Made by a program: the position numbers and the translations under genes. Source: an uncultured Acidobacteriota bacterium (GTDB taxonomy: Bacteria; Acidobacteriota; Thermoanaerobaculia; UBA5066; Gp7-AA6). From it: 64,000 bases of DNA. The notes below the pieces were generated by a model, which had not been told where the DNA came from, made no database searches, and was given only the letters and a program-made list of their open reading frames with translations. The DNA is taken from assembly GCA_963736455.1 (NCBI GenBank), contig CAVTON010000001.1, positions 778,270-842,269 of the forward strand, written 5' to 3'. Within the stretch, counting starts at the first letter, position 1. Each line of letters starts with the position of its first letter. Below are positions 1 through 64,000 of this stretch, in pieces.

Positions 1-230
1 TCGCGGCGATCGAACGCCACGGCCTCGCCGTCGAGCAGCAGCGTCCGATCCCGCAGGCTCGCGACCGCATCGGCGATGGCGCGAAAGGAGTCGGTCCGGT
101 CCCTGGCGTTGCGAGAGAGAAGCCGGACCCGCGCACCCTCCTTGTACGCGAGGATCCGGTAGCCGTCGTACTTCTCCTCGAAGACCCATCCCGGCCGGTC
201 GAACGGCTCGCCGACGAGCGTCGCGAGCAT
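1..230 (-). CDS. ATP-dependent DNA ligase, N-terminal fragment (gene continues beyond window start)
   Basis: Reverse complement from ATG (228-230) reads MLATLVGEPFDRPGWVFEEKYDGYRILAYKEGARVRLLSRNARDRTDSF...; KYDGYR is the ligase adenylation motif I (KxDG). There is no stop in the window, so it is absent from the ORF track. Confidence 0.55.
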   Translation of the reverse strand, partial: MLATLVGEPFDRPGWVFEEKYDGYRILAYKEGARVRLLSRNARDRTDSFRAIADAVASLRDRTLLLDGEAVAFDRR

Positions 231-357
231 TGGCCGCGCGCGAAACGGGATCCGGTCGCTCACGCGGCTGTCTCGCCGCGGCCTCTTTTTCGACGCCCGG
301 CCCCCGCGACGCTCGGCCCGGCCGCGGACGCGGCGTTTTCTCGCCGCGAGGGTCGTC

Positions 358-377
358 TACAATGGAACGAATTCATG
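358..377 (+). promoter_or_regulatory. Candidate -10 element (TACAAT, 358-363) about 11 nt upstream of the ATG at 375; a short-leader or leaderless start for the glycosylation operon
   Basis: TACAAT hexamer in an otherwise GC-rich 145-nt divergent intergenic region between the partial ligase (start 230, minus) and the DUF2298 gene (375, plus). This is sequence-only inference. Confidence 0.25.
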
Positions 378-2546
378 CGGGACATTCTGGCATGGGCCCT
401 CGCGACCGAGCTGATGGGCCTCGCCGTCCTGCCGCTGCTGCGCTCCTTCTTCGGCAACCGCCGCGACGCGGCGCTCCTGTCGCGGCCGGTGGGTCTCGCC
501 ATCGTCGCCTACGTCGGCTGGCTCCTCTCGATTCTGACCACGTTCGGCTTCCGCCGATTCACGATGATCGCGGCCCTCGGAGCCATCGCGGCCGTCGCGC
601 TCGCCGTGCGCCGGCGATCGGACCTGGATTCCGTCGCCCGGGCGCCGTGGTGGGGCCACGAGGAGAAACTCGGCGCGATCGTCTTCTGGTCGGCTTCGGC
701 GGTGTTTCTCCTCATCCGGGCGGCGGGTCCCGCGATCCTCGGCGCGGAGAAGTTCATGGATCTCGCCTTTCTCAACTCGCTGTCGCGCTACTCCACGATG
801 CCGCCCGCCGACCCGTGGATGGCGGGAAAGACCATCAACTACTACTACTGGGGATACCTGCTCGCCGCCGCGCAGGCGAAGCTCGCCGGCGTCGCGCCGC
901 TCATCGCCTACAACCTCGCCATCGCGACCTTCGCCGGCTCCTCGTTCGCGGCCGCGACGTGCCTCGGCTTGCGCCTCTCGCGCGGGCGCCTCGCGGTCGG
1001 CCTCGCGGCGGGCGGCGGCGCGGTGTTCGCCGGGAACGTGGCGGGGGCCTACGACGCCTGGTCGGCGCCCTTCGCGACCGATTTCGACTACTGGCACGCC
1101 TCGCGGGTCATCGGCCCCGAGAATTTCAAGACGATCAACGAGTTTCCTTTCTTCACGTTCTTCCACGCGGACCTGCATCCTCACCTCCTCGCATTTCCGT
1201 TCTTCATCGCGGCCTTCGCGGTGGCCCATCGTTGGGTCGAAGACGAGAACGCCCGCGGGCTCCGTGCGTGGCCCGGCCTCCTTCTCGTCGCGCTCGTGGC
1301 CGGGACGGCCCGCGCGGCGAACTTCTGGAACCTGCCGGCGATGGCGATTCTGCTCGCGGTCGGAGGCGCCTTCACCGCGACGCGCGGCGCCCGTCTTCCC
1401 TCGGTCCGCCAGGCGATCCTCGGCGGCCTCGCCGGCTTCGGGGTCTTCGTCGCCTCGCTGCTGCTCTTCTATCCCTACACGTCCTCCTTCGCCCTCGCCC
1501 AGCGCGGGCTCGGCCGCGCCACGATGTCCTCCGACATCCTCGAGTTTCTCGGCGTGTGGGGGATTCTCGTCGCCGTCTGCGCGGTCGGCCTCTGGCCATG
1601 GCTCTCGGAGGACTCCGAGCCGGCCCGCCGCCGGCGCAACTTCGGCCTCGCGGCGGCCGCGGCGGTCTCGGTCTTCGGCGCCCTCGCCCTCGGCAAGCCC
1701 GCTCTGTCGATCGTTCTCTTCCTCGCGCTGCTCGCGGCAAGGGCGGCCTGGCGCTCCCTTCGCTCCGCCGACGACGACGGGCCCGGGGTGTACGCCGCGT
1801 TTCTCGTGCTCCTCGGCCTCGGGATGATCGGCGGCTGCGAGCTCGTCTACTTCAAGGACACGTACGGCGAGAACCTTCAGCGGATGAACACGCTCTTCAA
1901 GTTCTACCTCCAGGCCTGGCCGCTCCTCGCGATCGGCGGCGCCGTCTTCGCGGCGCGGGCGTGGGATGCGGTCGGACGACGGAGCCGCGTCTTTCGAGCG
2001 GCCCTCGGCCTCTGCGCGCTGCTCGCGGCGCTCTGGCCCATCAACGTCACGGTCTCGCGCCTGCGACAGAGGGATGCCCTGTTTTCTCTCGACGCGCACG
2101 GACCGCTCGTGCGCCGGAACAAGGGGGACGCGGCCGTGATCGACTGGCTGCTGGCCAACGCCAAAGTCGGATCGGTGGTGCTCGAGGCATCGGGCGACCC
2201 GTACTCCGAATACGCTCGGATCTCGTCGCATACCGGGATCCCGACGGTTCTCGGCTGGGGAAACCACGAGGGTCTCTGGCGCTCGACCGCGACGGCCGAA
2301 GATCCGGAGGTCGCCGAGCGCGCCGCCCGCGTCCGGCTCTTCTACACGACGCCGGACGCGCGTGCCGCGTGGGAGATCCTCCAGAAGTACGGCGTGACCT
2401 ACGTGGTCCTCGGCGACATGGAGCGGAAGACCTACGGGTCGAATCCGGCCACCGCGGCGTTCCCGTTCCTGTACCCGGTCTTCGCATCCAACGGCACGGT
2501 GATCTTCTCGGTCTCGCAGCCCCGGCCGGCCGCGCCGGCGCGATGA
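375..2546 (+). CDS. DUF2298 / 'Chlor_Arch_YYY' (TIGR03662-like) polytopic membrane protein
   Basis: 723-aa ORF with many hydrophobic helices and the signature TINYYYWGYLLAAAQAKLAG, NEFPFFTFFHADLHPHLLAFPF and a C-terminal periplasmic-type segment (VLEASGDPYSEYARISSHTGIPTVLGWGNHE). It is paralogous to the middle domain of the 5610-10526 gene. Confidence 0.75.
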   Translation: MRDILAWALATELMGLAVLPLLRSFFGNRRDAALLSRPVGLAIVAYVGWLLSILTTFGFRRFTMIAALGAIAAVALAVRRRSDLDSVARAPWWGHEEKLGAIVFWSASAVFLLIRAAGPAILGAEKFMDLAFLNSLSRYSTMPPADPWMAGKTINYYYWGYLLAAAQAKLAGVAPLIAYNLAIATFAGSSFAAATCLGLRLSRGRLAVGLAAGGGAVFAGNVAGAYDAWSAPFATDFDYWHASRVIGPENFKTINEFPFFTFFHADLHPHLLAFPFFIAAFAVAHRWVEDENARGLRAWPGLLLVALVAGTARAANFWNLPAMAILLAVGGAFTATRGARLPSVRQAILGGLAGFGVFVASLLLFYPYTSSFALAQRGLGRATMSSDILEFLGVWGILVAVCAVGLWPWLSEDSEPARRRRNFGLAAAAAVSVFGALALGKPALSIVLFLALLAARAAWRSLRSADDDGPGVYAAFLVLLGLGMIGGCELVYFKDTYGENLQRMNTLFKFYLQAWPLLAIGGAVFAARAWDAVGRRSRVFRAALGLCALLAALWPINVTVSRLRQRDALFSLDAHGPLVRRNKGDAAVIDWLLANAKVGSVVLEASGDPYSEYARISSHTGIPTVLGWGNHEGLWRSTATAEDPEVAERAARVRLFYTTPDARAAWEILQKYGVTYVVLGDMERKTYGSNPATAAFPFLYPVFASNGTVIFSVSQPRPAAPAR

Positions 2547-3691
2547 AGATCCTGATGGCGGTCGACTATTACCGACCGCACGTCTCGGGCCTCACGATCT
2601 ACGTCGAACAGCTGGCCGAGGGACTCGCCCGGCGCGGGCACGCGGTGCGCGTCCTCGCCCATCGCCACCAGCCGGATCTGCCGCTCGAATCGGACGAGAA
2701 CGGGGTCCGCGTCGTCCGCGCCCCCGTGGCCGCGCGAATCGGCAAGGCGCTCGTCTCTCCCGCGATCCTCGCCCGGGCGCTGCGGGAGATCCCGCGAGCG
2801 GACGTGCTTCACCTGCATGCGCCGCTCGTCAACGCCGTGCCGCTGGCGTTTCTCGGCGCGACGCTCCGGGTGCCGATCGTCGTGACCTTTCACTGCGACC
2901 TGCAGTCGCCCCACGGCATCGGCCAGCGCTTCGTCGAGGTTGTGGCGCGGACCTCCCAGAACTTCGCCCTCGACCGCGCCGCGCGCGTCATCACGTACAC
3001 GGAGGACTATGCCCGGCATACCCGGCCGCTCGACGACCGTCTCGAGAAGGTCGGCTGGATCCTTCCCCCGGTCGCCGACCCGCCCGTGACCGGCCGGAGC
3101 GCCGGGGAGGTCCGCGAGCGTCTCGGCGTGCGCGGATCTCCGGTCCTGCTCTTTCTCGGCCGCTTCACCGAGGAGAAGGGCCTCCCCGTGCTCGTCCAGG
3201 CGTTCGATGCCGTGCGACGACGATTTCCGAACGCGGCGCTGCTGCTCGCCGGCGCGAAGAACGTGCCGGGCGAGTCGGTCCTCGAGAGGATCGGTTCGCG
3301 GCTCGACGACCCCGGGTCGGGCGTGGTCGCACCGGGCATCGTGCCGCCCGGAGAGATCGCGGATCTCTTCACCATTTCGGACGTTCTCGTCCTGCCCTCG
3401 ATCAACGCGACCGAGTCCTTCGGGCTGGTCCAGGTCGAGGCCATGCTGCGCGGAGTCCCGTCCGTGGCCTCGGACCTGCCCGGCGTGCGCCAACCGGTCC
3501 AACTGACCGGAATGGGCGAGATCGCGCCGATCGGGGACGCCGCCGGCCTCGCCCGGCAGATTCTTCGGGTGCTGGAGACGCCGGCGCGCTATCGCCGCCC
3601 GCGCGAACAGATCCGGGCGCTCTTCGAGCCGGAACGCACGCTGCGGGAGTACGAGGTCGAGTACGCGACGGCCATGAAGGGGCAACGGTGA
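2543..3691 (+). CDS. Glycosyltransferase family 4 (GT4, GT-B fold)
   Basis: The in-frame ATG at 2543 overlaps the upstream stop (ATGA). MKILMAVDYYRPHVSGLTIYVEQLAEGLARRGHAV... has the GT4 N-terminal signature, and the C-terminal part has the EX7E-like region (INATESFGLVQVEAMLRGVP). The 230-2542 part of the 1153-aa ORF is an out-of-frame artefact. Confidence 0.8.
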   Translation: MKILMAVDYYRPHVSGLTIYVEQLAEGLARRGHAVRVLAHRHQPDLPLESDENGVRVVRAPVAARIGKALVSPAILARALREIPRADVLHLHAPLVNAVPLAFLGATLRVPIVVTFHCDLQSPHGIGQRFVEVVARTSQNFALDRAARVITYTEDYARHTRPLDDRLEKVGWILPPVADPPVTGRSAGEVRERLGVRGSPVLLFLGRFTEEKGLPVLVQAFDAVRRRFPNAALLLAGAKNVPGESVLERIGSRLDDPGSGVVAPGIVPPGEIADLFTISDVLVLPSINATESFGLVQVEAMLRGVPSVASDLPGVRQPVQLTGMGEIAPIGDAAGLARQILRVLETPARYRRPREQIRALFEPERTLREYEVEYATAMKGQR

Positions 3692-4503
3692 GGCCACCCG
3701 TTCCCGTCGAGCGGATCCTTCGCAGCCACCTGCGGGAAATGCCCCTTCACCGCGTCCTCATGCGCACCATCGAGGCGCAGATCCTGTCTCAGACCGATTT
3801 CGCGAGGCCGATCCTCGACGTGGGCTGCGGCGACGGGCACTTCGGTTCGGTTCTCTTTCCCGAAGGAGCCGACGTGGGCCTCGATCCGGGCCTCGCCGAC
3901 CTTGCGGAAGCGCGGGATCGGCGCGTCTATCGCTTCACGACGGCGGCCGACTCCGGCGCGATGCCCTTTGCCGACGGCGCATTCGGGTCCGTCGTCTCCA
4001 ACTGCGTCTTCGAACACATCCCCGAGATCGAGAAGACGATCGCCGAGATCGGCCGCGTTCTGAGGCCGGGGGGCACGTTCGCGACGACCCTCATCGGACA
4101 GCACTTCCGGGACTTCCTGACCGACGCGCGGGCCTGGCGCCGTCTCGGACTCTCGGCAGCGCATCGCGCCTACGTGGACTGGTTCAATCACAAGTCGGTT
4201 CACTTCCACTTCGACCCGCCCGAAATCTGGCGCGCGCGGTTCGAAGCGGCGGGCCTGGAGGTCGTGCGCTGGCGGTACTACATGTCGCCCGACGCCATGC
4301 ATGCCTTCCACCGATACCACTACACGAGCCTTCCCCATCTGGTCGCGCGCAAGCTGACGGGCCGGTGGGTGCCGCTGCCCGGGCTGATGGACAACGCGTT
4401 CTGGATCCAACGCCTGCGGCGCTGGGTCGACGAACCCGAGCCGGAGGCCGGAGCCTGCATCGCGTTCGTGTGTAGGAGAATGCCCCAATCTCCTGTAAAA
4501 TGA
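3688..4503 (+). CDS. Class I SAM-dependent methyltransferase (Methyltransf_11-like)
   Basis: The GTG start overlaps the GT4 stop (GTGA). ILDVGCGDGHF (motif I), FGSVVSNCVFEHIPE and LRPGGTF motifs are present. Confidence 0.8.
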   Translation: MRPPVPVERILRSHLREMPLHRVLMRTIEAQILSQTDFARPILDVGCGDGHFGSVLFPEGADVGLDPGLADLAEARDRRVYRFTTAADSGAMPFADGAFGSVVSNCVFEHIPEIEKTIAEIGRVLRPGGTFATTLIGQHFRDFLTDARAWRRLGLSAAHRAYVDWFNHKSVHFHFDPPEIWRARFEAAGLEVVRWRYYMSPDAMHAFHRYHYTSLPHLVARKLTGRWVPLPGLMDNAFWIQRLRRWVDEPEPEAGACIAFVCRRMPQSPVK

Positions 4504-4535
4504 TCGGCTTAGGCTAGTTTTTCGTTGACGAAAAC

Positions 4536-5603
4536 ATGCGATTTTTGATCACCGGCGGAGCCGGTTTCATCGGCTCGAACGCCGCCCGGCGACTCCGTGC
4601 CGAGAAGCACGACGTCGTCGTGCTGGATAGCTTCATGCGCCCCGCTTCCGTCTTCAACCGAGCGTGGCTCGAGGCCCTCGACCCGAAGATCCGGTTGATC
4701 GAAGGCGACGTCCGCGACTCCGCCGCCCTCGCCCGCGTGCTCGCCGAACCCTTCGACGCCGTGCTCCACCTGGCGGGCCAGGTCGCCGTGACGACGTCGA
4801 TCGTGGATCCGGTCACCGACTGGGAGATCAATGCCCTCGGAACGTTCCGCCTGCTCGAGGCCCTGCGCCGGCGATACGCCGACGCCCCGGAGAAGGCGCC
4901 CCTCCTCCTGTATGCCTCGACCAACAAGGTCTACGGCCACCTCTCGATGGGAGAGGTCGTTCGGGAGGGCCGCTGGGACTTCCGCAGCCTGCCCCAGGGC
5001 GTCTCCGAGACCGAGCCGCTCTCCTTCGAGTCGCCGTACGGCTGCTCGAAAGGCGCGGCCGACCAGTACGTCATCGATTACCACCGCAGCTTCGGCCTTC
5101 CGACGGTCGCCCTGAGGCAGTCGTGCATCTACGGTCCCCGCCAGTTCGGCGAGGAAGACCAGGGCTGGGTCGCCTGGTTCGCGCTGGCCGCGGCGTTCGG
5201 CCTCCCGATCACGTTCTACGGCGACGGCCTGCAGGTGCGGGACCTTCTCTGGGTGGACGATCTCGTCGCGCTGTATCTCGCCGCGGCGGCCGACCCGCAG
5301 AAGGTCGCCGGCCGCGCCTACAACGTCGGAGGCGGACCGGCCTTTCGCCTGTCGCTCAAGGAGCTGATGGTCCTCCTCGAGAAGAAGCTCGGCAAGCCGA
5401 TCCCGATCGGATCGGCGCCGGCGCGGCTCGGAGACCAGCCCGTTTTCTACTGCAACGTGGATCGCGCCGCGCAGGACCTCGGCTGGCGTCCCCGCGTTTC
5501 GCCGGACGAGGGCGTCGACCGGCTGCTTTCCTGGATCGGCGGGAGCCGGGAGGAGATCGGCCGCTTCCTGACCCGCAAGGGCCTGAAGATCGCGGCCCCC
5601 TAG
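4536..5603 (+). CDS. NAD-dependent epimerase/dehydratase (extended SDR) family sugar-nucleotide enzyme
   Basis: MRFLITGGAGFIGSN Rossmann motif and YGCSKGAADQY (the catalytic YxxxK); 355 aa. Confidence 0.85.
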   Translation: MRFLITGGAGFIGSNAARRLRAEKHDVVVLDSFMRPASVFNRAWLEALDPKIRLIEGDVRDSAALARVLAEPFDAVLHLAGQVAVTTSIVDPVTDWEINALGTFRLLEALRRRYADAPEKAPLLLYASTNKVYGHLSMGEVVREGRWDFRSLPQGVSETEPLSFESPYGCSKGAADQYVIDYHRSFGLPTVALRQSCIYGPRQFGEEDQGWVAWFALAAAFGLPITFYGDGLQVRDLLWVDDLVALYLAAAADPQKVAGRAYNVGGGPAFRLSLKELMVLLEKKLGKPIPIGSAPARLGDQPVFYCNVDRAAQDLGWRPRVSPDEGVDRLLSWIGGSREEIGRFLTRKGLKIAAP

Positions 5604-5609
5604 CCTCCC

Positions 5610-8600
5610 GTGCCCAACCGCATGTCCCGCGATCGCGCCCGCGCGATCCTCTTCCTCCTGCTGGCGGCGGGAGCGGTCCTGCGGTTCCAGGGCCTGAACT
5701 GGGACGACGGCCACCATCTGCATCCGGACGAGCGCTTCATCTCGATGGTCGAGGAGAAGCTCGCGTTCCCGAAGTCCGCCGCCGAGTACTTCGACGCGAA
5801 GCGTTCGACGCTCGACCCTTACAACCGCGGCGAAGGATCCTTCGTCTACGGCACGCTGCCGATCGTGGTCGCGAAGGTCATCGCCCCGCTCTTCGGCCGC
5901 CGCGGCTACGACGGCACCTACCTGATCGGCCGGGGTCTGTCCGCGCTATTCGACCTCTTCACGGTCTGGCTCGTTTACCGGATGGCGCGCCGATTCGCGC
6001 ATCGCCGCGCCTCGCTCGTCGCGGCCGCCCTCTCGGCTTTCTGCGTGCTCGGGATTCAGCTGTCCCACTTCTGGGCCGTGGACACCTTCCTCACGACGTT
6101 CACCGCGGCCGCGCTGCTCGGCTCGGTGCGCATCGCCCAGAGAAAGGCGGGCTGGGGCGGCTGGGCCTTGACGGGCGCCGCGATCGGCCTGGCCGTGGCG
6201 TGCAAGATCACCGCGCTCGCCCTGCTGCTGCCGCTCGGCGTCGCGGCGCTCGCCGGCGCCCTCCGGGAGAAGGACGGCTTCGGCGCGGGGTTTCTCCGGG
6301 CCGTTCCCCGCGTTCTCCTGGCGCTCGGCGCCGCCGCCGCGACCATCCGCGTCTTCCTTCCGCACATCTTTCTCGGCCCGAGCCCCCTTTCGTTCCGGCT
6401 CGATCCCCGCTGGATCGAGGACCTGCGGCGGCTGAAGGCGCTGACGAGCTCGGTCGCGGGCTTCCCTCCGGCCCTCCAGTGGGCGGGCCGAACGGTGCTC
6501 TTTCCGATCGAGAACCTCGTGCTCTGGGGAGCGGGCGTCTTCTTCGGCGTCACGGCGCTCGTCGCCCTCGCGTGGGCCTCCGCGGCCGTCTGGCGCCGCC
6601 GCGCCTGGGATCTCGCGCCGCTGTGCGCCTACGTCCTCTTCCTCTTCGCGTACCACGGGCTCACTCTCGTCAAGTCGATCCGCTATCTCTACCCCGCCTA
6701 CCCCGCGCTCGCGGTCCTCGCCGGCGTCTTGCTGTCGCGGTGGATCGAGAGCGCGCGCCGGCCGCGCCTGGCGCGCGCGACGGCCCTCGCCGTCGTCGGC
6801 GGGACCGCCCTGTGGGCGTTCGCCTTCACCGCGATCTACCGCCGTCCCCAGTCGCGCGTCACCGCCACGCGCTGGATCTACGCCCACGTCCCTCCGCGGG
6901 AGCGCATCGTCAACGAGTCGTGGGACGACGGTCTTCCCCTGCCCATGCCGGGTTACGACCCGGGCGTCTACTCGGGACCGCCGCAGCTTCCCCTTTTCGA
7001 CCCCGACTCGCGGGAGAAAGCGGAGATCCTCGTCCGCAGCCTCGCCGAGACCGACTGGGTCGCCGTCACGTCCAACCGCGTCTACGCCAACGTGACGCGG
7101 GTGCCCGATGTTTTCCCCATGTCGATCGCCTACTACCGCGCGCTCTTCGACGGCAGCCTCGGGTTCGATCGCGCCGCGGATTTCACGTCGTATCCCTCGC
7201 TCGGACCGCTCCGCTTCCCGGACGATCGGGCCGAGGAGCAGTTCACCGTCTACGACCACCCGCGGGTCCTGCTGTTCCACAAGACGGCGCGCTTCTCGAA
7301 GGAGGCCGCCCGCCGGCTCCTGCTTTCGGCGATCCCTCGGACGCCGCCCACGATGAACGAATGGGAGAAGTGGCCGCGGTCCCTGCGGCGCGTCAGCGCG
7401 CCCGTGCGCCCCGATCACCGGCCCGAGGCCGAGTCTTCGGCGCCTTCGGTCGAGCCGGGCGAGACGGCCGGAAGCTCGCTCTACGCCGCCGCCGCCTGGT
7501 ACCTCGCCCTCGCGCTCGTTGGCCTCCTCGCGTGGCCGATCGTCTGGACGCTCTTTCCCCGCCTCGGGGACCGGGGCTTCGGGCTCTCGCGCCTCCTCGG
7601 GCTCGTCTTCACGACGTACGCGATGACCGTCGCCGTCACGTTCCATGCGCTCGGCAACGGGCGCCGCGCGGCGCTCGGGTGCCTCGCCGTGCTCGCGATC
7701 GTTTCCGCGTGGATCGGGCTGCGCGAGCGCTACGATCTCGCGCGCTTTCTGCGCGAGAACCGGCGCGCGCTCCTTCAGAGCGAGATCGTCTTCGCCGTCG
7801 GATTCCTGCTCTTCCTGGGACTCCGCGCGCTGAACCCCGAAATCTACTGGGGCGAAAAGCCCATGGACTTCTCGATCCTGAACATCCTCGTGCGGACGCG
7901 GTCGCTTCCCGCTTCCGACCCGTGGCTCGCCGGCGCGCCCCTCGGCTATTACACGTTTGGCCAGGAGATGGTCGTCTTCCTGACGTTCCTGACGAACCTG
8001 TCCACGCGATTCACGTTCAACCTCGCGTTCGGATTCCTCGGGGGAACGATTCTCCAGGGCGCGTATTCGCTGGCCCGCAACTGGGGAGGGCGCCTCCGCG
8101 CCGGGATCGCGGGCGCCGGCCTGACCCTGCTTCTCGGAAACCTCTCGGGCCTGCGCGAGTGGCTCATCCACAAGCGCGCGCTCGACTGGGACTACTTCTG
8201 GGCGACCTCGCGGGTCGTCAAGGACACGATCAACGAGTACCCCTTCTGGAGCCTGAGCTTCGCCGATTTGCACGCCCACGTTCTGGCGATCCCGATCTTT
8301 CTCGCCTTCGCCACCGCGGCGCTCCACCTGGTGCGCCTGCACATGGCGCCGGCGACGGGAACGCGCCCGCGGCTCGTGGCGGCGGCGCTGCTCGGCTTTC
8401 TCGGGGCGGCGCAGGCCCTGACCAACGCCTGGGACGTGCCTCTGCTGGCAGGCCTGCTCGCGGTCACGGCCCTCGCCGCGGCGCTGGCGGCGCAGCGTTT
8501 CACCGTCGCCGGCGTCGGCCGGGCGCTCGGCGCGCTCGCGATCTCCGCGGCGTCCGGGTACCTGCTCGCCCGGCCGCTGTGGGTCCGGGCCGGCGGGGCG

Positions 8601-10526
8601 CCGGGAATCGGCCGCAACCTCGAGCCGTCGGCGTCCGGGATCGACCAGGCGACGGTCTTCGGCCTGTTCTTCTTCCTCGCCCTGGCGTGGTGGCTGGCCG
8701 CCTCCTCCGAGAAGCTCGCGGCGCGCGGCCTGGGCCGCGGGCCCCGGTGGACGATCGGACTCGTCACGTCGGCCGCCCTCGCCGCACTGCTGTTCCTGCG
8801 CCCGAACGTCTTTCTCGGATGCGGCGTCGCGCTCTTCCTCGCCGCGTTCTTCCTGCTCGCCGAGGACCGCGACGATCGCCTCGCCCTCGGCTTCCTCGCG
8901 ACGGCCTTCTTCCTGGTTCTCTTCTGCCAGCGCCTCTACATCTACGACCGGATGAACACGTTCTTCAAGCTCTACCTCGAGGCCTGGCTTCTCTTCGCGA
9001 TCGGCACGGCCGTCCTCGTGTTCCGGCGCAACCGCCGCGGCATCCTGGACCGGTGGATCGTACCGGCGCGGGCGGCGGCGGTCCTGCTCGCCGCCGCGGC
9101 TCTCTTCACGAGCGCCACGGCCGGGCGAGCCGCCGTCAGCCGCCATTTCGCGCCGTACGGCGGACCGACGCTCGACGGCCTCCGTTATCTCGAGACGTTC
9201 CATCCCGGCGAGTCGCGCGCCGTGGCGTGGCTCCGGCGCAGCGTCGCCGGCACGCCGGTCATTCTCGAAGCGCAGGGTCCCTCCTACCAGGACTTCGCCC
9301 GCATCTCGATGCTGACGGGTCTGCCGACCGTCCTCGGATGGGACTACCACGTCAAGCAGCGCGGCAACGCCGAGTCCGAGATCGAGTCTCGCCGCCAGGC
9401 CGTCCGGGCCATGTACTCCGATCCGAACGCGGCCCGGATCGAGAGCCTCCTCGCGCGCTACCGCGTCGGCTACGTGTACGTCGGCTGGCTCGAGAAAAAG
9501 ACGTATCCGCCGGCCGGACTGCAGAAGTTCCGGACGGACCAGGAGCGATTCCAGAGCGTCTACGAGAACCCCGAGGCGCAGGTCTACCGCGTCGTCGGCG
9601 GACCGGCCCAGGACGTGCTCCTCCCGGCCAGGGAGGCGCTGCCGGAAACCTCGGCCGGCGCCCCCGCCCCGCCCGAGGACGAGCCCGAGGAGCGGCCCGC
9701 CATCCAGGCCGCCGCCGAGCCCGGCGCCGCGGCGTGGCCGAACCTGCACGAGCCTCGCGGCGCGGCCGTGGACGACCGCGGCCGGATCTGGATCGCGGAC
9801 TTCGGCCATTCGCGCCTGCGCGTCTTCGATCCCGATGGCGGCTTCCTCGGCGGATGGGGCGGCCGCGGCGCGGGCGAGTTCGGCTTCAAGGAGCTCTGCG
9901 GCGTCGCGATCCGGGGGGACGCGCTGTACGTCGCCGACACCTGGAACGGGCGCATCCAGGCCTTCACCGTCGAGGGGGTCCTGCGCGCCACGGCCGGCGA
10001 GCTCTACGGGCCCCGCGGAATCACGGTCGCCCCGGACGGCCGAGTCTGGGTCAGCGACACCGGCAACCACCGCGTGGTCTCCTTCGACGCGCTCCTCCAG
10101 GACCGGCACTCGTACGGACACAAGGGCGCCGGCCCGGGCGAATTCTCGAGCCCGACCGGCATCGCGGCCTCGCCATCCGGCGAGATCTACGTCGGAGACA
10201 CCGGGAATCGGAGGGTCCAGGTGCTCGGCGCGGACGGGACTCTCCGCGGCGCGTTCCCGTTCCCCGGTTGGGGCCCGAACGTCGAGCCGCACCTCGCGGT
10301 CGACGCGGACGGGACGCTGTGGGCCACGGACCCCGGAACGAACTCCGTCGTGGCGCTCGACTCCTCCGGCAAGCTCCTGCGCCGGATCGACGCCGACGCC
10401 GCCGGACAGAAGTTCTCGAATCCCACGGGTATCGCGATCGACAGGAAAAACCGTATCCTCTATGTCGTCAACTCCGGAAACGCTTCGGTTTCGAAGATTC
10501 CGCTCGGCGAGAGGAGGGCTTCTTGA
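5610..10526 (+). CDS. Giant 1638-aa membrane protein: N-terminal GT-C fold (PMT_2/GT39-like) glycosyltransferase module + DUF2298 'YYY' module + C-terminal NHL-repeat beta-propeller
   Basis: The N-terminus has a DE motif in the first loop (HLHPDERF) and PMT_2-like helices. The middle has LGYYTFGQEMVVF ... INEYPFWSLSFADLHAHVLAIPIF, paralogous to gene 375-2546. The C-terminus (about 9740-10520) has repeated NHL units (GRIWIADFGHSRLRVFDPDG; LYVADTWNGRIQAF; VWVSDTGNHRVVSF; IYVGDTGNRRVQVL). GTG start at 5610 (ATG alternative at 5622). Confidence 0.75.
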   Translation: MPNRMSRDRARAILFLLLAAGAVLRFQGLNWDDGHHLHPDERFISMVEEKLAFPKSAAEYFDAKRSTLDPYNRGEGSFVYGTLPIVVAKVIAPLFGRRGYDGTYLIGRGLSALFDLFTVWLVYRMARRFAHRRASLVAAALSAFCVLGIQLSHFWAVDTFLTTFTAAALLGSVRIAQRKAGWGGWALTGAAIGLAVACKITALALLLPLGVAALAGALREKDGFGAGFLRAVPRVLLALGAAAATIRVFLPHIFLGPSPLSFRLDPRWIEDLRRLKALTSSVAGFPPALQWAGRTVLFPIENLVLWGAGVFFGVTALVALAWASAAVWRRRAWDLAPLCAYVLFLFAYHGLTLVKSIRYLYPAYPALAVLAGVLLSRWIESARRPRLARATALAVVGGTALWAFAFTAIYRRPQSRVTATRWIYAHVPPRERIVNESWDDGLPLPMPGYDPGVYSGPPQLPLFDPDSREKAEILVRSLAETDWVAVTSNRVYANVTRVPDVFPMSIAYYRALFDGSLGFDRAADFTSYPSLGPLRFPDDRAEEQFTVYDHPRVLLFHKTARFSKEAARRLLLSAIPRTPPTMNEWEKWPRSLRRVSAPVRPDHRPEAESSAPSVEPGETAGSSLYAAAAWYLALALVGLLAWPIVWTLFPRLGDRGFGLSRLLGLVFTTYAMTVAVTFHALGNGRRAALGCLAVLAIVSAWIGLRERYDLARFLRENRRALLQSEIVFAVGFLLFLGLRALNPEIYWGEKPMDFSILNILVRTRSLPASDPWLAGAPLGYYTFGQEMVVFLTFLTNLSTRFTFNLAFGFLGGTILQGAYSLARNWGGRLRAGIAGAGLTLLLGNLSGLREWLIHKRALDWDYFWATSRVVKDTINEYPFWSLSFADLHAHVLAIPIFLAFATAALHLVRLHMAPATGTRPRLVAAALLGFLGAAQALTNAWDVPLLAGLLAVTALAAALAAQRFTVAGVGRALGALAISAASGYLLARPLWVRAGGAPGIGRNLEPSASGIDQATVFGLFFFLALAWWLAASSEKLAARGLGRGPRWTIGLVTSAALAALLFLRPNVFLGCGVALFLAAFFLLAEDRDDRLALGFLATAFFLVLFCQRLYIYDRMNTFFKLYLEAWLLFAIGTAVLVFRRNRRGILDRWIVPARAAAVLLAAAALFTSATAGRAAVSRHFAPYGGPTLDGLRYLETFHPGESRAVAWLRRSVAGTPVILEAQGPSYQDFARISMLTGLPTVLGWDYHVKQRGNAESEIESRRQAVRAMYSDPNAARIESLLARYRVGYVYVGWLEKKTYPPAGLQKFRTDQERFQSVYENPEAQVYRVVGGPAQDVLLPAREALPETSAGAPAPPEDEPEERPAIQAAAEPGAAAWPNLHEPRGAAVDDRGRIWIADFGHSRLRVFDPDGGFLGGWGGRGAGEFGFKELCGVAIRGDALYVADTWNGRIQAFTVEGVLRATAGELYGPRGITVAPDGRVWVSDTGNHRVVSFDALLQDRHSYGHKGAGPGEFSSPTGIAASPSGEIYVGDTGNRRVQVLGADGTLRGAFPFPGWGPNVEPHLAVDADGTLWATDPGTNSVVALDSSGKLLRRIDADAAGQKFSNPTGIAIDRKNRILYVVNSGNASVSKIPLGERRAS

Positions 10527-13216
10527 GCGAACCCGCGGCGGCGGCCTCGGACCCTGCACGGCTGTCGGCCCGGGTCCTCCTGTTCATCGCGACGCTGGCC
10601 GTCGCCGCCGCCCTCACGCGCTTCTGGGCGCTCGGGGACCGGCCGCTTCACCACGACGAGTCGATCCATGCCTACCAGTCGTACACGCTCTCGAAGGGCG
10701 GCGACTGGCGCTACGACCCGGCCTACCACGGTCCGTTCCTCTACTACCTCAACGCCCTCGTCTACAAGATTGCGGGCGCCTCGAACGTCACGGCGAGAAC
10801 GATGCCGGCCATCTTCGGCCTGATCCTGATCGCGTTCGCGTGGCCCCTGAGGCGGTGGATCGGGAACGGCGCGGCGGCCGTCTATGCCGTCTTCGTCCTG
10901 CTCTCGCCCCACTTTGCCTACTTCTCGCGCTTCATCCGGGAGGACCTCTATTCGCTCGTGTTCACTCTCGGCACGATCGTCGCCTTCCAGCGGTTCCTCG
11001 AAACGGACCGCTCGAAGTGGCTGATGCTCTCGGCCACGGCGTTCGCGTTCGCCGGCGTGACCAAGGAGAACGCCTACATGACGGGCGTTCTCTTCGTCGT
11101 CTACGGCGTGTGGTGCGCCCTCCGCGGCGCGGGCACCGCGGAAGGACCCCGCCCGGGCCAGGCCGTGGGACGGGCGCTATCGTGGGTGCTGGAGCGGATC
11201 GTCCCGATTCTTTCGGCGGCGCTGCTCTTCCTGGTCATCTGGGCTGGCATGTACTCGGCCTTCGGGAAGTACCCGGGCGACTGGCTCGCGATTCCGAAGG
11301 CGATCAAGTACTGGATGGGCCAGCACTCGATCGCCCGGATCCCCGGTCCCTGGTACTACTACTTCCCGCAGCTCTTCTTCTACGACACGGCGATCGTCTT
11401 CGCCGCCCTCTTCGCATTCTCGCGGCGCCAGTGGAAGACGGATCCGTTCCTGCGCGTGCTCGCGCGCTCGGCGGGGCCGATCGTCGCGTACCTCGTCCTG
11501 CGCCGGTTCGTTCCGGTGTTCGCGCCCCGTGCGATGGTCTGGATTGCGGTCATCGTCGTCGCCACCCTGATCCTGACACTGCGGCGCCCGAGCGCCGAGC
11601 CCGGCGGCCTGACGCCCTTCGTGCAGTTCATCGCCTTCTGGACCGTGGGCTCGCTCGCGATCTATGGCTGGGCCCGCGAGAAGGTGCCCTGGCTCACGGT
11701 CCACCCGCTGCTTCCCCTGACCATGCTCGCCGGGCTCGGCGTCGTCCGGCTCTGGTCGCAGCGCCGGCGCGCCTGGGCCGCGATCGCCCTCGCCGTCACC
11801 ATGCTCTTCGCCGTGGTCAACACGCGCGGGGCGTATCTGGCCTGCTTCCGGTACGGCGCGCACGACGTCGAGAAAGAGCCCGGGCACGCCGAGCTGCTCG
11901 CCTACGTTCAGACGACGAGGGACCTCGTCCGCGCGCTCCGGTCGGTCGAGATCGCGAAGGCGCGCATCCCCGCCGGTCAGCCGGTCGTGACCGTCGTCGG
12001 CGAGGCCGTGTGGCCGCTGACCTGGTACCTGAGGGACGACAACGTCACGTGGGCCTCGCGCATCGATCAGGCCTCGACACCCGTCATCATCGCCGACTGG
12101 GACCCGGAAGGGACGCTCGAAAAGCAGCTCGCGCCCAAGTACGACGCCAAACGGGTGCCGATCCGAGCCTGGTGGTTCCCGGACCCGCTCAAGGAGGGAA
12201 ACCTCGAGCGCCCCACGGTCGGCGACTGGCTGAGGCTATGGTGGGACCACCAGATCTGGGGAACGATCGGTTCCCAGGACGCGACGTTCTTCGTCCGCAA
12301 GGACCTCGCGGGCTCGGGTCCTCTCGAGCCGCTCCAGTTGACCGTGCAGGACACGTCCTCGCGCGACTACCCGGGCGAGGCGACGGAGCTGCCCGCGCCG
12401 CGTTCGATCGGGGTGGCGGGCAACGGACCGGCCCAGTTCGCGGAGCCGCGCGGCGTGGCGACGGACCCGAGCGGCAACGTCTACGTCGCCGACACGAAGA
12501 ACAGCCGCATCGAAGTCCTGGACGCCGCCGGCAACTTCCTGCGCGCGTTCGGGACGAAGGGCCCCGGTGACGGCCAGCTGAACGAGCCGTGCGGCGTCGC
12601 CGTCGGCCCCAATGGCGACGTCTACGTGGCCGACACGTGGAACCATCGCGTCGCGCGCTTCGGACCGGACGGGCAGTGGCGGGGCGCATGGGTCGATCCC
12701 GAGCGGGGCTTCTTCGGCCCGCGCGGCCTCACGCTCTCCGGCGGCTCGCTCTACGTCTCGGACACCGGAAACAAACGCATCGTCCGCTTCGACACCGCGA
12801 CGGGATCGGTGACCGGCCGCTGGGGCGGCGCCGGCTCCGGGCCGAGCCAGTTCGTCGAGCCCGTCGGTCTCGCGGCGGACCCGTCCGGCCGCATCTACGT
12901 CGCCGACACCGGAAACCACCGGATCCAGGTCTTCGACGCGGACGGCAAGTTCCTTCGCCAGTTCCCGGTCTTCGGCTGGAAAGACTTCTACACCGAGCCG
13001 TACCTCACGATCGGGCCATCCGACGCCGTGTTCGCGACCGACTCCTGGAAGGGGCGGATCGCGCAGTACGACGCGTCGGGGGCGCTCGTCCGCTCCTACA
13101 AGGCGGACGGACTGAAGCGTCCGACCGGGATCACGCGGGACGCCTTCGGACACGTGATCGTCACCGACCGCGACATGAACCGCGTCTTCATCTGGCCGAT
13201 CGACGCGTTTCGCTAA
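10523..13216 (+). CDS. TIGR03663-like GT-C fold (PMT_2 family) membrane glycosyltransferase fused to a C-terminal six-bladed NHL-repeat domain
   Basis: The only start downstream of the in-frame stop (TGA 9832-9834) is TTG at 10523, preceded by GGAGG and overlapping the upstream stop (TTGA). HHDESIHAYQSYTLSKGGDWRYDPAYHGPFLYY has the GT-C DE motif. From about 12440 there are NHL repeats (NVYVADTKNSRIEVLD; VYVADTWNHRVARF; LYVSDTGNKRIVRF; IYVADTGNHRIQVF). The upstream part of the 2850-aa ORF (4664-10522) is an alternative-frame artefact. Confidence 0.75.
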   Translation: MSEPAAAASDPARLSARVLLFIATLAVAAALTRFWALGDRPLHHDESIHAYQSYTLSKGGDWRYDPAYHGPFLYYLNALVYKIAGASNVTARTMPAIFGLILIAFAWPLRRWIGNGAAAVYAVFVLLSPHFAYFSRFIREDLYSLVFTLGTIVAFQRFLETDRSKWLMLSATAFAFAGVTKENAYMTGVLFVVYGVWCALRGAGTAEGPRPGQAVGRALSWVLERIVPILSAALLFLVIWAGMYSAFGKYPGDWLAIPKAIKYWMGQHSIARIPGPWYYYFPQLFFYDTAIVFAALFAFSRRQWKTDPFLRVLARSAGPIVAYLVLRRFVPVFAPRAMVWIAVIVVATLILTLRRPSAEPGGLTPFVQFIAFWTVGSLAIYGWAREKVPWLTVHPLLPLTMLAGLGVVRLWSQRRRAWAAIALAVTMLFAVVNTRGAYLACFRYGAHDVEKEPGHAELLAYVQTTRDLVRALRSVEIAKARIPAGQPVVTVVGEAVWPLTWYLRDDNVTWASRIDQASTPVIIADWDPEGTLEKQLAPKYDAKRVPIRAWWFPDPLKEGNLERPTVGDWLRLWWDHQIWGTIGSQDATFFVRKDLAGSGPLEPLQLTVQDTSSRDYPGEATELPAPRSIGVAGNGPAQFAEPRGVATDPSGNVYVADTKNSRIEVLDAAGNFLRAFGTKGPGDGQLNEPCGVAVGPNGDVYVADTWNHRVARFGPDGQWRGAWVDPERGFFGPRGLTLSGGSLYVSDTGNKRIVRFDTATGSVTGRWGGAGSGPSQFVEPVGLAADPSGRIYVADTGNHRIQVFDADGKFLRQFPVFGWKDFYTEPYLTIGPSDAVFATDSWKGRIAQYDASGALVRSYKADGLKRPTGITRDAFGHVIVTDRDMNRVFIWPIDAFR

Positions 13217-13223
13217 AGGCGCG

Positions 13224-15458
13224 ATGTCGAGCGTCCGCCGTTCCGACCCTGCCGCCGTAGATCCGCACCACTGGGCGTTGCTCGCCGCGACCGCGCTCCT
13301 CGCGTCCGTCGGTCCGGCGATCGTGGTCGCGGACCGCTGGTTCTCCCGGCGCAACACCGTCACGTTCCTGACCGCATTCGCGGATCGCTTCCCGTGGCTC
13401 GCCGACATCAACCTCCCTGTCTACGCGGCCGTCTTCGCGGCGGCGTTCGTGATTCTCGTCGCGCTGGCGGGACTTCGCCCTTCGGCGGGCCTTTCCGCCT
13501 GGAGGAACCGGATCGCCTTCGCCGAACGGCCGCGGCGCCCGAGTGCCCGCGGCCGCCAGCGGTCGCTGGCGACCTGGGTGGCCCTGTGCGGAGGAGCGGC
13601 AGCCACGCTGCTCTTCGCCCGCGTCGTGGTCGCGGGACGGATCCCCGGTCCGGGTCTCCTCACGGCGCTCGCGGCCCTCGGATTCGGCATGCTGCTGCGC
13701 GAGGTCTCGCTCGGCGCCCTCCGCCGTTTGTGGAACCGCAAGCGCGCCAATGTCGTCTCCATCGTCGCCGCCCACGTCACCACCATCCTCGCCTTCGCGA
13801 GCGTCCACACGTATCACCGCTTCGAGCGGCCGCTGATCGCCCTCGCCGTCCTGGCCGCCGCGAATCTCGCGGCACGCTGGAAGAAGACGGGACCCATCCC
13901 GCTGCTCGTTCTGGCCGCCGTCGTCCTCTATCTGTGGCGAATCGATTCCTGGTGGTTTGCGCTCGTGGGCGACGAGTACCGCAACTTCGACATCGCCTCG
14001 CTGATCCTGAAGCAGCACGACCGCGCCTACGTGCTTTCGCACCTCTTCCAGCTCGAAGGCGGACTCGAAGGCCTCGACCCCTACGCCTGTTCCCTCGTGC
14101 AGGCGGCCTCGATGCGACTGCTCGGCGTCAACAGCTTCGGCTGGAGGTTCAGCAGCCTCTACTGCGCGGCCCTGGCGCTGCCTTTCTTCTTCCGCTTCCT
14201 GCGGACCTTTCTCTCGCGGCGCGCGACGCTCGCGACGACCGTCGTGATGGCCGCGTCGCACTACATCATCGCCTTCGGCAAGATCGGCTACGACAAGTTC
14301 CAGGCGTATCTCGCCATGGCAATGCTCCTCGCCGCGGCGGCGTGCGCCGTGCGGACGCGCCGCATGATCGCCTTCGTGGGACTGGGATTCTCGGCGGCCC
14401 TCTGCTTCTACGTCTATCCCGCGGCGCTCTACGTCCTCCCGCTGCCCGCCTTTCTCCTGCTTCTCTACGTCCCCCCGAAGAGCCGCGCGGCGCTGGCCCG
14501 ATGGGGGATGGCGGGCCTCGTCTGCGCGCTGACGATCTTCCCTCTCCCCTTCCAGCCGACCTATTTCCCCGGCAAGAGGCCCGGCACCGTCTACTACAAC
14601 CCCGAGCTCATGAGCTCGACGAGCCGGCTCGTCCGCCATTTCTGGTCGAACGGCGTCTACGCCGCCTATTCGCCGGTCCTCCTCGGCTCCGAGGACCACT
14701 TCGTCACCAGCTCCTACCTCGACCCGCTGGCGGGGGCCCTCTTTCTCGTCGGAATCGCCTCGGCGCTCTGGCTCGTCCGGCGGGACCGCTTCGTCGCGTT
14801 TCTCGTCGTCAGCCTCGGATTCCTGCTGCTGCTCGGCGGCACGACGCACGACCGCGAATACCCGCCCACGACGCGTTTCTTCCTGCTGGTGCCCCTCTTC
14901 TGCATGATCGCGACCGCCGGGCTGTGGCGCCTCTTCGGACTGGCCGGCGAGAGCCGCTTCTCGACTCGGGCGCCCCGCGTCGCCCTGGCCGTGGTCCTTC
15001 TCGCCATCGTGACCCTCAACGTCGTCCAGGCCCATGTCGTGTCGGTCCGGCGCAGCGACGGCTACCAGGTCCTCGATCCCCTCGTGGTCCGTCTCGCGAC
15101 GCGCGCCGAAACCCTGCCTCCGGGACAACGGCCCCGGCTCGTCATGCTGGCGCCGGCCGCCACCGACGGCGACGGCATCGTCGTGATGCTCGGCGTCTAC
15201 GATCTGAAGGAGTCGGCCAGGCGGTTCGCGACCGTCGGGCTCGGCGCCGATGACTCGGGATTCCCCGAGCCGGCTCTCCTTTCGGAGCGGGACGCGGCGA
15301 TCTTCGTGGCTCCGCAGGTCCCCGCGCGGGCCCGGGCGCGCCTCGAGGGCGCGCTCGGTGCGGCCGGACGGGTCCCCTGCGCCGTGCGCACGACGACGGG
15401 CCAGGAGCGCTTCCGGCTCTGGACGTTTCCGGGCACGCCTTCGCTCTGCGCGGACTGA
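13224..15458 (+). CDS. Polytopic membrane protein, probable GT-C fold glycosyltransferase (ArnT/PMT_2-like)
   Basis: 744 aa with more than 10 predicted TM helices and an early-loop VGDEYRNF motif; last gene of the plus-strand island, 8 nt after the previous stop. Family assignment is by motif resemblance only. Confidence 0.55.
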   Translation: MSSVRRSDPAAVDPHHWALLAATALLASVGPAIVVADRWFSRRNTVTFLTAFADRFPWLADINLPVYAAVFAAAFVILVALAGLRPSAGLSAWRNRIAFAERPRRPSARGRQRSLATWVALCGGAAATLLFARVVVAGRIPGPGLLTALAALGFGMLLREVSLGALRRLWNRKRANVVSIVAAHVTTILAFASVHTYHRFERPLIALAVLAAANLAARWKKTGPIPLLVLAAVVLYLWRIDSWWFALVGDEYRNFDIASLILKQHDRAYVLSHLFQLEGGLEGLDPYACSLVQAASMRLLGVNSFGWRFSSLYCAALALPFFFRFLRTFLSRRATLATTVVMAASHYIIAFGKIGYDKFQAYLAMAMLLAAAACAVRTRRMIAFVGLGFSAALCFYVYPAALYVLPLPAFLLLLYVPPKSRAALARWGMAGLVCALTIFPLPFQPTYFPGKRPGTVYYNPELMSSTSRLVRHFWSNGVYAAYSPVLLGSEDHFVTSSYLDPLAGALFLVGIASALWLVRRDRFVAFLVVSLGFLLLLGGTTHDREYPPTTRFFLLVPLFCMIATAGLWRLFGLAGESRFSTRAPRVALAVVLLAIVTLNVVQAHVVSVRRSDGYQVLDPLVVRLATRAETLPPGQRPRLVMLAPAATDGDGIVVMLGVYDLKESARRFATVGLGADDSGFPEPALLSERDAAIFVAPQVPARARARLEGALGAAGRVPCAVRTTTGQERFRLWTFPGTPSLCAD

Positions 15459-15495
15459 CGCGCCGCCCGGGCCGGCTCCGCCCTTGCCGGGAGCG

Positions 15496-16065
15496 CTACA
15501 GGAACTTCAGCGTGCGAACGTGAATGTGACCGTCGCCGCCGGCCGGATTCCCGATCTCGACGCGGACCTTCTGGACAGGACCGGAGAGTCCCGGGAATTC
15601 GAGCTTGACGGTCGGATCCGGAGGCAGCGCGTGAAAGACCTGCGAGAAGGTCTTTTCCCCTCCCGCCGCAAGCGTCACCACGCACCTCAGGTCGATGTCC
15701 ATCGTGGCGGTCGTCACCTCGATGCCCTTGAGCATCCGGGGCTTCGAAAAAGTGAAAACGTACACGGCCGGATTGGCCTTCGTCGTGCGGGCGAGAGTGT
15801 CCAGCTTGTCGTCGAACAGATCCTGGACGCGCCCGATGTCGAGCGCGGAGTGCTCGACGGTCACGCTCTGACCGTCGATGTCCATGACGTCGCGGACCAT
15901 GCCCGCCGGGCTCCCTTCCCCGGATGCCGTAGGCACGGGGGCCGGAGCGGCCGAGGAGGCCGGCGCCGCGGACTCGCCCTTGCGACATCCCGGAAGGCTC
16001 AGCGCCAGTGCGACAACCGTCAGAGCGCCGCGCGCGAGCACACCGGTGCGGGTGTTCATCCTCAA
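15496..16065 (-). CDS. Lipoprotein, hypothetical
   Basis: Signal peptide with lipobox (ALALSLPGC); 189 aa; no recognisable domain. Confidence 0.55.
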   Translation of the reverse strand: MRMNTRTGVLARGALTVVALALSLPGCRKGESAAPASSAAPAPVPTASGEGSPAGMVRDVMDIDGQSVTVEHSALDIGRVQDLFDDKLDTLARTTKANPAVYVFTFSKPRMLKGIEVTTATMDIDLRCVVTLAAGGEKTFSQVFHALPPDPTVKLEFPGLSGPVQKVRVEIGNPAGGDGHIHVRTLKFL

Positions 16066-16210
16066 CTCCTTACGTATTGTCCATCTCGGGACCCTATTCT
16101 AGCCGACCCGCGAAGGACCGGATTTCGCTCGGAGAGCCCGAGGCAGCCGACGTGAGGCTCCGGAGCTGACTTCCGCGCCGCGCCGGAGCCGCACGGCAAC
16201 CCAGACGAAA

Positions 16211-16232
16211 CGGCCGGCCCGAAGGCCGGCCG
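16211..16232 (-). terminator. GC-rich hairpin terminator downstream of the SLH-like gene 16255-17037
   Basis: CGGCCGGCC-CGAA-GGCCGGCCG perfect stem-loop; on the minus strand it is followed by GTTTCGTCT. The 29-nt element gaaacggccggcccgaaggccggccgcga is repeated at 17105-17133. Confidence 0.5.
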
Positions 16233-16254
16233 CGAGGTGGGTCGGGAAATCCGA

Positions 16255-17037
16255 TCAGTCCGGCCAGTAGAGCCCGAGCGCCTTGGCGAGAAAGATCGCC
16301 ATCTGCCGGCGATTGACGGGGTTGTCCGGACAGTAGTTCCCGCCGCCGCAGCCGCCCGTGATTCCCGAGGCGGCGAGCGCCTCGATGTACTGGTACCCGA
16401 AGTCGGTCGTCGGCACGTCGCCGAACGTCGGCGTGGCCGGCGCCGGGCTGACGACGGTGTGCCACCAGACCTCGACGGAGCCGAAGTTGACGGAGCCGTC
16501 CACCGGCGCGCCGTCCTGCTCGTAGACGTCGAGCTGGAGGCTCGTGGCCGCGTTCGTCAAGAGCTGGTATCCCAGGGTGCTCGGGCTGTAATCCATGGCG
16601 CAGGGCGTGGTCGGGCCATGGGCGGAACTGACGAAGTCCTCGACCGTCACGTACGTCGAGCCGTCGGCCGGCTGGAAGTAGACCGCCACGCCGAGGTTCG
16701 CCCCCGCCTGATCGCAGGAACCCAGGCCGATCTGATCGATGACGGCGCCCGCAGGAAGAATGAGCGGCGCCGTGTTGTCGGCCGGGATCGCCAGGTCATA
16801 GCGAAAGAACGTATCCACATCCGAGGAGTAGCCCACTCCCGAGTCGATCGGGACAAAGCCGACGGACGAGACGGTCGACACGTTGGTCGTTCCGCCGAAC
16901 CCCGCAGGGCCCGCCGCCCTCGCACTCGGCTTTTGACGGACGCCGATCCGGCTGTGGACATGGGTCCGATGAGAGGCGCCGAGAGCGACGCCCGAGAGCA
17001 GAAGGGAGACCCCGACCGCCAGAATCTTTTTGGACAC
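16255..17037 (-). CDS. Secreted protein with C-terminal SLH-like (S-layer homology-like) domain
   Basis: Signal peptide. The C-terminus TPTFGDVPTTDFGYQYIEALAASGITGGCGGGNYCPDNPVNRRQMAIFLAKALGL fits the SLH pattern (F-DV...I..L...GI..G...P...VTR.Q.A.FL). It is a paralog of 17158-17955. Confidence 0.6.
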   Translation of the reverse strand: MSKKILAVGVSLLLSGVALGASHRTHVHSRIGVRQKPSARAAGPAGFGGTTNVSTVSSVGFVPIDSGVGYSSDVDTFFRYDLAIPADNTAPLILPAGAVIDQIGLGSCDQAGANLGVAVYFQPADGSTYVTVEDFVSSAHGPTTPCAMDYSPSTLGYQLLTNAATSLQLDVYEQDGAPVDGSVNFGSVEVWWHTVVSPAPATPTFGDVPTTDFGYQYIEALAASGITGGCGGGNYCPDNPVNRRQMAIFLAKALGLYWPD

Positions 17038-17109
17038 GAGTACCTCCTTGATGCACCGGATTCTATGCCCGGAGGCACTCTCCCTTCGACGGACAGGCTG
17101 AAAATGAAA

Positions 17110-17131
17110 CGGCCGGCCCGAAGGCCGGCCG
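17110..17131 (-). terminator. GC-rich hairpin terminator downstream of the SLH-like gene 17158-17955
   Basis: Identical CGGCCGGCCCGAAGGCCGGCCG hairpin, followed on the minus strand by GTTTCATTTTCAG (T-rich). Confidence 0.55.
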
Positions 17132-17157
17132 CGAAAGAATCGATTAGTGGATTTCGC

Positions 17158-17955
17158 CTACTCCCACTGGAGGCCGAGGGCCTTCGCCAGAAACACCGCC
17201 ATCTGACGCCGGGTCAGCGTCGCATCGGGGCAGTAGTTGCCGCCGCCGCATCCCGCCGTGATCCCGGAGCTGACCAGGGCTTCGATGTACTGGAAGCCCG
17301 GATCCGTCGTCGGGACGTCGCCAAAGGTGGGCGTCATGGGCGCCGGGCTGACTTGCAGAACGTAGTGGATGATGGCCCCGGCAATCCCCGTCGAGCCGTC
17401 GATGTCGGGAACGAAGACCACCAGGACGAACTGATTGTTGTTATTGTCGACCGTGAAGGGCGTGGTCAGCGAGGCCGAAAATCCGCCGCATCCGCCGCTG
17501 CCGGAGCTGGACACGGAGGTGATCAGCGTGGCGCCCGTTCCGTCCCAGCTCGTCGAGACGAGGTTCATGATGACGTCGTCGGTGGCGTTGGTGTCGCAGG
17601 CGTCGAGCTCTACACTCGTGATCGACGCGCCGGAGGGCAAGTGAGGCGAGGCGACGAAAGCGCTTCCTGCATTCGCCGTGGGATACCGGGCGTAAATGAG
17701 CCCAACCTGGGAGAGGTCGCTGTAGGTCGTGTCCGTATTGGCCGGGGAGAATTCGGTGGAGGACACCCGATAGAAGCTCGTATAGGTGGTGCCGTAAGTC
17801 TGGGGAAGTCTCGGAGGGGCGGCGATCGACGGAGCGGACGGTTGAGCCAGAATGGTCGGCGCACCCGCCGCGAGATTCTGTCCCTGGAGGCCCGAGACCG
17901 CAAGAAGCGACAGAAAGGCCGAAGCGAAGACAGCCCTCTTCACGGATATCGACAT
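17158..17955 (-). CDS. Secreted protein with C-terminal SLH-like domain (paralog of 16255-17037)
   Basis: Signal peptide; C-terminal 55 aa nearly identical to the neighbouring paralog (MTPTFGDVPTTDPGFQYIEALVSSGITAGCGGGNYCPDATLTRRQMAVFLAKALGL); AAGGAG-like RBS (aaggagaaaaaagatg). Confidence 0.6.
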   Translation of the reverse strand: MSISVKRAVFASAFLSLLAVSGLQGQNLAAGAPTILAQPSAPSIAAPPRLPQTYGTTYTSFYRVSSTEFSPANTDTTYSDLSQVGLIYARYPTANAGSAFVASPHLPSGASITSVELDACDTNATDDVIMNLVSTSWDGTGATLITSVSSSGSGGCGGFSASLTTPFTVDNNNNQFVLVVFVPDIDGSTGIAGAIIHYVLQVSPAPMTPTFGDVPTTDPGFQYIEALVSSGITAGCGGGNYCPDATLTRRQMAVFLAKALGLQWE

Positions 17956-18036
17956 CTTTTTTCTCCTTGTGATTCGCTCGATTCTAGCATCCGCGACGCG
18001 TGACGAGCGTCACACGCGGACCGCGCCCGCTGCCGG

Positions 18037-19395
18037 TCAGCTCCGGAACACCTTCTCCTCGGTCCCGTCCAGCCAGCGATCCACGAGCTCGACGCCCTGC
18101 ATGAGCGAGTGATCCTGGTTGCCGATCTCGTACTTCCACGAGCCGAAGCGGCCTCGCGAGAAGATCCCGCGAGGCTCGAGATAGGCGTGGATCGTCTCGA
18201 GCGCCGGATTCCGATCGACCGACGGGATCGGGTACGAGTGGCCGGCGTGGATGAGAAAGACCGTCTCGATCAGCGGAAGATCGGACGCTTGAAGGATTCC
18301 CTCGGCGACGAGGCCGTCCACGACGGCCTGGCCGAAGTCGCCCTCGGGCAGCGGCTTGAACTTCGAGTAGGACGTTTCGGTCAGGACCGAGAAGTACTTC
18401 GACGTGTCGCCGCCCGGAACGATCTCGGGAGAGTAGTTGGACAGGTACGTCATCCGGTAGAACGGCGTCTTCGGGTTCGGAAAGTAGATCCAGTTCTTGT
18501 CCGACGGCGAGGGGCGGCGCAGGCCGACGCCGGCCGAGAACAGCCGGTTGAAGAGGAGCGACTGCGCCGCCGCCCGGACCTTCGCCGGCGCGTGCGTCAG
18601 GCGCGCGACGAACGCGTCCAGGGGAATCGTCGTCAGCAACCGGTCGTAAGAGCGCGTCGTTCCGTCGGTGAACGCGATCTCGCGCTTCTCCTCGTCCACT
18701 GAGATCGCGCGCTTGTGGAAACGGATGCGGTCGTCGCCGAGAAACGGCACGACTCCCTTCCAGAGCCCGAGCGTTCCGCCGTGGAGGGGGTAGCCGAACT
18801 TCGCGTTGGGACCCCAGTCGGTCGTCTTCGGCACGACCGTCGTCTCGATCGCCTTGCGCCAGTCGACGACCGACACGCGCTCGGCGATCCAGTAGTAGCC
18901 CATCTCCTTCAGGGGCGTCGCCCAGACCTTGAAGTTGTAGGGGTTCATGAAGTGCTTCGCGACGCCCGATCCGAACTTCGCGAGGACCCACTCCTCGAAG
19001 TTGCGAAAGGCGCGGTCCTTGTCGATCGTCTGCGACTCGACGAGGCCGATCAGGCACTCGAGCATCGCTTTCTCGGGCAGCGACGAAAGGTGGTTCTGAA
19101 ACGGATACCGGACGTACTTGTCCTCGAACTTGATCCAGCTCTCGCGGTCGATCCAGCGAATCTGATCGCCGAGGACCTTCCCGAGGAAATCGTTGAAGTA
19201 CTTGTACCCCGAAAAGATGATGTGGCCCGACACGTCCCACGTCCATCCCTTCGGGTCCTTGAAGCTCGTGGCGAGGCCGCCGACCTGTCCCGACCTCTCG
19301 AAGATCTCGAAAGCGTCCTCGCCGCGCTCGCGGAGCCGGTACGCGGCGCCGAGGCCCGTCGGGCCCGCGCCGAGAATGACGATGCCGCCGCTCAC
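18037..19395 (-). CDS. glf: UDP-galactopyranose mutase, eukaryote-type (UDP-Galp to UDP-Galf)
   Basis: ILGAGPTGLGAAYRL FAD motif; GHIIFSGYKYFNDFL; YPFQNHLSSLP; FEEWVLAKFGSGVAKHFMNPYNFKVWA; C-terminal SRGRFGSWKYEIGNQDHSLMQGVELVD. These closely track the fungal/kinetoplastid-type UGM signature blocks. Confidence 0.85.
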   Translation of the reverse strand: MSGGIVILGAGPTGLGAAYRLRERGEDAFEIFERSGQVGGLATSFKDPKGWTWDVSGHIIFSGYKYFNDFLGKVLGDQIRWIDRESWIKFEDKYVRYPFQNHLSSLPEKAMLECLIGLVESQTIDKDRAFRNFEEWVLAKFGSGVAKHFMNPYNFKVWATPLKEMGYYWIAERVSVVDWRKAIETTVVPKTTDWGPNAKFGYPLHGGTLGLWKGVVPFLGDDRIRFHKRAISVDEEKREIAFTDGTTRSYDRLLTTIPLDAFVARLTHAPAKVRAAAQSLLFNRLFSAGVGLRRPSPSDKNWIYFPNPKTPFYRMTYLSNYSPEIVPGGDTSKYFSVLTETSYSKFKPLPEGDFGQAVVDGLVAEGILQASDLPLIETVFLIHAGHSYPIPSVDRNPALETIHAYLEPRGIFSRGRFGSWKYEIGNQDHSLMQGVELVDRWLDGTEEKVFRS

Positions 19396-20195
19396 TGGGC
19401 GGCCCGTCCCTTGGCGACGAGCCGCCGGAGCTGCTCGGCCTGCTTCATCTCGGCCCGGAGCTCGAAGAGGTAGCGGATCACGCGTGCGATCGTGCCCAGC
19501 ATCTTGAACGGACGATGGATGGACTGCCCGGCCTCGCGCGGGAAGTGCCGCACCACGACCTCGGTCACCTTCCAGCCGGCGATCCGGCAGCGCACGAAGA
19601 TCTCGTCGCCGACGAAGTTGATCCGGTGCTTGATCTCGATGCGGCGCGCGACGTCCCGCCGGAAGGCCCGGCAGCCGGCGTTGATGTCGTGGAGCGGCGA
19701 GCCCAGGATCCAGTGCGACAGGACGCGAAGGCCGCGCGAGAGGATGAGCCGTCCGAGCGGGTCGTGCCGGACCTTCTTCCAGCAGAAGACGACGTCGGCG
19801 CCGCGGTCGATCGCGTCGAGAAAGAGCGGCGCGTCGGCCATCGTGTGCTGGCCGTCGCCGTCGACGACCATCACGACCTCGCCCGGCACGTTCTGCAGCG
19901 CCGTCTCGGTCGCCACCGCGTAGCCCTTGTTGCCGTCGTGGTGGACGACGGAAACGCGCGGATCCTTCTTCGCGAGCTCTTCGGCGATCTCCCCCGTCCG
20001 GTCCCGGCTGCCGTCGTTGACGACGACGACGTGCCAGGTGAGGTCGGGGATCGCGGAGAGCGACGCGACGGCTTCGGCGACCGTCTTCGCGATCAGCTCT
20101 TCTTCGTTGTAGGCCAGGAACCCGACTCCGAAGCGCACCTTCGGCTCCGGCCGAGGGGGCGTCTGGACGCCCCCGACTTCGCGATCAGCGGCCAT
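19392..20195 (-). CDS. GT2 polyprenyl-phosphate sugar synthase (DPM1/GtrB-like)
   Basis: FLAYNEEELI ... VVVVNDGSRDRTGEIAEEL ... VVDGDGQH: canonical GT2 DXD region of dolichol/bactoprenol-phosphate hexose synthases. The stop overlaps the glf start by 4 nt. Confidence 0.8.
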   Translation of the reverse strand: MAADREVGGVQTPPRPEPKVRFGVGFLAYNEEELIAKTVAEAVASLSAIPDLTWHVVVVNDGSRDRTGEIAEELAKKDPRVSVVHHDGNKGYAVATETALQNVPGEVVMVVDGDGQHTMADAPLFLDAIDRGADVVFCWKKVRHDPLGRLILSRGLRVLSHWILGSPLHDINAGCRAFRRDVARRIEIKHRINFVGDEIFVRCRIAGWKVTEVVVRHFPREAGQSIHRPFKMLGTIARVIRYLFELRAEMKQAEQLRRLVAKGRAAQ

Positions 20196-21129
20196 AGATG
20201 ATCCATCCTGCAGTTGCCACCCAGCCCATCACGATGACCAGGAGCCACGGATCGTCCACGAGGAGGGCCTGGGTGGGGCTGCCCCCTCCGCCGCGGCGGT
20301 ACACGAGGTGAACGTAGCGCGCGAGGCCAAGAACGACGAACGGGATCGTCGCCGCGAGCGTCTGGCCGCGATAGCGCGCGACCGTCTCCGGGATGACGCT
20401 GTACGCGCTGTACGCCGACGCCGTCGCCAGGCCCGTGACGATGAAGAGATAGTCGAGCCCCTCGGCGCCGTAGGAGGCGAGTGCCGGCCGGTGCTCGGAG
20501 GAGGTCCGGTGGCCGGCGTGATGGAACTCCCACTGCCGCTTTCCGGCGACGAGGAAGAGCGCGAGCAGGTAGGCGCAGACGATCAGGAAGAGCGACGGGA
20601 AGACTTCCGCCAGCGCCGCCCCGGCGAGGGCGCGCAGCGGCATCCCCGCCGCGACGATCAGCGCCTCGAGGAAGGGAATGCCCTTGAGGACGAAGGAATA
20701 CGCGAGCATGAGCGCGGCGTACGCGGCGCACCACCGGCCGAACGCCGGCCGGAGGAGGAACGCAGCCCCGAGGCCTCCGACCTCGAGGACGACTGCACCC
20801 GCCACCGCGGCCGGGACGGACAATCGGCCGGACGCGAGCGGCCGGTGGCGCTTCTCGGGATGCGCGCGGTCGCGGTCGCGGTCCATGACGTCGTTGACGA
20901 GGTAGATGCCGCTCGCGATCGCGCTGAAGGCCGCGAATCCCGCCGCGGCGAGCACCCACCCTTCGGCCGCCTTGAGCGCTCCGCCGAAGAGAAACGGCAG
21001 CGGCAGGACGAGATTCTTGATCCACTGCTTCGGCCTCGCCGCCGCCGCGAGCGCGAGCAGAGATCGATCGGCGTGCGACCCTTCGGCCGGCACGACGCGA
21101 CCGGACGATGTCGCTGCCATTTCTCTCAT
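20185..21129 (-). CDS. UbiA-family prenyl-phosphate phosphoribosyltransferase (decaprenyl-phosphate 5-phosphoribosyltransferase/DPPR synthase-like)
   Basis: PKQWIKNLVLPLPFLFGG and YLVNDVMDRDRDRAHPEKRHRPLASGRLS (NDxxDxxxD followed by HP.KR.RP.A.G) match the Rv3806c-type DPPR synthase signature rather than UbiA/MenA/DGGGPS. 8-9 TM helices. The stop overlaps the GT2 start by 11 nt. Confidence 0.75.
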   Translation of the reverse strand: MREMAATSSGRVVPAEGSHADRSLLALAAAARPKQWIKNLVLPLPFLFGGALKAAEGWVLAAAGFAAFSAIASGIYLVNDVMDRDRDRAHPEKRHRPLASGRLSVPAAVAGAVVLEVGGLGAAFLLRPAFGRWCAAYAALMLAYSFVLKGIPFLEALIVAAGMPLRALAGAALAEVFPSLFLIVCAYLLALFLVAGKRQWEFHHAGHRTSSEHRPALASYGAEGLDYLFIVTGLATASAYSAYSVIPETVARYRGQTLAATIPFVVLGLARYVHLVYRRGGGGSPTQALLVDDPWLLVIVMGWVATAGWIIYGR

Positions 21130-21204
21130 TTTAAACGATTAACCCTCGATTGTCTCCTCGCCGCTGTAGGATTCTCGGCGGCTGAGCCGATAAGGAGTCC
21201 TCCC

Positions 21205-22527
21205 ATGCCGGAGCAGTACGTCGCCCGCGTCGTCGACCTGACGGATCCCGCCGCCCAGCGCATCCAGAACATGTCGATCGACGAGGCGCGCGCGCGCGTG
21301 GCGCGCGGCGATCCCGGGAGCGTGCGCGAGATCGACGGCTCGTTCTCACTCGTCGCCCGCGTCGGGCGCCGCGTCCGCCTCGCGCGATCGCTCGATCGGC
21401 CCCTGCGGTACTTCCTCGCCAAGGAAGCCGCCGGTCCGGCGCTCGTCGTCTCGGACCGCATCGACGCCATCCACGCCTTTCTCGAGAAGGAAGGCCTGGC
21501 CGCCCAATTCCATCCGAGCTACACGCGCATGGTGCCCGCGCACTACGTGGTAGATCTCGAGCTGATCGGCTGCCCCGACCCGTCACCGACGTACGAGCGC
21601 TACTTCACGCCGGCGCGCGCGGCGTTCTCCGCCGATCCCGCGGCGATCGGATCGGCGTACGTCGGAGCGCTGTGCGGGGAGATCGCGGGCTGGATCGAGA
21701 GGGTGCCCGCGCGCGACCCGATCGGAGTCGCCTTCTCCGGCGGGATCGACAGCGGCGCCGTGTTTCTCGCCGCCTGCCACGTCCTGCGCCGGCGGGGGGC
21801 CGACCTCGGCCGCCTGAAAGCGTTCACGCTCTCCGCCGGCGGAGGCGAGGACCTCGTGCAGGCCCGGACCTTCCTCGAGAGGCTCGGGCTCGGACTCTTT
21901 CTCGAGCCGATCGAGGTCGCGCCGGATGCCCTCGACCCGCTCGAGGCGGTTCGCGTCGTCGAGGACTACAAGCCGCTCGACGTCGAGTCGGCGACGATGG
22001 CGCTCGCGCTCTGCCGCGGAATTCGCGAGCGGTACCCGCAATGGCGCTTCCTCCTCGACGGCGACGGCGGCGATGAGAACCTGAAGGACTACCCGATCGA
22101 GGAGAACGCCGAGCTCACGATCCGGAGCGTGGTGAACAATCCCCTGCTCTACCAGGAGGGCTGGGGCGTCGGCCGGATGAAGCACTCCCTGACGTACTCG
22201 GGTGGCCAGAGCCGCTCGTACAGCCGCACCTACGCGCCTCTCCGGCGGTGCGGCTTCGAGGGGTTCAGCCCCTTCACGCGGCCGTCGGTCATCGAGATCG
22301 CCGAGGCCATCCCGTTTTCCGAGATGGCGGCCGGCGACACGGCCCGGCTCTATGCGATCAAGGGCGAGGTCGTCGCGCGGGGCATCGCGGAGATCACGGG
22401 CTTCGAGATGCCGGTGTTTCCGAAGCGCCGCTTCCAGCACGGCGCCGTCGGCGCTCACGCGGCCTCGCGCTTCGCGCCCTTCGGCGAGGCCGCCTACCGG
22501 TCGCACCTGCTCGCGCGCTACGCGTGA
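21205..22527 (+). CDS. Asparagine synthetase B-like ATP-dependent amidotransferase/amide synthetase (PP-loop; degenerate N-terminal domain without catalytic Cys)
   Basis: AAGGAG RBS 8 nt upstream of the ATG at 21205. VAFSGGIDSGAV PP-loop (SGGxDS). The N-terminal remnant DGSFSLVARVGRRVRLARSLDRPLRYF resembles the AsnB DGMFAF..ARDRFGIKPLYY block. It begins MPEQ... with no Cys2, as in beta-lactam-synthetase-type AsnB homologs. The upstream part of the 739-aa ORF is an artefact. Confidence 0.75.
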   Translation: MPEQYVARVVDLTDPAAQRIQNMSIDEARARVARGDPGSVREIDGSFSLVARVGRRVRLARSLDRPLRYFLAKEAAGPALVVSDRIDAIHAFLEKEGLAAQFHPSYTRMVPAHYVVDLELIGCPDPSPTYERYFTPARAAFSADPAAIGSAYVGALCGEIAGWIERVPARDPIGVAFSGGIDSGAVFLAACHVLRRRGADLGRLKAFTLSAGGGEDLVQARTFLERLGLGLFLEPIEVAPDALDPLEAVRVVEDYKPLDVESATMALALCRGIRERYPQWRFLLDGDGGDENLKDYPIEENAELTIRSVVNNPLLYQEGWGVGRMKHSLTYSGGQSRSYSRTYAPLRRCGFEGFSPFTRPSVIEIAEAIPFSEMAAGDTARLYAIKGEVVARGIAEITGFEMPVFPKRRFQHGAVGAHAASRFAPFGEAAYRSHLLARYA

Positions 22528-22534
22528 CCCCGTC

Positions 22535-23497
22535 TTGAGCTCCGCCTACCCGGCCGGGGACGCCGCGCGCGATCGGTGGATCCTGGAACGGCGGCCGCTC
22601 CGAAACGTTCGCGATCCGCGGCGCGCCTACGCCGCGCACTTCGAGCTCGAAGCGGCGGAAGCCGGCGAGGCGGTGCCGGTCGCCACGATCTTCCTGACGA
22701 ATCGCGAGTGCCCGTGGCGCTGCCTGATGTGCGACCTCTGGAAGAACACGCTGACCGGGACCGTGCCCTCCGGCGCGATCGCGGAACAGATCCGGGTCGC
22801 CCTGGCCGGACTCCCCGCGGCCCGCCGCGTCAAGCTCTACAACGCCGGGAGCTTCTTCGATCCGAAGGCGATTCCTCCCGGCGACCTCGACGAGATCGCG
22901 TCGCTCGTGAGCCCCTTCGAGCGCGTGGTCGTCGAGGCGCATCCGGCCCTCGTCGGCGAGTCCTGCCGGCGCTTCCACGACCTCGTCGGCCGGCGCCTCG
23001 AGGTCGCGATGGGGCTCGAGACGATCCATCCGGACGTCCTGCCGAGGCTGAACAAGCGGATGCCTCTCGACCGTTTCGCCGGGGCGGCGGCCTTTCTCCG
23101 CGACGCGGGAATCGCCCTGCGCGTCTTCGTCCTCGCGGGGCTTCCGTTCGTCGGCGAGGCCGAAGGCCTCGACGCCACGAAGCGGTCGATCTCCTGGGCC
23201 TTCGACCACGGCGCATCGTCGGTCGCCGTCATCCCCACGCGTTCGGGAAACGGCTCGCTCGAGGCACTCGCGGCGGCAGGAGACTTCGCCGAGCCCCGGC
23301 TTTCGGTGCTCGAGGACGCCGTGGATTTCGGCATCGGCCTCGGGCGGGGCCGCGTCTTCGCGGATCTCTGGGACCTCGGGCGGTTTCGCCGGTGCGGCGC
23401 CTGCTTCGAGACTCGCGCCGCGCGGCTGGCCGAGTCGAACCTCCGCCAGCGCGTCTCGGCCCGGGTCGCCTGTTCGGAGTGCGGAGGGCGGGCGTGA
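22535..23497 (+). CDS. Radical SAM enzyme
   Basis: CPWRCLMC (CxxxCxxC) cluster about 40 aa from the N-terminus; TTG start at 22535, 8 nt after the upstream stop; the stop overlaps the next gene's GTG. Confidence 0.7.
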   Translation: MSSAYPAGDAARDRWILERRPLRNVRDPRRAYAAHFELEAAEAGEAVPVATIFLTNRECPWRCLMCDLWKNTLTGTVPSGAIAEQIRVALAGLPAARRVKLYNAGSFFDPKAIPPGDLDEIASLVSPFERVVVEAHPALVGESCRRFHDLVGRRLEVAMGLETIHPDVLPRLNKRMPLDRFAGAAAFLRDAGIALRVFVLAGLPFVGEAEGLDATKRSISWAFDHGASSVAVIPTRSGNGSLEALAAAGDFAEPRLSVLEDAVDFGIGLGRGRVFADLWDLGRFRRCGACFETRAARLAESNLRQRVSARVACSECGGRA

Positions 23498-25062
23498 CGC
23501 ATCCCGTCGACGTCGCGGTGATCGGCTCCGGCTTCTCCGGCTCGCTCCTGGCCCTGATCGCGCGGCGTCTCGGGCGATCCGTCGTCCTCCTCGAGCGCGG
23601 CCGGCATCCGCGCTTTGCGATCGGAGAGTCGTCGTCGCCGCTGGCGAACCTGCTGCTCGAGGAGCTTGCGCGGCGGTACGACCTGCCGCGGGTGCGGCCG
23701 CTCTCCGCCTGGGGACCGTGGCGCCGCGCGTACCCCGAGGTCGGCTGCGGCCTGAAGCGCGGCTTCACCTTCTACGCGCACGAGGCGGGGCGGCCCCTTG
23801 CGGCCGATCCCGGCCGCCGCGACCAGCTCCTCGTGGCCGCGAGCCCGCACGACGAGGTCGCCGACACGCACTGGTATCGCCCCGACCTCGACCGCTTTCT
23901 CGCCCGGGAGGCCGAGAACGCCGGCGCGGAATACGTCGACGAGGCGGAGGCCGCCGTGGTTTCGCATGGACCGCACGGCTTCGTCCTGGCCGCATCGAGG
24001 CACGGCCGGCGTCGCGAATACCGCGCCCGTTTCGTCGTGGACGCGACCGGCCCGAACGGATTCCTCCAGCGCGCGTTGGGGCTCCCCGCTTCCTCGTTCG
24101 CGGCCATGCCCGCGACCGAGGGCCTGTGGGCGCACTTCACGGGAGTGGGACGGCTCGACGAGACGGCTCCCTCGCCTTGCCCCGACCGACCGCCCTATCC
24201 GATCGACGACGCCGCGGTCCATCACGTGTTCGCCGGCGGCTGGATCTGGGTCCTGCGCTTTGCGAATGGCGTCACGAGCGCCGGGGTCGCCGCCGAGCCG
24301 GCGCTCGGAAACGAGCTGCGGCTGTCCGACGGTGCGCCCGCGTGGGATCGCCTCCTCGAACGCCTCCCCACCGTCCGCGCCCAGTTTTCGGAGGCTCGGC
24401 CGGCCACCTCCTTCGTTCACCGCTCCGGCCTTCCCTTCCGCAGCGACGCGGCGGCCGGACCGGCCTGGGCCCTGATGCCCTCGGCGGCAGCCTTCGTCGA
24501 TCCGCTCCTCTCGACCGGGTTCCCGCTGACGCTTCTCGGCATCGAGCGCCTCGCCGCGGCCCTGGAAACGGAGTGGGGCCGGCCCGGCTTCGCGGCGAGA
24601 CTGCGCGAGCACGAGCGCCTCACCCTCTTCGAGGCGGACACGGCCGCCCTTCTCGTCGGGGCCCTGTACGCGACGTTTTCCGATTTCCCCGTCTTCGCCG
24701 CGCTCACGATGCTGTACTTCGCGGCCGCGAGCTACGCCGAAGCGGCGCGGCGGCTCAAGCGGCCGCAGCTTTCGGGCTCGTTTCTGTCGGGAGACCATCC
24801 CATCTTCGGGCCGGCATTGAAGGCCTGCTGCTCCACCGCCCTCGAGCGCGATGGCCGCCGCCGGGACGAGCTCCTCGCGATGGTCCGGCGGGCGATCGAA
24901 CCGCTCGACGTGATCGGGCTCTCCGACACGAGCCGGCGCAACTGGTACCCCGTCCTCGCGGAGGACCTGATCGCTTCGCGGGAGAAGCTCGGGGCCAGCC
25001 GGGAGGAGATCGAGGTCCTCCTGGAATCCCTGGCCGCCGCGCCCTCAGTGCATGGAATGTGA
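23494..25062 (+). CDS. FAD-dependent oxidoreductase, flavin-dependent halogenase / geranylgeranyl-reductase-like fold
   Basis: GGAGGG RBS, GTG start (GTGA overlap). VAVIGSGFSGSLLA dinucleotide-binding motif; FAIGESS; HVFAGGWIWVLRF resembles the WxWxIP block of flavin-dependent halogenases; 522 aa. Confidence 0.7.
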   Translation: MTHPVDVAVIGSGFSGSLLALIARRLGRSVVLLERGRHPRFAIGESSSPLANLLLEELARRYDLPRVRPLSAWGPWRRAYPEVGCGLKRGFTFYAHEAGRPLAADPGRRDQLLVAASPHDEVADTHWYRPDLDRFLAREAENAGAEYVDEAEAAVVSHGPHGFVLAASRHGRRREYRARFVVDATGPNGFLQRALGLPASSFAAMPATEGLWAHFTGVGRLDETAPSPCPDRPPYPIDDAAVHHVFAGGWIWVLRFANGVTSAGVAAEPALGNELRLSDGAPAWDRLLERLPTVRAQFSEARPATSFVHRSGLPFRSDAAAGPAWALMPSAAAFVDPLLSTGFPLTLLGIERLAAALETEWGRPGFAARLREHERLTLFEADTAALLVGALYATFSDFPVFAALTMLYFAAASYAEAARRLKRPQLSGSFLSGDHPIFGPALKACCSTALERDGRRRDELLAMVRRAIEPLDVIGLSDTSRRNWYPVLAEDLIASREKLGASREEIEVLLESLAAAPSVHGM

Positions 25063-26271
25063 GCCCATGCTCGAGAGCTCGAACGCGATCCTCATGAAGA
25101 CGTGGAAGGAGACCGGGTTTCGCGAGTAGACCGGGTCGAGCCGGTCCGTGAACCGGTAGAGCGTCACGTCGGCGCCGAGTCCCGTCGAGAGAAATGAGAC
25201 CACCGGGAAATTCCGCGCGTAGCCGAGCGTGGCGGCATCGACGCGAGTCCGGTCCGGCGGAACGCCCGGCGGCGGCTGGCTCTTGTGCACGAGCACGAAG
25301 AGGTCTCGATCGACCGCCTCGAGACGGCCGTAGATCGTGTTCCAGTGCCCGAACACCCAGTTCCACTCGAGGAGCGTCCCCCACGCGACCTCGCCGCTCT
25401 CCTCGTTGCGCCCCGTGATGAGCGATACGGCGAGCGACCCGTCCGGCAGGACCGTCTCGTAGGCGATCATTCCCGTCAGCCGGGTGAGGTCACCGGGCTC
25501 CGCCGCTTCCGGGTTGGTGAGATGTCCCCCCGAGACCTGCACCGTCCAGCCTTCCAACGGAGTCACCGTCAGCCGCCCCGAGAACGAATCGATCGCTCCC
25601 GCCTGGATGTTCCAGCGGTTCTCGTCGGGCTCGGCGCCGTGAAAGGCCGACCCCTCGAGGACCACGCTCCCCGAGGTCAGGCCGAGCGTCAGCACGTCGT
25701 AGGAGATGTGGGTCGAATCCTGGTTGTGATGCGAAAGAGGGGCCGTGGGATTCTCGAGGGCCGATGCGCGGTGAACGAACGCCGGGGGACCGAGCGCCGG
25801 CTCGCCGACGGCCGCGGCATAGAACGAAAGGCTCGTGTCGCGCGAGAGCTGCTTCTCCCAGGAGCCGGCGATCTGCGCGAAGAAGTCGTGGGGATGCTGC
25901 ACGTCCACGAGAAGCACGCCCTGGTTGGTCTCCCCGGTCTGGAAGAGCTCCGGGCTGCCGGGCGACGGGATCGTCGCCGGCTCGAGCGACAGCGTTCCGA
26001 GCAGGGTGAGCTTTCCGCCGAGAAACGAGCGCATCGCCATGCCCATGAAGTGGTTCTGCGACTCGAGCGCGTGGCCGCCGGAGGGCCCGCCCTGGTCGTC
26101 GTAGTTCACGAACATCCAGCCGTGGACCATCGTCATCCAGTGGTCCATCGCGGGCATGTCCTTCATGGCCTTCATCGGATCTGCGGGCGGCAGGCTCCCG
26201 CCCTCCTGCGCGTGGGCGCACATGACGAGGCCGAAACAGAAAACGAAAGCCATCGGGATTCGAACCGGCAT
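25045..26271 (-). CDS. Secreted hypothetical protein with Met/His-rich N-terminal motif
   Basis: Signal peptide (FVFCFGLVMCAHA), then PMKAMKDMPAMDHWMTMVHGWM (Met/His-rich, copper-site-like); no recognisable domain; 408 aa. Confidence 0.5.
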   Translation of the reverse strand: MPVRIPMAFVFCFGLVMCAHAQEGGSLPPADPMKAMKDMPAMDHWMTMVHGWMFVNYDDQGGPSGGHALESQNHFMGMAMRSFLGGKLTLLGTLSLEPATIPSPGSPELFQTGETNQGVLLVDVQHPHDFFAQIAGSWEKQLSRDTSLSFYAAAVGEPALGPPAFVHRASALENPTAPLSHHNQDSTHISYDVLTLGLTSGSVVLEGSAFHGAEPDENRWNIQAGAIDSFSGRLTVTPLEGWTVQVSGGHLTNPEAAEPGDLTRLTGMIAYETVLPDGSLAVSLITGRNEESGEVAWGTLLEWNWVFGHWNTIYGRLEAVDRDLFVLVHKSQPPPGVPPDRTRVDAATLGYARNFPVVSFLSTGLGADVTLYRFTDRLDPVYSRNPVSFHVFMRIAFELSSMGSHSMH

Positions 26272-26328
26272 TCCCTCTCCCCGTTGCCGGGCGGCGCCCG
26301 GCTGTCGCGAGACGAAAGCTCGCGCGGG

Positions 26329-26676
26329 TCAGAGGCGCCGGGCAGAGAGAACGGGAGGGCCGCCGAGGCTTCGCGCCTCCGTTCGGGCCGCCGGAGACTC
26401 GGGGAAAACAGCGAGGAGGACGGCGGCCCCGGAATGGCCGGCGAGGGGGGCCGCGATGGGCGCGCGAGTCGAATCGGTGACCGCGGGCGCGGCCGGGGCC
26501 GGCCGGGCGAGCGTGCCGTCACAGCCGCAGCAGGGCCCCGGCGCGAGCACCGGGATCGTGGCCGCATCGGACGACAGGGCGCAGCACGTCGGGCACAGCG
26601 CGGCAAGCGGCGCGGCGGCGAGGCCGAGGCCGAAGAGGACGGCGAGGACGAGGCGACGCGCGCGGTGAGAGATCAT
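26329..26676 (-). CDS. Small Cys-rich secreted protein, hypothetical
   Basis: 115 aa; signal peptide then CPTCC...PGPCCGCDG cysteine clusters; located 57 nt upstream of the Met-rich protein gene. It could be a GC-rich spurious ORF. Confidence 0.3.
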   Translation of the reverse strand: MISHRARRLVLAVLFGLGLAAAPLAALCPTCCALSSDAATIPVLAPGPCCGCDGTLARPAPAAPAVTDSTRAPIAAPLAGHSGAAVLLAVFPESPAARTEARSLGGPPVLSARRL

Positions 26677-26728
26677 CGGACCCCCCCGAGAACTCCGCCT
26701 CGGGAACGCGCATTCCCGACCGCGTGCA

Positions 26729-27604
26729 TCACTCTCCCCGCGTGAGCCGGCGATAGGTCCGCAGGTGCCGCAGCGCCTCCGCGGGCCGGCCCAGACGCTC
26801 GGCCAGAGCGGCCGCGTTGAAGTGCGCGTCGGCGTTGTCCGGATCGAGACGCACCGCGTGCTGGTATTCGAGCAGCGCCTCGGGCAGGCGGCGCAGGTCT
26901 TCGAGCGCGACGCCCAGGTTGAACGCCGCGGTCGCGTCCTCGGGCCGCAGCTCCAGCGCGCGGCGATAGAGGGGCTCGGCCGCCGCCGGCTCGCCCGACT
27001 CGTGCAGCAGCCGGCCGAGGTTCACGAGGGCATCGGTGTGATCGGGATCGAGCTCGAGCGCTCGCGCGTAGGCATCGCGGGCCTCGGCCGGGGAGGCCGG
27101 CTCGAGCTCGCAGGCCCATTCGTACCAGTCGTCGGCCGAGAGCTCCCCCGGGTCTTCCCGCGCCTCGCGAAGCGCCCGGCGTACCACGGGAGAGTTCTCC
27201 TGCGCGTCCGCGGCGCCGAAGTCGAAGAGGATCTGACCCGACTCCGGCTGCCAGCGCCGCGAGCCCTCCTCGACGACGATCCGGCTGCCCTCGGCGGCGA
27301 TCCGCACTCCCGTCAGCGGCCGGTTGGCCGGCATCTGCGCGCGCAGGCGTCGCAGGGCCCGTCGGATCCGTCGGTGAGGAACGCCCGCCTCGACGAGGCC
27401 TCCGGCCGTCCGCAGAAAGACCAGATCCTGGAACGAGAAGCGCCACCGGCGCCCGGCACCGCGCTCGGGAGAAAGGAATCCCGCGCGGACGTAGCCGCGC
27501 ACCCTCGAGTCCGGAACGGCGAGGAGCTTCGCGACTTCCCGGGTGGAGTAGCCCTTCAAGCCAATCTCAGGATACCCGAGATTGGCCCGTCGGGCGGCGG
27601 TCAA
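26729..27604 (-). CDS. MerR-family HTH domain + TPR-repeat protein
   Basis: N-terminal YSTREVAKLLAVPDSRVRGYVRAGFLSPER...WRFSFQDLVFLR fits the MerR HTH; the C-terminal half has TPR-like repeats (AYARALELDPDHTDALVNLGRLL...). Its ATG overlaps the Ku stop by 4 nt. Confidence 0.6.
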   Translation of the reverse strand: MTAARRANLGYPEIGLKGYSTREVAKLLAVPDSRVRGYVRAGFLSPERGAGRRWRFSFQDLVFLRTAGGLVEAGVPHRRIRRALRRLRAQMPANRPLTGVRIAAEGSRIVVEEGSRRWQPESGQILFDFGAADAQENSPVVRRALREAREDPGELSADDWYEWACELEPASPAEARDAYARALELDPDHTDALVNLGRLLHESGEPAAAEPLYRRALELRPEDATAAFNLGVALEDLRRLPEALLEYQHAVRLDPDNADAHFNAAALAERLGRPAEALRHLRTYRRLTRGE

Positions 27605-28494
27605 GCCTTGCGCGCCGACTCGCTTCTCATCTGCGCGACCCGGGCGGGCGCGCGCCTGGCAGGCTTGCGGGAAGACTCTCCGGCGGAGGCCGGCTTCGCC
27701 GAAGGAGCGGCCGCGGCCTCGGGCTTCTTCGCGAGGCTCGCCTTGAGGGCCTCCATCAGGTCGATGATCTGGCCGCCGCCCGCCTCGGGCGGGGCAATCG
27801 AAATGTCCTCGCCCTCGACCTTCTTCTGGATGAGCCCGAGAATCCGCTTCTTGACGTCGTCCTCGTAGGTCTCCGGCTTGAAGGCGTCCGTCGCGCGCTG
27901 GTCCACGAGCAGCTTGGCGAGGTCGAGCTCTTTCGCGCTGACCTCGGCCGATTCGACCGGGACGTCGGCGAACGATCGGACCTCGTCGGCGTAGTAGAGC
28001 TGCTGCATCACGATACCGCCGTCGAGCGGGCGCAGGAGAACGAGGTACTGCTTCCCGCGCGCCGCGTAGCGCGCCAGCGCGACTCGCCCGGTCTCCTGCA
28101 TCACCTTCGACAGCAGCGCGTACGCCTTGGCGCCGCCCTTGTCGGGGCCGACGTAGTAGGTGCGGTCGAAGTAGACCGGATCGACCTTCGCGATCGGGAC
28201 GAACTCGACGACCTCGATCGACTGTGTCGATTGCTCCTCGAGCGCCTTGAGCTCCTCGGGAGTGAAGGTGACGTAGCGGTCCTTCGAGAACTCGTAGCCC
28301 TTGACCATCTGGTCGCGGGGGACGACTTCGCCGTCCTTCGTGCAGAGATACTGCTGCTTCAGCCGCGCCCCGTCCTTACCGTGCAGCATGTTGAAGGAAA
28401 TGGCGGCCGACGCGTCCGCGGCCGCGTAGAGCTTGATCGGGATCGAGACCAGCCCGAAAGAGATCGTTCCCGCCGCTATAGGCCTTGCGCTCAT
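27601..28494 (-). CDS. ku: Ku protein (NHEJ DNA end-binding)
   Basis: MSARPIAAGTISFGLVSIPIKLYAA... is the canonical bacterial Ku N-terminus, with a Lys/Ala-rich C-terminal tail; 297 aa. The upstream 2.5 kb of the 1143-aa ORF is antisense to ligD and is an artefact. Confidence 0.9.
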   Translation of the reverse strand: MSARPIAAGTISFGLVSIPIKLYAAADASAAISFNMLHGKDGARLKQQYLCTKDGEVVPRDQMVKGYEFSKDRYVTFTPEELKALEEQSTQSIEVVEFVPIAKVDPVYFDRTYYVGPDKGGAKAYALLSKVMQETGRVALARYAARGKQYLVLLRPLDGGIVMQQLYYADEVRSFADVPVESAEVSAKELDLAKLLVDQRATDAFKPETYEDDVKKRILGLIQKKVEGEDISIAPPEAGGGQIIDLMEALKASLAKKPEAAAAPSAKPASAGESSRKPARRAPARVAQMRSESARKA

Positions 28495-28518
28495 AGGTTT
28501 AGGACCGACAAGGTTAAC

Positions 28519-31071
28519 ATGGCCCGGGGTCCGCCGAAGTTGTCGCTCGAAAAATACCGTCAGAAGCGCTCCGCCGATTCGACGCCCGAGCCCTTCGGGC
28601 GCGCCGGCCCGGGGCGTCCGCATCTCTTCGTGGTTCAGAAACATGCGGCCACGCGCCTGCACTACGACTTCCGCCTGGAGTGGGACGGGGTCCTGAAGTC
28701 CTGGGCCGTTCCCCAGGGCCCCTCGCCCGACCCCGCCGAGAAGAGGCTCGCGGTCGAGGTCGAGGACCATCCGGTCGAGTACGCCGATTTCGAAGGCGTC
28801 ATCCCCGAGGGCAACTACGGCGCCGGCGAGGTCATCGTCTGGGACCAGGGACGCTGGACGCCGCTCGCCGACCTCGACGAAGGGATGAAGAAGGGAAAGC
28901 TCCTCTTCGAGCTGTCCGGCTACAAGCTCCGCGGCCGCTGGACGCTCGTCCGCATGAAGACGAAGGGCAAGACCACGGGCAAAGAGTGGCTGCTGATCAA
29001 GGAGCGCGACGGGTTCGTGCGAAAGGGTCCGGAGGCGGCCTATCCGCAGGAGTCGATCTTCTCGGGACGCACGGTCGAGGACCTGGCCTCGGGCTCGAGC
29101 CGCGCGGCGGAGATTCGCGAGGAGCTCGTCCGGCTGGGGGCGCCCCGGCGCGAGGTGAGAATTCGGGACGTCAAGCTGATGCTCGCCGAGACCCGCGAGG
29201 CGGCGTTCACGCGGCCGGGCTGGATCTGGGAGCTCAAGTACGACGGCTATCGCCTCCTCGCCGGCCGCGAGGACGGGAAGCCGGCGCTGCGCTACCGCCA
29301 CGGCATGGACTCGACCGGGACGTTTCCCGAAATCGCCCGCGCGGTCGCGGCGCTTCCCTCCGAGAGCTTCATCCTCGACGGCGAGGTCGTGGTCCTCGAT
29401 GCGAAGTCTCAGCCGCGCTTCGGCCTGCTCCAGAAACGCGCGCTCCTTCAGCGCCGGCCCGACATCGATCGGGCCGCGGTCGAGCTTCCGGCCACGCTCT
29501 TCGCCTTCGACCTGCTCGCCTTCGAAGGCTTCGACCTGCGCCCGCTCCCGCTCGTTCAGCGCAAGGCGCTGCTTCGAAAGCTGCTGCCTCGCGCCGGTCC
29601 CGTGCGCTTTGCGGACGACGTCGCCGAGCGGGGCGACGATCTGCTCGCGGCCGCCGGCGAGCTCCACCTCGAAGGAGTCGTCGGCAAGAAGGCCGACTCG
29701 CCGTACCGGGGGGCGCGCTCCGGAGACTGGGTCAAGGTGAGGCTCGACCGGACCGGCGACTTCGCCGTCGTGGGCTACACGAAGCCGGATGGGGCGCGGT
29801 CCGGTTTCGGAGCGCTCCACCTCGCCTCGTGGCAGGACGGAGGCCTCGTCTATGCCGGCCGCGTCGGGACGGGCTTTTCCGAGAAACAGCTCGCCGAGCT
29901 CCACGGGCGCCTCTCGAAGAAAGCGCGTTCGTCTCCCGGATTCGGCGGCGCGGTTCCGACGGGGCGCGGCCACGTCTGGGTCGAGCCCGAGCTCGTCGTC
30001 GAGGTCAGGTTCAAGGAGCGGACGACCGACGGCCTCCTGCGCCACCCCGCGTTCCTGCGGGTCCGCGACGACAAGCCGATCGACGAGTGCGTTCGCGAGG
30101 ACGATCCGGGCGCCGGCGAGCCCGACGCCGCTCCGCCGGCCTCGGAGGCCGCCGCGCCGGCCCCGATCGAGCCCGAGGAGAAGACCGTTCCGTTTTCCAA
30201 CCTCACGAAGGTCTTCTGGCCCGACGAGGGATACACCAAGGGCGATCTGATCGACTACTACCGCGCGATCTCGCCGTGGCTCCTCCCCTACCTGAGGGAC
30301 CGCCCGCTCGTGATGACCCGTTACCCCGACGGCATCGCCGGAAAGTCGTTCTTCCAGAAGGACGCCCCGCACTTCGCGCCCGACTGGATCCGTCTCGAGC
30401 GCATCTGGAGCGAGCACGCCGAGCGCGAGATCGATTACTTCGTCTGCGACGACGTCGAGACCCTTCTCTACGTGGCGAACCTCGGGTCGATTCCCCTGCA
30501 CGTCTGGGCGAGCCGCGTGGCGTCGCCCGAGCGCCCCGACTGGTGCATCCTCGACCTCGATCCGAAGGGGGCGCCGTTCTCGCACGTCGTCGAGATCGCG
30601 AACGCGATTCACGTCCTCTGCGACGAGATCGGCCTTCCGAACTTCATCAAGACGAGCGGCGCCACGGGCCTTCACGTCCTGCTGCCCCTCGGCGGCCAGT
30701 GCACGCACGCCGAATCCCGGACGCTCGGCGAGATCCTCGCCCGCGCGATCGAGCAGGATCACGGGAAGGTCGCGACGACCGCGCGCATGCTCGGTTCGCG
30801 GGGCGGGAAGGTCTACGTCGACTATCTTCAGAACGGCCACGGCAAGACCATCGCCGGTCCGTTCTCGGCCCGGCCCGTTCCGGGCGCGACCTGCTCCGCG
30901 CCGCTCCGGTGGACCGAGGTCAACGCCAGGCTCGATCCGAGGAACTACACGATCAAGACCCTTCCGGCGCGCATGAAGCGCGCGAAGAACGACCCCCTGG
31001 CCCCGGTCCTCACGCTCAAACCGGACATCCACTCCGCCCTCGCGCGGCTGACGGAACGCCTCAGGAACTGA
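28519..31071 (+). CDS. ligD: Multidomain ATP-dependent DNA ligase LigD (phosphoesterase-ligase-polymerase order)
   Basis: N-terminal PE domain (FVVQKHAATRLHYDFRLE), ligase domain with motif I WIWELKYDGYRLLA, and a C-terminal primase-polymerase domain (LLPYLRDRPLVMTRYPDGI...SIPLHVW); 850 aa; ATG at 28519. Confidence 0.9.
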   Translation: MARGPPKLSLEKYRQKRSADSTPEPFGRAGPGRPHLFVVQKHAATRLHYDFRLEWDGVLKSWAVPQGPSPDPAEKRLAVEVEDHPVEYADFEGVIPEGNYGAGEVIVWDQGRWTPLADLDEGMKKGKLLFELSGYKLRGRWTLVRMKTKGKTTGKEWLLIKERDGFVRKGPEAAYPQESIFSGRTVEDLASGSSRAAEIREELVRLGAPRREVRIRDVKLMLAETREAAFTRPGWIWELKYDGYRLLAGREDGKPALRYRHGMDSTGTFPEIARAVAALPSESFILDGEVVVLDAKSQPRFGLLQKRALLQRRPDIDRAAVELPATLFAFDLLAFEGFDLRPLPLVQRKALLRKLLPRAGPVRFADDVAERGDDLLAAAGELHLEGVVGKKADSPYRGARSGDWVKVRLDRTGDFAVVGYTKPDGARSGFGALHLASWQDGGLVYAGRVGTGFSEKQLAELHGRLSKKARSSPGFGGAVPTGRGHVWVEPELVVEVRFKERTTDGLLRHPAFLRVRDDKPIDECVREDDPGAGEPDAAPPASEAAAPAPIEPEEKTVPFSNLTKVFWPDEGYTKGDLIDYYRAISPWLLPYLRDRPLVMTRYPDGIAGKSFFQKDAPHFAPDWIRLERIWSEHAEREIDYFVCDDVETLLYVANLGSIPLHVWASRVASPERPDWCILDLDPKGAPFSHVVEIANAIHVLCDEIGLPNFIKTSGATGLHVLLPLGGQCTHAESRTLGEILARAIEQDHGKVATTARMLGSRGGKVYVDYLQNGHGKTIAGPFSARPVPGATCSAPLRWTEVNARLDPRNYTIKTLPARMKRAKNDPLAPVLTLKPDIHSALARLTERLRN

Positions 31072-31771
31072 GGGCCGGTCCGAAGGACTTCAGAAACTCC
31101 GCGGCCAGGCGCGGCCCCGAGCCCGCGTCCTCGTGCTTGAAGAAGACGTACGCGTCGGACCAGGGCTGTGCGCGCACCCTCGCGGCCCACTCCGCGACCG
31201 CCGCGTCGTCGTAGTCCTGCCGGCGAAGGCGCAGGTATCCCCAGGGCGCCGTCGTCACGAGCGGCGTCGCGAGCTCCTCGTCCTCCGCCACGCACAGCGC
31301 CGCTCCGCGCGACCGCAGAGCCTCGAAGACGTCGTCCTCGAACCAGGAGGCGTGGCGGAACTCGAAGGCGGCGCGCCGGCCCTCCGGGATCGTCTCGAGA
31401 AACGCCTCGAGACGCGGGAGGTCCTTCTTGAGGTTCGGCGGCAGCTGGAAGAGCGCCGGACCGAGCCGGTCGCCGAGCGTGGAGGCGACGCCGAAGAAGT
31501 ACTCGACCTCCGAGCCGGCGTCTTTCAGCCGCTTGAAGTGCGTGATTCGCTGGGAGGCCTTCAGCACGAACCGAAAATCCGGGGAGACCTCCGCGGCCCA
31601 GCTCTCGAGCAGTGCGGGCTTCGGCATGCGATAGAAGGTGTTGTTGATCTCGACGGCGGGAAGCCGCTCGGCGTACCAGGCGAGCATCCGGTCCGCGGCC
31701 AGGTCCTCCGGATAGAAGCTCCCCTTCCACTCCTTGTAGCTGAAGCCGCTCGTCCCGGCGAGGACGCGCAT
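31061..31771 (-). CDS. DUF72 family protein
   Basis: MRVLAGTSGFSYKEWKGSFYP...FEFRHASWF is typical DUF72; 236 aa. Confidence 0.8.
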   Translation of the reverse strand: MRVLAGTSGFSYKEWKGSFYPEDLAADRMLAWYAERLPAVEINNTFYRMPKPALLESWAAEVSPDFRFVLKASQRITHFKRLKDAGSEVEYFFGVASTLGDRLGPALFQLPPNLKKDLPRLEAFLETIPEGRRAAFEFRHASWFEDDVFEALRSRGAALCVAEDEELATPLVTTAPWGYLRLRRQDYDDAAVAEWAARVRAQPWSDAYVFFKHEDAGSGPRLAAEFLKSFGPALSS

Positions 31772-31797
31772 GGGGAAACTCTATACTCTCCCGCTCC

Positions 31798-33312
31798 ATG
31801 TCCACGCCTCGTTTCGATCCGCGGCGCCGCCGCGTCGTGACGCTCGCGCTCATGCTCGTCACGGCTCTGGCGTCGTTCGAGTCGACGGTCGTCTCGACCG
31901 CGATGCCGACGATCATCGGAGACCTCGGCGGCCTGCCCCTCTACTCGTGGGTCTTCTCGATCTACCTCCTCGCGGCGACCGTCATGATGCCGATCTACGG
32001 GCGGCTCGCCGACATCTACGGACGGCGCCGAATCCTGCTGACCGCGATCTCGGTGTTCCTCTCCGGAGCGGTCGCGTGCAGCCTGGCGCGGTCGATGCCG
32101 CAGCTCATCGCGGCGCGCGGCCTTCAGGGCCTCGGAGCCGCGGGCCTCGTGCCGATCGCGCTGACGGTCTCGGGCGACCTCTTCTCGCTCGAGCAGCGCG
32201 CGAGAGTGCAGGGCCTGTTTTCGAGCGTCTGGGGCACCGCGAGCCTGATCGGGCCGCTGCTCGGCGCCTGGATGACGATGTCCTTCGGCTGGCGCTCGAT
32301 CTTTCGGATCAACATTCCGCTCGGCATCGTCGCGTTCATCCTGGTCGCGACGCAGATGATCGAGTCGCGCGATCGGCGCGGCGATCCGCTCGACCTGGCC
32401 GGCGCGGCGAGCCTCGCGGTCGGCGTGACGGCGCTGCTCTTCGCGGTGCTGCACCGGCCGGCCGGCGCGAAGGCGAGCCTGGCGCTGCGACTCGGACTGC
32501 TCGTTCTCGCGGCGGCCTCCCTGACCCTCTTCGCCCGGCTCCAGCTCCGGCGGCACCACCCCCTGATCCCTCCGCGGCTCTTCGCGCGGCTGGAGACGGC
32601 GGCGCCCTACCTCGGCGGCGTCCTGCTCGGGACCACGATCTTCGGCGTGGATACGTTCGTCCCGCTGTTCGTCCAGGGCGCGCGGGGAGGAACGGCCGGA
32701 GCCGCCGGCGCGGTCGTCACGCCTCTCGTCTTCTTCTGGGCGACCTCGGCGACGCTCGCGGCGCGCCTGATCGTGCGTTTCGGCTTCCGGAAAACGGCCC
32801 GCCTCGGTGCGATCCTGATCTTCGCCGGGCTCCTCTGGCTCGTGGCGGCGGCCTACCTCAACGCTTCCGTGCCCTGGATCTCGGCGGCGTGCGCGGTCGT
32901 CGGCGCCGGCCTCGGCCCTTCCTCGATGTCGCAGGTCCTGGGCATCCAGGCCGTCGTGGACGAGAGGGAGCGGGGCGTGGCGACGAGCCTCGTCCCGTTT
33001 TTCCGGGCGGTCGGCGGATCGATCGGCGTCGGCGCGCTCGGTGGACTGCTCGCCGCGGGCCTCGACCGGCGGCTCGGCCCCGCGGCGGAAACGGCGGGCC
33101 GGTTTCTCGCGACGGGCGAGAGCGGCGGCACGGGCGGAGCGATGGCGCCGGCGATGTTTCGGACGGCGATCGAGGGATCGCTCATCCCGGTCTTCGCGAT
33201 CCTCGCGGCGCTCGCGGTCGTCAACTTTCTCGCGGCGAGCCGGTTCCCCGAGCGCGAGGTCGCCGCGGGAGAGGTCGTGGTTCGACGCGATGTACCGCTT
33301 TCCTTCGATTGA
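31798..33312 (+). CDS. MFS transporter, DHA2 (EmrB/QacA-like, 14-TMS) family
   Basis: TALASFESTVVSTAMPTI, GRLADIYGRRRIL and RGLQGLGAAG motifs; 504 aa. Confidence 0.85.
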   Translation: MSTPRFDPRRRRVVTLALMLVTALASFESTVVSTAMPTIIGDLGGLPLYSWVFSIYLLAATVMMPIYGRLADIYGRRRILLTAISVFLSGAVACSLARSMPQLIAARGLQGLGAAGLVPIALTVSGDLFSLEQRARVQGLFSSVWGTASLIGPLLGAWMTMSFGWRSIFRINIPLGIVAFILVATQMIESRDRRGDPLDLAGAASLAVGVTALLFAVLHRPAGAKASLALRLGLLVLAAASLTLFARLQLRRHHPLIPPRLFARLETAAPYLGGVLLGTTIFGVDTFVPLFVQGARGGTAGAAGAVVTPLVFFWATSATLAARLIVRFGFRKTARLGAILIFAGLLWLVAAAYLNASVPWISAACAVVGAGLGPSSMSQVLGIQAVVDERERGVATSLVPFFRAVGGSIGVGALGGLLAAGLDRRLGPAAETAGRFLATGESGGTGGAMAPAMFRTAIEGSLIPVFAILAALAVVNFLAASRFPEREVAAGEVVVRRDVPLSFD

Positions 33313-34219
33313 GCTCGGCGTAACCGTAGACGAGGGCAAGACTCCTCCATGGGCGCCAGCGCGCGGCGAACCGCCGCATCGCCTCTTCCTTCGCCTTCTC
33401 TCTCCGGCCGAGCAGGCCCTGCGCGAGATACTTGACGACGCCGAGGTCGCCCGCGGGAAAGATGTCGGCTCGGCCGAGGCCTCGCAGCAGTGCGATCTCC
33501 GCGGTCCAGCGTCCGACGCCGTGAAATTCCGTCAGCCTTTCGATCGCGGTCTCGTCGTCGTGGATCTCCAGGTCGGCCTCGTCGAGCGCGCCGCGGTCGA
33601 ACGCTTCCGCCAGCCCCAGGATCGCCTTCGCCTTGGTATCGGAGAGGCGGAAACGCCGCATCGTCCGTACCGTCTCGGCGGAAAGGGCGCCCGGACGCGG
33701 GAAGGCGAAGTACGTCACGCCGCCGAAACGCGCACGCCGGCCGAACGTCTCGGCGAGGTCGCGCCGGATGTCGTACGCGAAGAGCAGATTGACCTGCTGG
33801 GCGAGGATCGCGGTGACGAGGGCCTCCCACAGCGACGGCACGCCGGCGGCCCTCAACCCTCGGAAGTCTCGGATGGCGGCGCCGATGACGCCGTCGCCCG
33901 CGAAGGCGCGATAAAAGGGGCGGACCGGCTGCGCCGCGCCCAGGGCTCGCCCCACGATCCGATCCGCCGCCGCGCGCGCCCCGGGAGAGCCCGCCTCGCG
34001 TCCCGAAAGGCCGATCGCGAGGACCGCGCGGTCCGGCGAGCCGCTTTGCGTCACTTCGAGCAGGACGCCGCTTCGCCCGACGGGCAGAAAGCGCCGGTAG
34101 GTCGTCCCGTCGAAACGATCCACGACCTCGGGAAACCGCGCGTAGCGCTCGGCCGTCAACGGGAGCGAATAGGGCCGCTCGGGAACCAGGCGTCGAACGA
34201 TGATTCGCTCGCGCGCCAT
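33221..34219 (-). CDS. alkA: DNA-3-methyladenine glycosylase II / HhH-GPD family (AlkA-like)
   Basis: HhH-GPD region LTEFHGVGRWTAEIALLRGLGRADIFPAGDLGV with a catalytic Asp; the 3' end overlaps the MFS gene by 92 nt (convergent), so the true stop may be earlier. Confidence 0.7.
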   Translation of the reverse strand: MARERIIVRRLVPERPYSLPLTAERYARFPEVVDRFDGTTYRRFLPVGRSGVLLEVTQSGSPDRAVLAIGLSGREAGSPGARAAADRIVGRALGAAQPVRPFYRAFAGDGVIGAAIRDFRGLRAAGVPSLWEALVTAILAQQVNLLFAYDIRRDLAETFGRRARFGGVTYFAFPRPGALSAETVRTMRRFRLSDTKAKAILGLAEAFDRGALDEADLEIHDDETAIERLTEFHGVGRWTAEIALLRGLGRADIFPAGDLGVVKYLAQGLLGRREKAKEEAMRRFAARWRPWRSLALVYGYAELNRRKAVHRVEPRPLPRRPRARGTGSPRES

Positions 34220-34305
34220 GCGTTCATCCTATCGCCGCCTCCCCGAACGCACTAAGCTCCGCTCCGAGGTCCCGAACGGCTCGTGTCCGTCGGGAGAAGC
34301 GCCGA

Positions 34306-34724
34306 TGAACTTTGCGCGTCTGTTGCTCGCCGCGGGTGCCGCCGACGTCGTGTACTTCGCACTCGGCTTCGCCTTTTTCGGCGTGGGACCCCTGCGCCAC
34401 GAGTTCGCCCGTTATCCCGCCGTCTATCGGCCCCAGGAGTCGATGAAGGGCGTGATGCCGGTGGGAATGGCCGGCATGGCCCTCGCGATGCTGGCCCTCG
34501 CGACCCTGTTCGCGATGATGGATCCCGGGAGGTCCGGATTCGCCGCGGGGGCGCGCTTCGGCGCGCTCGTGGGCGTCTTCTCGGTTTGCGCCTTCGTCGT
34601 GCACAACCACGTCAACCTCAACATCGGATGGCGGCTCACGCTGGGACAGGCGGTGGCCTACTTCGTGGAGTGGACGGCGGTCGGCATCACGATCGGCCTC
34701 GTCTATCGGCCGGCGAAGGGATAG
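34306..34724 (+). CDS. Small hypothetical membrane protein
   Basis: Probable start MNFARLLLAAG... inside the 174-aa ORF; 3-4 hydrophobic helices; no recognisable domain. Confidence 0.4.
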
Positions 34725-34757
34725 GCTCCCCGCCATACCGATGCGAAGGAGGCAGGG

Positions 34758-35120
34758 ATGCGTTTCCTCGTCCGGCTCCTCATCAATGCCGCGGCGCTCT
34801 GGGTCGCCGTCCGGATCATCCCCGGGATCAGCTACACCTCGGCCGACTGGGTTCCCTTTTTCGCCGTCGCCCTCCTCTTCGGCGTCGTCAACGCCTTCAT
34901 CCGCCCGGTCGTCAAGCTCCTCTCGCTTCCCCTCATCATCCTGACGCTCGGGCTCTTCGCCCTCGTCGTCAACGGCCTGATGCTGCTGCTGACGAGCCGG
35001 CTCTCCGAGGCCCTCGGCCTCCACTTCCACGTCGAAGGGTGCGGGACCGCGATCCTCGGCGCCCTCGTCGTCTCGATCGTCAGCGCGCTGCTGTCGATGT
35101 TCCTGGCGGAACCCGATTAA
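34758..35120 (+). CDS. PF04020-like (phage holin family IV / DUF360) small membrane protein
   Basis: 120 aa with 3-4 TM helices; LINAAALWVAVRIIPGI...FIRPVVKLLSLPLIILTLGLFALVVNGLML is typical of this family. Confidence 0.5.
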   Translation: MRFLVRLLINAAALWVAVRIIPGISYTSADWVPFFAVALLFGVVNAFIRPVVKLLSLPLIILTLGLFALVVNGLMLLLTSRLSEALGLHFHVEGCGTAILGALVVSIVSALLSMFLAEPD

Positions 35121-35253
35121 ACGTCGCCTCTCGGACTTCGAGCGGGCCGCTGCGCGGCCCGACCGAAGAGAGAGGGGACGTCGCGATGGGTCCACCTCCC
35201 GGGAAGTATCGCGGGTCCTTCGGACTTTCCTCGCTCACGCTTCCCGCCGCGAA

Positions 35254-36768
35254 CTAGCGGGTGATTTCCTCTCGCCGAATCGGAAGCCGGCCGCTGAGCT
35301 TCGCCAGTCTCCTCAACCGCTCCGCGAGCTCCGGGCGCCAGGCATCCGCGGGCGCTCGCCAACCCCAGTTGCCGGCGGGCTCGGAAGGCGTGTTCATGCG
35401 CGCCTCGCTGCCGAGGCCGAGCACGTCCTGGAGGGGCACGACCGCGCGGTCGGCGACCGAGCCGTAGGCGGCGCGAATGAGCGTCCATTCGATTTCGCGC
35501 CCATCGCCGCCGAGGTAGTCGAAGACGCGCTCCCGCTCCTCGGGTTTCAGGGCGGCATACCAGCCGCGCGCGGTGTCGTTGTCGTGCGTCCCCGTGTAGA
35601 CGACGCCATTCGGGACGTGGCGATGCGGCAGATATTCGCTGTCGGATCCGTAGAAGGCGAACTGCAGGACCTTCATCCCGGGAAAGCCCAGCTCGTCGAG
35701 CAGCGTCCGCACCGCGGGCGTGATGTCTCCCAGATCCTCGGCGAGAATCGGGAGGGGACCGAGGGCGGCGCGCGCCGCGTCGAAGAGACGCCGCCCCGGC
35801 CCCGGGACCCAGCGGCCTCCGAGCGCCGTCTTCTCGACCGCGGGGATCGACCAGTACGACTCGAAGGCGCGGAAGTGGTCGATGCGCAGCAGGTCGCAGG
35901 ACGCGAGGCACGAGCGGATGCGCGCGATCCACCAGGCGTAGCCTTCGTCCTCCAGACGGTCCCAGCGATAGAGGGGATTGCCCCAGAGCTGACCGGTCGT
36001 GCTGAAGTAGTCGGGAGGCACGCCGGCGACGTCGGTCGGACGCCCGGTTCCGTCGAGCTGGAAGAGGTCCTGGTTGCCCCAGACGTCCGCGCTGTCGTGG
36101 GCCACGTAGATGGGGATGTCTCCGATGAGCGCGATGCCGCGCCCGTGCGCCTCGCCGCGGAGGCTCTCCCACTGACGACGAAAGAGAAACTGCACGTAGC
36201 GGTGAAAGGCCATCTCGTCGGCGAGCTCCGCGTCGGCCGCCGCGAGCGCGTCCCGATCGCGGAACGCGAGATCCGGCCCCCAGTCGGTCCACGGACGCCC
36301 GCCCAGGCGCGCCTTGAGCGCGGCGAACCGCACCCAGTCCTCGAGCCAGGGCTTCTGCGCGGCGCCGCGCACGAACGCCAGGAGCTCCTCGCGCAGCGGC
36401 GATGAGCCGGCGGTCCCGGAGAAGCGCGTCCAGGATTCGCGCAGCAGCCGCTCCTTCCAGCCGCGGGCCGCGGAAAAGTCCACGCGCCCCCCCGCCCACG
36501 GCGCTTCGGCGAGGGCGCCGGAGGCGAGCAGGTCCTCCTCGACCAGGCGCTCGGGCGAGATCAGCAGCGGGTTGCCGGCAAACGCCGAGGCGCTCGTGTA
36601 GGGCGAGTGGCCGGCGCCCGTCGGACCGAGCGGGAGCACCTGCCACAGCGTCTGCCCCGCGGATTCGGCCCAGGCGAGGAAGCGCGCCGCGGAGGGGCCG
36701 AGATCGCCGACCGGCAAAGGTCCGGGCAGCGACGTCGGATGGAGGAGGATCCCGGCGCAGCGCGTCAT
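35254..36768 (-). CDS. malQ: 4-alpha-glucanotransferase (amylomaltase, GH77)
   Basis: GILLHPTSLPG ... LRIDHFRAF ... GTHDNDT signature blocks; 504 aa. Confidence 0.9.
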   Translation of the reverse strand: MTRCAGILLHPTSLPGPLPVGDLGPSAARFLAWAESAGQTLWQVLPLGPTGAGHSPYTSASAFAGNPLLISPERLVEEDLLASGALAEAPWAGGRVDFSAARGWKERLLRESWTRFSGTAGSSPLREELLAFVRGAAQKPWLEDWVRFAALKARLGGRPWTDWGPDLAFRDRDALAAADAELADEMAFHRYVQFLFRRQWESLRGEAHGRGIALIGDIPIYVAHDSADVWGNQDLFQLDGTGRPTDVAGVPPDYFSTTGQLWGNPLYRWDRLEDEGYAWWIARIRSCLASCDLLRIDHFRAFESYWSIPAVEKTALGGRWVPGPGRRLFDAARAALGPLPILAEDLGDITPAVRTLLDELGFPGMKVLQFAFYGSDSEYLPHRHVPNGVVYTGTHDNDTARGWYAALKPEERERVFDYLGGDGREIEWTLIRAAYGSVADRAVVPLQDVLGLGSEARMNTPSEPAGNWGWRAPADAWRPELAERLRRLAKLSGRLPIRREEITR

Positions 36769-36799
36769 GCTCGGCGAGCGCCGGAGGGCGCTGGCGCGG

Positions 36800-39343
36800 C
36801 TAGCCCGAGGACGTGTATCGCTTCGCTTCCCGGCTCCGGTCGCCCCACCACAGCATCATCCCCGTCTCGTTCGGGTGCGCCAGGGCCGCATGGAACGGGC
36901 GCACGCGCAGAGTGTAGCCGAGCCCTTCGCCCGAGGGCTTGCGGTGGGTGAGTCGAAAGACCCCGAGCTCGCCCTCGCGTCCGACGGGATCGAGCCTGAC
37001 CGGGCCGCCCGATTCGAGAGTCCCGTCGGCCTCGATCGGTCCCTCGAAGATCTCGACCGAGACGTCGCCGGAATCCAGCGGCCCGAGCGAGAGCCGCGCC
37101 TCGATCTCGAACGCCGCTGCCGGAGGGAGCGTCGCCGGGTCCGGCTCGATCGAGACGCCTTCGAAGCGGACGCCCGGCCAGGCGGCCCGGACGCGCCCCT
37201 TCCAGGCGACCAGCCGCTTCAGAGGCTCTCGTCCGACCTCCTTCATGGCGCGGCGGTGGAACGCGCCCGGCACGTAGCACTGCTCGAGATATTCCGAGAG
37301 CATCCGATCGGACGAGAAGGCCCGGGCCACCTTCGAGGCCGCTGCGATCATGCGGTCGATCCACCTCTGCGGCAGCCCCGAGGCGTCGCGATCGAAGAAC
37401 ATCGGGAGGACCCGCTTCTCGAGCACGTCGTACAGCGCCTGGGCGACGTCCTCGTCGCTCGCCTGATCCTTCGCCTCGCCGATGACGAAGCCGGCCTCGT
37501 CGTGCGGCGCCTCGTCCCACCAGCCGTCCAGGACCGAGAGATTCAGGGCGCCGTTCATCGCCGCCTTCATGCCGGAGGTGCCGGAGGCCTCGCGGGGGCG
37601 CTCGGGCGTGTTCAACCAGACGTCGCATCCGGCGACGAGCAGGCGCGCGAGCGCCATGTCGTAGTCGGGCAGGAACACGACCCGGCTCTTCAGCTCCGGA
37701 CGCTCGGCCGCCCGCGCCACCGTGCGCAGGAACTCCTTTCCCGCTTCGTCGCGCGGGTGGGCCTTGCCCGCGAAGAGGATCTGGACGGGCCGCCCGATCT
37801 GGTGGAGCAGGTACTCGAGACGCTTCGGCTCCCGGAAGAGGAGCGTGGCGCGCTTGTACGTGGCGAAGCGGCGCGCGAATCCGATGGTCAGCGCCCGCGG
37901 ATCGAGGAGTCCCGACGCCTCGGCGACCTCCTCCTCGTGGGCGCCGAGCCGCCGCTTCTCCTCCGCCAGCTTCTGCCGGCACGCCGCGACCAGACGGCCG
38001 CGCTGCTCCTCGTGGGCGTGCCAGAGCGCCCCCCGGTCGACGTCCTCGGGCTTGTCGAGAACGCCGGTCGCGGCGATCTCCGGCGCCGTCCACGTCGCTC
38101 CGTGGACGCCGTTGGTGATCGGCCGGATCGGCACCTCCGAGAGCGGCAGGTCGGGCATGACGCCGCGCCAGAGCCGGCGCGAGACGCCGGCGTGCAGCCG
38201 GGAGACGGCGTTCTGATGCGTCGAGAGCCGCATCGCGAGCACCGCCATGGAAAAGAGATCGCGCGACTGGTCGCCGACCTCGCGGCCGAGGTCGAAGAAC
38301 TCGTCGAACGAGATGGCGAGCTCGTTGACGTAGCCGCCGAAGTACTTCCACAGCAGCTCGGGCGTGAACACGTCGATGCCCGCCGGGACCGGCGTGTGCG
38401 TCGTGAAGATGTTCCCGGTCGTGGCGGCCTCCCGCGCCTCGGCAAACGAGAGGTGCTCCTCCTGGACGAGATGACGAATCTTCTCGAGCGAGACGAAGGC
38501 GGCGTGTCCCTCGTTGATGTGGCGGATCGTCGGCCAGATGCCGACTTTCTCGAGGGCGCGCGAGCCCCCGATGCCGAGGACGATCTCCTGCTGCAGGCGT
38601 GTCTCGTGGCCGCCTCCATAGAGACGCGCCGTGATCTCCCGGTCGGGGGGCTCGTTCTCGGGAAGATTCGAGTCGAGGAGGAGGAGCGGGACGCGGCCGA
38701 CCCGCGCCATGCGCACGAGCAGCTGAACGTTCCGGCCGGCCAGATCCACGGAGACGACCGGGGGACTCCCGTCCGGCGTCTCGGCGATCGAAAGAGGCAG
38801 ATCGTCGGGCTCCAGGATCGGGTACGCCTCGTTCTGCATCCCGTCGGCGTCCACGACCTGCCGGAAATATCCCTCGCGGTAGAAGATGCCGACGCCGCAG
38901 AGCGGCACGCCGATGTCGCTCGAGGACTTCAGGTGGTCGCCGGCGAGAACGCCCAGTCCCCCGGCGTAGATCGGCAGAATCTCGGTCAGGCCGAACTCGG
39001 CGGAGAAGTAGGCGATCCGCTCCCCCCGCGCGACCAGCTCCCGCGCCGCCGGATGCCTCGGCTCGGCCAGGTCCTCCTCGGTCAGCCGCCGCGTCGTCGC
39101 CAGGAGGTCCTCCTGGTACCGGGGGTCCTCGGCCGCCCGCCGGAGCCGTTCGGCCGGCGCTTCCCGGAAGAGGCGGACCGGATTTCCGCCGGAGCGCTTC
39201 CAGGCCTCCGGGTCGAGCATCTCGAAGAGCGCCCTCAGCTCCGGCCGCCACGTCCAACGGAGGTCGTGAGAGAGGGCGAAGAGGGGAAGGAGCTTTTCGG
39301 GAACGCCGGAAACCCGAAAGGCCTTTTCGAGAACGGGTGTCAA
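36800..39343 (-). CDS. glgP: Alpha-glucan phosphorylase (GT35, DUF3417-type N-terminus)
   Basis: YFSAEFGL...LPIYAGGLGVLAGDH and the PLP site EASGTSGMKAAMNGALNLS; 847 aa. Confidence 0.9.
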   Translation of the reverse strand: MTPVLEKAFRVSGVPEKLLPLFALSHDLRWTWRPELRALFEMLDPEAWKRSGGNPVRLFREAPAERLRRAAEDPRYQEDLLATTRRLTEEDLAEPRHPAARELVARGERIAYFSAEFGLTEILPIYAGGLGVLAGDHLKSSSDIGVPLCGVGIFYREGYFRQVVDADGMQNEAYPILEPDDLPLSIAETPDGSPPVVSVDLAGRNVQLLVRMARVGRVPLLLLDSNLPENEPPDREITARLYGGGHETRLQQEIVLGIGGSRALEKVGIWPTIRHINEGHAAFVSLEKIRHLVQEEHLSFAEAREAATTGNIFTTHTPVPAGIDVFTPELLWKYFGGYVNELAISFDEFFDLGREVGDQSRDLFSMAVLAMRLSTHQNAVSRLHAGVSRRLWRGVMPDLPLSEVPIRPITNGVHGATWTAPEIAATGVLDKPEDVDRGALWHAHEEQRGRLVAACRQKLAEEKRRLGAHEEEVAEASGLLDPRALTIGFARRFATYKRATLLFREPKRLEYLLHQIGRPVQILFAGKAHPRDEAGKEFLRTVARAAERPELKSRVVFLPDYDMALARLLVAGCDVWLNTPERPREASGTSGMKAAMNGALNLSVLDGWWDEAPHDEAGFVIGEAKDQASDEDVAQALYDVLEKRVLPMFFDRDASGLPQRWIDRMIAAASKVARAFSSDRMLSEYLEQCYVPGAFHRRAMKEVGREPLKRLVAWKGRVRAAWPGVRFEGVSIEPDPATLPPAAAFEIEARLSLGPLDSGDVSVEIFEGPIEADGTLESGGPVRLDPVGREGELGVFRLTHRKPSGEGLGYTLRVRPFHAALAHPNETGMMLWWGDRSREAKRYTSSG

Positions 39344-39392
39344 CTCGCCGGCTAGTGTAGCAGAGGCGAAACGAGCGCTAAGCCTCGATGGG

Positions 39393-41906
39393 TCAGTGGT
39401 CTGCGCGCGGTTCTGATTCCGGACCTTCGGTCACTTTGACGTCGAGCTTCCGGCCGAGCGAGAGAAACTTCCGGACCCACCTGGCGGCATCCTCGAAGCC
39501 CGAGGCGGCCTCCCGTCTGCGGGCGGCGAGCAGACCGCGCGAGAGCTGGTAGTAGGCATTCTGGACCTGCCAGAAATCCACTTCGAAGGGAAGCTGCCGG
39601 GCCAGATCCACGACCGCCTCGAGCTCCTCCAAGCGACCGAGCTCCGACGGGCTCGACCGCAGGCCCTCGGCCAGCCTCTCGAGGGCGAGCTCGACGGCGC
39701 GGCCGAGACCGTCCTCGTGCAGGGTGACACCCACTTCTCGCGCCTCGTCGAGCACCGCCGACCACCGGGAAGGATCCGGCACTTCGGCCTCGAGCGTCCG
39801 CCGGAGACTCGTATTGAGCGCGAGCTCGGCGGCCATCCGGAACCCGCGCGGCGAAGCGATGCCGTGGCTCGACAGGAAGCGCATGAGCGGAGCGTGCTCC
39901 TCGTAGATCTGCCGATACGCGGCGTCGGCCTCCTCGAGGACGGAGCGAAGGATGAAGGCGACGACCCGCTGCTGCTCGTCGCGGAAGAGAAGCCGCAGCG
40001 TGTAGGTTCCCGACCCGAAGACGCGATCCACCGTGCGAAGCGTCTCCGTCAGGTCGGCCTGACGGAACGGCTCTTCGATCGCCGCCGTGAGCCGTTCGTA
40101 CTCTGCCGCGCCGGGAAAATGGATCGCGCCGCCCGACAGGTTGTGGTCTCCGAGGTGCAGGACGCCATAGGCGATCTCCTCCGACTCCCCCGTGATCGCC
40201 GACTTCACGCGGGCGCGGCCCCGAGAGAGCCGGGCCCTCCCGCTCGAGAACAGCCGCGCGTCCAGCCGCTCCACGTCGTAGCAGTAGATCCGCGCGCTCT
40301 CGCCGTAATCGGAAAAGAGCGAGTTGACGCCGTAATGCGCCCCCACCTTCACGAGCGAAACGACCGCGGGCCGGACCGATTCCTCGTAGATGCGGCGGCC
40401 GTCGCCGGCCGCGGCGTCGTTGCTCTTCGCCTTCTCGAGGAGCGCGAGAAACGGCTCCTCCAGGCCGGGCCCGAAGAGCTCCCCCGAAAGCTGAAGCACT
40501 CGCCCGGCGTACTGGACCACCTGGCGCGCCTCGATTCCGCCGAGGTCGTCGAAAAACCAGCCGCAGCTCGTGTACATGAGCTGCGCGTGCCGCTGGAGCT
40601 CGAGGAGTCTCAGGGCCTCGATCCGCTCGGGGTCGCTCAAGGAGCGGGCGGCCTCGGCCGCGAGGAAGCGCTGCACGGATACGGGGCTGCGATCGAGCAG
40701 CACGTCGATGTAACCGTCGCGCGCCCGCCACGGATCGGCGAGCAGGGCGCCCGCCTTCGCCTCCCACAGCGGCGCCAGCGTGTCGCGGAGGGCGTCGAGG
40801 GCCGCTCGCAGGGGAGCGCGCCAGGCCTGCGACCAGCCGGGGTGGGCGCCCGTCTGACAGCCGCAGTCGCCCCTCCAGCGCTCGATCCCATGGGCGCAGC
40901 TCCACGACGTGTTCTCCACGATCGCGGCCTCGTGGGTCGGGGGATGTTTCTCGAGATACTCGCCGTAGTTCGTCAGCGTCGCCAGCTGCCGGGCCTCGAG
41001 CGTGTGCAGGGCGTAGGCGAGCGCCATGTCGCCGTGCCGGTGATGATGGCCATACGTCTCGCCGTCGGTCGCGATGTGCACGAGCTGGGGCCGGGCGGAG
41101 CCCTCGGCATACGCGCCGGCGAGCCGCTCGGCGAACCGCTCGCCCGCCGAGAGGAGTCGGTCGAACGCGACGGCGCGGGAGATCGGCCCGTCGTAGAAGA
41201 AGACGGCGAGCGAAGCCCCCGAGGGCAGCGACACGCGGTACGGCATCGTCGGGTCCACGCGATCCGGCGCGACGTCGCTCCACTTGGTCTCTCCGAGGGC
41301 GCGCACGCGGCCCGCCTGGTGCGGAGCGAGGATCGTGAAGGCGATCCCCTCCGCCGCGAGGGCCTCGAGCGTGGGCAGGTCCACCGCCGTCTCCGGCAGC
41401 CACATGCCCTCGGGCCGGCGCCCGAACCGGTGCGCGAACTCCCGCGCCCCCCAAATGACCTGCGTGCGCCGGTCGCGCGCGTTCGCGAGCGGCAGGATCA
41501 CGTGGTTGTAGGCCTGGGCGAGCGCCGATCCGTGGCCCCCGAAGCGGCGCACGCTCTCGGAGTCCGCCGCGAGGAGCGCCCGATAGACCTCGGGCTCCTT
41601 TTCCTCGAGCCACGACAGGAGCGTCGGGCCGAAATTGAAGCTCATCGAGGAGTAGTTGTTGACGATCTCGACGATCCGGTTCTCGCCATCGAGAATGCGG
41701 GCGTTGGCGTTCGGCGCGTAGCACTCGGCCGCGATCCGCGCGTTCCAATCGTGGTACGGGTATGCGCTGGGCTGGCCCTCGATCGACTCGAGCCACGGGT
41801 TCTCGCGCGGGGGCTGATAGAAATGGCCGTGGATGCAGACGTAGCGGACGTTTCGAGCGGCGCTCGACGCGTCCACGGAAGGAACGGAAGGTCGCGCCTC
41901 GGTCAT
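39393..41906 (-). CDS. Glycoside hydrolase family 57 protein with DUF3536 C-terminal region
   Basis: YVCIHGHFYQPPRENPW and HIATDGETYGHHH are GH57 catalytic-region hallmarks; 837 aa; ATG at 41906 overlaps the glgB stop by 4 nt. The upstream 2.1 kb of the 1557-aa ORF is an artefact. Confidence 0.85.
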   Translation of the reverse strand: MTEARPSVPSVDASSAARNVRYVCIHGHFYQPPRENPWLESIEGQPSAYPYHDWNARIAAECYAPNANARILDGENRIVEIVNNYSSMSFNFGPTLLSWLEEKEPEVYRALLAADSESVRRFGGHGSALAQAYNHVILPLANARDRRTQVIWGAREFAHRFGRRPEGMWLPETAVDLPTLEALAAEGIAFTILAPHQAGRVRALGETKWSDVAPDRVDPTMPYRVSLPSGASLAVFFYDGPISRAVAFDRLLSAGERFAERLAGAYAEGSARPQLVHIATDGETYGHHHRHGDMALAYALHTLEARQLATLTNYGEYLEKHPPTHEAAIVENTSWSCAHGIERWRGDCGCQTGAHPGWSQAWRAPLRAALDALRDTLAPLWEAKAGALLADPWRARDGYIDVLLDRSPVSVQRFLAAEAARSLSDPERIEALRLLELQRHAQLMYTSCGWFFDDLGGIEARQVVQYAGRVLQLSGELFGPGLEEPFLALLEKAKSNDAAAGDGRRIYEESVRPAVVSLVKVGAHYGVNSLFSDYGESARIYCYDVERLDARLFSSGRARLSRGRARVKSAITGESEEIAYGVLHLGDHNLSGGAIHFPGAAEYERLTAAIEEPFRQADLTETLRTVDRVFGSGTYTLRLLFRDEQQRVVAFILRSVLEEADAAYRQIYEEHAPLMRFLSSHGIASPRGFRMAAELALNTSLRRTLEAEVPDPSRWSAVLDEAREVGVTLHEDGLGRAVELALERLAEGLRSSPSELGRLEELEAVVDLARQLPFEVDFWQVQNAYYQLSRGLLAARRREAASGFEDAARWVRKFLSLGRKLDVKVTEGPESEPRADH

Positions 41907-44287
41907 TCTTCCGGTGAGAGCGCTTCCGGCAGGAGCCCCGCCGCCGCCGAGGCCGCGGCGGCCTCCGCAATCGGGCTCTCCTCGCCGGGCTTCAGGAAGA
42001 CGGCTCCGAGCGGCGGCAGCGTCAGCGAGAGGCTGTGCGAACGGCCGTGCGAGGGGACGGGCAGCGCGACCGCGCGGCCCCGGTTGCCCATGCCGCTGCC
42101 GCCGTAGACCTCCGCGTCGCTGTTGAGGATCTCGAGCCAGTCGCCCGCAAAATCCACACCGATCAGGTAGCCCGGGCGCGGAACGGGCGTGAAGTTGAAC
42201 ACGGCGGCAATCCGTTCGCGCGGGCCGCGGCCCCGGCGCTCGAGCGAAACCACGCTGTGATCGGCATCGTGGCAGTCGATCCACTCGAACCCGCGCGGGT
42301 CGAAGTCGAGAGCGTGGAGCGCCGGCTCGGCGGCATAGAGGCGGTTCAGATCGCGCACCCAGAGCTCGAGGCCCGCGTGCCGCGGCTCTCCGAGCAGGCT
42401 CCAGTCGAGGCTCGCGTCGTGGTTCCATTCGTTGCGCTGCCCGAACTCGCCTCCCATGAAGAGAAGCTTCTTGCCGGCCTCCGCCCACATGTAGGCGTAG
42501 AGAAGCCGCAGATTGGCGAACTTCTGCCAGTCGTCGCCCGGCATCTTCGAAAGGAGAGAGCGCTTCAGGTGCACGACCTCGTCGTGCGAGAGGGGCAGCA
42601 CGAAGTTCTCCGAGTACTGGTACATCCGCCGGAAGGTCAGCTCGTTGTGGTGGAACTTCCGGTGGATGGGGTCGAGCTCCATGTAGTCGAGCGTGTCGTT
42701 CATCCAGCCGAGGTCCCACTTCATGTCGAATCCGAGGCCGCCGACGTACGTGGGGCGCGACACCATCGGCCAGGCCGTCGACTCCTCGGCGATCATCAGG
42801 GTGTCGGGGTGACGCTCGCGCACCTCGTCGTTCAGGCGCCGCAGGAGCGAGATCGCCTCGAGGTTCTCCCAGCCGCCGTACCGATTGGGAATCCACTCCC
42901 CCGCCCTGCGCGAATAGTCGAGGTGCAGCATCGAGGCCACGGCGTCCACGCGGAGCCCGTCGGCGTGGTAGACCTCGAGCCAGTAGAGCGCCGACGAGAG
43001 CAGGAAGCTGCGCACCTCGTTGCGCCCGTAGTTGAAGATGCAGCTCGACCAGTCGGGGTGGTAGCCCTGGCGCCAGTCGGCATGCTCGTAGAGATGCGTG
43101 CCGTCGAAATACACCAGGCCGTGCTCGTCGGAGGGAAAGTGCGACGGCACCCAGTCGAGGATCACCCCGAGCCCGGCCTGGTGGAGCGTGTCCACGAGGT
43201 ACATGAAGTCCTGCGGAGTGCCGAAGCGGCCGGTCGGGGCGAAGAAGCCGGTGACCTGGTACCCCCAGGAGCCTGTGAACGGGTGCTCCATCACCGGGAG
43301 AAGCTCGACGTGCGTGAAGCCGAGGTCGAGCGCGTGCTGCGCCAGCGAGCGCGCCGCCTCCCGGTAGGTCAGCGAGCGATTGGCCTCCTCGGGAACGCGG
43401 CGCCAGGATCCGAGGTGCACCTCGTAGATCGAGATCGGCGCCGAGGGCGACTGTCTCGTGGCGCGGGCCGCGGTCCACTTCTCGTCGCGCCAGCGGTACC
43501 CGAGGTCCCAGACGAGCGAGCCCGTCCGCGGAGGCGTCTCCTGCCGCACGGCGTAGGGGTCCGCCTTGTCGACGCGGTACGCGTTCTCGCGCGAGGCGAT
43601 CCGGTACTTGTAGATCGCGCCGCGCTCGACACCCGGAACGAAGGCCTCCCAGATTCCGGAATTGCCGATCGCCTCCAGGGGATGGCGCGCCGCGTCCCAG
43701 CCGTTGAAATCGCCGACGACCGAGATGCTCGCGGCATTCGGCGCGAAGACGGCGAAAGAGGTCCCGGCGACTCCGTCCACGACGCGGAGGTGCGATCCCA
43801 GCCGTTCCCATAGACGGAGGTGCGTACCTTCGTTGAAGAGATGGAGATCCTCGGGAGTGAGCAGTGAGGCGTCGTAACGGGGAGCGCCGGCGTGCGCGAC
43901 CGAACCCTGTCGTCGTCTCTCGGCCAGATCGCCCTCCGTGTCGTCCGGCAGTGTACCGCGGCCATCGGGGATAATGCGCCGCCATGGACGGAACGGCGCT
44001 CGTCGTGTGCGACGGCCTCTTCGCGACCGCCAATGCGAAGACGGCGCACGGCCTCGTGCGCGGCACGGAGCGCTACCGCGTCGTCGGCGTCGTGGACGCG
44101 CCGTCGGCGGGACGGGATGCGGGCGAGGTGCTCGACGGCGTGAAGCGGGGCATTCCGGCCTTCGCCTCGATCGCCGACGCGCTGCGCGCGCTGCCCGGGA
44201 AGCCCGACTTCTGCGTCGTCGGCGTCGCGACCTCGGGCGGCCGCCTGACGCCGGGTCTGCGCGGCCTGATGGCCGAGGCGATCGCAT
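41903..44287 (-). CDS. glgB: 1,4-alpha-glucan branching enzyme (GH13, CBM48 N-terminus); start codon uncertain
   Basis: From about 43890 downward it reads TPEDLHLFNEGTHLRLWERLGSHL...FAVFAPNAASISVVGDFNGWD (CBM48), followed by the GH13 core. The first 130 aa of the ORF are Arg-rich junk overlapping the DUF1611 gene. No ATG/GTG/TTG lies near the homology-predicted N-terminus (CTG at 43925-43927, ATT/ATC at 43970-43975), so the true 5' end is probably about 43900-43930. Confidence 0.8.
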   Translation of the reverse strand: MRSPRPSGRADPASGGRPRSRRRRRRSRASRAARAARRRSRRRPECPASRRRAPRPHPVPPTARPRRRRRGSAPCRARGRAPSSHWRSRRGRRTRRAPFRPWRRIIPDGRGTLPDDTEGDLAERRRQGSVAHAGAPRYDASLLTPEDLHLFNEGTHLRLWERLGSHLRVVDGVAGTSFAVFAPNAASISVVGDFNGWDAARHPLEAIGNSGIWEAFVPGVERGAIYKYRIASRENAYRVDKADPYAVRQETPPRTGSLVWDLGYRWRDEKWTAARATRQSPSAPISIYEVHLGSWRRVPEEANRSLTYREAARSLAQHALDLGFTHVELLPVMEHPFTGSWGYQVTGFFAPTGRFGTPQDFMYLVDTLHQAGLGVILDWVPSHFPSDEHGLVYFDGTHLYEHADWRQGYHPDWSSCIFNYGRNEVRSFLLSSALYWLEVYHADGLRVDAVASMLHLDYSRRAGEWIPNRYGGWENLEAISLLRRLNDEVRERHPDTLMIAEESTAWPMVSRPTYVGGLGFDMKWDLGWMNDTLDYMELDPIHRKFHHNELTFRRMYQYSENFVLPLSHDEVVHLKRSLLSKMPGDDWQKFANLRLLYAYMWAEAGKKLLFMGGEFGQRNEWNHDASLDWSLLGEPRHAGLELWVRDLNRLYAAEPALHALDFDPRGFEWIDCHDADHSVVSLERRGRGPRERIAAVFNFTPVPRPGYLIGVDFAGDWLEILNSDAEVYGGSGMGNRGRAVALPVPSHGRSHSLSLTLPPLGAVFLKPGEESPIAEAAAASAAAGLLPEALSPEE

Positions 44288-45057
44288 CGGGAATGTCGCT
44301 CGTCAACGGCCTTCACGAGTTCCTCTCCGACGATCCGGCGCTCGCCGCCGAGGCCCTGCGCCGGGGAGTCACGATCCGAGACGTCCGCAAGACGCCGCCG
44401 CGCGCGGCGCTCCACTTCTGGAGCGGCGAGATCCTCACCGTGGAGGCGCCCCGCGTCGCCGTGCTCGGCACCGACTGCGCCCTCGGCAAGCGCACGACCG
44501 CGCGCTTTCTCCTGGAGGCCTGCCGCGCGGTCGGCCTGTCGACCGAGCTGATCTACACGGGTCAGACCGGCTGGATGCAGGGGGCGCCGTTCGGCTTCAT
44601 CCTCGATTCGGTTCCGAACGACTTCGTGTCGGGAGAGCTCGAGCACGCGATCGTGTCGTGCTGGAAGGAGCGCCGGCCCGAGCTCATTCTCATCGAAGGA
44701 CAGTCGGCGCTGCGCAACCCGTCGGGGCCGTGCGGATCCGAGATGATTCTCTCCGGCCGCGCCGCCGGCGTCATCCTCCAGCACGCCCCCGGCCGGACGT
44801 TCTACGAAGGCCTCGAAGAGTTCGGCCTCCGCATTCCGCCGGTCTCCGAAGAGATCGACCTGATCCGGCGGCTCGGCGCCCGGACGCTCGCCGTGACGCT
44901 CAACGGCGAGGGCATGACGCCCGAGGACCTGCGAAACGAGCAGCAACGGCTGCGCTGGAAGCTCGGAATTCCGGTCGTCCGGCCGCTCGAGGACGGGGTC
45001 GGCGAGCTGCTTCCGGCCGTCCGAGAATTTCTTGCGAGCGAGGCGAAGGCCTCGTGA
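43984..45057 (+). CDS. DUF1611 domain protein (P-loop-like, partner of dipeptide epimerases)
   Basis: MDGTALVVCDGLFATANAKTAHGLVRGTERYRVVGVVD is the typical DUF1611 N-terminus; 357 aa. Confidence 0.75.
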   Translation: MDGTALVVCDGLFATANAKTAHGLVRGTERYRVVGVVDAPSAGRDAGEVLDGVKRGIPAFASIADALRALPGKPDFCVVGVATSGGRLTPGLRGLMAEAIASGMSLVNGLHEFLSDDPALAAEALRRGVTIRDVRKTPPRAALHFWSGEILTVEAPRVAVLGTDCALGKRTTARFLLEACRAVGLSTELIYTGQTGWMQGAPFGFILDSVPNDFVSGELEHAIVSCWKERRPELILIEGQSALRNPSGPCGSEMILSGRAAGVILQHAPGRTFYEGLEEFGLRIPPVSEEIDLIRRLGARTLAVTLNGEGMTPEDLRNEQQRLRWKLGIPVVRPLEDGVGELLPAVREFLASEAKAS

Positions 45058-46136
45058 AGATCGTCCGCGCCACGAGCCGGCTCGAGGAGTTTCCGCTCAC
45101 GCGCCCCTACGCGATCGCCGGACAGCCGCCCCTCGCGTCGGTCGGCAACGTCTTCGTCCGGATCGAGACGGACTCGGGCCTCGTCGGTCTCGGCGCCGGC
45201 TCGCCCGGGGAGCACGTCACGGGCGAGAACCTGGAGACCTGCCGCGCCGCGCTCTCGGACGGCCGCCTCGACTGGCTCGTCGGCCGCGACGCCCGCGGGT
45301 TTCGCGCGCTTTGCCGCGAGGCGGCCGGACGCACGCCCGGCGCGCCCGCGGCCCGCGCCGCCGTGGACATCGCGCTCCACGACCTCGCCGCCCGCCACCT
45401 CGACCTGCCGCTCGCCGACCTGCTCGGGAGAGCCCACGAGGCGATGCCGACCTCCATCACGATCGGCATCAAGCCGGTCGCGGAAACCCTCGCCGAAGCC
45501 GACGAGTACCTCGGCCGCGGATTCCGCGTCCTGAAGGTGAAGATCGGAGACGCGCTGGACGCCGACATCGAGCGGCTGACGAAGCTGCGCGAGCGAGCCG
45601 GTGCGGGCCCCGCGATCCGCGTGGACGCCAACGTCGGCTACACGATCGAGGAGACCGCCCGCTTCTTCGAACGAACCTCGTCGCTTTCGATCGAGCTCGT
45701 GGAGCAGCCCGTGCCGCGCGAGGCGTTCGAGCAGATCCGGACGCTGACCCCGCGGCGGCGCGCCCGGATCGCCGCCGACGAGAGCCTCCACGACGAGCGG
45801 GACGCGCTGGCGCTCGCCTCGCCGCCCGGCGAACCGGCGTGCGGGATCTACAACATCAAGCTCATGAAGTGCGGCGGCGTCCGGCCGGCGATGCGCATCG
45901 CCGCGATCGCCGAGACCGCGGGCGTCTCCCTGATGTGGGGCTGCATGGACGAGAGCCGCGTTTCGATCGCGGCGGCGCTCCACGCCGCCTTCGCCTCCCC
46001 CGCCACGCGGTTCCTCGACCTCGACGGCTCGCTCGATCTCGCCCGCGACCTCGCGACCGGAGGCTTCACGCTCGAAGACGGCGTGATGCGCACGACCGAG
46101 GCGCCGGGACTGGGGGTCCGGGAGGTCGAATCGTGA
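45054..46136 (+). CDS. Enolase-superfamily dipeptide epimerase (L-Ala-D/L-Glu epimerase-like)
   Basis: GTG start overlapping the DUF1611 stop (GTGA). Metal-ligand blocks IRVDANVGYT ... ELVEQP ... IAADES ... IKLMKCGG (the catalytic Lys); 360 aa. Confidence 0.8.
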   Translation: MKIVRATSRLEEFPLTRPYAIAGQPPLASVGNVFVRIETDSGLVGLGAGSPGEHVTGENLETCRAALSDGRLDWLVGRDARGFRALCREAAGRTPGAPAARAAVDIALHDLAARHLDLPLADLLGRAHEAMPTSITIGIKPVAETLAEADEYLGRGFRVLKVKIGDALDADIERLTKLRERAGAGPAIRVDANVGYTIEETARFFERTSSLSIELVEQPVPREAFEQIRTLTPRRRARIAADESLHDERDALALASPPGEPACGIYNIKLMKCGGVRPAMRIAAIAETAGVSLMWGCMDESRVSIAAALHAAFASPATRFLDLDGSLDLARDLATGGFTLEDGVMRTTEAPGLGVREVES

Positions 46137-46266
46137 CGTCCGGGAAATCCAGGGCGCGGCCGCGGCGTTTCGAATACACTCCGTCGGTCTTGCCGGAGAC
46201 TGCGGACTGATCAATACCAAGCTCGCGAACCGCTACGAGATCCTCGGGGAGCTCGGGCGCGGTGGA

Positions 46267-49200
46267 ATGGGCGTCGTCTACCGCGCCCGCGATCCGCTGC
46301 TGAATCGGGAGGTGGCGGTCAAGCTGATTCCCTCGGCGGACCTGACCCCCGAGCTCGAGGAGCGGTTTCAGCGCGAGGCGCAGCTGGTCGCGCAGATGGA
46401 CCATCCCTCGATCGTTCCGATCTACGACCTCGGACGTCACGAGGGCTCCCTCTTCTTCGTCATGCCGGTGGCGAGCGGCACCAACCTGCTGCGCCTGATC
46501 CGGGACCAGTCCCTGCACCTCGGCGAGGTCGTCGACCTCGGCATTCAGGCCGCCGAAGCGCTCGACTACAGCCACTCGCGGGGCGTCGTGCACCGCGACA
46601 TCAAGCCCGCCAACATCATGGTCACCCGCGACGACGGTGCGAGCGTGCGGGTCCGCGTCATGGATTTCGGCCTCGCCCACTCCTCGACGGAGTCGCGGCT
46701 GACAAAAACGGGCACGCTCGTCGGAACGGTCGCGTACCTTTCGCCGGAGCAGGTCGCCTCGAGGGCCTTCGACGGCCGCTCCGACATCTACTCGCTCGGC
46801 GTCGTGCTCTACGAGTGCCTCATCGGCGAGCCGCCGTTCACCGGCGAGGTGCAATCCATCCTGTACCGCATCGTCCACGAGATTCCTCAGCCGCCGCGGG
46901 CCCTCGGGGCCGAGATCCGGGAGGAGCTGCAGGACATCATCCTGCGCTGCCTGGAAAAGGATGCCGCCCGGCGGCCGCAGAAGGCGGGCCAGGTCGCCGA
47001 CGCCCTGAGGCGCCACAAGTCGAGCCTCGCGACGGACGAGTTCCGGATGTCGGTCGCCCTCTCCGCGAGCCGGACGATCTCGCGGCCGGCCCTCTCGCTG
47101 TTCATCGGGCGCGAGAAGGAGTTCGCGGAGCTGCAGCGCCGCCTGAACGCCGCCCTGTCGGGCGACTGTCAGTTCGCCGTGGTGGCGGGAGAACCGGGAA
47201 TCGGGAAGACGCGCCTCCTCGAGGAGCTCAAGAACCTCGCGCAGGCGCGCAAGATACGCGTTCTCTACGGGAGGTTCGTCGAGCAGGACCGGTCCTTCTC
47301 GTATCAGGGATTCTCCGAGATCATCCAGGATTACTTCCGCTCGCGCGACGCGAACTCGCCGGGAGAGCGGCCCGACTTCTCGGATCTCGCCGCCGACCTG
47401 ATCGCTCTGTTCCCGCAGCTCTCCGAGGTCTCCGAATTGCGCGCCGCCGTCGGCGGCGACTCGCGAATCGCGGTGCCCGCCGCCGAGCGGAAGGTCGAGG
47501 ATCGCATCCAGATCTTCGAGCTGCTCGCCCGGACGATGGCGCGCATCGCTGGCGGCAAGCCCCTCGTCCTCATCCTCGAGAATCTCCACGGGGCCGAGAT
47601 TTCGATCGAGGCCCTGCAGTACGTCGTCCGCCGGCTCGGGCCCACGCCGACGCTGATCGTCGGCAGCTATCGCCAGACCGAAACGGATCGCCGGCACCCG
47701 TTGACGAAGATGCTCGACTCCTTCGTCGACGATCCCCGTTTCGTCTCCCTGACGCTTCCGCCCTTCTCGCCGTCGGAGCATCGGGCCCTGGTCGAGTCGC
47801 TCGTCGGCGCCCCGAGGGTCTCGGACGAGCTGGCTCTCAGGCTGCGCGACGCGACCGAGGGGAATCCCTTCTTCACGAAGGAGCTCATCCGCTCCCTCGT
47901 CGAGTCGGGAGGCATCGCGCGCGACGACACCGGCGGCTGGAGCTTCTCGAAGGAGGCGGAGATCTCGGCCGACGCCCTGCCGGCGACGATCCAGCAGGCC
48001 GTCGAGAAGCGCGTCGAGCGGCTGCCGGAAGAGCTGCGCGACCTTCTCTCGATTGCCTCCGTCCTGGGGAAGTCGTTCGACTCCCGCGACCTCGAGACCA
48101 TGGCCGAAGGAGCGAAGGGAATCGAGGACTCGATCGACCGGCTGATTCTCGAGGGCATCCTGGAGGAGGACCGCGAATCCCGCGGCGACCGGCTGACGTT
48201 CGCCAGCGGCATCGTCCGCGACGTTCTCTACGGAGCCCTCTCGCGCCGGCGGCGGAGGTCCCTCCATCGCAAGTACGCCGAGCTCATCGAGCAGCGCTCG
48301 GCCGGCCGGCTCGAGCGCGTCTACCCGGAGCTCGTCCACCACTACTGGCAGGGCGACGTGCCGGAGAAGACCGTCGACTACGCGTTGAAGCTCGCGCGGA
48401 AGTCGCTCGACACCTTCAACCCGGAAGACGCGATCCGCGTCGCGAAGATCGCGCTCGAATTCCTCGAGGACGAGGACTGGTCGGGGGACGCGTCCCTCGA
48501 GGGCGAGGCGCGCCTGATGCACGCCCAGGGCCTGCGCATGACCGGAAACGTCGACGGCGCCCTGCGCGAGGCGGAGGCCGCCGCGAAGGTGTTCGACGCG
48601 GCCAGACAGCCGGCCCGATCGGTCGCGGCCACCCTGTTCGCCGCCGAGGCCGCGTGGCAGGCGCGCCGGATCGACGACGCCCGGCGCTGGGTCGAGCGGG
48701 GGATCGACGCCGCTCGCTCGGCGAATGAAAACGGCGCCCTCGTCAAGCTGCTGTCTCTCGGGGCGACCGTCGCGAACCTTCGCGGCGAGCACGCGCGAGC
48801 GACGGCGTACCAGGCCGAGATGGGAGCCCTGGCGCCCGGAGAGCCGTCGCCCGGCGAGGAGGAGATTCCGCGCGGCGGCACGCTCATCGTGGCCATGCCG
48901 AGCCCCGTGGCCGCGACCGAGCCGGCGATCTACGACACGACCGAGGAGCACGAAGTCCTCGCCAACGTCTTCGAGACCCTGGTCACCGTCGACCCCCAGG
49001 GAAACCTGGCCCCCCAGCTCTGCGAGCGCTGGACCATGCTGAACGGCGGCGGCGCGATGGAGCTTCACCTGAGGCGAGGCGTTCTCTTCTCGGACGGATC
49101 CGTGCTGAACGCGGCCGCCGCAAAGTCCGCCCTCGAGCGCTCGATCCGGCTGTCGCGCGAAGTCCTGCCGGCCGCGTTCACCGCCGTCGAGGGGGTGGGC

Positions 49201-51885
49201 GACTTTCTCGACGGAAAGGCTCCGGCCGTTTCCGGGATCGAAGCGGCCTCCGACGACGTGCTCCGCATCCGGCTCGTCCATCCCGTACCGATTCTGCCGT
49301 CCCTGCTGACGGACGGCCGCACCGCGATCGCGGCGGCCGGAGCGGGAGGTCCGGGCCCGCCGCTCGGAACGGGCCCCTTCCAGCTCGCCTCGCATTCGCC
49401 CGAGGCGACCGTGCTCGAGCGCAACCCGCGGTACTGGAAACCTCCCGGACCGCCGCTCGACCGCATCGAGTTTCGAGCTTCCATGTCGCCGGCCGAGATC
49501 GCCGAGGGAATCCGGACGGGGCGGATCGACGTCGCCCGCGACCTGCTCCCCCAGGATCTCGAAAGCCTCCTGCGGGAGCCTCGCCTGAGGGGCGGCCTGG
49601 TGGAGACGATCAAGAAGAACGCGTACTTCGCGGTCTTTCACCAGGCGGGCGTGGCGGGCTCGAATCCCGCCCTGCGGGCGGCCCTCGCGGGACTCGCGCG
49701 GACACAGGATTTCGTCTGGGGCGCTCTCGGACGCTTCGCGCTGCCCGCGACGGGCGTCATTCCGCCCGGGATCCTCGGCCATGACCCCGGCCGCCGCCAA
49801 CCTCACCTCCCGCGCGAGAAGGCGCTCGAGATGATTCGCTCGGCGGGCTTCGCGGGACCCGTGCGTTTGCGAGCGGTGATCCATCCCATCCTGCAGAACC
49901 AGTACGCGGCCCTCACGCAGGCGCTCCTGCGCCTGTGGTCCGACGTGGGCGTCGAGGTCGAGGTGGCGACGACGGCCATGCCCGCCTACCTCGACGCCTG
50001 GAACGCCGCCTCGGGCGTCGACCTGCTCATCGGACGCTGGATCGCCGACTACGACGACCCGGACAACTTCACGCACAACCTCTTCCATTCGGTCAACGGC
50101 CGGCTGCGGACATACTTCTCCTCTCCGGAGATGGACCAGCTGCTCGAAGAAGCCCGCGCCGAGCCTCGGTCCGCCGCGCGCGAGACCCTGTACCGGAGAA
50201 TCGAGCACAGCCTTCTCGATCCGGGAATCCTCATCCCTCTCTTCCACGACGTCGCCTACCGCATCGCGAGCCCGGCCGTCCGAGGAATTCAGCTGCACAC
50301 GACCGCGCCCTACGTCAACTACGCCGAACTCGGGAAGGCCTCGGCGGCGCCCGCGGCGGAAGCGCCGGAACACGGGATCGGGGGCGGGGTCCTGCACGTC
50401 CCGATCCAGGGGGTCGTCCGCAGCCTCGACATCTCGTTGACGAGCACCGTCGAGCAGGCCGACGTTCTGCCGAGCATCTTCGAGACGCTGACCTGGGCCA
50501 TCGAAGGAACCCGCATCGTGCCCTGGCTCGCCTCGGAGGTCCTCATGGAGAACGGAGGCTCGCGCTTCCGGATCCGCCTCCAGTCGGGTGTGCGATTCCA
50601 TGACGGGCGCCGGCTCACGGCTCGCGATGTCCGCCACTCCTGGGAGCGCCTGCTCCTGAGTCCGGCGAGCGAGAGCCGCTACGTCCTCTCGGTCATCCGG
50701 GGCGCCGGGCGCCTCCTCGACGCAACGGCCTCGGACCTCGCCGGGTTCCACATCCTGTCGCCGACGGAATTCGTGGTGGATCTCGACAACCCGGTCCCCT
50801 TCTTCCCGGCGATGATCTCGTACGCCGCCACGGCCATCGTTCCGGAAGGAACCGCGGCGATCGGCCCGAGCGTCCGCGAGGGCGCCATCGGCACCGGCGC
50901 CTTCCGAGTCGTCAGCTTCGAGCCGGGCCGGCGCCTCGAGCTCGAGCGCAACCCCCATTACTGGCGCGCCGACCGCCCGCGCGCCGACGGCGTAGTCTTC
51001 CACCTCGGTCTGCCGCCCGAAGAGGTTCGCAACGAGTTCCTGGCCGGCCGGCTCTCGATCGCGCGCGACCTGCTTCCGGCCGACGCGGAGGCCTTTCGTC
51101 ACGATCCGCGGTTCGCTTCCGGCTATCGCGAGAGCCCTCGCCTCACGACGTACATCGTGACGTTCAGCACCCGCCGCGGTCCGCTGCGCGACGCCGAGGC
51201 ACGCCGCGGCGTGCTTCGAGCGCTCAAGACGGCCGGGCTCGTGCGCCGCACCCTCGGACGCCTGGCGATCCCGGCGCACGGCCTGATTCCGCCGGGCCTT
51301 CTCGGCTACTCGGCCAGCCCGCCGGATTCCGGCCGGCGCGCGGCCGGCGACTCGTCCCCCTCGGACAGCTCGGTCGAGGCCACGGTCTCGCGCGAGACCG
51401 TCGACCTGGCGGCCGCGGTGCACCCGATCTTCTTCGGCGAGTTCGCGAATTACTTCAAGGAGCTCAATGAGGCGTTCCGGGAGATCGGCTATCGCCTCCG
51501 GCCGGCCAACCAGACCATGGCCGAATACCTCAAGCTCTCCGATGCGGGTGATGCGGACGTCGACGTCGGCCGCTGGACGGCGGACTACCCGGATACGGAC
51601 ACGTTCGCGTTCGGCTGCCTCCACACCTCGTCGGGGGCGTACCGGAATTACCTCGGGTCACCGGAGCTCGATCGCCTCGCGGAACGGGGGCGCGTCGAGA
51701 TCGACCCGCGCGTGCGGCACTCGGTGTACCGGCAGGTCGAGGAGCTGATCGCGCGGGACGCTCTCATGCTGCCGCTCTTCCACGATCAGGTCTATTGCTT
51801 CGCTCGGCCCGAGCTCCAGGGCCTGACCACGATCGGCCAGTCGAACGCCGTCATCCCCTACGAAGACCTCTGGATCCGGCGCTGA
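46267..51885 (+). CDS. Multidomain Ser/Thr protein kinase - STAND/AAA ATPase - TPR-like region - 2x SBP_bac_5 (OppA/DppA-like solute-binding) domains (1872 aa; true start probably about 60 nt upstream)
   Basis: Kinase: GRGGMGVVYRARD...AVKLI...HRDIKPANIMV...DFGLA...GTVAYLSPE. Walker A: VVAGEPGIGKTRLLEEL. SBP5 #1 from about 48875 (GGTLIVAMPS...MELHLRRGVLFSDGSVLNAAAAKSALERSI). SBP5 #2 from about 50383 (FRIRLQSGVRFHDGRRLTARDVRHSWERLL). The upstream in-frame sequence INTKLANRYEILGELGR (46210-46266) continues the kinase N-terminus but contains no ATG/GTG/TTG (only CTG at 46207). Confidence 0.8.
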   Translation: MGVVYRARDPLLNREVAVKLIPSADLTPELEERFQREAQLVAQMDHPSIVPIYDLGRHEGSLFFVMPVASGTNLLRLIRDQSLHLGEVVDLGIQAAEALDYSHSRGVVHRDIKPANIMVTRDDGASVRVRVMDFGLAHSSTESRLTKTGTLVGTVAYLSPEQVASRAFDGRSDIYSLGVVLYECLIGEPPFTGEVQSILYRIVHEIPQPPRALGAEIREELQDIILRCLEKDAARRPQKAGQVADALRRHKSSLATDEFRMSVALSASRTISRPALSLFIGREKEFAELQRRLNAALSGDCQFAVVAGEPGIGKTRLLEELKNLAQARKIRVLYGRFVEQDRSFSYQGFSEIIQDYFRSRDANSPGERPDFSDLAADLIALFPQLSEVSELRAAVGGDSRIAVPAAERKVEDRIQIFELLARTMARIAGGKPLVLILENLHGAEISIEALQYVVRRLGPTPTLIVGSYRQTETDRRHPLTKMLDSFVDDPRFVSLTLPPFSPSEHRALVESLVGAPRVSDELALRLRDATEGNPFFTKELIRSLVESGGIARDDTGGWSFSKEAEISADALPATIQQAVEKRVERLPEELRDLLSIASVLGKSFDSRDLETMAEGAKGIEDSIDRLILEGILEEDRESRGDRLTFASGIVRDVLYGALSRRRRRSLHRKYAELIEQRSAGRLERVYPELVHHYWQGDVPEKTVDYALKLARKSLDTFNPEDAIRVAKIALEFLEDEDWSGDASLEGEARLMHAQGLRMTGNVDGALREAEAAAKVFDAARQPARSVAATLFAAEAAWQARRIDDARRWVERGIDAARSANENGALVKLLSLGATVANLRGEHARATAYQAEMGALAPGEPSPGEEEIPRGGTLIVAMPSPVAATEPAIYDTTEEHEVLANVFETLVTVDPQGNLAPQLCERWTMLNGGGAMELHLRRGVLFSDGSVLNAAAAKSALERSIRLSREVLPAAFTAVEGVGDFLDGKAPAVSGIEAASDDVLRIRLVHPVPILPSLLTDGRTAIAAAGAGGPGPPLGTGPFQLASHSPEATVLERNPRYWKPPGPPLDRIEFRASMSPAEIAEGIRTGRIDVARDLLPQDLESLLREPRLRGGLVETIKKNAYFAVFHQAGVAGSNPALRAALAGLARTQDFVWGALGRFALPATGVIPPGILGHDPGRRQPHLPREKALEMIRSAGFAGPVRLRAVIHPILQNQYAALTQALLRLWSDVGVEVEVATTAMPAYLDAWNAASGVDLLIGRWIADYDDPDNFTHNLFHSVNGRLRTYFSSPEMDQLLEEARAEPRSAARETLYRRIEHSLLDPGILIPLFHDVAYRIASPAVRGIQLHTTAPYVNYAELGKASAAPAAEAPEHGIGGGVLHVPIQGVVRSLDISLTSTVEQADVLPSIFETLTWAIEGTRIVPWLASEVLMENGGSRFRIRLQSGVRFHDGRRLTARDVRHSWERLLLSPASESRYVLSVIRGAGRLLDATASDLAGFHILSPTEFVVDLDNPVPFFPAMISYAATAIVPEGTAAIGPSVREGAIGTGAFRVVSFEPGRRLELERNPHYWRADRPRADGVVFHLGLPPEEVRNEFLAGRLSIARDLLPADAEAFRHDPRFASGYRESPRLTTYIVTFSTRRGPLRDAEARRGVLRALKTAGLVRRTLGRLAIPAHGLIPPGLLGYSASPPDSGRRAAGDSSPSDSSVEATVSRETVDLAAAVHPIFFGEFANYFKELNEAFREIGYRLRPANQTMAEYLKLSDAGDADVDVGRWTADYPDTDTFAFGCLHTSSGAYRNYLGSPELDRLAERGRVEIDPRVRHSVYRQVEELIARDALMLPLFHDQVYCFARPELQGLTTIGQSNAVIPYEDLWIRR

Positions 51886-51897
51886 GAGGCGGCGAGG

Positions 51898-54471
51898 CTA
51901 GTCCGGAGAGGTCCCGCTCCGGATCCGCAGCGATCCCTCCTCGACCCAGTGGGCGAGCACTCGGCGGATGCGGTAGGAGTCGCTCGCCACGACCGCCTCG
52001 CAATCGACCGGGGTCGCGCCCTGGCTCACCCGCTCCCAGAGCGCCTGCAGAACGCTGCCGTCCTTCTCGCCGGGGAACGGAGTGGCCGCAACCCCCGTCC
52101 GCTCCAGCCGGACCGCGTCGGGCACCAGCACGGCGGCCTCCTGGAATTCGTCGTACCGGCGCATCGCCTCGAGGGTGAGCGGAAGAACCTCGCGGACCGC
52201 TTCCGCCGACGGGGGCGGCTCGCCTTTGACGAAGCTGAACTGGCCCGGAACGGGTTTTTCGAAGAGCTGGTAGAAGGCGTTTTCGCCCTGCAGGTGTCCG
52301 CGGCGGATGTCTGTCAGCTTTCCTCCGCGCAGTGCGATGCGGGCGAAGACGTCGCCGCCTTTCGGCCCTCGCAGCGTCAACGACCCGGAGGCGGAAGACT
52401 CGGCCAGGCTCTGCAGCAACGCGGGCAGGCCGAACACCTCGAGATCGCCCTGGAGGCTCGCGGCGGAGGCTTCGGGCGCTCCCGGAGCGGCCGGGACGGT
52501 CTCGGCGGCGGCGGGCTCCGCGGGCTTTGGCCGATCGAACCCCGAGAGCGCTTTCTTTGCGGCGCGTCCCGCGTCCTGCGCGCCGAACCGCGAGGCCATT
52601 TCCTCGAGCGCACGGCGGACGGAGGGCGCCGGCGTGCTCGCCAGCGCTTCTACGATGCGCACCAGGTTCTGATCGTTCTGCCGCAGCGTCATGCCGAGAA
52701 GCTTGAACGGGAGATTCGCCTTCAGGAGCGCGAGCAGCTGGTCGACGGTCTCGGTGTCCTCCGACATGTCCTGCCCGCCGAGCTCGGAGAGCCGCGCGAC
52801 CGTGTCCCCGAGCTGGGGCTGCTTGCGCCCGGCGTGGTCGATGAGCGCCCGGCGGGCTCGCGGGGCGGGAAGCTTGCCGAGCGTCGCGGCGACCCGGTCG
52901 AGCAGGGCCCGCAGGTCCTTGGCCTCGTACGGCGCGCCCTCGGGCTCGGCGAGCATGCCCTCGAGCTCGAAGAGCATCTGGGTCAGACCCTGCTCGGCGC
53001 GTTCGTCCTTGTACTGGGCGAGGGTCGCAACGGCTTCCTTGACCAGGACGAGGGGCAGGCCGAGCTGCGCGTGGCGCAGGACCACGTCGCTCTCTTCCTC
53101 GAAAGAGGCCTCGGGACTCTTCGGGATGCGGCGCAGGAGGTAAACGAGGTTGCGGCGGTAGAACCACTCCTCGTCGTCGACGGCCCGGGAAGGAACCCGG
53201 CTCAGCTCATGGTAGGCGGTCGCGCGGGCCGCCGCACCGTGGACCTCGAGCAACGCGAGGATCAGCCGGCGGCGGTCGCGCTTCTGCTCGCGGCGCAGCT
53301 CCTCGAGCAGGCCCTCCGGGCGAAAGGCGGTGAAGAACTGGAGGACCTTGCGCAGCAGCGAGTGCTGCTCCGGTTTCTCGGTGAACTTGCGCAGCTGCTC
53401 GCCGTCGAGCGTGTCTCCGAGCCGCCGGCGGACCAGCTCGACCGTTCCCGCATCCACCTTCTTCTCCGACGTCAGCCGGTCGGCGAGCTCGAGCATCGAG
53501 ACGGCCTGGGGGAGCGAGCCTTCGTTGAAGCGATCGATGCCCGCCCGGACCATCTCCTGGAAGCGCTTCCCGGCCTCGACGGGATCCTCGGCGTCGGCGA
53601 TGATGCGCCGCATCGCGCCGAGCGCCCCGGACTCGGGGACGGATGGCGCGCCCGCGGCGGAGGGCAAGGCCGGCATCACCCAGCCCGGGAGGGTCTGCGA
53701 GAGCGCCCGGAAGATGCTGTCGGTTCCCGCCTCGAGGCCCATCTGCTTCAGACGCGCGAGGTGCGCTTCGAGCTCCCCGGCCGAATGCGCGCTGCGTGCC
53801 GCGAAGGCCAGGGCCTCGCTCGCGCCGGGAGCGAGGGGGACGGGCGCGCCCGCGGGGACGACCGAGCCGAGCGCGGAGGCCGGAGCCGCCGCTCCCCCGG
53901 CCGGCCTCGCGAGGCCGCCCTGCGCCTCCAGGCGCTCCAGCACCAGGGAAAAGCGATGCAGCGTGTCGGCCTGCGTCTCTGCCGAGCCGGACGGCGCGGC
54001 GGAGCCCGCCGCGGCGGCGGAGGCGCTCGAGCGAGGCCCGCTGCCTTCGGTCGGCGCCTGTCGAAAGATGTTCTGAGCCTGGGAGATCGATGCCGGAGCT
54101 TCTCCGAGCCGCCCGAGGTTCTCGAGAAGCATCGCCCGGTCCTCCGCCGGGCACAACTGGAGGATCAGCGGACGCAGACCCGCCAGATAGGCCTCCAGGG
54201 GCTCGCGGGGCACGAGCCGGAACTCCGCCATCATCTGGATCTTCTTGAGCGTGTGGAACAGGTAGTCGGACACCGGAACGGCCGCGGCGCTGCCCCTCCG
54301 ATACTGCGCGCCCGTCCACGCCCGGATCGCGTCGGCGACGACGTCGGGCGGATATTTCATGAGCAGCTGCACCGAGTCCGCCACGATCAGGGGCGCGACC
54401 GCATCGGACAGGTACTGCTGCAGCTCGATCAGAGCCTCCTGCAGCTCCGGATTGGGCGGCTGGGCCGACAA
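51898..54471 (-). CDS. Large hypothetical protein with C-terminal DUF4388-like domain
   Basis: 857 aa; low-complexity Ala/Pro-rich middle; C-terminus GDLEVFGLPALLQSLAESSASGSLTLRGPKGGDVFARIALRGGKLTDI...GENAFYQLFEKPVPGQFSF matches the DUF4388 pattern. Confidence 0.5.
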   Translation of the reverse strand: MSAQPPNPELQEALIELQQYLSDAVAPLIVADSVQLLMKYPPDVVADAIRAWTGAQYRRGSAAAVPVSDYLFHTLKKIQMMAEFRLVPREPLEAYLAGLRPLILQLCPAEDRAMLLENLGRLGEAPASISQAQNIFRQAPTEGSGPRSSASAAAAGSAAPSGSAETQADTLHRFSLVLERLEAQGGLARPAGGAAAPASALGSVVPAGAPVPLAPGASEALAFAARSAHSAGELEAHLARLKQMGLEAGTDSIFRALSQTLPGWVMPALPSAAGAPSVPESGALGAMRRIIADAEDPVEAGKRFQEMVRAGIDRFNEGSLPQAVSMLELADRLTSEKKVDAGTVELVRRRLGDTLDGEQLRKFTEKPEQHSLLRKVLQFFTAFRPEGLLEELRREQKRDRRRLILALLEVHGAAARATAYHELSRVPSRAVDDEEWFYRRNLVYLLRRIPKSPEASFEEESDVVLRHAQLGLPLVLVKEAVATLAQYKDERAEQGLTQMLFELEGMLAEPEGAPYEAKDLRALLDRVAATLGKLPAPRARRALIDHAGRKQPQLGDTVARLSELGGQDMSEDTETVDQLLALLKANLPFKLLGMTLRQNDQNLVRIVEALASTPAPSVRRALEEMASRFGAQDAGRAAKKALSGFDRPKPAEPAAAETVPAAPGAPEASAASLQGDLEVFGLPALLQSLAESSASGSLTLRGPKGGDVFARIALRGGKLTDIRRGHLQGENAFYQLFEKPVPGQFSFVKGEPPPSAEAVREVLPLTLEAMRRYDEFQEAAVLVPDAVRLERTGVAATPFPGEKDGSVLQALWERVSQGATPVDCEAVVASDSYRIRRVLAHWVEEGSLRIRSGTSPD

Positions 54472-54567
54472 GCTCTCTCCGTGTCTCTTCTTAGTCTAAC
54501 TCAAAGAGAGCGAAGAAGATAGACGTCGAACCGGAAATCGAAGCCGGACGCAGCGGCCCGCGGAAGT

Positions 54568-55650
54568 CTAGGCCGGCGAGATGGTCAGATCGCCGCTCGA
54601 GGTGCGGACCCGAATGTGCGCGCCCCCCGAGCCGCGCCGGTATCCGACGACGCGATCGGAATGGCTGATCTCCGTTCCGTCGGAAAACCGCACGTCCATG
54701 TCTCCGCTGGACTGGTCGGCATCCACGTCGAAGCTCATCCCCTCCGGCAGGCGCAGCGAGACGTCGCCGCTCGAGGTCCGAATCCGCGCATCGCGCAGCC
54801 CGGTGCCGGCGGCCTCGAAGGTCACATCGCCGGAGCTGGCCCGCGCCGAGAACTCCTGGAGGTCGGCGTCCGTCAGGCGGATGTCCCCCGAGGTGGAGTC
54901 GAACTCCGCGCGGCGGGCCTTGACCGAGCGCAGCCCGACGTCGCCGGAGTTCGTGTGAAAGGAGAGGGAGTCGCCCTCGAAGCCCTCGAGATCGCAGTCG
55001 CCGCTCGAAAAATCGGACGACCAGCTCCCCTTGATGTCGCGGGCGCGGATGTCGCCGGAAGAGCCCTCGAGGGTCAGCTTCCCGTCGAGGCGGCGCAGGC
55101 GCAGGTCCGCGCTCGACACCCGGAAGGCGAGCTCGCCCCGAATCCCGTCCGCGTCCACACGTCCCACGAGATTCGCAAAGGCGGCCGAGACGCTCGCCGC
55201 CGGAACGCGCACGTCCAGGTCCGCGTAGACCGAGGACCCGCGGCCGCGATTGATCCGCACGCGGTGTCCGTCGTACTCGTAGGATTCCGAGCTCGACCAT
55301 CCGAAGAAGCCGTCGTCGTCCCCGCGCTCCCGATAGCGGAACGTCGAGATCCTGTCGTACGGATACCGGACACGCAGGGTCGCCTCGCCGTTTCCTCCGC
55401 TCACGCGCTCGAGCCGGACGGCGTCGGCGAGCTCCGCGGTGTCGGCATGGACCGTGGCCACGATCTCGATCGCGGAACCCGTCCCCGCCGTGATCCGCAT
55501 CGTTCCGAGCAGATTCTCGACCGCGAAACGGGAGGCGTCGGCCCCGGTCAGCTCGGCGCGGACGGTCCGGACCGTTTCCGCCCGAACCGGAGGAGCGGAA
55601 GCCAGCAGCGCACCCAGGGCGAGGACCGACGACAGCACCGATACACGCAT
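54568..55650 (-). CDS. DUF4097-family secreted beta-rich protein (putative adhesin-like)
   Basis: Signal peptide; repeated SSGDI/SGDV beta-strand units (SSGDIRARDIKG, TSGDIRLTDADL, SSGDVSLRLPEG, SSGDLTISPA) typical of DUF4097/DUF4098. Confidence 0.6.
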   Translation of the reverse strand: MRVSVLSSVLALGALLASAPPVRAETVRTVRAELTGADASRFAVENLLGTMRITAGTGSAIEIVATVHADTAELADAVRLERVSGGNGEATLRVRYPYDRISTFRYRERGDDDGFFGWSSSESYEYDGHRVRINRGRGSSVYADLDVRVPAASVSAAFANLVGRVDADGIRGELAFRVSSADLRLRRLDGKLTLEGSSGDIRARDIKGSWSSDFSSGDCDLEGFEGDSLSFHTNSGDVGLRSVKARRAEFDSTSGDIRLTDADLQEFSARASSGDVTFEAAGTGLRDARIRTSSGDVSLRLPEGMSFDVDADQSSGDMDVRFSDGTEISHSDRVVGYRRGSGGAHIRVRTSSGDLTISPA

Positions 55651-55784
55651 GAATCCTCCGGGGCGCCCGGGTCGGGGCGCCGTAATTCCGGTTACGCCCC
55701 ATGGGGAGAAAGGTTCCCGGATTTCTGGCGATCGGAGCCATCCGGGAAACCTTTCGGGCGGGCATGCGTACCTGAGACCGAAAG

Positions 55785-55816
55785 GCTAAAAAATTCGCAC
55801 ATGCTAATTTTTTAGC
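55785..55816. promoter_or_regulatory. AT-rich dyad (candidate BlaI-family operator) upstream of blaI
   Basis: GCTAAAAAATT-cgcacatgct-AATTTTTTAGC: 11-bp perfect inverted arms around a CATG-centred core, 29 nt upstream of the blaI ATG, in a genome that is about 70% GC. Confidence 0.45.
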
Positions 55817-55844
55817 AGTAAGCTTTGGACGGAGGGCCCGCCGG

Positions 55845-56237
55845 ATGGCCGCGAAAAAGCCCGTCTCCAACTTCTCGCGCCGGGAACGCCAGATCATGGA
55901 AGTGCTCTACCGCGACCGCCAGGCCACGGCGGGCGAGGTGCTCGAACGCCTTCCGGATCCCCCGGGTTACTCGGCCGTCCGCGCCCTGCTCCGCATCCTC
56001 GAGAACAAGGGGCACGTCCGCCACCAGATCGACGGAAACCGGTACGTCTACGAGCCGCGCCTGACCCGCGAGCGCGCGGGACGGCCCGCCCTCGCGGGCG
56101 TGATCGAAACGTTCTTCGACGGCTCGACCGAAAAGGCCGTGGCCGCCCTGCTCGACCTTTCCCGCGCCGACCTCTCGGAAGCCGACTTCGACCGCCTGTC
56201 CGATCTGATCGAACGGGCTCGACTGGAGGGACGCTGA
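55845..56237 (+). CDS. blaI: BlaI/MecI/CopY-family transcriptional repressor
   Basis: SRRERQIMEVLYRDRQATAGEVLERLPDPPGYSAVRALLRILENKGHVRHQIDGNRYVYEP winged-helix penicillinase-repressor signature; 130 aa; GGAGGG RBS. Confidence 0.85.
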   Translation: MAAKKPVSNFSRRERQIMEVLYRDRQATAGEVLERLPDPPGYSAVRALLRILENKGHVRHQIDGNRYVYEPRLTRERAGRPALAGVIETFFDGSTEKAVAALLDLSRADLSEADFDRLSDLIERARLEGR

Positions 56238-56238
56238 C

Positions 56239-58602
56239 ATGGACCTGCTCACCTCGCTGACTTCGATCTCGGCCGGCATCGCGGTCCGGGCAACCATCCT
56301 GTTCGCGGCGACGGCGGCCGCGCTTTTCGTCCTGAGGCGGGCGAGCGCCGCGACCCGGCATCGGGTCGCCACCCTGGGGCTCGCCGCCGGCCTCCTCCTG
56401 CCCCTGCTCTCGCTCGCGCTGCCCCGCATCCCGGTCGGGCTGCTCTCGCGCTTTGGGTCAGACGGCGCCGCCTCCTCGCCGGGCCGCGGGCTCTGGCTCG
56501 TCGCCTTCTGGACGGTGGGCACCCTCGTCGTCGGCGCGCGCGTCGCGGTGGGATGGTCCCGTGTGCGCCGCCTCGCCCGGGACGCCTCGACCCTGACGGA
56601 CGCGGAGTGGATCGCCGAGAGAGACGAGGCTTCCCGCCGTCTCGCCGTCCCCCGGCCGGTCGCGCTGAAGGAGAGCGAAGACGTTCCGGTCGCCATCACG
56701 TCCGGCTGGCGCCGTCCGCTGCTCCTCGTGGGCCGGGCCGCGCGCGACTGGGCGGTCGAGCGCCGCCGCGTCGTGCTTCTGCACGAGCTCGCTCACGTCA
56801 AGCGCGCCGACTGGCCCGCGCTCCTTCTCACCGAGGCCGCGGTGGCGCTCTACTGGTTCCATCCCCTCGCGCTCTGGCTCGGCCGGCGCGTGCGCAGGGA
56901 GGCGGAGCAGGCCTGCGACGAGATGGTGATCGCGGCGGGAACGAAGCCCTCGGTCTACGCCGGGCACCTGCTCGGGATCTTCCGCTCCGTCGGCGCCCCG
57001 CATCCGGCGGTGCCCGCGCTCGCCATCGCCCGTCCTCATCATTTCGAGGCACGCCTGCGCGCGATCCTCGACCCGGCGGCGCCGGGCGGCAAGGGCATGA
57101 ACGCGATGGGACGCCTCGCCGTCGCCGGACTGGCGGCGGCGAGCGCCGCCGTCCTGGCCTTCGAGCCGCCGCCGCCGCACCCCGTGAGTCTCCGGTCCGC
57201 GAGCTGTGTCCTGGCCGCGTCCGGAGCGGGAGCGCCTGCGGGTTCCGATGACGTCCCGTGCCGCAAGAAACACGAGACCCGGATCGAGAGCGTGGCGGTC
57301 CAGACCCGCGAGCATCGGATCGAGATCCGGCGGACGGCCACGCAGGAGCGCACGCAGATCGACGAGCGCACCGTCACCGACGAATCGCAGGCGCCGGCGC
57401 TTCCGGAACCGGGCGCGAGCTTCCCCGCAATCTGGCGGGTGGACGCGGGCTCGGCGCCCCGGTCCGACATGGGATTCGTGAAGGCTTCCAACTCGCGCAA
57501 GACCCCCCGCGACGGGAGCGACTGGTACGGGCGGGGCATGGACCTCCACAACGGCGGCCACTACGAGAAGGCGATCGAAGCCTTCGAGAAGGCGATCGAG
57601 GACGGCTATCGCGAGGACGCGGCGAGCTACAACATCGCGTGCGGCTATGCCCTTCTCGGAGACAAGGACAAGGCGTTCGAGTGGCTGCACAAGGCGATGG
57701 ATGAAGGCTTCGACCTCGCGTCCTACCTCAGGAGTGACGACGACCTCGAGGACCTCCACGGCGACCCGCGCTGGGCCGAGATCAAGGCCGCGGCGCGCGA
57801 TCAGAAGTCGAGCGAGGCGCAGGCCGAGGCGCGCCGCGCCTCGACGCGGTACGAGCACCTCGTCGCGCGCAATCCCGAGAGCGGCGAGCCGTACTTCGAC
57901 ATGGGGCGCGAGCTCCTTCGCGCGGACGTCTACGACCTCGCGGCCAGGGCCTATGAGGCCTCGGCCGCGCACGGCTATCGCGTCTCGACCTCCCTCTACA
58001 ACGAAGCGTGCGCCCGATCGCTCGCCGGCCAGAAGGCCGAGGCCCTCGATCTGCTCCGGAAGGCGCTCGACGCCGGATTCGATCAGCCCGACCTCTTCGA
58101 CAAGGACGACGACCTCGACAACGTGCGTAGCGACCCGCATTTCGCGGCGCTCGCCGCCGAAGCGGAGGAGCTCTCTCTTCCCGGCTACGGCGTCGGACCC
58201 TGGAACTGGAACTCCCGTTCGAACCGCGCGAAGTGGCGTGACGCCGCGAAGCGCTTCCTCGCGTACGCCGACAAGCATCCGCAGTCCGGGCGCGCCTGGT
58301 ACAACGCCGGATTCTCCCTGCTCGCCGGCGACCGCGCCGACGAGGCCGCGGCGCCGTTCCGGAAGGCCCTGGATCTCGGCTACCGCAAGGACACGACGAT
58401 GTACAACCTCGCCTGCACGTACGCGCGGCTCGATCAGAAGGACCAGGCTTTCGACTGGCTCTTCAAGGCCCTCGACGCCGGCTTCGACGAGCAGTGGACA
58501 CTGCGGCACGACGACGACCTCGACAATCTGCGAGGCGACAGCCGGTACCGCAAGGCGGTCGAGATCGCGCGGGCGCGGGACCGGCAGGCCGAAAAGGACT
58601 AG
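56239..58602 (+). CDS. BlaR1/MecR1-like M56-peptidase signal transducer with non-canonical C-terminal repeat sensor domain
   Basis: Starts 2 nt after the blaI stop. 4 N-terminal TM helices, M56 zinc motif VLLHELAHVKRAD and downstream EQACDE. The C-terminal about 360 aa consist of three ~100-aa TPR-like repeats (…YNIACGYALLGDKDKAFEWLHKAMDEGFD…DDDLEDLHGDPRW / …YNEACARSLAGQKAEALDLLRKALDAGFD…DDDLDNVRSDPHF / …YNLACTYARLDQKDQAFDWLFKALDAGFD…DDDLDNLRGDSRY) in place of a penicillin-binding domain. Confidence 0.8.
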   Translation: MDLLTSLTSISAGIAVRATILFAATAAALFVLRRASAATRHRVATLGLAAGLLLPLLSLALPRIPVGLLSRFGSDGAASSPGRGLWLVAFWTVGTLVVGARVAVGWSRVRRLARDASTLTDAEWIAERDEASRRLAVPRPVALKESEDVPVAITSGWRRPLLLVGRAARDWAVERRRVVLLHELAHVKRADWPALLLTEAAVALYWFHPLALWLGRRVRREAEQACDEMVIAAGTKPSVYAGHLLGIFRSVGAPHPAVPALAIARPHHFEARLRAILDPAAPGGKGMNAMGRLAVAGLAAASAAVLAFEPPPPHPVSLRSASCVLAASGAGAPAGSDDVPCRKKHETRIESVAVQTREHRIEIRRTATQERTQIDERTVTDESQAPALPEPGASFPAIWRVDAGSAPRSDMGFVKASNSRKTPRDGSDWYGRGMDLHNGGHYEKAIEAFEKAIEDGYREDAASYNIACGYALLGDKDKAFEWLHKAMDEGFDLASYLRSDDDLEDLHGDPRWAEIKAAARDQKSSEAQAEARRASTRYEHLVARNPESGEPYFDMGRELLRADVYDLAARAYEASAAHGYRVSTSLYNEACARSLAGQKAEALDLLRKALDAGFDQPDLFDKDDDLDNVRSDPHFAALAAEAEELSLPGYGVGPWNWNSRSNRAKWRDAAKRFLAYADKHPQSGRAWYNAGFSLLAGDRADEAAAPFRKALDLGYRKDTTMYNLACTYARLDQKDQAFDWLFKALDAGFDEQWTLRHDDDLDNLRGDSRYRKAVEIARARDRQAEKD

Positions 58603-59267
58603 GAGCGAGGAACTCCGGGCGGAACGCCCGGCGGCTTCCCTGACGCGAGGCGCTCGAGATCCTTCGGCTCGTCGAGATCCGCCAGCCGGTCGGCGGGCCA
58701 CGAAACGGTCCGGGCGTGGCCGCGGCGGCGCCGGATGATCTCGCGGCCCGGTTCGTCGCCCTCGGCGATCTCCGCAAATAGCGGGCGCGCATAGAGCGTC
58801 GGCGGCGCCGCGACGCCGCCGTAGTCGGAGAGGACGAGTGGGGCGCCGGTTTCCCGGTGAAGGGCGGCGACGGCTCCGATCATCTCGGCCGTCACGTACG
58901 GCATGTCCGCAAGAATCACCACGGCGGCGCCGGCCTCATCCGGGACCGCCGCGATTCCGGCACGAAAGGACGAAGCCTGACCGCTCGCGTGCTGCGCATG
59001 GAAGAGCGGCCGGAAGGGGACGCCGTCCAGCGCCCGTCGGACGCGCTCCGCTTCGTGCCCGAGGACGACGATCACGGGGTCGAGCCCGGCATCGGCCGCC
59101 GCTCGCGCCGCCCGCGCCACGAGGGTTTCTCCATCGACGCGCAGGAGCAGCTTGTTGACGCCCATTCGCGTCGAGGAGCCCGCGGCGAGGACGACCGCGG
59201 CGATGCCGTACTCCCCGGCCTCAGGCGGCATGGGAATCAACGTACACCGGCCGTCCCGGAGGGTCAA
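58599..59267 (-). CDS. MobA-like NTP transferase domain protein (molybdenum cofactor cytidylyl/guanylyltransferase-like)
   Basis: AAVVLAAGSSTRMGVNKLL nucleotide-binding motif; the start may be at the internal Met (59231); convergent 4-nt overlap with the blaR1-like stop. Confidence 0.6.
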   Translation of the reverse strand: MTLRDGRCTLIPMPPEAGEYGIAAVVLAAGSSTRMGVNKLLLRVDGETLVARAARAAADAGLDPVIVVLGHEAERVRRALDGVPFRPLFHAQHASGQASSFRAGIAAVPDEAGAAVVILADMPYVTAEMIGAVAALHRETGAPLVLSDYGGVAAPPTLYARPLFAEIAEGDEPGREIIRRRRGHARTVSWPADRLADLDEPKDLERLASGKPPGVPPGVPRS

Positions 59268-59305
59268 CGCGCCGGCCGATTTCTGCCGTGCCGTAAGATT
59301 TCGGA

Positions 59306-60421
59306 ATGCCCGACACCGAGATCGCGGTCATCGGGGCGGGCGTCGTCGGCCTCGCGGTGGCGGCCCGTCTCGCTGCCGAGCATCCCGGGCTGATTGTTCT
59401 CGAACGCAATCCCCGGCACGGGATGGAGACGTCGAGCCGCAACAGCCAGGTCATCCACGCGGGTATCTACTATCCGGCCGGATCGCTCAAGGCCCGTTTC
59501 TGCGTCGAAGGCCGCGAGCGCGTCTACGAACTCTGCCGCCGCCACGACATCCCGCACGCGAAGCTCGGCAAGATCATCACCGCGTCGGTTCCCGAGGAGC
59601 TTCCGGCGCTGGATGCGATCGAGGCGGCCGCACAACAGAACGGCGTCGTGCTCCAGCGACTGTCGGCAACGGAGGCGCGCGCCCTCGAGCCGAACATGCG
59701 GACGGCCGGCGCGCTGCTGTCGCCCGAGTCGGGCATCGTGGATGCGCACGGCCTCATGGATGCGCTGCTCGCGCGGGCGGCGGCGGGCGGCGCGATCTTC
59801 CAGCCCCGCGCGCCGGTCGTGAACGTCGAGCGCGTTTCCGATGGATACCGGATCACCGTCGGCGGCGCGTCGGGAACGGAATCGTTCACCGCCGAGCGCG
59901 TCGTCAACGCCGCGGGGCTCGAGGCCGACTCGATCGCCGCCCTCGCGGGGATCGACGTCGACGCGGCCGGCTACCGCCAGCATCTCTGCAAGGGCAGCTA
60001 CTTCTCGGCCGCGCCGCGATGCGCCAGGCTCGTCTCGCGCCTGGTCTATCCCGTTCCCGCGCGCGAGAGCCTGGGCGTCCACGTGGTCCTCGACACGGGG
60101 GGCCGGATGCGCTTCGGGCCGGACGCGGAGTTCCTGGCGGATCGCCGCTACGACTATCGCGTGGATCCGTCGAGGCGCACGGCGTTCGCCGAGGCGGCCC
60201 GGCGCCTCCTGCCAAGCATCCGCGACGAAGACCTCGAGCCCGACATCAGCGGGATCCGACCGAAGCTGCAGGTCCGGGGCGGCCCGTTCCGCGACTTCGT
60301 CGTCGCCGAGGAGTCGGCGCGTGGGCTACCCGGTTTCTACGATCTCATCGGCATCGAATCGCCCGGCCTGACCGCCGCTCCGGCGATCGCCGAAGAGATC
60401 GCGCGCCTGATCCGGGGTTAG
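59306..60421 (+). CDS. lhgO: L-2-hydroxyglutarate oxidase/dehydrogenase-like FAD-dependent oxidoreductase
   Basis: IAVIGAGVVGLAVAARL ... VLERNPRHGMETSSRNSQVIHAGIYYPAGSLKA is characteristic of LhgO/YgaF; 371 aa. Confidence 0.75.
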   Translation: MPDTEIAVIGAGVVGLAVAARLAAEHPGLIVLERNPRHGMETSSRNSQVIHAGIYYPAGSLKARFCVEGRERVYELCRRHDIPHAKLGKIITASVPEELPALDAIEAAAQQNGVVLQRLSATEARALEPNMRTAGALLSPESGIVDAHGLMDALLARAAAGGAIFQPRAPVVNVERVSDGYRITVGGASGTESFTAERVVNAAGLEADSIAALAGIDVDAAGYRQHLCKGSYFSAAPRCARLVSRLVYPVPARESLGVHVVLDTGGRMRFGPDAEFLADRRYDYRVDPSRRTAFAEAARRLLPSIRDEDLEPDISGIRPKLQVRGGPFRDFVVAEESARGLPGFYDLIGIESPGLTAAPAIAEEIARLIRG

Positions 60422-60799
60422 AAGGGGGCCCTCACGCGTGCCCTGTCCCGCGGGAGAGGGGGTAACAGAGCTCGTCACGCCCATCTCTCCAACCGCTCGC
60501 GGCGTGAGAAGTCACCCGAGCGAAGCGAAGGTGGAGGCTCACGCCGCGGGAGCCGCAGCGTACCCCGGTTTCTACGATCTCATCGGCATCGAATCGCCCG
60601 GCCTGACCGCCGCTCCGGCGATCGCCGAAGAGATCGCGCGCCTGATCCGCGGTTAGAAGAGGGGCCCCTCACCCCTGCCCTCTCCCGCCGGGAGAGGGGG
60701 TGAGAGCTCGTCACGCCCACCTCTCCAAACAGCTCGCGGCGTGAGAAGTCACCCGAGCGAAGCGAAGGTGGAGGCTCACGCCGCGGGAGCCGCAGCGTA
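60332..60799. repeat. Tandem direct duplication, 2 x about 235 bp (about 93% identical), containing the last about 27 codons of lhgO plus about 150 bp of structured downstream sequence; a third partial copy of the cgagcgaagcgaagg core is at about 60865
   Basis: 60332-60566 and 60567-60799 align base-for-base, for example ggtttctacgatctcatcggcatcgaatcgcccggcctgaccgccgctccggcgatcgccgaagagatcgcgcgcctgatcc(g/c)gggttagaag. Each copy carries a 10-bp perfect hairpin gcggcgtgag-N27-ctcacgccgc. The ORF 60438-60656 is the duplicated lhgO tail. Confidence 0.7.
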
Positions 60800-60912
60800 G
60801 CGAGGGGTCAGGCGTCCGGTCGAGCCCGCATCCGGGCGAGCCGGACGCCGGTGCGCCCCAAAGGGGCGCAGACCCCGAGCGAAGCGAAGGCGACGGCAGC
60901 GGCGGCGACGGC

Positions 60913-62262
60913 CTAGAAATCGATCGAAGCCTGCGCCCCGAGCACGAGAGCGTTCGGGATCTGGCCCGTGGCGGCGGGCCGGATGACCCACTGGACGTCG
61001 GGCTGGAAACGGAACCAGCGGGTGATCTCGACACCGTAGTTCCACTCGAGCACGAGCTCGAACGTCTGGCCGGATACGGTGCGGTCGACCCATGTCGCGG
61101 CGAAGCCCTGCGTGTCGTAGGGACGGCACGCGAGCAGGCCGTTGGCCACCAGGCCGCCGAATGCCGCGACGTCGTTGACCGTCCCCGATCCCTGCGCCCA
61201 GCTCACTCCCCCGAGAACGGTGACGCCGGCCGGGACCTCGGCGACGCCGCGGCCCCGCGGCATGCTCTCGGTCAACGCCTGGTCCAGGAGGACGTACGCG
61301 CCGCCCTTCGCATCGCCGCGGCCGGCGATCGAGCGCATGAACGCCGCCGGCGCGCCCGAGGAGAGCGGCGGAGCCCGAGTCGGCGCCGCGGAAGAAAGCG
61401 GCGCGGATGCCGCCTCGTCCTGCGTCTGATACCACCCGCCGAGCTTGTAGTGCCCGGGCAGACCCGGCGCGTCGCCGCCGCGCACGTACCAGATCTCGCC
61501 GACGATCGCGGTGCCGGTCGAGCCGGCCGTGGACCAGTCGAAGCCGTGCGTGTCGGACAGCGTCGGGTTGACCTCGAAGGCGCCGACCTGCGCGAGAAGC
61601 TCGGGACGCGGTTTCCAGCGCACGCGACCCGCCCAGGCGGGCACGGGGAAGTACGGCATGTTGAGGTTCTGGGCGATTCCGCCCGGGTAGCCGCAGAAGC
61701 CGTTGTTCATGAACACGCAGTAGAGAGGCGACGTGGCGAAATCGCTCGCCGGGTACCGTCCCGCGACGACGTCCCACGCGCCTCCGGCGAACGACTGCTC
61801 GAGCGTGAGCTCGGTCAGGCGATAGGTCTCGGTGGGCCCGTAGATCTGCTGAACGGTGAAGATGTTTCCGATGTACGACTGCGACAGGCTGGTGCCGTCG
61901 CGGTTGGTGAAGATGAAATGGAGGCTGCCCCCCTTCCATGAAACGAGCCTCTGGAAATCGAGGTCGATCGAGAGATTGAGACTGTCGGTGTAGGTGAAGC
62001 CCTGCCGCTGCCCGCCGACCGGATTGCCCGCGAGGTTCGTCCAGTATTCGAAGGCGATCCTGACGCCGCTCTCCGCGAGCCGGGTCCGCGCCCCGCCCCA
62101 GTCGCCCGTCAGCTCGGTCTCGTTGGCGAGCTTCCGGAGATTCTGGGCGGCGAGGGGAATCGCCAGGAAGAACAGGGGCGCAAACGCCGCCAGCCGCGCC
62201 AGGCTCTGGCTCGCCCCGGGCCGGCATTCGGCGGTCATGCGCGGCTTCATTATCGCGCGCAC
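60913..62262 (-). CDS. Carbohydrate-selective porin, OprB family
   Basis: Signal peptide (FAPLFFLAIPLAAQ), then the OprB-like N-terminal block LTGDWGGARTRLAESGVRIAFEYWTNLAGNPVGG and a beta-barrel terminal Phe (SIDF). Confidence 0.7.
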   Translation of the reverse strand: MRAIMKPRMTAECRPGASQSLARLAAFAPLFFLAIPLAAQNLRKLANETELTGDWGGARTRLAESGVRIAFEYWTNLAGNPVGGQRQGFTYTDSLNLSIDLDFQRLVSWKGGSLHFIFTNRDGTSLSQSYIGNIFTVQQIYGPTETYRLTELTLEQSFAGGAWDVVAGRYPASDFATSPLYCVFMNNGFCGYPGGIAQNLNMPYFPVPAWAGRVRWKPRPELLAQVGAFEVNPTLSDTHGFDWSTAGSTGTAIVGEIWYVRGGDAPGLPGHYKLGGWYQTQDEAASAPLSSAAPTRAPPLSSGAPAAFMRSIAGRGDAKGGAYVLLDQALTESMPRGRGVAEVPAGVTVLGGVSWAQGSGTVNDVAAFGGLVANGLLACRPYDTQGFAATWVDRTVSGQTFELVLEWNYGVEITRWFRFQPDVQWVIRPAATGQIPNALVLGAQASIDF

Positions 62263-62318
62263 CGTCCTCGCAAGAGACGGACGGCGCGTTCCTCGATATG
62301 CTCCGGGCGAGGGACTCC

Positions 62319-64000
62319 ATGAATCGACGCACGTTCGTCAAGCGCATCGGCGCACTGCCCCTCCTCTCGAGGCTGGGATGGCTCGCTGCGGTTCCGGGGC
62401 GCGGCGCGGGTGCGGTGCCCTTCCGCCGGGTCCGGCCCTCCGACCCGGGCTGGCCTTCTGCCGAGAAGTGGGCTCGCCTCAAGGACCAGGTCGGAGGCCG
62501 CCTGATTGCGGTGACCTCTCCGCTCGAGCCATGCACGCGCGCCCCCGGAAGCGCCGCGTGCGCCTCGCGCCTGGAGGAAATGAAGAATCCGTACTTCATC
62601 GGCGATCAGGCCGGGGGCACGCAGCTCTCCGGATGGCTCGGCGCGTGGACGTCCTCGCCGAGCGCATACGCGGTCGAAGCCCGCCGGACCGAGGACGTCG
62701 TCGCGGCGGTCAACTTCGCCCGCGAAAACCGCCTGCGTCTCGTCGTGAAGGGCGCCGGCCACAGCTATCTCGGCACGTCGAATGCGCCGGACTCGCTCCT
62801 CGTCTGGACGCACGACATGCGCGCGATCCGGCTCCACGAGGCGTTCGTGCCGGAGGGCTGCCGGACGCCGCCCGTGCCGGCGGTCACGATCGAGCCCGGC
62901 GCGCGCTGGATCGAGGCCTACGACGCCGTCACGACGAAGGGAGGCCGCTACGTTCAGGGGGGCGGCTGCTGCACCGTCGGCGTCGTCGGCCTGCTTTCCG
63001 GCGGAGGCTTCGGCAGTTTCTCGAAGTTCTACGGAATGGCCGCCGCATACCTGCTCGAGGCCGAGATCGTCACCGCCGACGGCCGCACCCTGATCGCCAA
63101 CGCCTGCTCCCAGCCCGATCTCTTCTGGTCTCTGAAGGGCGGCGGAGGGGGAACGTTCGGCATCGTCACCCGGGTGACGCTCGCGACCCATGCCCTGCCT
63201 GAGACCTTCGGGGCCGTCAGCGGAAAGGTCAAGGCCGCGTCGGATGCGGCGTATCGCCGGCTCGTTCTCGAATTCATGCGCTTCTACGAGAAGTCGCTCT
63301 TCAATCCGCACTGGGGCGAGCAGGCGACCTTTGGTCCGGACAATACGCTCGGGATCCACGTGCTGGCCGCGGGATTGAGCGACGACGCCGCGGAGGCGAC
63401 CTGGAAGCCTCTCCGCGAATTCCTGGCGGCATCGCCGGCCGACTTTCAGATCGTCGAACCGATTCGGGTGGGCACGACCGCCGCCCGAAACTGGTGGGAC
63501 TACGAGTGGCGCCGCCAGCACTCTCCGGACGCGATGATGGCGGATCCGCGGCCGGGTGCTCCGGCTTCGAACGTCTGGTGGTCCGACAACTCCGGCGAGG
63601 CCGACGCGTTCCTGTACGGCTACGAGTCGCTGTGGCTGCCCGCACCCCTCCTTCGAAACCCGGAGCGGCTCGCCAGCGCGATCTACGACGCTTCGCGGCA
63701 CTTCGAGGTCCAGCTTCACTTCAACAAGGGGCTCGGCGGGGCGCCGGCCGAGCGGGTCGCCGCGGCCCGCGAAACGGCGACCAATCCCGCCGTTCTCGAC
63801 GCCTTTGCCCTCGCCATCATCGCGACCGGCGTTTCCCACAGAAATCCCGGCATCGCGGGCCACGAGCCGGACATCACTCGGGGCAAAGCCGACGCGGCCG
63901 CGATCACGGCGGCGGCCGACGCGCTGCGCGCGATCGTTCCGGACGCCGGCTCCTACGCGAACGAGAGCAACTACTTCGACGGCGCCTTCCAGAAGTCCTA
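62319..64000 (+). CDS. FAD-linked oxidase (FAD_binding_4/PCMH, BBE-like) with Tat signal peptide; 3' end beyond the window
   Basis: ATG at 62319: MNRRTFVKRIGALPLLSRLGWLAAVPG (twin-Arg motif) ... VVKGAGHSYLG ... GGGCCTVGVVGLLSGGGFGSFSKFYGMAAAYLLEAEIVTADG (FAD-binding PCMH). No stop before the window end, so it is absent from the ORF track. The overlapping track ORFs 61994-63202(+) and 62250-63863(-) are artefacts. Confidence 0.7.
   Translation, partial: MNRRTFVKRIGALPLLSRLGWLAAVPGRGAGAVPFRRVRPSDPGWPSAEKWARLKDQVGGRLIAVTSPLEPCTRAPGSAACASRLEEMKNPYFIGDQAGGTQLSGWLGAWTSSPSAYAVEARRTEDVVAAVNFARENRLRLVVKGAGHSYLGTSNAPDSLLVWTHDMRAIRLHEAFVPEGCRTPPVPAVTIEPGARWIEAYDAVTTKGGRYVQGGGCCTVGVVGLLSGGGFGSFSKFYGMAAAYLLEAEIVTADGRTLIANACSQPDLFWSLKGGGGGTFGIVTRVTLATHALPETFGAVSGKVKAASDAAYRRLVLEFMRFYEKSLFNPHWGEQATFGPDNTLGIHVLAAGLSDDAAEATWKPLREFLAASPADFQIVEPIRVGTTAARNWWDYEWRRQHSPDAMMADPRPGAPASNVWWSDNSGEADAFLYGYESLWLPAPLLRNPERLASAIYDASRHFEVQLHFNKGLGGAPAERVAAARETATNPAVLDAFALAIIATGVSHRNPGIAGHEPDITRGKADAAAITAAADALRAIVPDAGSYANESNYFDGAFQKS

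Follow-up and report, generated by a model that had tools for sequence, protein, structure and literature searches.

A BlaI/BlaR-type gene pair with three TPR modules in the place of the penicillin sensor in uncultured Thermoanaerobaculia

The 64,000-nucleotide stretch of DNA analysed here (the window) contains a blaI-family gene that is translationally coupled to an M56 protease gene, and in the encoded protease three TPR protein-binding modules stand where the outward-facing penicillin sensor of BlaR1 would be. We consider it probable, though far from certain, that the pair is an autoregulated regulated-proteolysis switch of the BlaI/BlaR family, belonging to uncultured Thermoanaerobaculia (Acidobacteriota). 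Kurtz et al. (2026, PMC13492132) found a transpeptidase domain in only ~6% of ~15,000 M56 proteins, so this TPR-sensor switch is a lineage-wide variant within a family whose cues were already known to be mostly other than beta-lactams. The two genes are as follows:

55845..56237, + strand: BlaI/MecI/CopY-family winged-helix repressor gene (130 aa)
56239..58602, + strand: M56 metalloprotease (BlaR-like) gene (787 aa)

Both open reading frames lie exactly where the initial annotation had placed a BlaI/BlaR1-type pair, and their products match Penicillinase_R and Peptidase_M56, respectively. The 1-nt gap that it had described between them was read directly as TGA-C-ATG. GC3 values of ~0.79 for the blaI frame and ~0.90 for the M56 frame indicate that these + strand frames are coding, and the long antisense reading frames opposite the pair were accordingly set aside as high-GC artefacts.

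The repressor matches Pfam PF03965 (Penicillinase_R) with an E value of 3.4e-25 over profile positions 2-114 of 115, and residues 5-74, its N-terminal domain, align with B. licheniformis BlaI (1p6r); by these matches it possesses the winged-helix N-terminal domain and the C-terminal dimerisation domain of the family. Repressor identity ranged from 50 to 92% across all related loci. A CopY-type metal site would point to a copper repressor without a protease partner. The 130-aa repressor contains no cysteines, and the CxCx4-5CxC site is absent; with TIGR02698, which tests for CopY, it scored 37 bits against a cut-off of 122. The Asn-Phe dipeptide at which S. aureus BlaI is cleaved is likewise absent from the equivalent position of the repressor (AVAALLD|LS).

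The protease gene encodes a membrane-embedded enzyme followed by a tether and the TPR array:

56239..57162, + strand: membrane-embedded M56 gluzincin part, residues 1-308 (TM1-TM3, cytoplasmic protease, TM4)
56782-56796, + strand: HELAH, residues 182-186
56905-56919, + strand: E223-xxx-D227 zinc site
57163..57507, + strand: disordered periplasmic linker, residues 309-423 (~110 aa; pLDDT <50)
57508..57804, + strand: TPR module 1, residues 424-522 (two TPR motifs and a TPR-end cap)
57871..58173, + strand: TPR module 2, residues 545-645
58213..58602, + strand: TPR module 3, residues 659-787, plus the stop codon (best conserved module)

Residues 86-275 of the 787-aa protein match Pfam PF05569 (Peptidase_M56) with an E value of 9.8e-21. 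The canonical zinc site reported earlier holds, with both HELAH and ExxxD intact: these residues are invariant among 63 homologues, and E223 and D227 align with E242 and D246 of BlaR1. Hydropathy and the structural model agree that three hydrophobic helices lie at the N-terminus, that the protease is cytoplasmic and that a single helix (residues 289-308) precedes the C-terminal region; this is the BlaR1-type arrangement of a cytoplasmic protease and a single transmembrane segment ahead of an extracytoplasmic C-terminus. The M56-TPR protein also superposes on the BlaR1 fold, and stand-alone homologues of the three-module array begin with Sec-type signal peptides. Placement of the TPR modules in the periplasm, as the first reading of the DNA had assumed, fits all three lines of evidence. 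The linker carries short conserved motifs (Cys341, (F/L)PA(I/V)W and GFVxAS(N/K)). Docking of a tether motif on the TPRs was considered and found to be unsupported, as AlphaFold2 (AF2) gave a pLDDT of ~40 for residues 405-420.

The three ~100-aa TPR-like repeats of the initial annotation are real and three in number; their period was refined to 123-135 aa (a ~100-aa folded module plus a spacer), and profile matches identify them as true TPRs. Identity between modules is 33-47% (BLASTP E = 1e-28 and 8e-23), and the modules match TPR_1/TPR_2 with E values of 1e-12 to 1e-13. Two further models each match in three stretches, namely NCBIfam NF047558 (TPR end-of-group; 153 bits, cut-off 32) and Pfam PF22316 (55 bits, cut-off 27). 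The repeat motif quoted earlier, YNxAC...GFD...DDDLDxL..D, corresponds to the invariant core of the modules, and each module has in addition its own set of invariant residues. AF2 modelled residues 424-787 as purely helical, with no beta strands and pLDDT mostly above 90, and a Foldseek search with the C-terminal part returned TPR proteins only. Searches of Pfam and NCBIfam with the 787-aa protein gave no match to a transpeptidase or penicillin-binding protein (PBP) family, PF00905 included, and NCBIfam blaR1_generic scored 67 bits against a cut-off of 400 while covering residues 87-232 only. Thus the penicillin-binding sensor domain of the BlaR1/MecR1 type is lacking, and the absence of a transpeptidase fold survived the domain search and structure prediction that had been proposed as its refuting test. 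That the cue sensed is a non-beta-lactam, as was then concluded, is reasonable; given how few M56 proteins carry a transpeptidase domain, it is less unusual than had been implied.

Because a word-indexed homologue search with a single module gave short fragments only, which say nothing about architecture, an exhaustive HMMER search was used instead. In all, 157 relatives were found and reduced to 77 loci at one genome per species; the counts for operator and adjacency refer to the 66 species loci having upstream DNA. In the closest complete genome (CAVTYD01) the protein is 89% identical. The combination of M56 and triple TPR was found in more than 650 protein clusters (more than 669 by shared domain set) and in at least 77 species, all of them uncultured Acidobacteriota (Thermoanaerobaculia). 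The extent of these clusters and species loci, together with the module-specific invariant residues, suggests that the whole architecture is under purifying selection. A blaI gene lies directly upstream of the M56 gene in 66/66 loci, the adjacency seen in BlaR1/MecR1-type systems; across the M56 family, ~96% of genes have a blaI no more than 5 genes away (PMC13492132).

Two putative operators precede blaI:

55785..55798, unstranded: operator dyad 1 (putative), GCTAAAAAATTCGC, with one mismatch to GCTAA-N4-TTAGC
55803..55816, unstranded: operator dyad 2 (putative), GCTAATTTTTTAGC, with perfect palindrome arms, 28 nt 5' of the blaI start

These predicted dyads, tandem copies of GCTAA-N4-TTAGC spaced 18 nt and situated ~40 nt 5' of blaI, would provide the palindromic operator at its own promoter that is typical of the PF03965 family; the 18-nt operator unit is TGCTAAWTTTTTAGCAYN. 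At least one dyad was present in 64/66 species loci, and a tandem pair at exactly 18 nt in 62 of them, while none occurred elsewhere across 521 kb of related loci. Such a distribution of predicted sites fits autorepression by the BlaI homologue. It had also been suggested that the regulon be identified from copies of the operator elsewhere; with up to 2 mismatches allowed, the pattern yielded no further site in the 64-kb window, and the 521 kb of related loci added none. Since no operator was found before any neighbouring gene in the window or the related loci, a regulon extending beyond autoregulation would be conjecture. A metagenome scan with the 16-mer TGCTARWTTTTTAGCA returned at least 120 stretches, and 14 of those listed adjoin BlaI homologues; the six of these 14 loci that were scanned for an M56 partner had other C-termini. 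One metagenome relative with the same operator (L123) encodes an M56 protein with TPRs and TonB_C. Among the matches listed, there were also a few high-GC TGCTARWTTTTTAGCA sites without blaI (L085, L101, L107 and L179), each single, unrelated and uninterpretable.

The intergenic region and the divergent gene beyond it contain the following:

55746..55770, + strand: ECF-type promoter-like element GAAAC-N16-CGTA of the blaI-blaR operon
55693..55717, - strand: ECF-type promoter-like element GGAAC-N16-CGTA before the DUF4097 gene
54568..55650, - strand: divergent secreted DUF4097 'toastrack'/LiaG-like protein (PF13349, E 2.7e-29)

In the clade of the window the dyads follow the -10 element at a distance of 14-19 nt and precede the blaI start codon; a more distantly related clade has a TTGAC promoter whose spacer and -10 region are overlapped by the dyads. 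GRAAC-N16-CGTA occurs only twice in the 64-kb window (0.28 expected), the element at 55693..55717 being one of the two matches, and an ECF-like element lies 5' of the operator in 39/66 species-level loci. We describe these elements as promoter-like, the ECF-type class being assigned from agreement with the consensus alone; among the ORFs tested across the window there was no sigma factor gene, of the ECF type or any other. Wherever a related locus includes the DUF4097 gene, the minus-strand element is kept; the gene itself is present in only ~13/77 related loci, and the NCBIfam LiaG match of its product falls below the cut-off. We rejected the toastrack protein as an obligate partner or ligand because its gene is confined to the closest clade.

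These features would be accommodated by the following mechanism. With one or more BlaI dimers bound to the two dyads, blaI-blaR and probably also unlinked targets would be kept from transcription. A periplasmic protein or peptide ligand would bind the TPR array, the signal would pass through TM4, and the activated cytoplasmic M56 protease would cleave the repressor and thereby de-repress transcription, as in canonical BlaR1/BlaI. An ECF-sigma-type promoter would serve the operon in this clade, so that its expression would depend on two conditions, an active alternative sigma factor and the lifting of repression by BlaI. TPR domains are often scaffolds rather than ligand sensors, which counts against this explanation. 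A more ambitious version, which we regard as rather unlikely, holds that the TPR array is a true periplasmic protein or peptide receptor and the operon an AND gate (ECF-type sigma plus BlaI proteolysis) within an envelope-stress regulon; the toastrack gene would be driven by it as well, as would a MacAB-like efflux pump in sister clades. The ligands may then be the exposed C-terminal tails of mislocalised envelope proteins; alternatively, the protein's own tether motif GFVxASN may serve as a displaceable pseudo-ligand. If true, it would give the first demonstration of protein or peptide sensing by a BlaR-type protease.

The main competitor to a sensing role, to which we give a minor but appreciable share of belief, is that the TPR array is a docking device or scaffold that anchors the protease to a complex in the envelope or to a distinct sensor protein, with the decision made elsewhere, e.g. 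through ECF-sigma-driven expression or a partner protein. Such an arrangement would suit the generic role of TPR domains in protein-protein interaction, the specialised ECF-like promoter of the operon, and the varied gene contexts in which stand-alone secreted three-module proteins occur. Related loci, however, contain no conserved partner gene: the DUF4097 and PatA_N genes are neighbours in the closest clade only, and the genes downstream of the pair vary between loci. Moreover, in every BlaR protein characterised so far the input is received by the extracytoplasmic C-terminus (PMC13492132). We think it improbable that the main task of the M56-TPR protein is proteolytic quality control at the membrane, in the manner of BepA or HtpX, with the BlaI-like protein an ordinary autoregulator rather than its substrate. 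M48 and M56 enzymes are related HExxH membrane or periplasmic zincins, BepA joins an M48 protease to TPRs, and restriction of the operator to its own operon in the window and 521 kb of related loci would agree with that role; but the 1-nt coupling and the invariable blaI-blaR adjacency are hallmarks of a repressor/protease pair, and BepA has both of its parts in the periplasm whereas here the protease is cytoplasmic and only the TPRs are periplasmic.

The remaining two alternatives concern the C-terminus itself. A cytoplasmic TPR array, with a topology unlike that of BlaR1, would in principle be produced if the fifth hydrophobic stretch (residues 193-215) added a membrane crossing. Zinc ligands H186 and E223 flank this stretch and are necessarily on the same side of the membrane; since H182/H186 and E223 share one zinc, the hydrophobic hairpin 191-232 cannot be a crossing, and AF2 indeed models 193-215 as a helical hairpin. 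Together with the BlaR1 superposition and the signal peptides of stand-alone arrays, this makes a cytoplasmic array very improbable. Less credible still, to the point of being negligible, is a cryptic penicillin-binding or transpeptidase fold through which beta-lactams would continue to be sensed: neither PF00905 nor the BlaR1 sensor was matched, blaR1_generic fell far below its cut-off, the structural neighbours of the C-terminal part are all TPR proteins, and the strand-free, high-confidence model of residues 424-787 refutes it.

The periplasmic TPR-sensor switch that we favour shares with BlaR1/BlaI and MecR1/MecI of S. aureus and B. licheniformis an M56 gluzincin with HExxH and ExxxD, four transmembrane segments and a cytoplasmic protease, as well as a PF03965 winged-helix repressor and tandem palindromic dyads near the promoter. 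It differs in that a disordered tether and three TPR modules replace the class-D-beta-lactamase-like/PBP sensor, in its gene order (blaI then blaR), and in having no linked beta-lactamase or PBP2a gene. Canonical BlaI/MecI operators have TACA/TGTA half-sites, whereas those found here are GCTAA/TTAGC. The modules are Hop-TPR1-sized, and their likeness to Hop/Sti1 TPR1 and TPR2B, CHIP, Sgt2 and PP5 is structural only; those units are eukaryotic and cytosolic and clamp EEVD C-termini. NF047558 and PF22316 (ABhydrolase-like_N) are domain models without an assigned function; the M56 fusion employs the domain in one specific way, as a triple array.

Closer parallels are the non-canonical systems CenIR of C. 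difficile (PMC13492132), BlaIR of M. tuberculosis and M. abscessus, and PvmSR of Pseudomonas aeruginosa (bioRxiv 10.64898/2026.08.03.742534), which likewise pair M56 with a BlaI repressor, lack a transpeptidase domain and presumably respond to a non-beta-lactam signal. Their C-termini are short, unstructured or absent, in contrast to the large, confidently folded and highly conserved three-module array described here. M56-TonB_C proteins, whose architecture ranks second in frequency among M56 proteins in InterPro (PMC13492132), share the chassis, carry another domain on the periplasmic side and differ in output or input domain. Regulated proteolysis is the mechanism common to the M56/BlaI family, and the BlaIR type has newly been recognised as a general signalling chassis, most inputs of which are unknown (PMC13492132). 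Most non-canonical BlaR C-termini, being short or unstructured, offer no handle on the signal; the large, modular TPR array, combined with a sharply defined operator, provides a tractable model for what a non-beta-lactam BlaR senses. For Thermoanaerobaculia, a lineage of soils and sediments in which hardly any experimental genetics exists, it is an additional signalling system. What is gained is an increment rather than a new concept.

Finally, MobA-like, XdhC and MoCoBD genes lie downstream of the pair in 19/77 loci, and one stand-alone triple-TPR gene (L204) is located inside an operon of the xanthine-dehydrogenase/CO-dehydrogenase family. The other stand-alone arrays have unrelated neighbours, and we take this link to reflect lineage synteny or coincidence.

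At ~70% G+C throughout, the window carries long spurious ORFs everywhere on both strands. Third-position GC identified two + strand ORFs as real genes, separated by 1 nt (TGA-C-ATG):

55845-56237, + strand: BlaI-family repressor, 130 aa, third-position GC 0.79
56239-58602, + strand: M56-TPR protein, 787 aa, third-position GC 0.90

The 130-aa product is a full-length Penicillinase_R (BlaI/MecI/CopY) protein (PF03965, 3.4e-25) whose N-terminal winged helix can be aligned with B. licheniformis BlaI (1p6r); the sequence is free of cysteine, and its CopY profile score falls far under the cut-off. Peptidase_M56 matches residues 86-275 of the 787-aa product (9.8e-21). Upon alignment to S. aureus BlaR1 (8exp), HELAH at residues 182-186 corresponds to HEYAH, and E223/D227 to the third zinc ligand motif, E242-xxx-D246. 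Since these positions match BlaR1, and since H182, E183, H186, E223 and D227 are kept in 63/63 homologues, the M56 protease is predicted to be active. These findings confirm the BlaI/M56 pair with HELAH and a 1-nt gap described in the initial annotation.

The same annotation held that the C-terminus consists of three ~100-aa TPR-like repeats rather than a transpeptidase fold, and both points were upheld. One module is present in three copies (residues ~424-522, 545-645 and 659-787) that share 33-47% identity (BLASTP E = 1e-28 and 8e-23) and match TPR_1, TPR_2, Pfam PF22316 (three stretches) and NCBIfam NF047558 'TPR end-of-group domain' (153 bits, three stretches). In an AlphaFold2 model built from 63 aligned sequences, residues 424-787 are all helix with pLDDT mostly >90, and no beta structure lies C-terminal to TM4. 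Because three modules occur in 63/63 aligned homologues, each with its own invariant residues, the triplication is old and under selection. The 110-residue linker before the array (residues 314-423) was modeled at pLDDT <50 and lies in the tether:

57163-57507, + strand: disordered tether, residues 309-423 of the M56-TPR protein

This tether is variable overall; family-wide short motifs (a single Cys341, (F/L)PA(I/V)W and GFVxAS(N/K)) are not docked onto the TPRs in the model.

Hydrophobic helices of the M56-TPR protein span residues 9-31, 44-64, 84-105 and 289-308, and the loops after TM1 and TM3 are rich in arginine. The hydrophobic hairpin at 191-232 cannot cross the membrane because its flanking zinc ligands must share one metal ion. 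The predicted layout is the BlaR1 arrangement, with a cytoplasmic protease and the C-terminus outside. When module 3 was used as the query of an exhaustive HMMER search, 9,862 proteins matched at E <= 1e-3, of which 202 reached E <= 1e-30; three stretches were matched in most. When 71 matches picked for atypical length were domain-scanned, 32 contained M56 and nearly all the remainder TPR only. Many TPR-only proteins start with Sec-type signal peptides, indicating that the TPR array is an extracytoplasmic unit; together with the helix layout, this supports the periplasmic location proposed earlier.

An AT-rich double palindrome, GCTAAAAAATTCGC-ACAT-GCTAATTTTTTAGC (55785-55816), lies upstream of blaI as a candidate operator. 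In the set of 66 species-level loci that have blaI preceded by >=160 nt of DNA, the dyad (GCTAA-N4-TTAGC) was found upstream of blaI at <=1 mismatch in 64, and a second dyad at exactly 18 nt in 62. Operator searching had been suggested as a route to the regulon, but beyond the two blaI-upstream dyads no further match was found in the 64-kb window, nor elsewhere in 521 kb of the 66 loci. The operator 16-mer was matched in at least 120 metagenome stretches; 14 among the matches listed directly adjoin BlaI homologues (50-64% identity). The M56 partner was domain-scanned in six of these 14, and the C-termini comprised TPR plus TonB_C (one), a weak TPR_19 or HHH_5 match (two) or no known domain (three). 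The TPR array itself is present in one further operator-matched locus, L136. The occurrence of this operator beside BlaI/M56 pairs with differing C-termini suggests that the repressor/operator/protease chassis stays the same and the sensor domain is swapped.

The pair is flanked by the following features:

55746-55770, + strand: GAAAC-N16-CGTA promoter-like element, upstream of the dyads
55717-55693, - strand: mirror-image promoter-like element, in front of the divergent DUF4097 gene
54568-55650, - strand: DUF4097 'toastrack'/LiaG-like secreted protein, 360 aa, signal peptide
51898-54471, - strand: PatA_N (DUF4388) protein, 857 aa, next after the DUF4097 gene
46267-51885, + strand: Ser/Thr protein kinase, AAA_16 ATPase and solute-binding protein family 5 fusion, 1,872 aa (PF00496, two stretches)
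58599-59267, - strand: MobA/MocA-like nucleotidyltransferase gene, converging on the M56-TPR gene with a 4-nt overlap with its stop

At -35 and -10 the ECF-sigma consensus reads AAC and CGT, one example being B. subtilis sigma-W TGAAAC-N16-CGTA. A conserved GAAAC-N16-CGTA element that, by sequence, matches this consensus is followed 14-19 nt later by the start of the dyads in the window's clade. G[GA]AAC-N16-CGTA occurs in the 64-kb window as one back-to-back pair, with no other match. Among related loci, the ECF-like motif is upstream of DUF4097 wherever that gene occurs, and in a sister subclade it precedes an HlyD/MacB-like efflux pair just 3' of the M56 gene (L028:5633); it was seen across loci L007-L083. 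The shared motif suggests a small alternative-sigma regulon; no gene for the sigma factor was found within the window. In more distant members a TTGAC element is present and the operator overlaps the -10 region. Either arrangement would put a bound repressor in the way of RNA polymerase.

The DUF4097 and PatA_N genes are kept only in the closest clade (~13/77 loci), and genes downstream of the M56-TPR gene differ between related loci. No operator dyad precedes any neighboring gene, and no partner protein or target gene could be named. The kinase fusion also adjoins the PatA_N gene in L002, L003 and L005. Xanthine-dehydrogenase/CO-dehydrogenase-family or accessory genes lie downstream in 19/77 related loci; loci with this or a MobA/MocA-like context include L005, L006, L009-L013 and L204. 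An unrelated stand-alone secreted triple-TPR protein, P0190, is encoded 15 nt behind a Fer2-MoCoBD-FAD_binding_5 operon. The association is probably synteny or coincidence.

Of the defining BlaR/BlaI features open to in silico testing, all were found except the penicillin-binding sensor domain, whose absence supports the proposed non-beta-lactam cue. We predict that the pair functions as BlaIR systems do, without sensing beta-lactams. The family mechanism with the TPR array as input is the likeliest reading, and a reasonably probable one. The repressor would occupy the double dyad; ligand binding by the periplasmic array would switch on the cytoplasmic M56 protease via TM4; and cleavage of the repressor would de-repress the operon and unlinked targets, layered in the window's clade on an ECF-type promoter. 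The analysis establishes the parts and how well they are conserved, where the operator lies, and a predicted fold and orientation; DNA binding by the repressor, its cleavage and the sigma factor are inferred. Analogy to three-TPR units suggests a protein or peptide as the putative ligand.

That the TPRs instead serve as a scaffold is a distinctly less likely explanation, and a quality-control protease accompanied by an ordinary autoregulator is doubtful. The BlaR1-like helix layout and the signal peptides leave an inverted topology very improbable, and with an all-helical C-terminus a cryptic beta-lactam sensor is scarcely credible.

In a survey of ~15,000 M56 proteins, Kurtz et al. 2026 (PMC13492132) counted 254 architectures. 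Only ~6% of the proteins carried a transpeptidase domain and 96% were near a blaI, and the authors concluded that the signals sensed by BlaIR systems are diverse and unknown. None of the nine architectures with >=100 entries in that survey is a TPR fusion. BlaIR of M. tuberculosis and M. abscessus is likewise sensor-less, as is P. aeruginosa PvmSR (bioRxiv 10.64898/2026.08.03.742534). In full-text literature searches, neither an M56-TPR protein nor Thermoanaerobaculia BlaIR was the subject of any paper. The kind of system is already known, and the variant with a TPR-triple sensor, GCTAA-type operator and ECF-type promoter is new.

The M56-TPR architecture was found in >669 protein clusters (90% identity); with scoring limited to 8,000 candidates, this figure is a minimum. 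A one-genome-per-species scan found 157 relatives, the best 80 of which gave 77 distinct loci, all from metagenome-assembled genomes. Almost all are labeled Acidobacteriota or Thermoanaerobaculia, and Holophagales, Deltaproteobacteria or Myxococcales appear as the label of a few. The JGI name already in use for these proteins is 'beta-lactamase regulating signal transducer with metallopeptidase domain / TPR repeat protein'; at NCBI they are called 'M56 family metallopeptidase'.

Elsewhere the window contains:

59306-60421, strand not given: DAO-family oxidase gene, 3' end inside a tandem duplication
375-2546, 5610-10526 and 13224-15458, + strand: cluster of very large membrane proteins, DUF2298 and PMT_2 (glycosyltransferase family 39-like)
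16255-17037 and 17158-17955, - strand: adjacent genes for two ~260-aa paralogues with a C-terminal S-layer homology (SLH) domain
28231-31071, + strand: full three-domain LigD (phosphoesterase, ligase, primase-polymerase), 946 aa
35254-44287, strand not given: glycogen-metabolism group (4-alpha-glucanotransferase, glucan phosphorylase-like protein with DUF3417, branching enzyme)

The duplication (60329-60799; ~236-nt unit, two copies, 84-100% identical) spans the last ~95 nt of the oxidase gene and the downstream spacer, and gives a 72-aa ORF (60438-60656) with a duplicated C-terminus; the DAO-OprB spacer is 492 nt, compared with 225 nt in the closest relative, L001. One protein of the DUF2298/PMT_2 cluster reaches 1,638 aa and has NHL repeats at its C-terminus, and nearby are a GDP-mannose-dehydratase-like epimerase (4536-5603), a GT2 gene and a UbiA prenyltransferase. 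The SLH paralogues sit in the window's only lower-G+C stretch (0.65).

Follow-up and report, generated by a model that had tools for sequence, protein, structure and literature searches.

The spacer between two convergent genes of an uncultured Acidobacteriota bacterium of the soil lineage Thermoanaerobaculia holds a second copy of one gene's 3′ end, together with folded DNA that occurs twice and, in part, a third time. Is this a local accident, or does the folded DNA belong to something that is dispersed in genomes and perhaps useful to them? An earlier note on the window (the whole stretch of 64,000 nt analysed here) had suggested either a bidirectional terminator duplicated by replication slippage, or a repetitive extragenic or small-RNA element. 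The genes and larger units concerned are the following.

59306–60421, + strand: intact gene for an LhgO-like FAD-dependent oxidoreductase, with its TAG stop at 60419–60421 (open reading frame list; Pfam DAO, E = 1.6e-62)
60329–60563, + strand: duplication unit 1 (235 nt), comprising the last 30 lhgO codons and stop, a degenerate hairpin A, a linker, hairpin B and then GGAGCCGCAGCGTA
60564–60800, + strand: duplication unit 2 (237 nt), comprising a dead copy of the lhgO tail (60564–60656) and the 5′ two-thirds of a complete element
60657–60896, + strand: full-length repeat element (about 240 nt), comprising hairpin A, linker, hairpin B, a junction with hairpins C and D, core′ and the terminus GGCGACGG (family alignment)
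60913–62262, − strand: gene for an OprB-family porin, the TAG stop of which (CTA on the + strand, 60913–60915) abuts the element (open reading frame list, domain search)

Homologues of the first gene product carry the JGI name L-2-hydroxyglutarate oxidase. The lhgO-like and oprB genes converge, and the element occupies the spacer between them.

A local tandem duplication

The two units lie head to tail, abut with nothing between them, and have a mean identity of 94% by pairwise alignment; each is made up of the last 30 codons of the LhgO-like gene and some 140 nt of non-coding DNA that folds. The duplication claimed in the earlier note (60332–60566 and 60567–60799) is this same repeat in a slightly different phase. 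In a repeat search, 60329–60431 matched 60564–60666 (97%, spacing 235) and 60491–60562 matched 60728–60799 (99%, spacing 237); Tandem Repeats Finder did not list the 235-nt repeat. About 15 positions, indels among them, distinguish the units, and they are unevenly spread: 1 of 95 in the lhgO tail, none of 69 in hairpin B, and about 14 of 73 in hairpin A and the linker, with most of the differences in hairpin A. The junction at unit 2 reads GCAGCGTA/CCCCGG, and can be derived by joining GGGCTA/CCCGG and AGCGTA/GCGAG into AGCGTA/CCCCGG, the dinucleotide TA being held in common.

This 2-nt microhomology, and a syntenic relative (L051, 88% nucleotide identity) that has one element and no repeat of the lhgO tail, bear out the idea of a local tandem event, and the 235-nt duplication is specific to the source lineage. 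In L001 the same spacer contains a different duplication (300 nt, twice), so this spacer evidently duplicates in nature; in the more distant L002, L111 and L114 it is only 9–25 nt long and the element is absent. The 72-amino-acid open reading frame pointed out previously at 60438–60656 is present, and its tail is a weak match to the DAO family (E = 0.003). We regard the duplication as real, local and probably inconsequential: it matters little, with lhgO intact and the extra tail dead DNA.

Anatomy and folding of the element

The complete element (profile match at 60731–60895) has a predicted RNA fold over 60657–60896 with z = −6.2 on the + strand and −4.3 on the − strand. Its parts, with those of the fragment in unit 1, are these.

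60429–60468, + strand: hairpin A, copy 1, degenerate (CCCTCACGCGTGCCCTGTCCCG / CGGGAGAGGGGGTAACAG)
60665–60704, + strand: hairpin A, copy 2, canonical (CCCCTCACCCCTGCCCTCTCCCG / CGGGAGAGGGGGTGAG)
60495–60553, + strand: hairpin B, copy 1, in a 3′-truncated element fragment (profile positions 3–80 at 60494–60571)
60732–60790, + strand: hairpin B, copy 2, with a 13-bp stem, an internal loop, a CACC/GGTG stem and an apical GCGAAGC mini-hairpin
60804–60876, + strand: junction around hairpins C and D, with the closing helix GGGGTC/GACCCC (60804–60809 / 60871–60876) and compensatory changes in helices 5, 6 and 7
60811–60849, + strand: hairpin C
60852–60870, + strand: hairpin D
60874–60896, + strand: the core (CCCGAGCGAAGCGAAGG) for the second time, with the conserved 3′ terminus GGCGACGG; the ‘third copy’ of the earlier note
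60897–60912, + strand: a further, incomplete repetition of the terminus (CAGCGGCGGCGACGGC), lying after the element and before the oprB stop

A similar terminal re-duplication of 12–15 nt was seen in L001, L008, L048, L057 and L064.

The hairpin described beforehand as having a 10-bp stem exists, but its stem, CGCGGCGTGAG-N29-CTCACGCCGCG, has 11 perfect pairs (60498–60508/60538–60548 and 60735–60745/60775–60785), and extends to 13 pairs plus the apical CACC/GGTG stem. The core CGAGCGAAGCGAAGG does indeed occur three times exactly (at 60517, 60754 and 60876; with up to two mismatches there are seven matches in the window, against 1.19 expected), but the third occurrence is an internal repeat near the 3′ end of the element, of a kind possessed by every full family member, and not a unit of duplication. 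Likewise GGGAGAGGGGG pairs, but its partner across the family is the upstream CCCTCTCCC arm of hairpin A, and not primarily the downstream CTCTCC. ARAGORN found no tRNA- or tmRNA-like gene in positions 58000–63000 of the window.

Taking the family as a whole, a full member consists of hairpin A, the linker, hairpin B, the C/D junction, the second core and a fixed terminus, ...GGAGGCGACG. Members are oriented units of 165–300 nt with four or five helices, including the multi-helix junction and a near-invariant 59-nt hairpin B capped by GCGNAGC. Part of the invariance of hairpin B is built in, because copies were fetched by exact match to its apex. Neighbour copies not selected by the core retain GCGNAGC; one of them (L056) shows a compensatory change from CACCC/GGGTG to CTCCC/GGGAG, and the same change is found in a more divergent copy (L103) in which the apical loop is altered. 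The apex at the locus studied is GCGAAGC, and the variants GCGTAGC, GCGGAGC and GCGCAGC in other copies all fit d(GCGNAGC).

Of the cells in the proposed helices, 99.0% are paired, compared with 92.8% in shuffles and 35–48% when the partners are slid. Double-sided changes occupy 157 cells (41.6 ± 8.6 in shuffles, with none of 500 reaching the observed value), and compensatory change is seen at 12 pairs. These compensatory base changes support the predicted fold. The + strand (lhgO-sense here) is weakly favoured as the one that folds, with 127 G–U cells against 13 A–C cells across the family; nearest-neighbour DNA folding did not separate the strands of hairpin B (−18.3 kcal/mol each).

There is also a shorter natural form, in which hairpin B and the closing helix are retained with a single further hairpin. 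A profile search found nine copies truncated at the 5′ end and five at the 3′ end; a retroelement-like pattern, in which partial copies are 5′-truncated only, was ruled out by the 3′-truncated fragments. Where a copy is partial, it begins or stops either at the base of hairpin B or at its apex. The family also shows mosaic left ends and tandem arrays, and in the arrays the gene-proximal copy is usually 5′-truncated with its 3′ end kept.

An undescribed dispersed family

Dispersal was tested in related genomes and soil metagenomes, the source genome being represented by the 64 kb of the window. An exact 21-mer from hairpin B has about 39 matches in the MAG MFD06714.bin.2.31 (on two contigs, spread over 3.4 and 1.0 Mb), about 16 in the Thermoanaerobaculia MAG XM2_XAASGE4bin.10, and one in each of four other Acidobacteriota MAGs, and a 33-mer retrieved 20 further copies from soil metagenomes. 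The proposal of a repetitive extragenic element, for which a genome-wide repeat check had been advocated, is thus upheld by dozens of copies in related genomes, and it holds together with that of a local duplication. Viral contigs scanned for hairpin B gave no match, and the orientation of elements along the relative's 3.4-Mb contig showed no simple two-arm replication polarity.

At the Rfam gathering threshold, 12 loci gave no match except to one tRNA, and a permissive search of Rfam 15, whose families include group II intron domains, HEARO and Acido-1, gave only sub-threshold chance matches. We found no description in the literature of the core sequence, or of such repeats in Thermoanaerobaculia or Acidobacteria. 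The family is, then, an undescribed, dispersed, non-coding and modular one, found in Thermoanaerobaculia-type (soil) Acidobacteriota.

Position against gene ends

The earlier note had associated the element with lhgO, but its position family-wide is against the gene on the other side, which here is oprB. In 46 of 52 copies, the neighbour to the right is encoded on the opposite strand. In 40 copies the end of the element lies 0–5 nt from the stop of a coding sequence, and at least seven end 1–6 nt from the 3′ end of a tRNA (three confirmed by ARAGORN, the others read from flanking sequence). Between GGCGACG and the gene end there are 0–5 nt of variable, T/A-rich filler. The bases before CGTCGCC vary (TAAC, GTAA, TAAA, TAGA and TGAA; CCAAC at tRNAs), and no fixed tetra- or pentanucleotide target for insertion was found among the copies compared. 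Stops adjoining the element are TAA in 27 cases, TAG in 10 and TGA in three, whereas all the genes called in the first genome-derived family loci have TGA in 141, TAG in 96 and TAA in 48.

The left boundary of family copies is heterogeneous. Comparison of the left (...AGTCCTCCCCCTCACC) and right (...GGAGGCGACG) ends for terminal inverted repeats gave at most a weak GTCnCCTCC match, and no consistent direct repeat indicative of target-site duplication was found flanking family copies; T(T/A/C)AG-like tetranucleotides are seen repeatedly to the left and to the right, but at places where there are stop codons. No recurrent open reading frame (transposase, reverse transcriptase, RAYT, TnpA, TnpB or nuclease) was present in the 8-kb flanks of 55 loci, and all that a search of neighbouring open reading frames brought up was paralogues of an ordinary sort (kinases and transporters, for instance). 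With neither convincing terminal inverted repeats nor a target-site duplication to go by, we infer mobility only from distribution and incongruent similarity. The incongruence is seen at the orthologous lhgO–oprB site in three genomes: the C–D parts are 67–81% identical to one another, and each is 88–98% identical to copies at other loci.

Could the element be a terminator, as had been suggested? In the canonical bidirectional sense this is not supported: a terminator scan of 60422–60912 was empty on both strands, and no T-run follows any of hairpins A–D. A scan of 59000–62500, limited to sigma-70-like promoters, found none.

Comparison with known repeats

The REP/BIME sequences of enterobacteria and pseudomonads are non-coding, dispersed, palindromic and intergenic, lie mostly at gene 3′ ends or between convergent genes, cluster in mosaics and tandems, and are believed to function as hairpins in single-stranded DNA or in RNA; there are GTAG- and CGTC-tagged REPs, the CGTC type lacking a linked transposase (PMC3733652). 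The element has these traits in common with them, and its minus strand starts with CGTC, but no palindrome follows the CGTC. It also differs in being an oriented unit of 165–300 nt with four or five helices, where a REP is a single palindrome of 20–40 nt, and in that no RAYT (Y1 transposase) gene was seen near copies in the 8-kb flanks of the 55 loci. REPs are not known to abut stop codons at 0–5 nt.

The Rhizobium-type intergenic mosaic elements (RIME) and ERIC/IRU are intergenic structured repeats of at least 100–150 nt, with large palindromes, tens of copies and no coding capacity. By description, and with no relationship of sequence to be expected, the element resembles them in being intergenic, structured, non-coding and present in tens of copies, but neither is reported to have a fixed polarity against gene ends. 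MITEs of the Correia/NEMIS kind share its size class, non-autonomy, copy number and subfamilies, and may likewise influence the transcripts on either side; unlike them, the element has two asymmetric ends, with no terminal inverted repeats or target-site duplications detected. Asymmetric ends, subterminal hairpins, strand-specific structure, orientation-specific insertion, and the failure to find terminal inverted repeats or a target duplication recall the IS200/IS605-derived repeats (PATEs, REPINs), but the element has no constant 4–5-nt preceding target, no TnpA or TnpB found nearby and no match in Rfam. The MIRUs of mycobacteria are intergenic units of 40–100 bp, often tandem, whose ends touch flanking stop or start codons; they run in the operon direction and contain small open reading frames. 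The element, too, is often tandem with ends that touch stop codons, but it is non-coding, and abuts a gene on the strand opposite to its folded strand.

The motif d(GCGNAGC) forms an extraordinarily stable DNA mini-hairpin (PMC13037366). The GCGAAGC apex of hairpin B fits this motif, and its formation here is predicted; the mini-hairpin is, however, a structural motif and not a genetic element.

Origin and spread

The lhgO–oprB spacer holds one member of the family. We consider it probable that the family is a non-autonomous repeat akin to REP, BIME and RIME, mobilised in trans, and that slippage at hairpin B gave rise to the duplication. A trans-acting factor would recognise single-stranded hairpin B and spread or exchange the family, and copies would be replaced at favoured gene-end sites, either through re-insertion or through gene conversion. 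Hairpin B, being very stable, may stall replication and serve as a breakpoint hot spot, in which case the duplication would be a by-product of slippage or template switching, with no function of its own. The duplicated segment starts at codon −30 of lhgO and stops just 3′ of hairpin B; lhgO is left intact, together with the dead 30-codon tail and the 3′-truncated fragment. For this mechanism of duplication we argue from anatomy alone. Judged by their position, the stacked hairpins are also probable transcript-end structures for the convergent genes. The uneven divergence of the two units is not explained by simple slippage, and the element's persistence at orthologous sites (lhgO–oprB, tRNA-Leu(gag) and rnc, in genomes 78–88% identical) and preserved pairing would also fit an RNA selected by the host.

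That alternative, in which the element is a cis-acting 3′-UTR module that serves to terminate, process or stabilise the transcript of the gene that it abuts, here oprB, and has multiplied because it is useful, the duplication still being an accident, is rather unlikely. Besides the persistence just mentioned, it would account for the fixed polarity and 0–5-nt spacing to gene ends, the strong compensatory covariation, and the shorter form with its hairpin B, closing helix and single remaining hairpin. On the other hand, the strand favoured by G–U pairs is antisense to the abutted gene, the hairpins all lack a U-tract, Rfam has no matching family, and the mosaic left ends, arrays and truncated copies are what repeat DNA typically shows; moreover, the orthologous sites are occupied by different subtypes, each nearer to copies at other loci.

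More doubtful is an undescribed form of integration at gene ends, for example by copying of a + strand template from a primer supplied by the target or a transcript, with the 3′ end joined through untemplated T/A-rich bases and the stop rewritten. The variable filler, the preponderance of TAA among adjoining stops, the 3′ ends kept by gene-proximal copies in arrays, and the failure to find inverted repeats or target duplication would all follow, as would the oprB stop, which is TGA in three element-free relatives and TAA or TAG in three filled genomes. The oprB change is, however, a single evolutionary event; five 3′-truncated fragments stand beside the nine 5′-truncated ones, the truncation points coincide with hairpin B and are also explained by replication slippage, and the flanks searched hold no reverse transcriptase or nuclease linked to the copies.

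An assembly artefact might be suspected in so structured and repetitive a region, especially as the short-read contigs of a relative break at the element and the junction sequence had no match in JGI metagenomes, but it is very improbable: an assembler does not invent some 15 substitutions and indels between units, the 2.95-Mb source contig suggests long reads, and the duplication in L001 is an independent one in the same spacer. Least credible of all is that the repeated lhgO tails are attachment sites of an element, integrated or since excised, that bore a duplicate of the 3′ end of the gene, for although such duplication at the target gene is common among integrative elements, here the repeats abut directly, no integrase was found nearby, other family members lack any flanking-gene duplication, and no relative was seen with cargo between two lhgO tails.

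Wider significance

We would raise only tentatively the idea that the family represents a new kind of non-autonomous element, recognised through its almost invariant GCGNAGC-capped hairpin and defined by fixed polarity at the exact 3′ boundary of genes (stop codons and tRNA ends alike), by T/A-rich filler that tends to make the stop TAA, and by having no inverted repeats, target duplication or linked enzyme. If so, its targeting of gene ends, whether guided by transcript or by structure and possibly copy-based, would be a mechanism not described for bacterial repeats. Should the positional rule reflect a mechanism of insertion, mobile DNA would have a new means of reaching safe sites; should it reflect function, Acidobacteria would have in the element a widespread module for transcript ends. 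In either event this is an uncatalogued structured repeat, supported by covariation, of an uncultured soil lineage, and annotation would benefit from a covariance model of the family, which would help to avoid false open reading frames like the 72-amino-acid one. The element breaks short-read assemblies, seeds local rearrangements and, by a strict rule of position, adjoins gene 3′ ends with a bias to TAA. The three TGA stops that adjoin it all come from metagenome copies.

The duplication and its spacer

Between the convergent genes for an LhgO-like oxidoreductase (lhgO) and an OprB porin (oprB), the window carries a real, lineage-specific tandem duplication, which exposed an uncatalogued family of structured repeats with an unusual positional rule. 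The features concerned are:

59306-60421, lhgO, DAO-family FAD oxidoreductase (Pfam E = 1.6e-62; homologues are L-2-hydroxyglutarate oxidase according to JGI)
60329-60563, duplication unit 1
60564-60800, duplication unit 2, head-to-tail with unit 1
60494-60571, upstream fragment of the element (profile positions 3-80 only)
60657-60896, complete element
60897-60912, extra 16-nt terminus repeat, between element and stop
60913-62262, oprB, OprB porin, minus strand, convergent with lhgO

Two near-identical tandem units had been read from the sequence in the earlier note, and they are indeed there: a repeat search of the window aligned 60329-60431 with 60564-60666 (97%, spacing 235) and 60491-60562 with 60728-60799 (99%, spacing 237), and the column identity of the two units in a pairwise alignment is 94%. 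A Tandem Repeats Finder run on the window missed the 235-nt repeat. Each unit starts 30 codons ahead of the lhgO stop; lhgO is intact despite the duplication, and the 72-aa ORF previously remarked at 60438-60656 is present as the dead lhgO tail read through. The hairpin, thought to have a 10-bp stem, occurs in both units as the inverted repeat CGCGGCGTGAG-N29-CTCACGCCGCG, with 11 perfect pairs. The 15-mer CGAGCGAAGCGAAGG is exact at 60517, 60754 and 60876, the last of which had been taken for a third partial copy and is the element's internal second core (the core being the apical sequence of hairpin B, described below). Comparison of the parental boundaries (GGGCTA/CCCGG and AGCGTA/GCGAG, strokes marking the breaks) with the new junction (GCAGCGTA/CCCCGG) gives a 2-nt microhomology. 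Differences between the units number 1 in 95 nt of lhgO tail, 0 in 69 nt of hairpin B and about 14 in 73 nt of first hairpin and linker, three indels among them; this last region (60422-60494 against 60657-60731) thus accounts for some 14 of about 15 differences in total, which suggests either a mutational hot spot or gene conversion by some other copy. Taken alone, the duplication is an ordinary local rearrangement.

The closest available relative, L001 (syntenic, LhgO 91% identical in amino acids), has a 667-nt spacer with a duplication of its own (300 nt x 2, 99% identical, wholly intergenic), which at L001:11174-11775 takes in the whole element and has boundaries unlike those of the window. 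L051, from MAG MFD06714.bin.2.31 (syntenic, 88% nucleotide identity), has one non-coding element copy, and its lhgO tail is not repeated. Three relatives whose LhgO is 77-80% identical in amino acids (L002, L111 and L114) keep the convergent pair with stops only 25, 9 and 10 nt apart. These spacer states place the entry of the element in an ancestor shared by the window, L001 and L051; two of these lineages then duplicated it separately, each with its own boundaries. Where the spacer lacks the element, as in the other three relatives, oprB ends in TGA; where it is occupied, in the window, L001 and L051, the stop is TAA or TAG. This difference amounts to one evolutionary event only. Upstream, at 56239-58602, the window encodes a 787-aa BlaR1-like M56 peptidase with a long TPR-rich C-terminal region; in syntenic L001 the peptidase gene is preceded by a BlaI/Penicillinase_R-type repressor gene.

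Anatomy and fold of the element

In the + orientation of the window, the parts of the element are, in order:

hairpin A, CCCCTCACCCCnnCCCTCTCCC...GGGAGAGGGGGTA, at times doubled or with nested inserts
linker, of two types
hairpin B, GCTCGCGGCGTGAGAAGTCACCCGAGCGAAGCGAGGGTGGAGGCTCACGCCGCGGGAGC
junction, a closing helix (e.g. GGGGCC/GGCCCC, GGGATC/GATCCC or GGAGTC/GACTCC) enclosing hairpins C and D
3' end, a second core copy and the terminus ...GGAGGCGACG

Among sampled loci, 44 of 50 hairpin A arms lie at most 350 nt from a B core. Extra terminus repeats like that of the window occur in L001, L008, L048, L057 and L064. There is also a natural short form without hairpin C (L091, L095, L097, L100-L102, L105 and L107-L109, from soil metagenome Ga0066903 and others), in which hairpin B is followed by a closing helix round a single GCGGCC-GAAG-GCCGC hairpin and then by the usual terminus; it likewise adjoins stop codons and tRNA ends.

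The non-coding part of the duplication belongs to a dispersed family whose fold is backed by covariation. In an alignment of 52 segments running from hairpin B to the terminus, the RNAalifold consensus comprises 51 pairs. Standard pairs occupy 99.0% of cells (92.8 +/- 0.3% in shuffles, and 35-48% when partners were slid by 1-3 columns), 157 cells are changed on both sides (41.6 +/- 8.6 in shuffles; 0/500 as high), and 12 pairs show compensatory change (8.7 +/- 1.0; 1/500 as high), all 12 of them in the closing helix and hairpins C and D. Hairpin B does not vary in this set, an invariance that is partly built in, its apex having served to retrieve the copies. Profile search alone turned up six neighbouring copies, which were thus not selected on the apex: four have the apex variants GCGTAGC, GCGGAGC, GCAAAGC and GCGCAGC; L056 has a compensatory change from CACCC/GGGTG to CTCCC/GGGAG with the loop as before; and the more divergent L103 combines the same change with one from GUGAG/CUCAC to GCGCG/CGCGC, and its loop is altered. 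GCGNAGC is an extraordinarily stable DNA mini-hairpin motif (PMC13037366).

The excess of G-U pairs over A-C cells (127 vs 13; 25 vs 13 in minority cells only) is weak evidence that the + strand is the one that folds. Both strands fold as RNA far better than shuffles (z = -6.2 for + and -4.3 for -), and nearest-neighbour DNA energies did not separate them. In the minus-strand fold of 60657-60896, the terminus (CCGUCGCC...) pairs with the A-B linker (..GGCGUGACG..), suggesting a possible long-range helix that would close the whole B-C-D domain.

Dispersal and probable turnover

The exact 21-mer CACCCGAGCGAAGCGARGGTG from the hairpin apex matched 86 stretches when searched against the species-representative genome collection: about 39 on two contigs (3.43 + 1.02 Mb) of MFD06714.bin.2.31, about 16 in the Thermoanaerobaculia MAG XM2_XAASGE4bin.10 and one in each of four further Acidobacteriota MAGs. 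The dispersed repeat that had been suspected is therefore real, with dozens of element copies in the first two genomes. Other matches (haloarchaea, Afipia, Paludibacteraceae and others) share the 21-mer alone, in unrelated contexts. The haloarchaeal hairpin (CACCCGAGCGAAGCGAGGGTG) lies within an inverted repeat, GATTTGAACC...GGTTCAAATC, 65-90 nt 3' of tRNA genes; loci of this 21-mer outside the family are L040:1433-1453, L053:1819-1839, L058:3079-3099, L072:5156-5176 and L076:7683-7703, and in Afipia, Stappiaceae and Paludibacteraceae, too, its contexts are unrelated and its flanks unlike those of the acidobacterial family. A 33-mer query found 20 additional copies in soil metagenomes and none in viral contigs, and the 64-kb window has no further copies beyond the spacer. 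Several short-read contigs of the XM2 MAG terminate inside the element (contigs of L020, L027, L032, L035, L067, L071 and L088 often start or stop there), and in this way the repeat breaks up assemblies.

Although the lhgO-oprB sites of the window, L001 and L051 are orthologous, identity among their C-D parts is only 67-81%; copies from elsewhere, at other loci or in other genomes, match each of them at 88-98%. Orthologous sites 3' of tRNA-Leu(gag) (L010, L029, L074) and of the RNase III gene (L033, L071) are occupied by differing subtypes. Copies that differ from one another commonly form tandem arrays (L005, L006, L043, L056, L084), in which the one nearest the gene is usually 5'-truncated. 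Partial copies (nine 5'-truncated, five 3'-truncated) are broken at hairpin B, either at its apex or at its base.

Position against gene ends

The most striking property of the family is its positional rule: it adjoins the 3' ends of genes in a fixed polarity, TAA being the favoured stop. With the element in + orientation, 46 of 52 copies have a right-hand neighbour encoded on the opposite strand, and the left neighbour may be on either strand (33 to 19). In a stricter test (ORFs of 60 codons or more with a GC3 of 0.75 or higher), the terminus lay 0-5 nt (mode 1) from the stop of a qualifying gene in 40 copies. Another 30 had a recognisable 3' terminus; about 8 of these run into another element, at least seven have an opposite-strand tRNA gene whose 3' end is 1-6 nt away (three ARAGORN-confirmed, the others read from flanking sequence), and several more adjoin probable stops of ORFs that the filter had excluded. 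The filler between GGCGACG and the gene end is variable and T/A-rich (G, T, TT, TC, AAAAT and others), and no conserved sequence was found inside the abutted genes. By this rule, the element in the window is placed against oprB, not lhgO.

Stop codons of genes beside the element and of all genes called in the genome-derived family loci
Stop codon; beside element; all genes
TAA; 27/40; 48/285
TAG; 10/40; 96/285
TGA; 3/40; 141/285

Nature of the family

No Rfam 15 family matches the element, and we found no description of the family in the literature. A tRNA-like element was rejected on a negative ARAGORN search. The earlier suggestion of a bidirectional terminator was not borne out by the promoter/terminator scan, in which neither a canonical intrinsic terminator nor a promoter was found at the element.

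We infer a non-autonomous repeat of the REP/BIME/RIME kind, which would be spread or homogenised in trans via recognition of single-stranded hairpin B; no transposase-like ORF recurs near the copies. A REP survey (PMC3733652) describes palindromes headed by GTAG or CGTC, the latter without a dedicated transposase, although these are much smaller than the element. Hairpin B would also act as a replication obstacle and breakpoint hot spot, and so could account for the tandem duplications of 235 nt in the window and 300 nt in L001, and for the frequent truncation of copies.

A serious alternative is a host-selected RNA module of transcript ends, to be weighed with the covarying fold and the fixed polarity on one side and, on the other, C-D parts that are closer to copies at other loci than to those at the orthologous site. 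A genuinely new insertion mechanism aimed at gene ends is a less likely possibility. The element ends show no terminal inverted repeats, consistent target duplication or fixed target tetranucleotide. Along the 3.4-Mb contig of a relative, element orientation does not follow a simple replication-arm polarity.

In two genomes (L033:2384-3100 and L071), the gene whose stop the element adjoins is rnc, and its product, RNase III, cuts double-stranded RNA; this may be coincidence.
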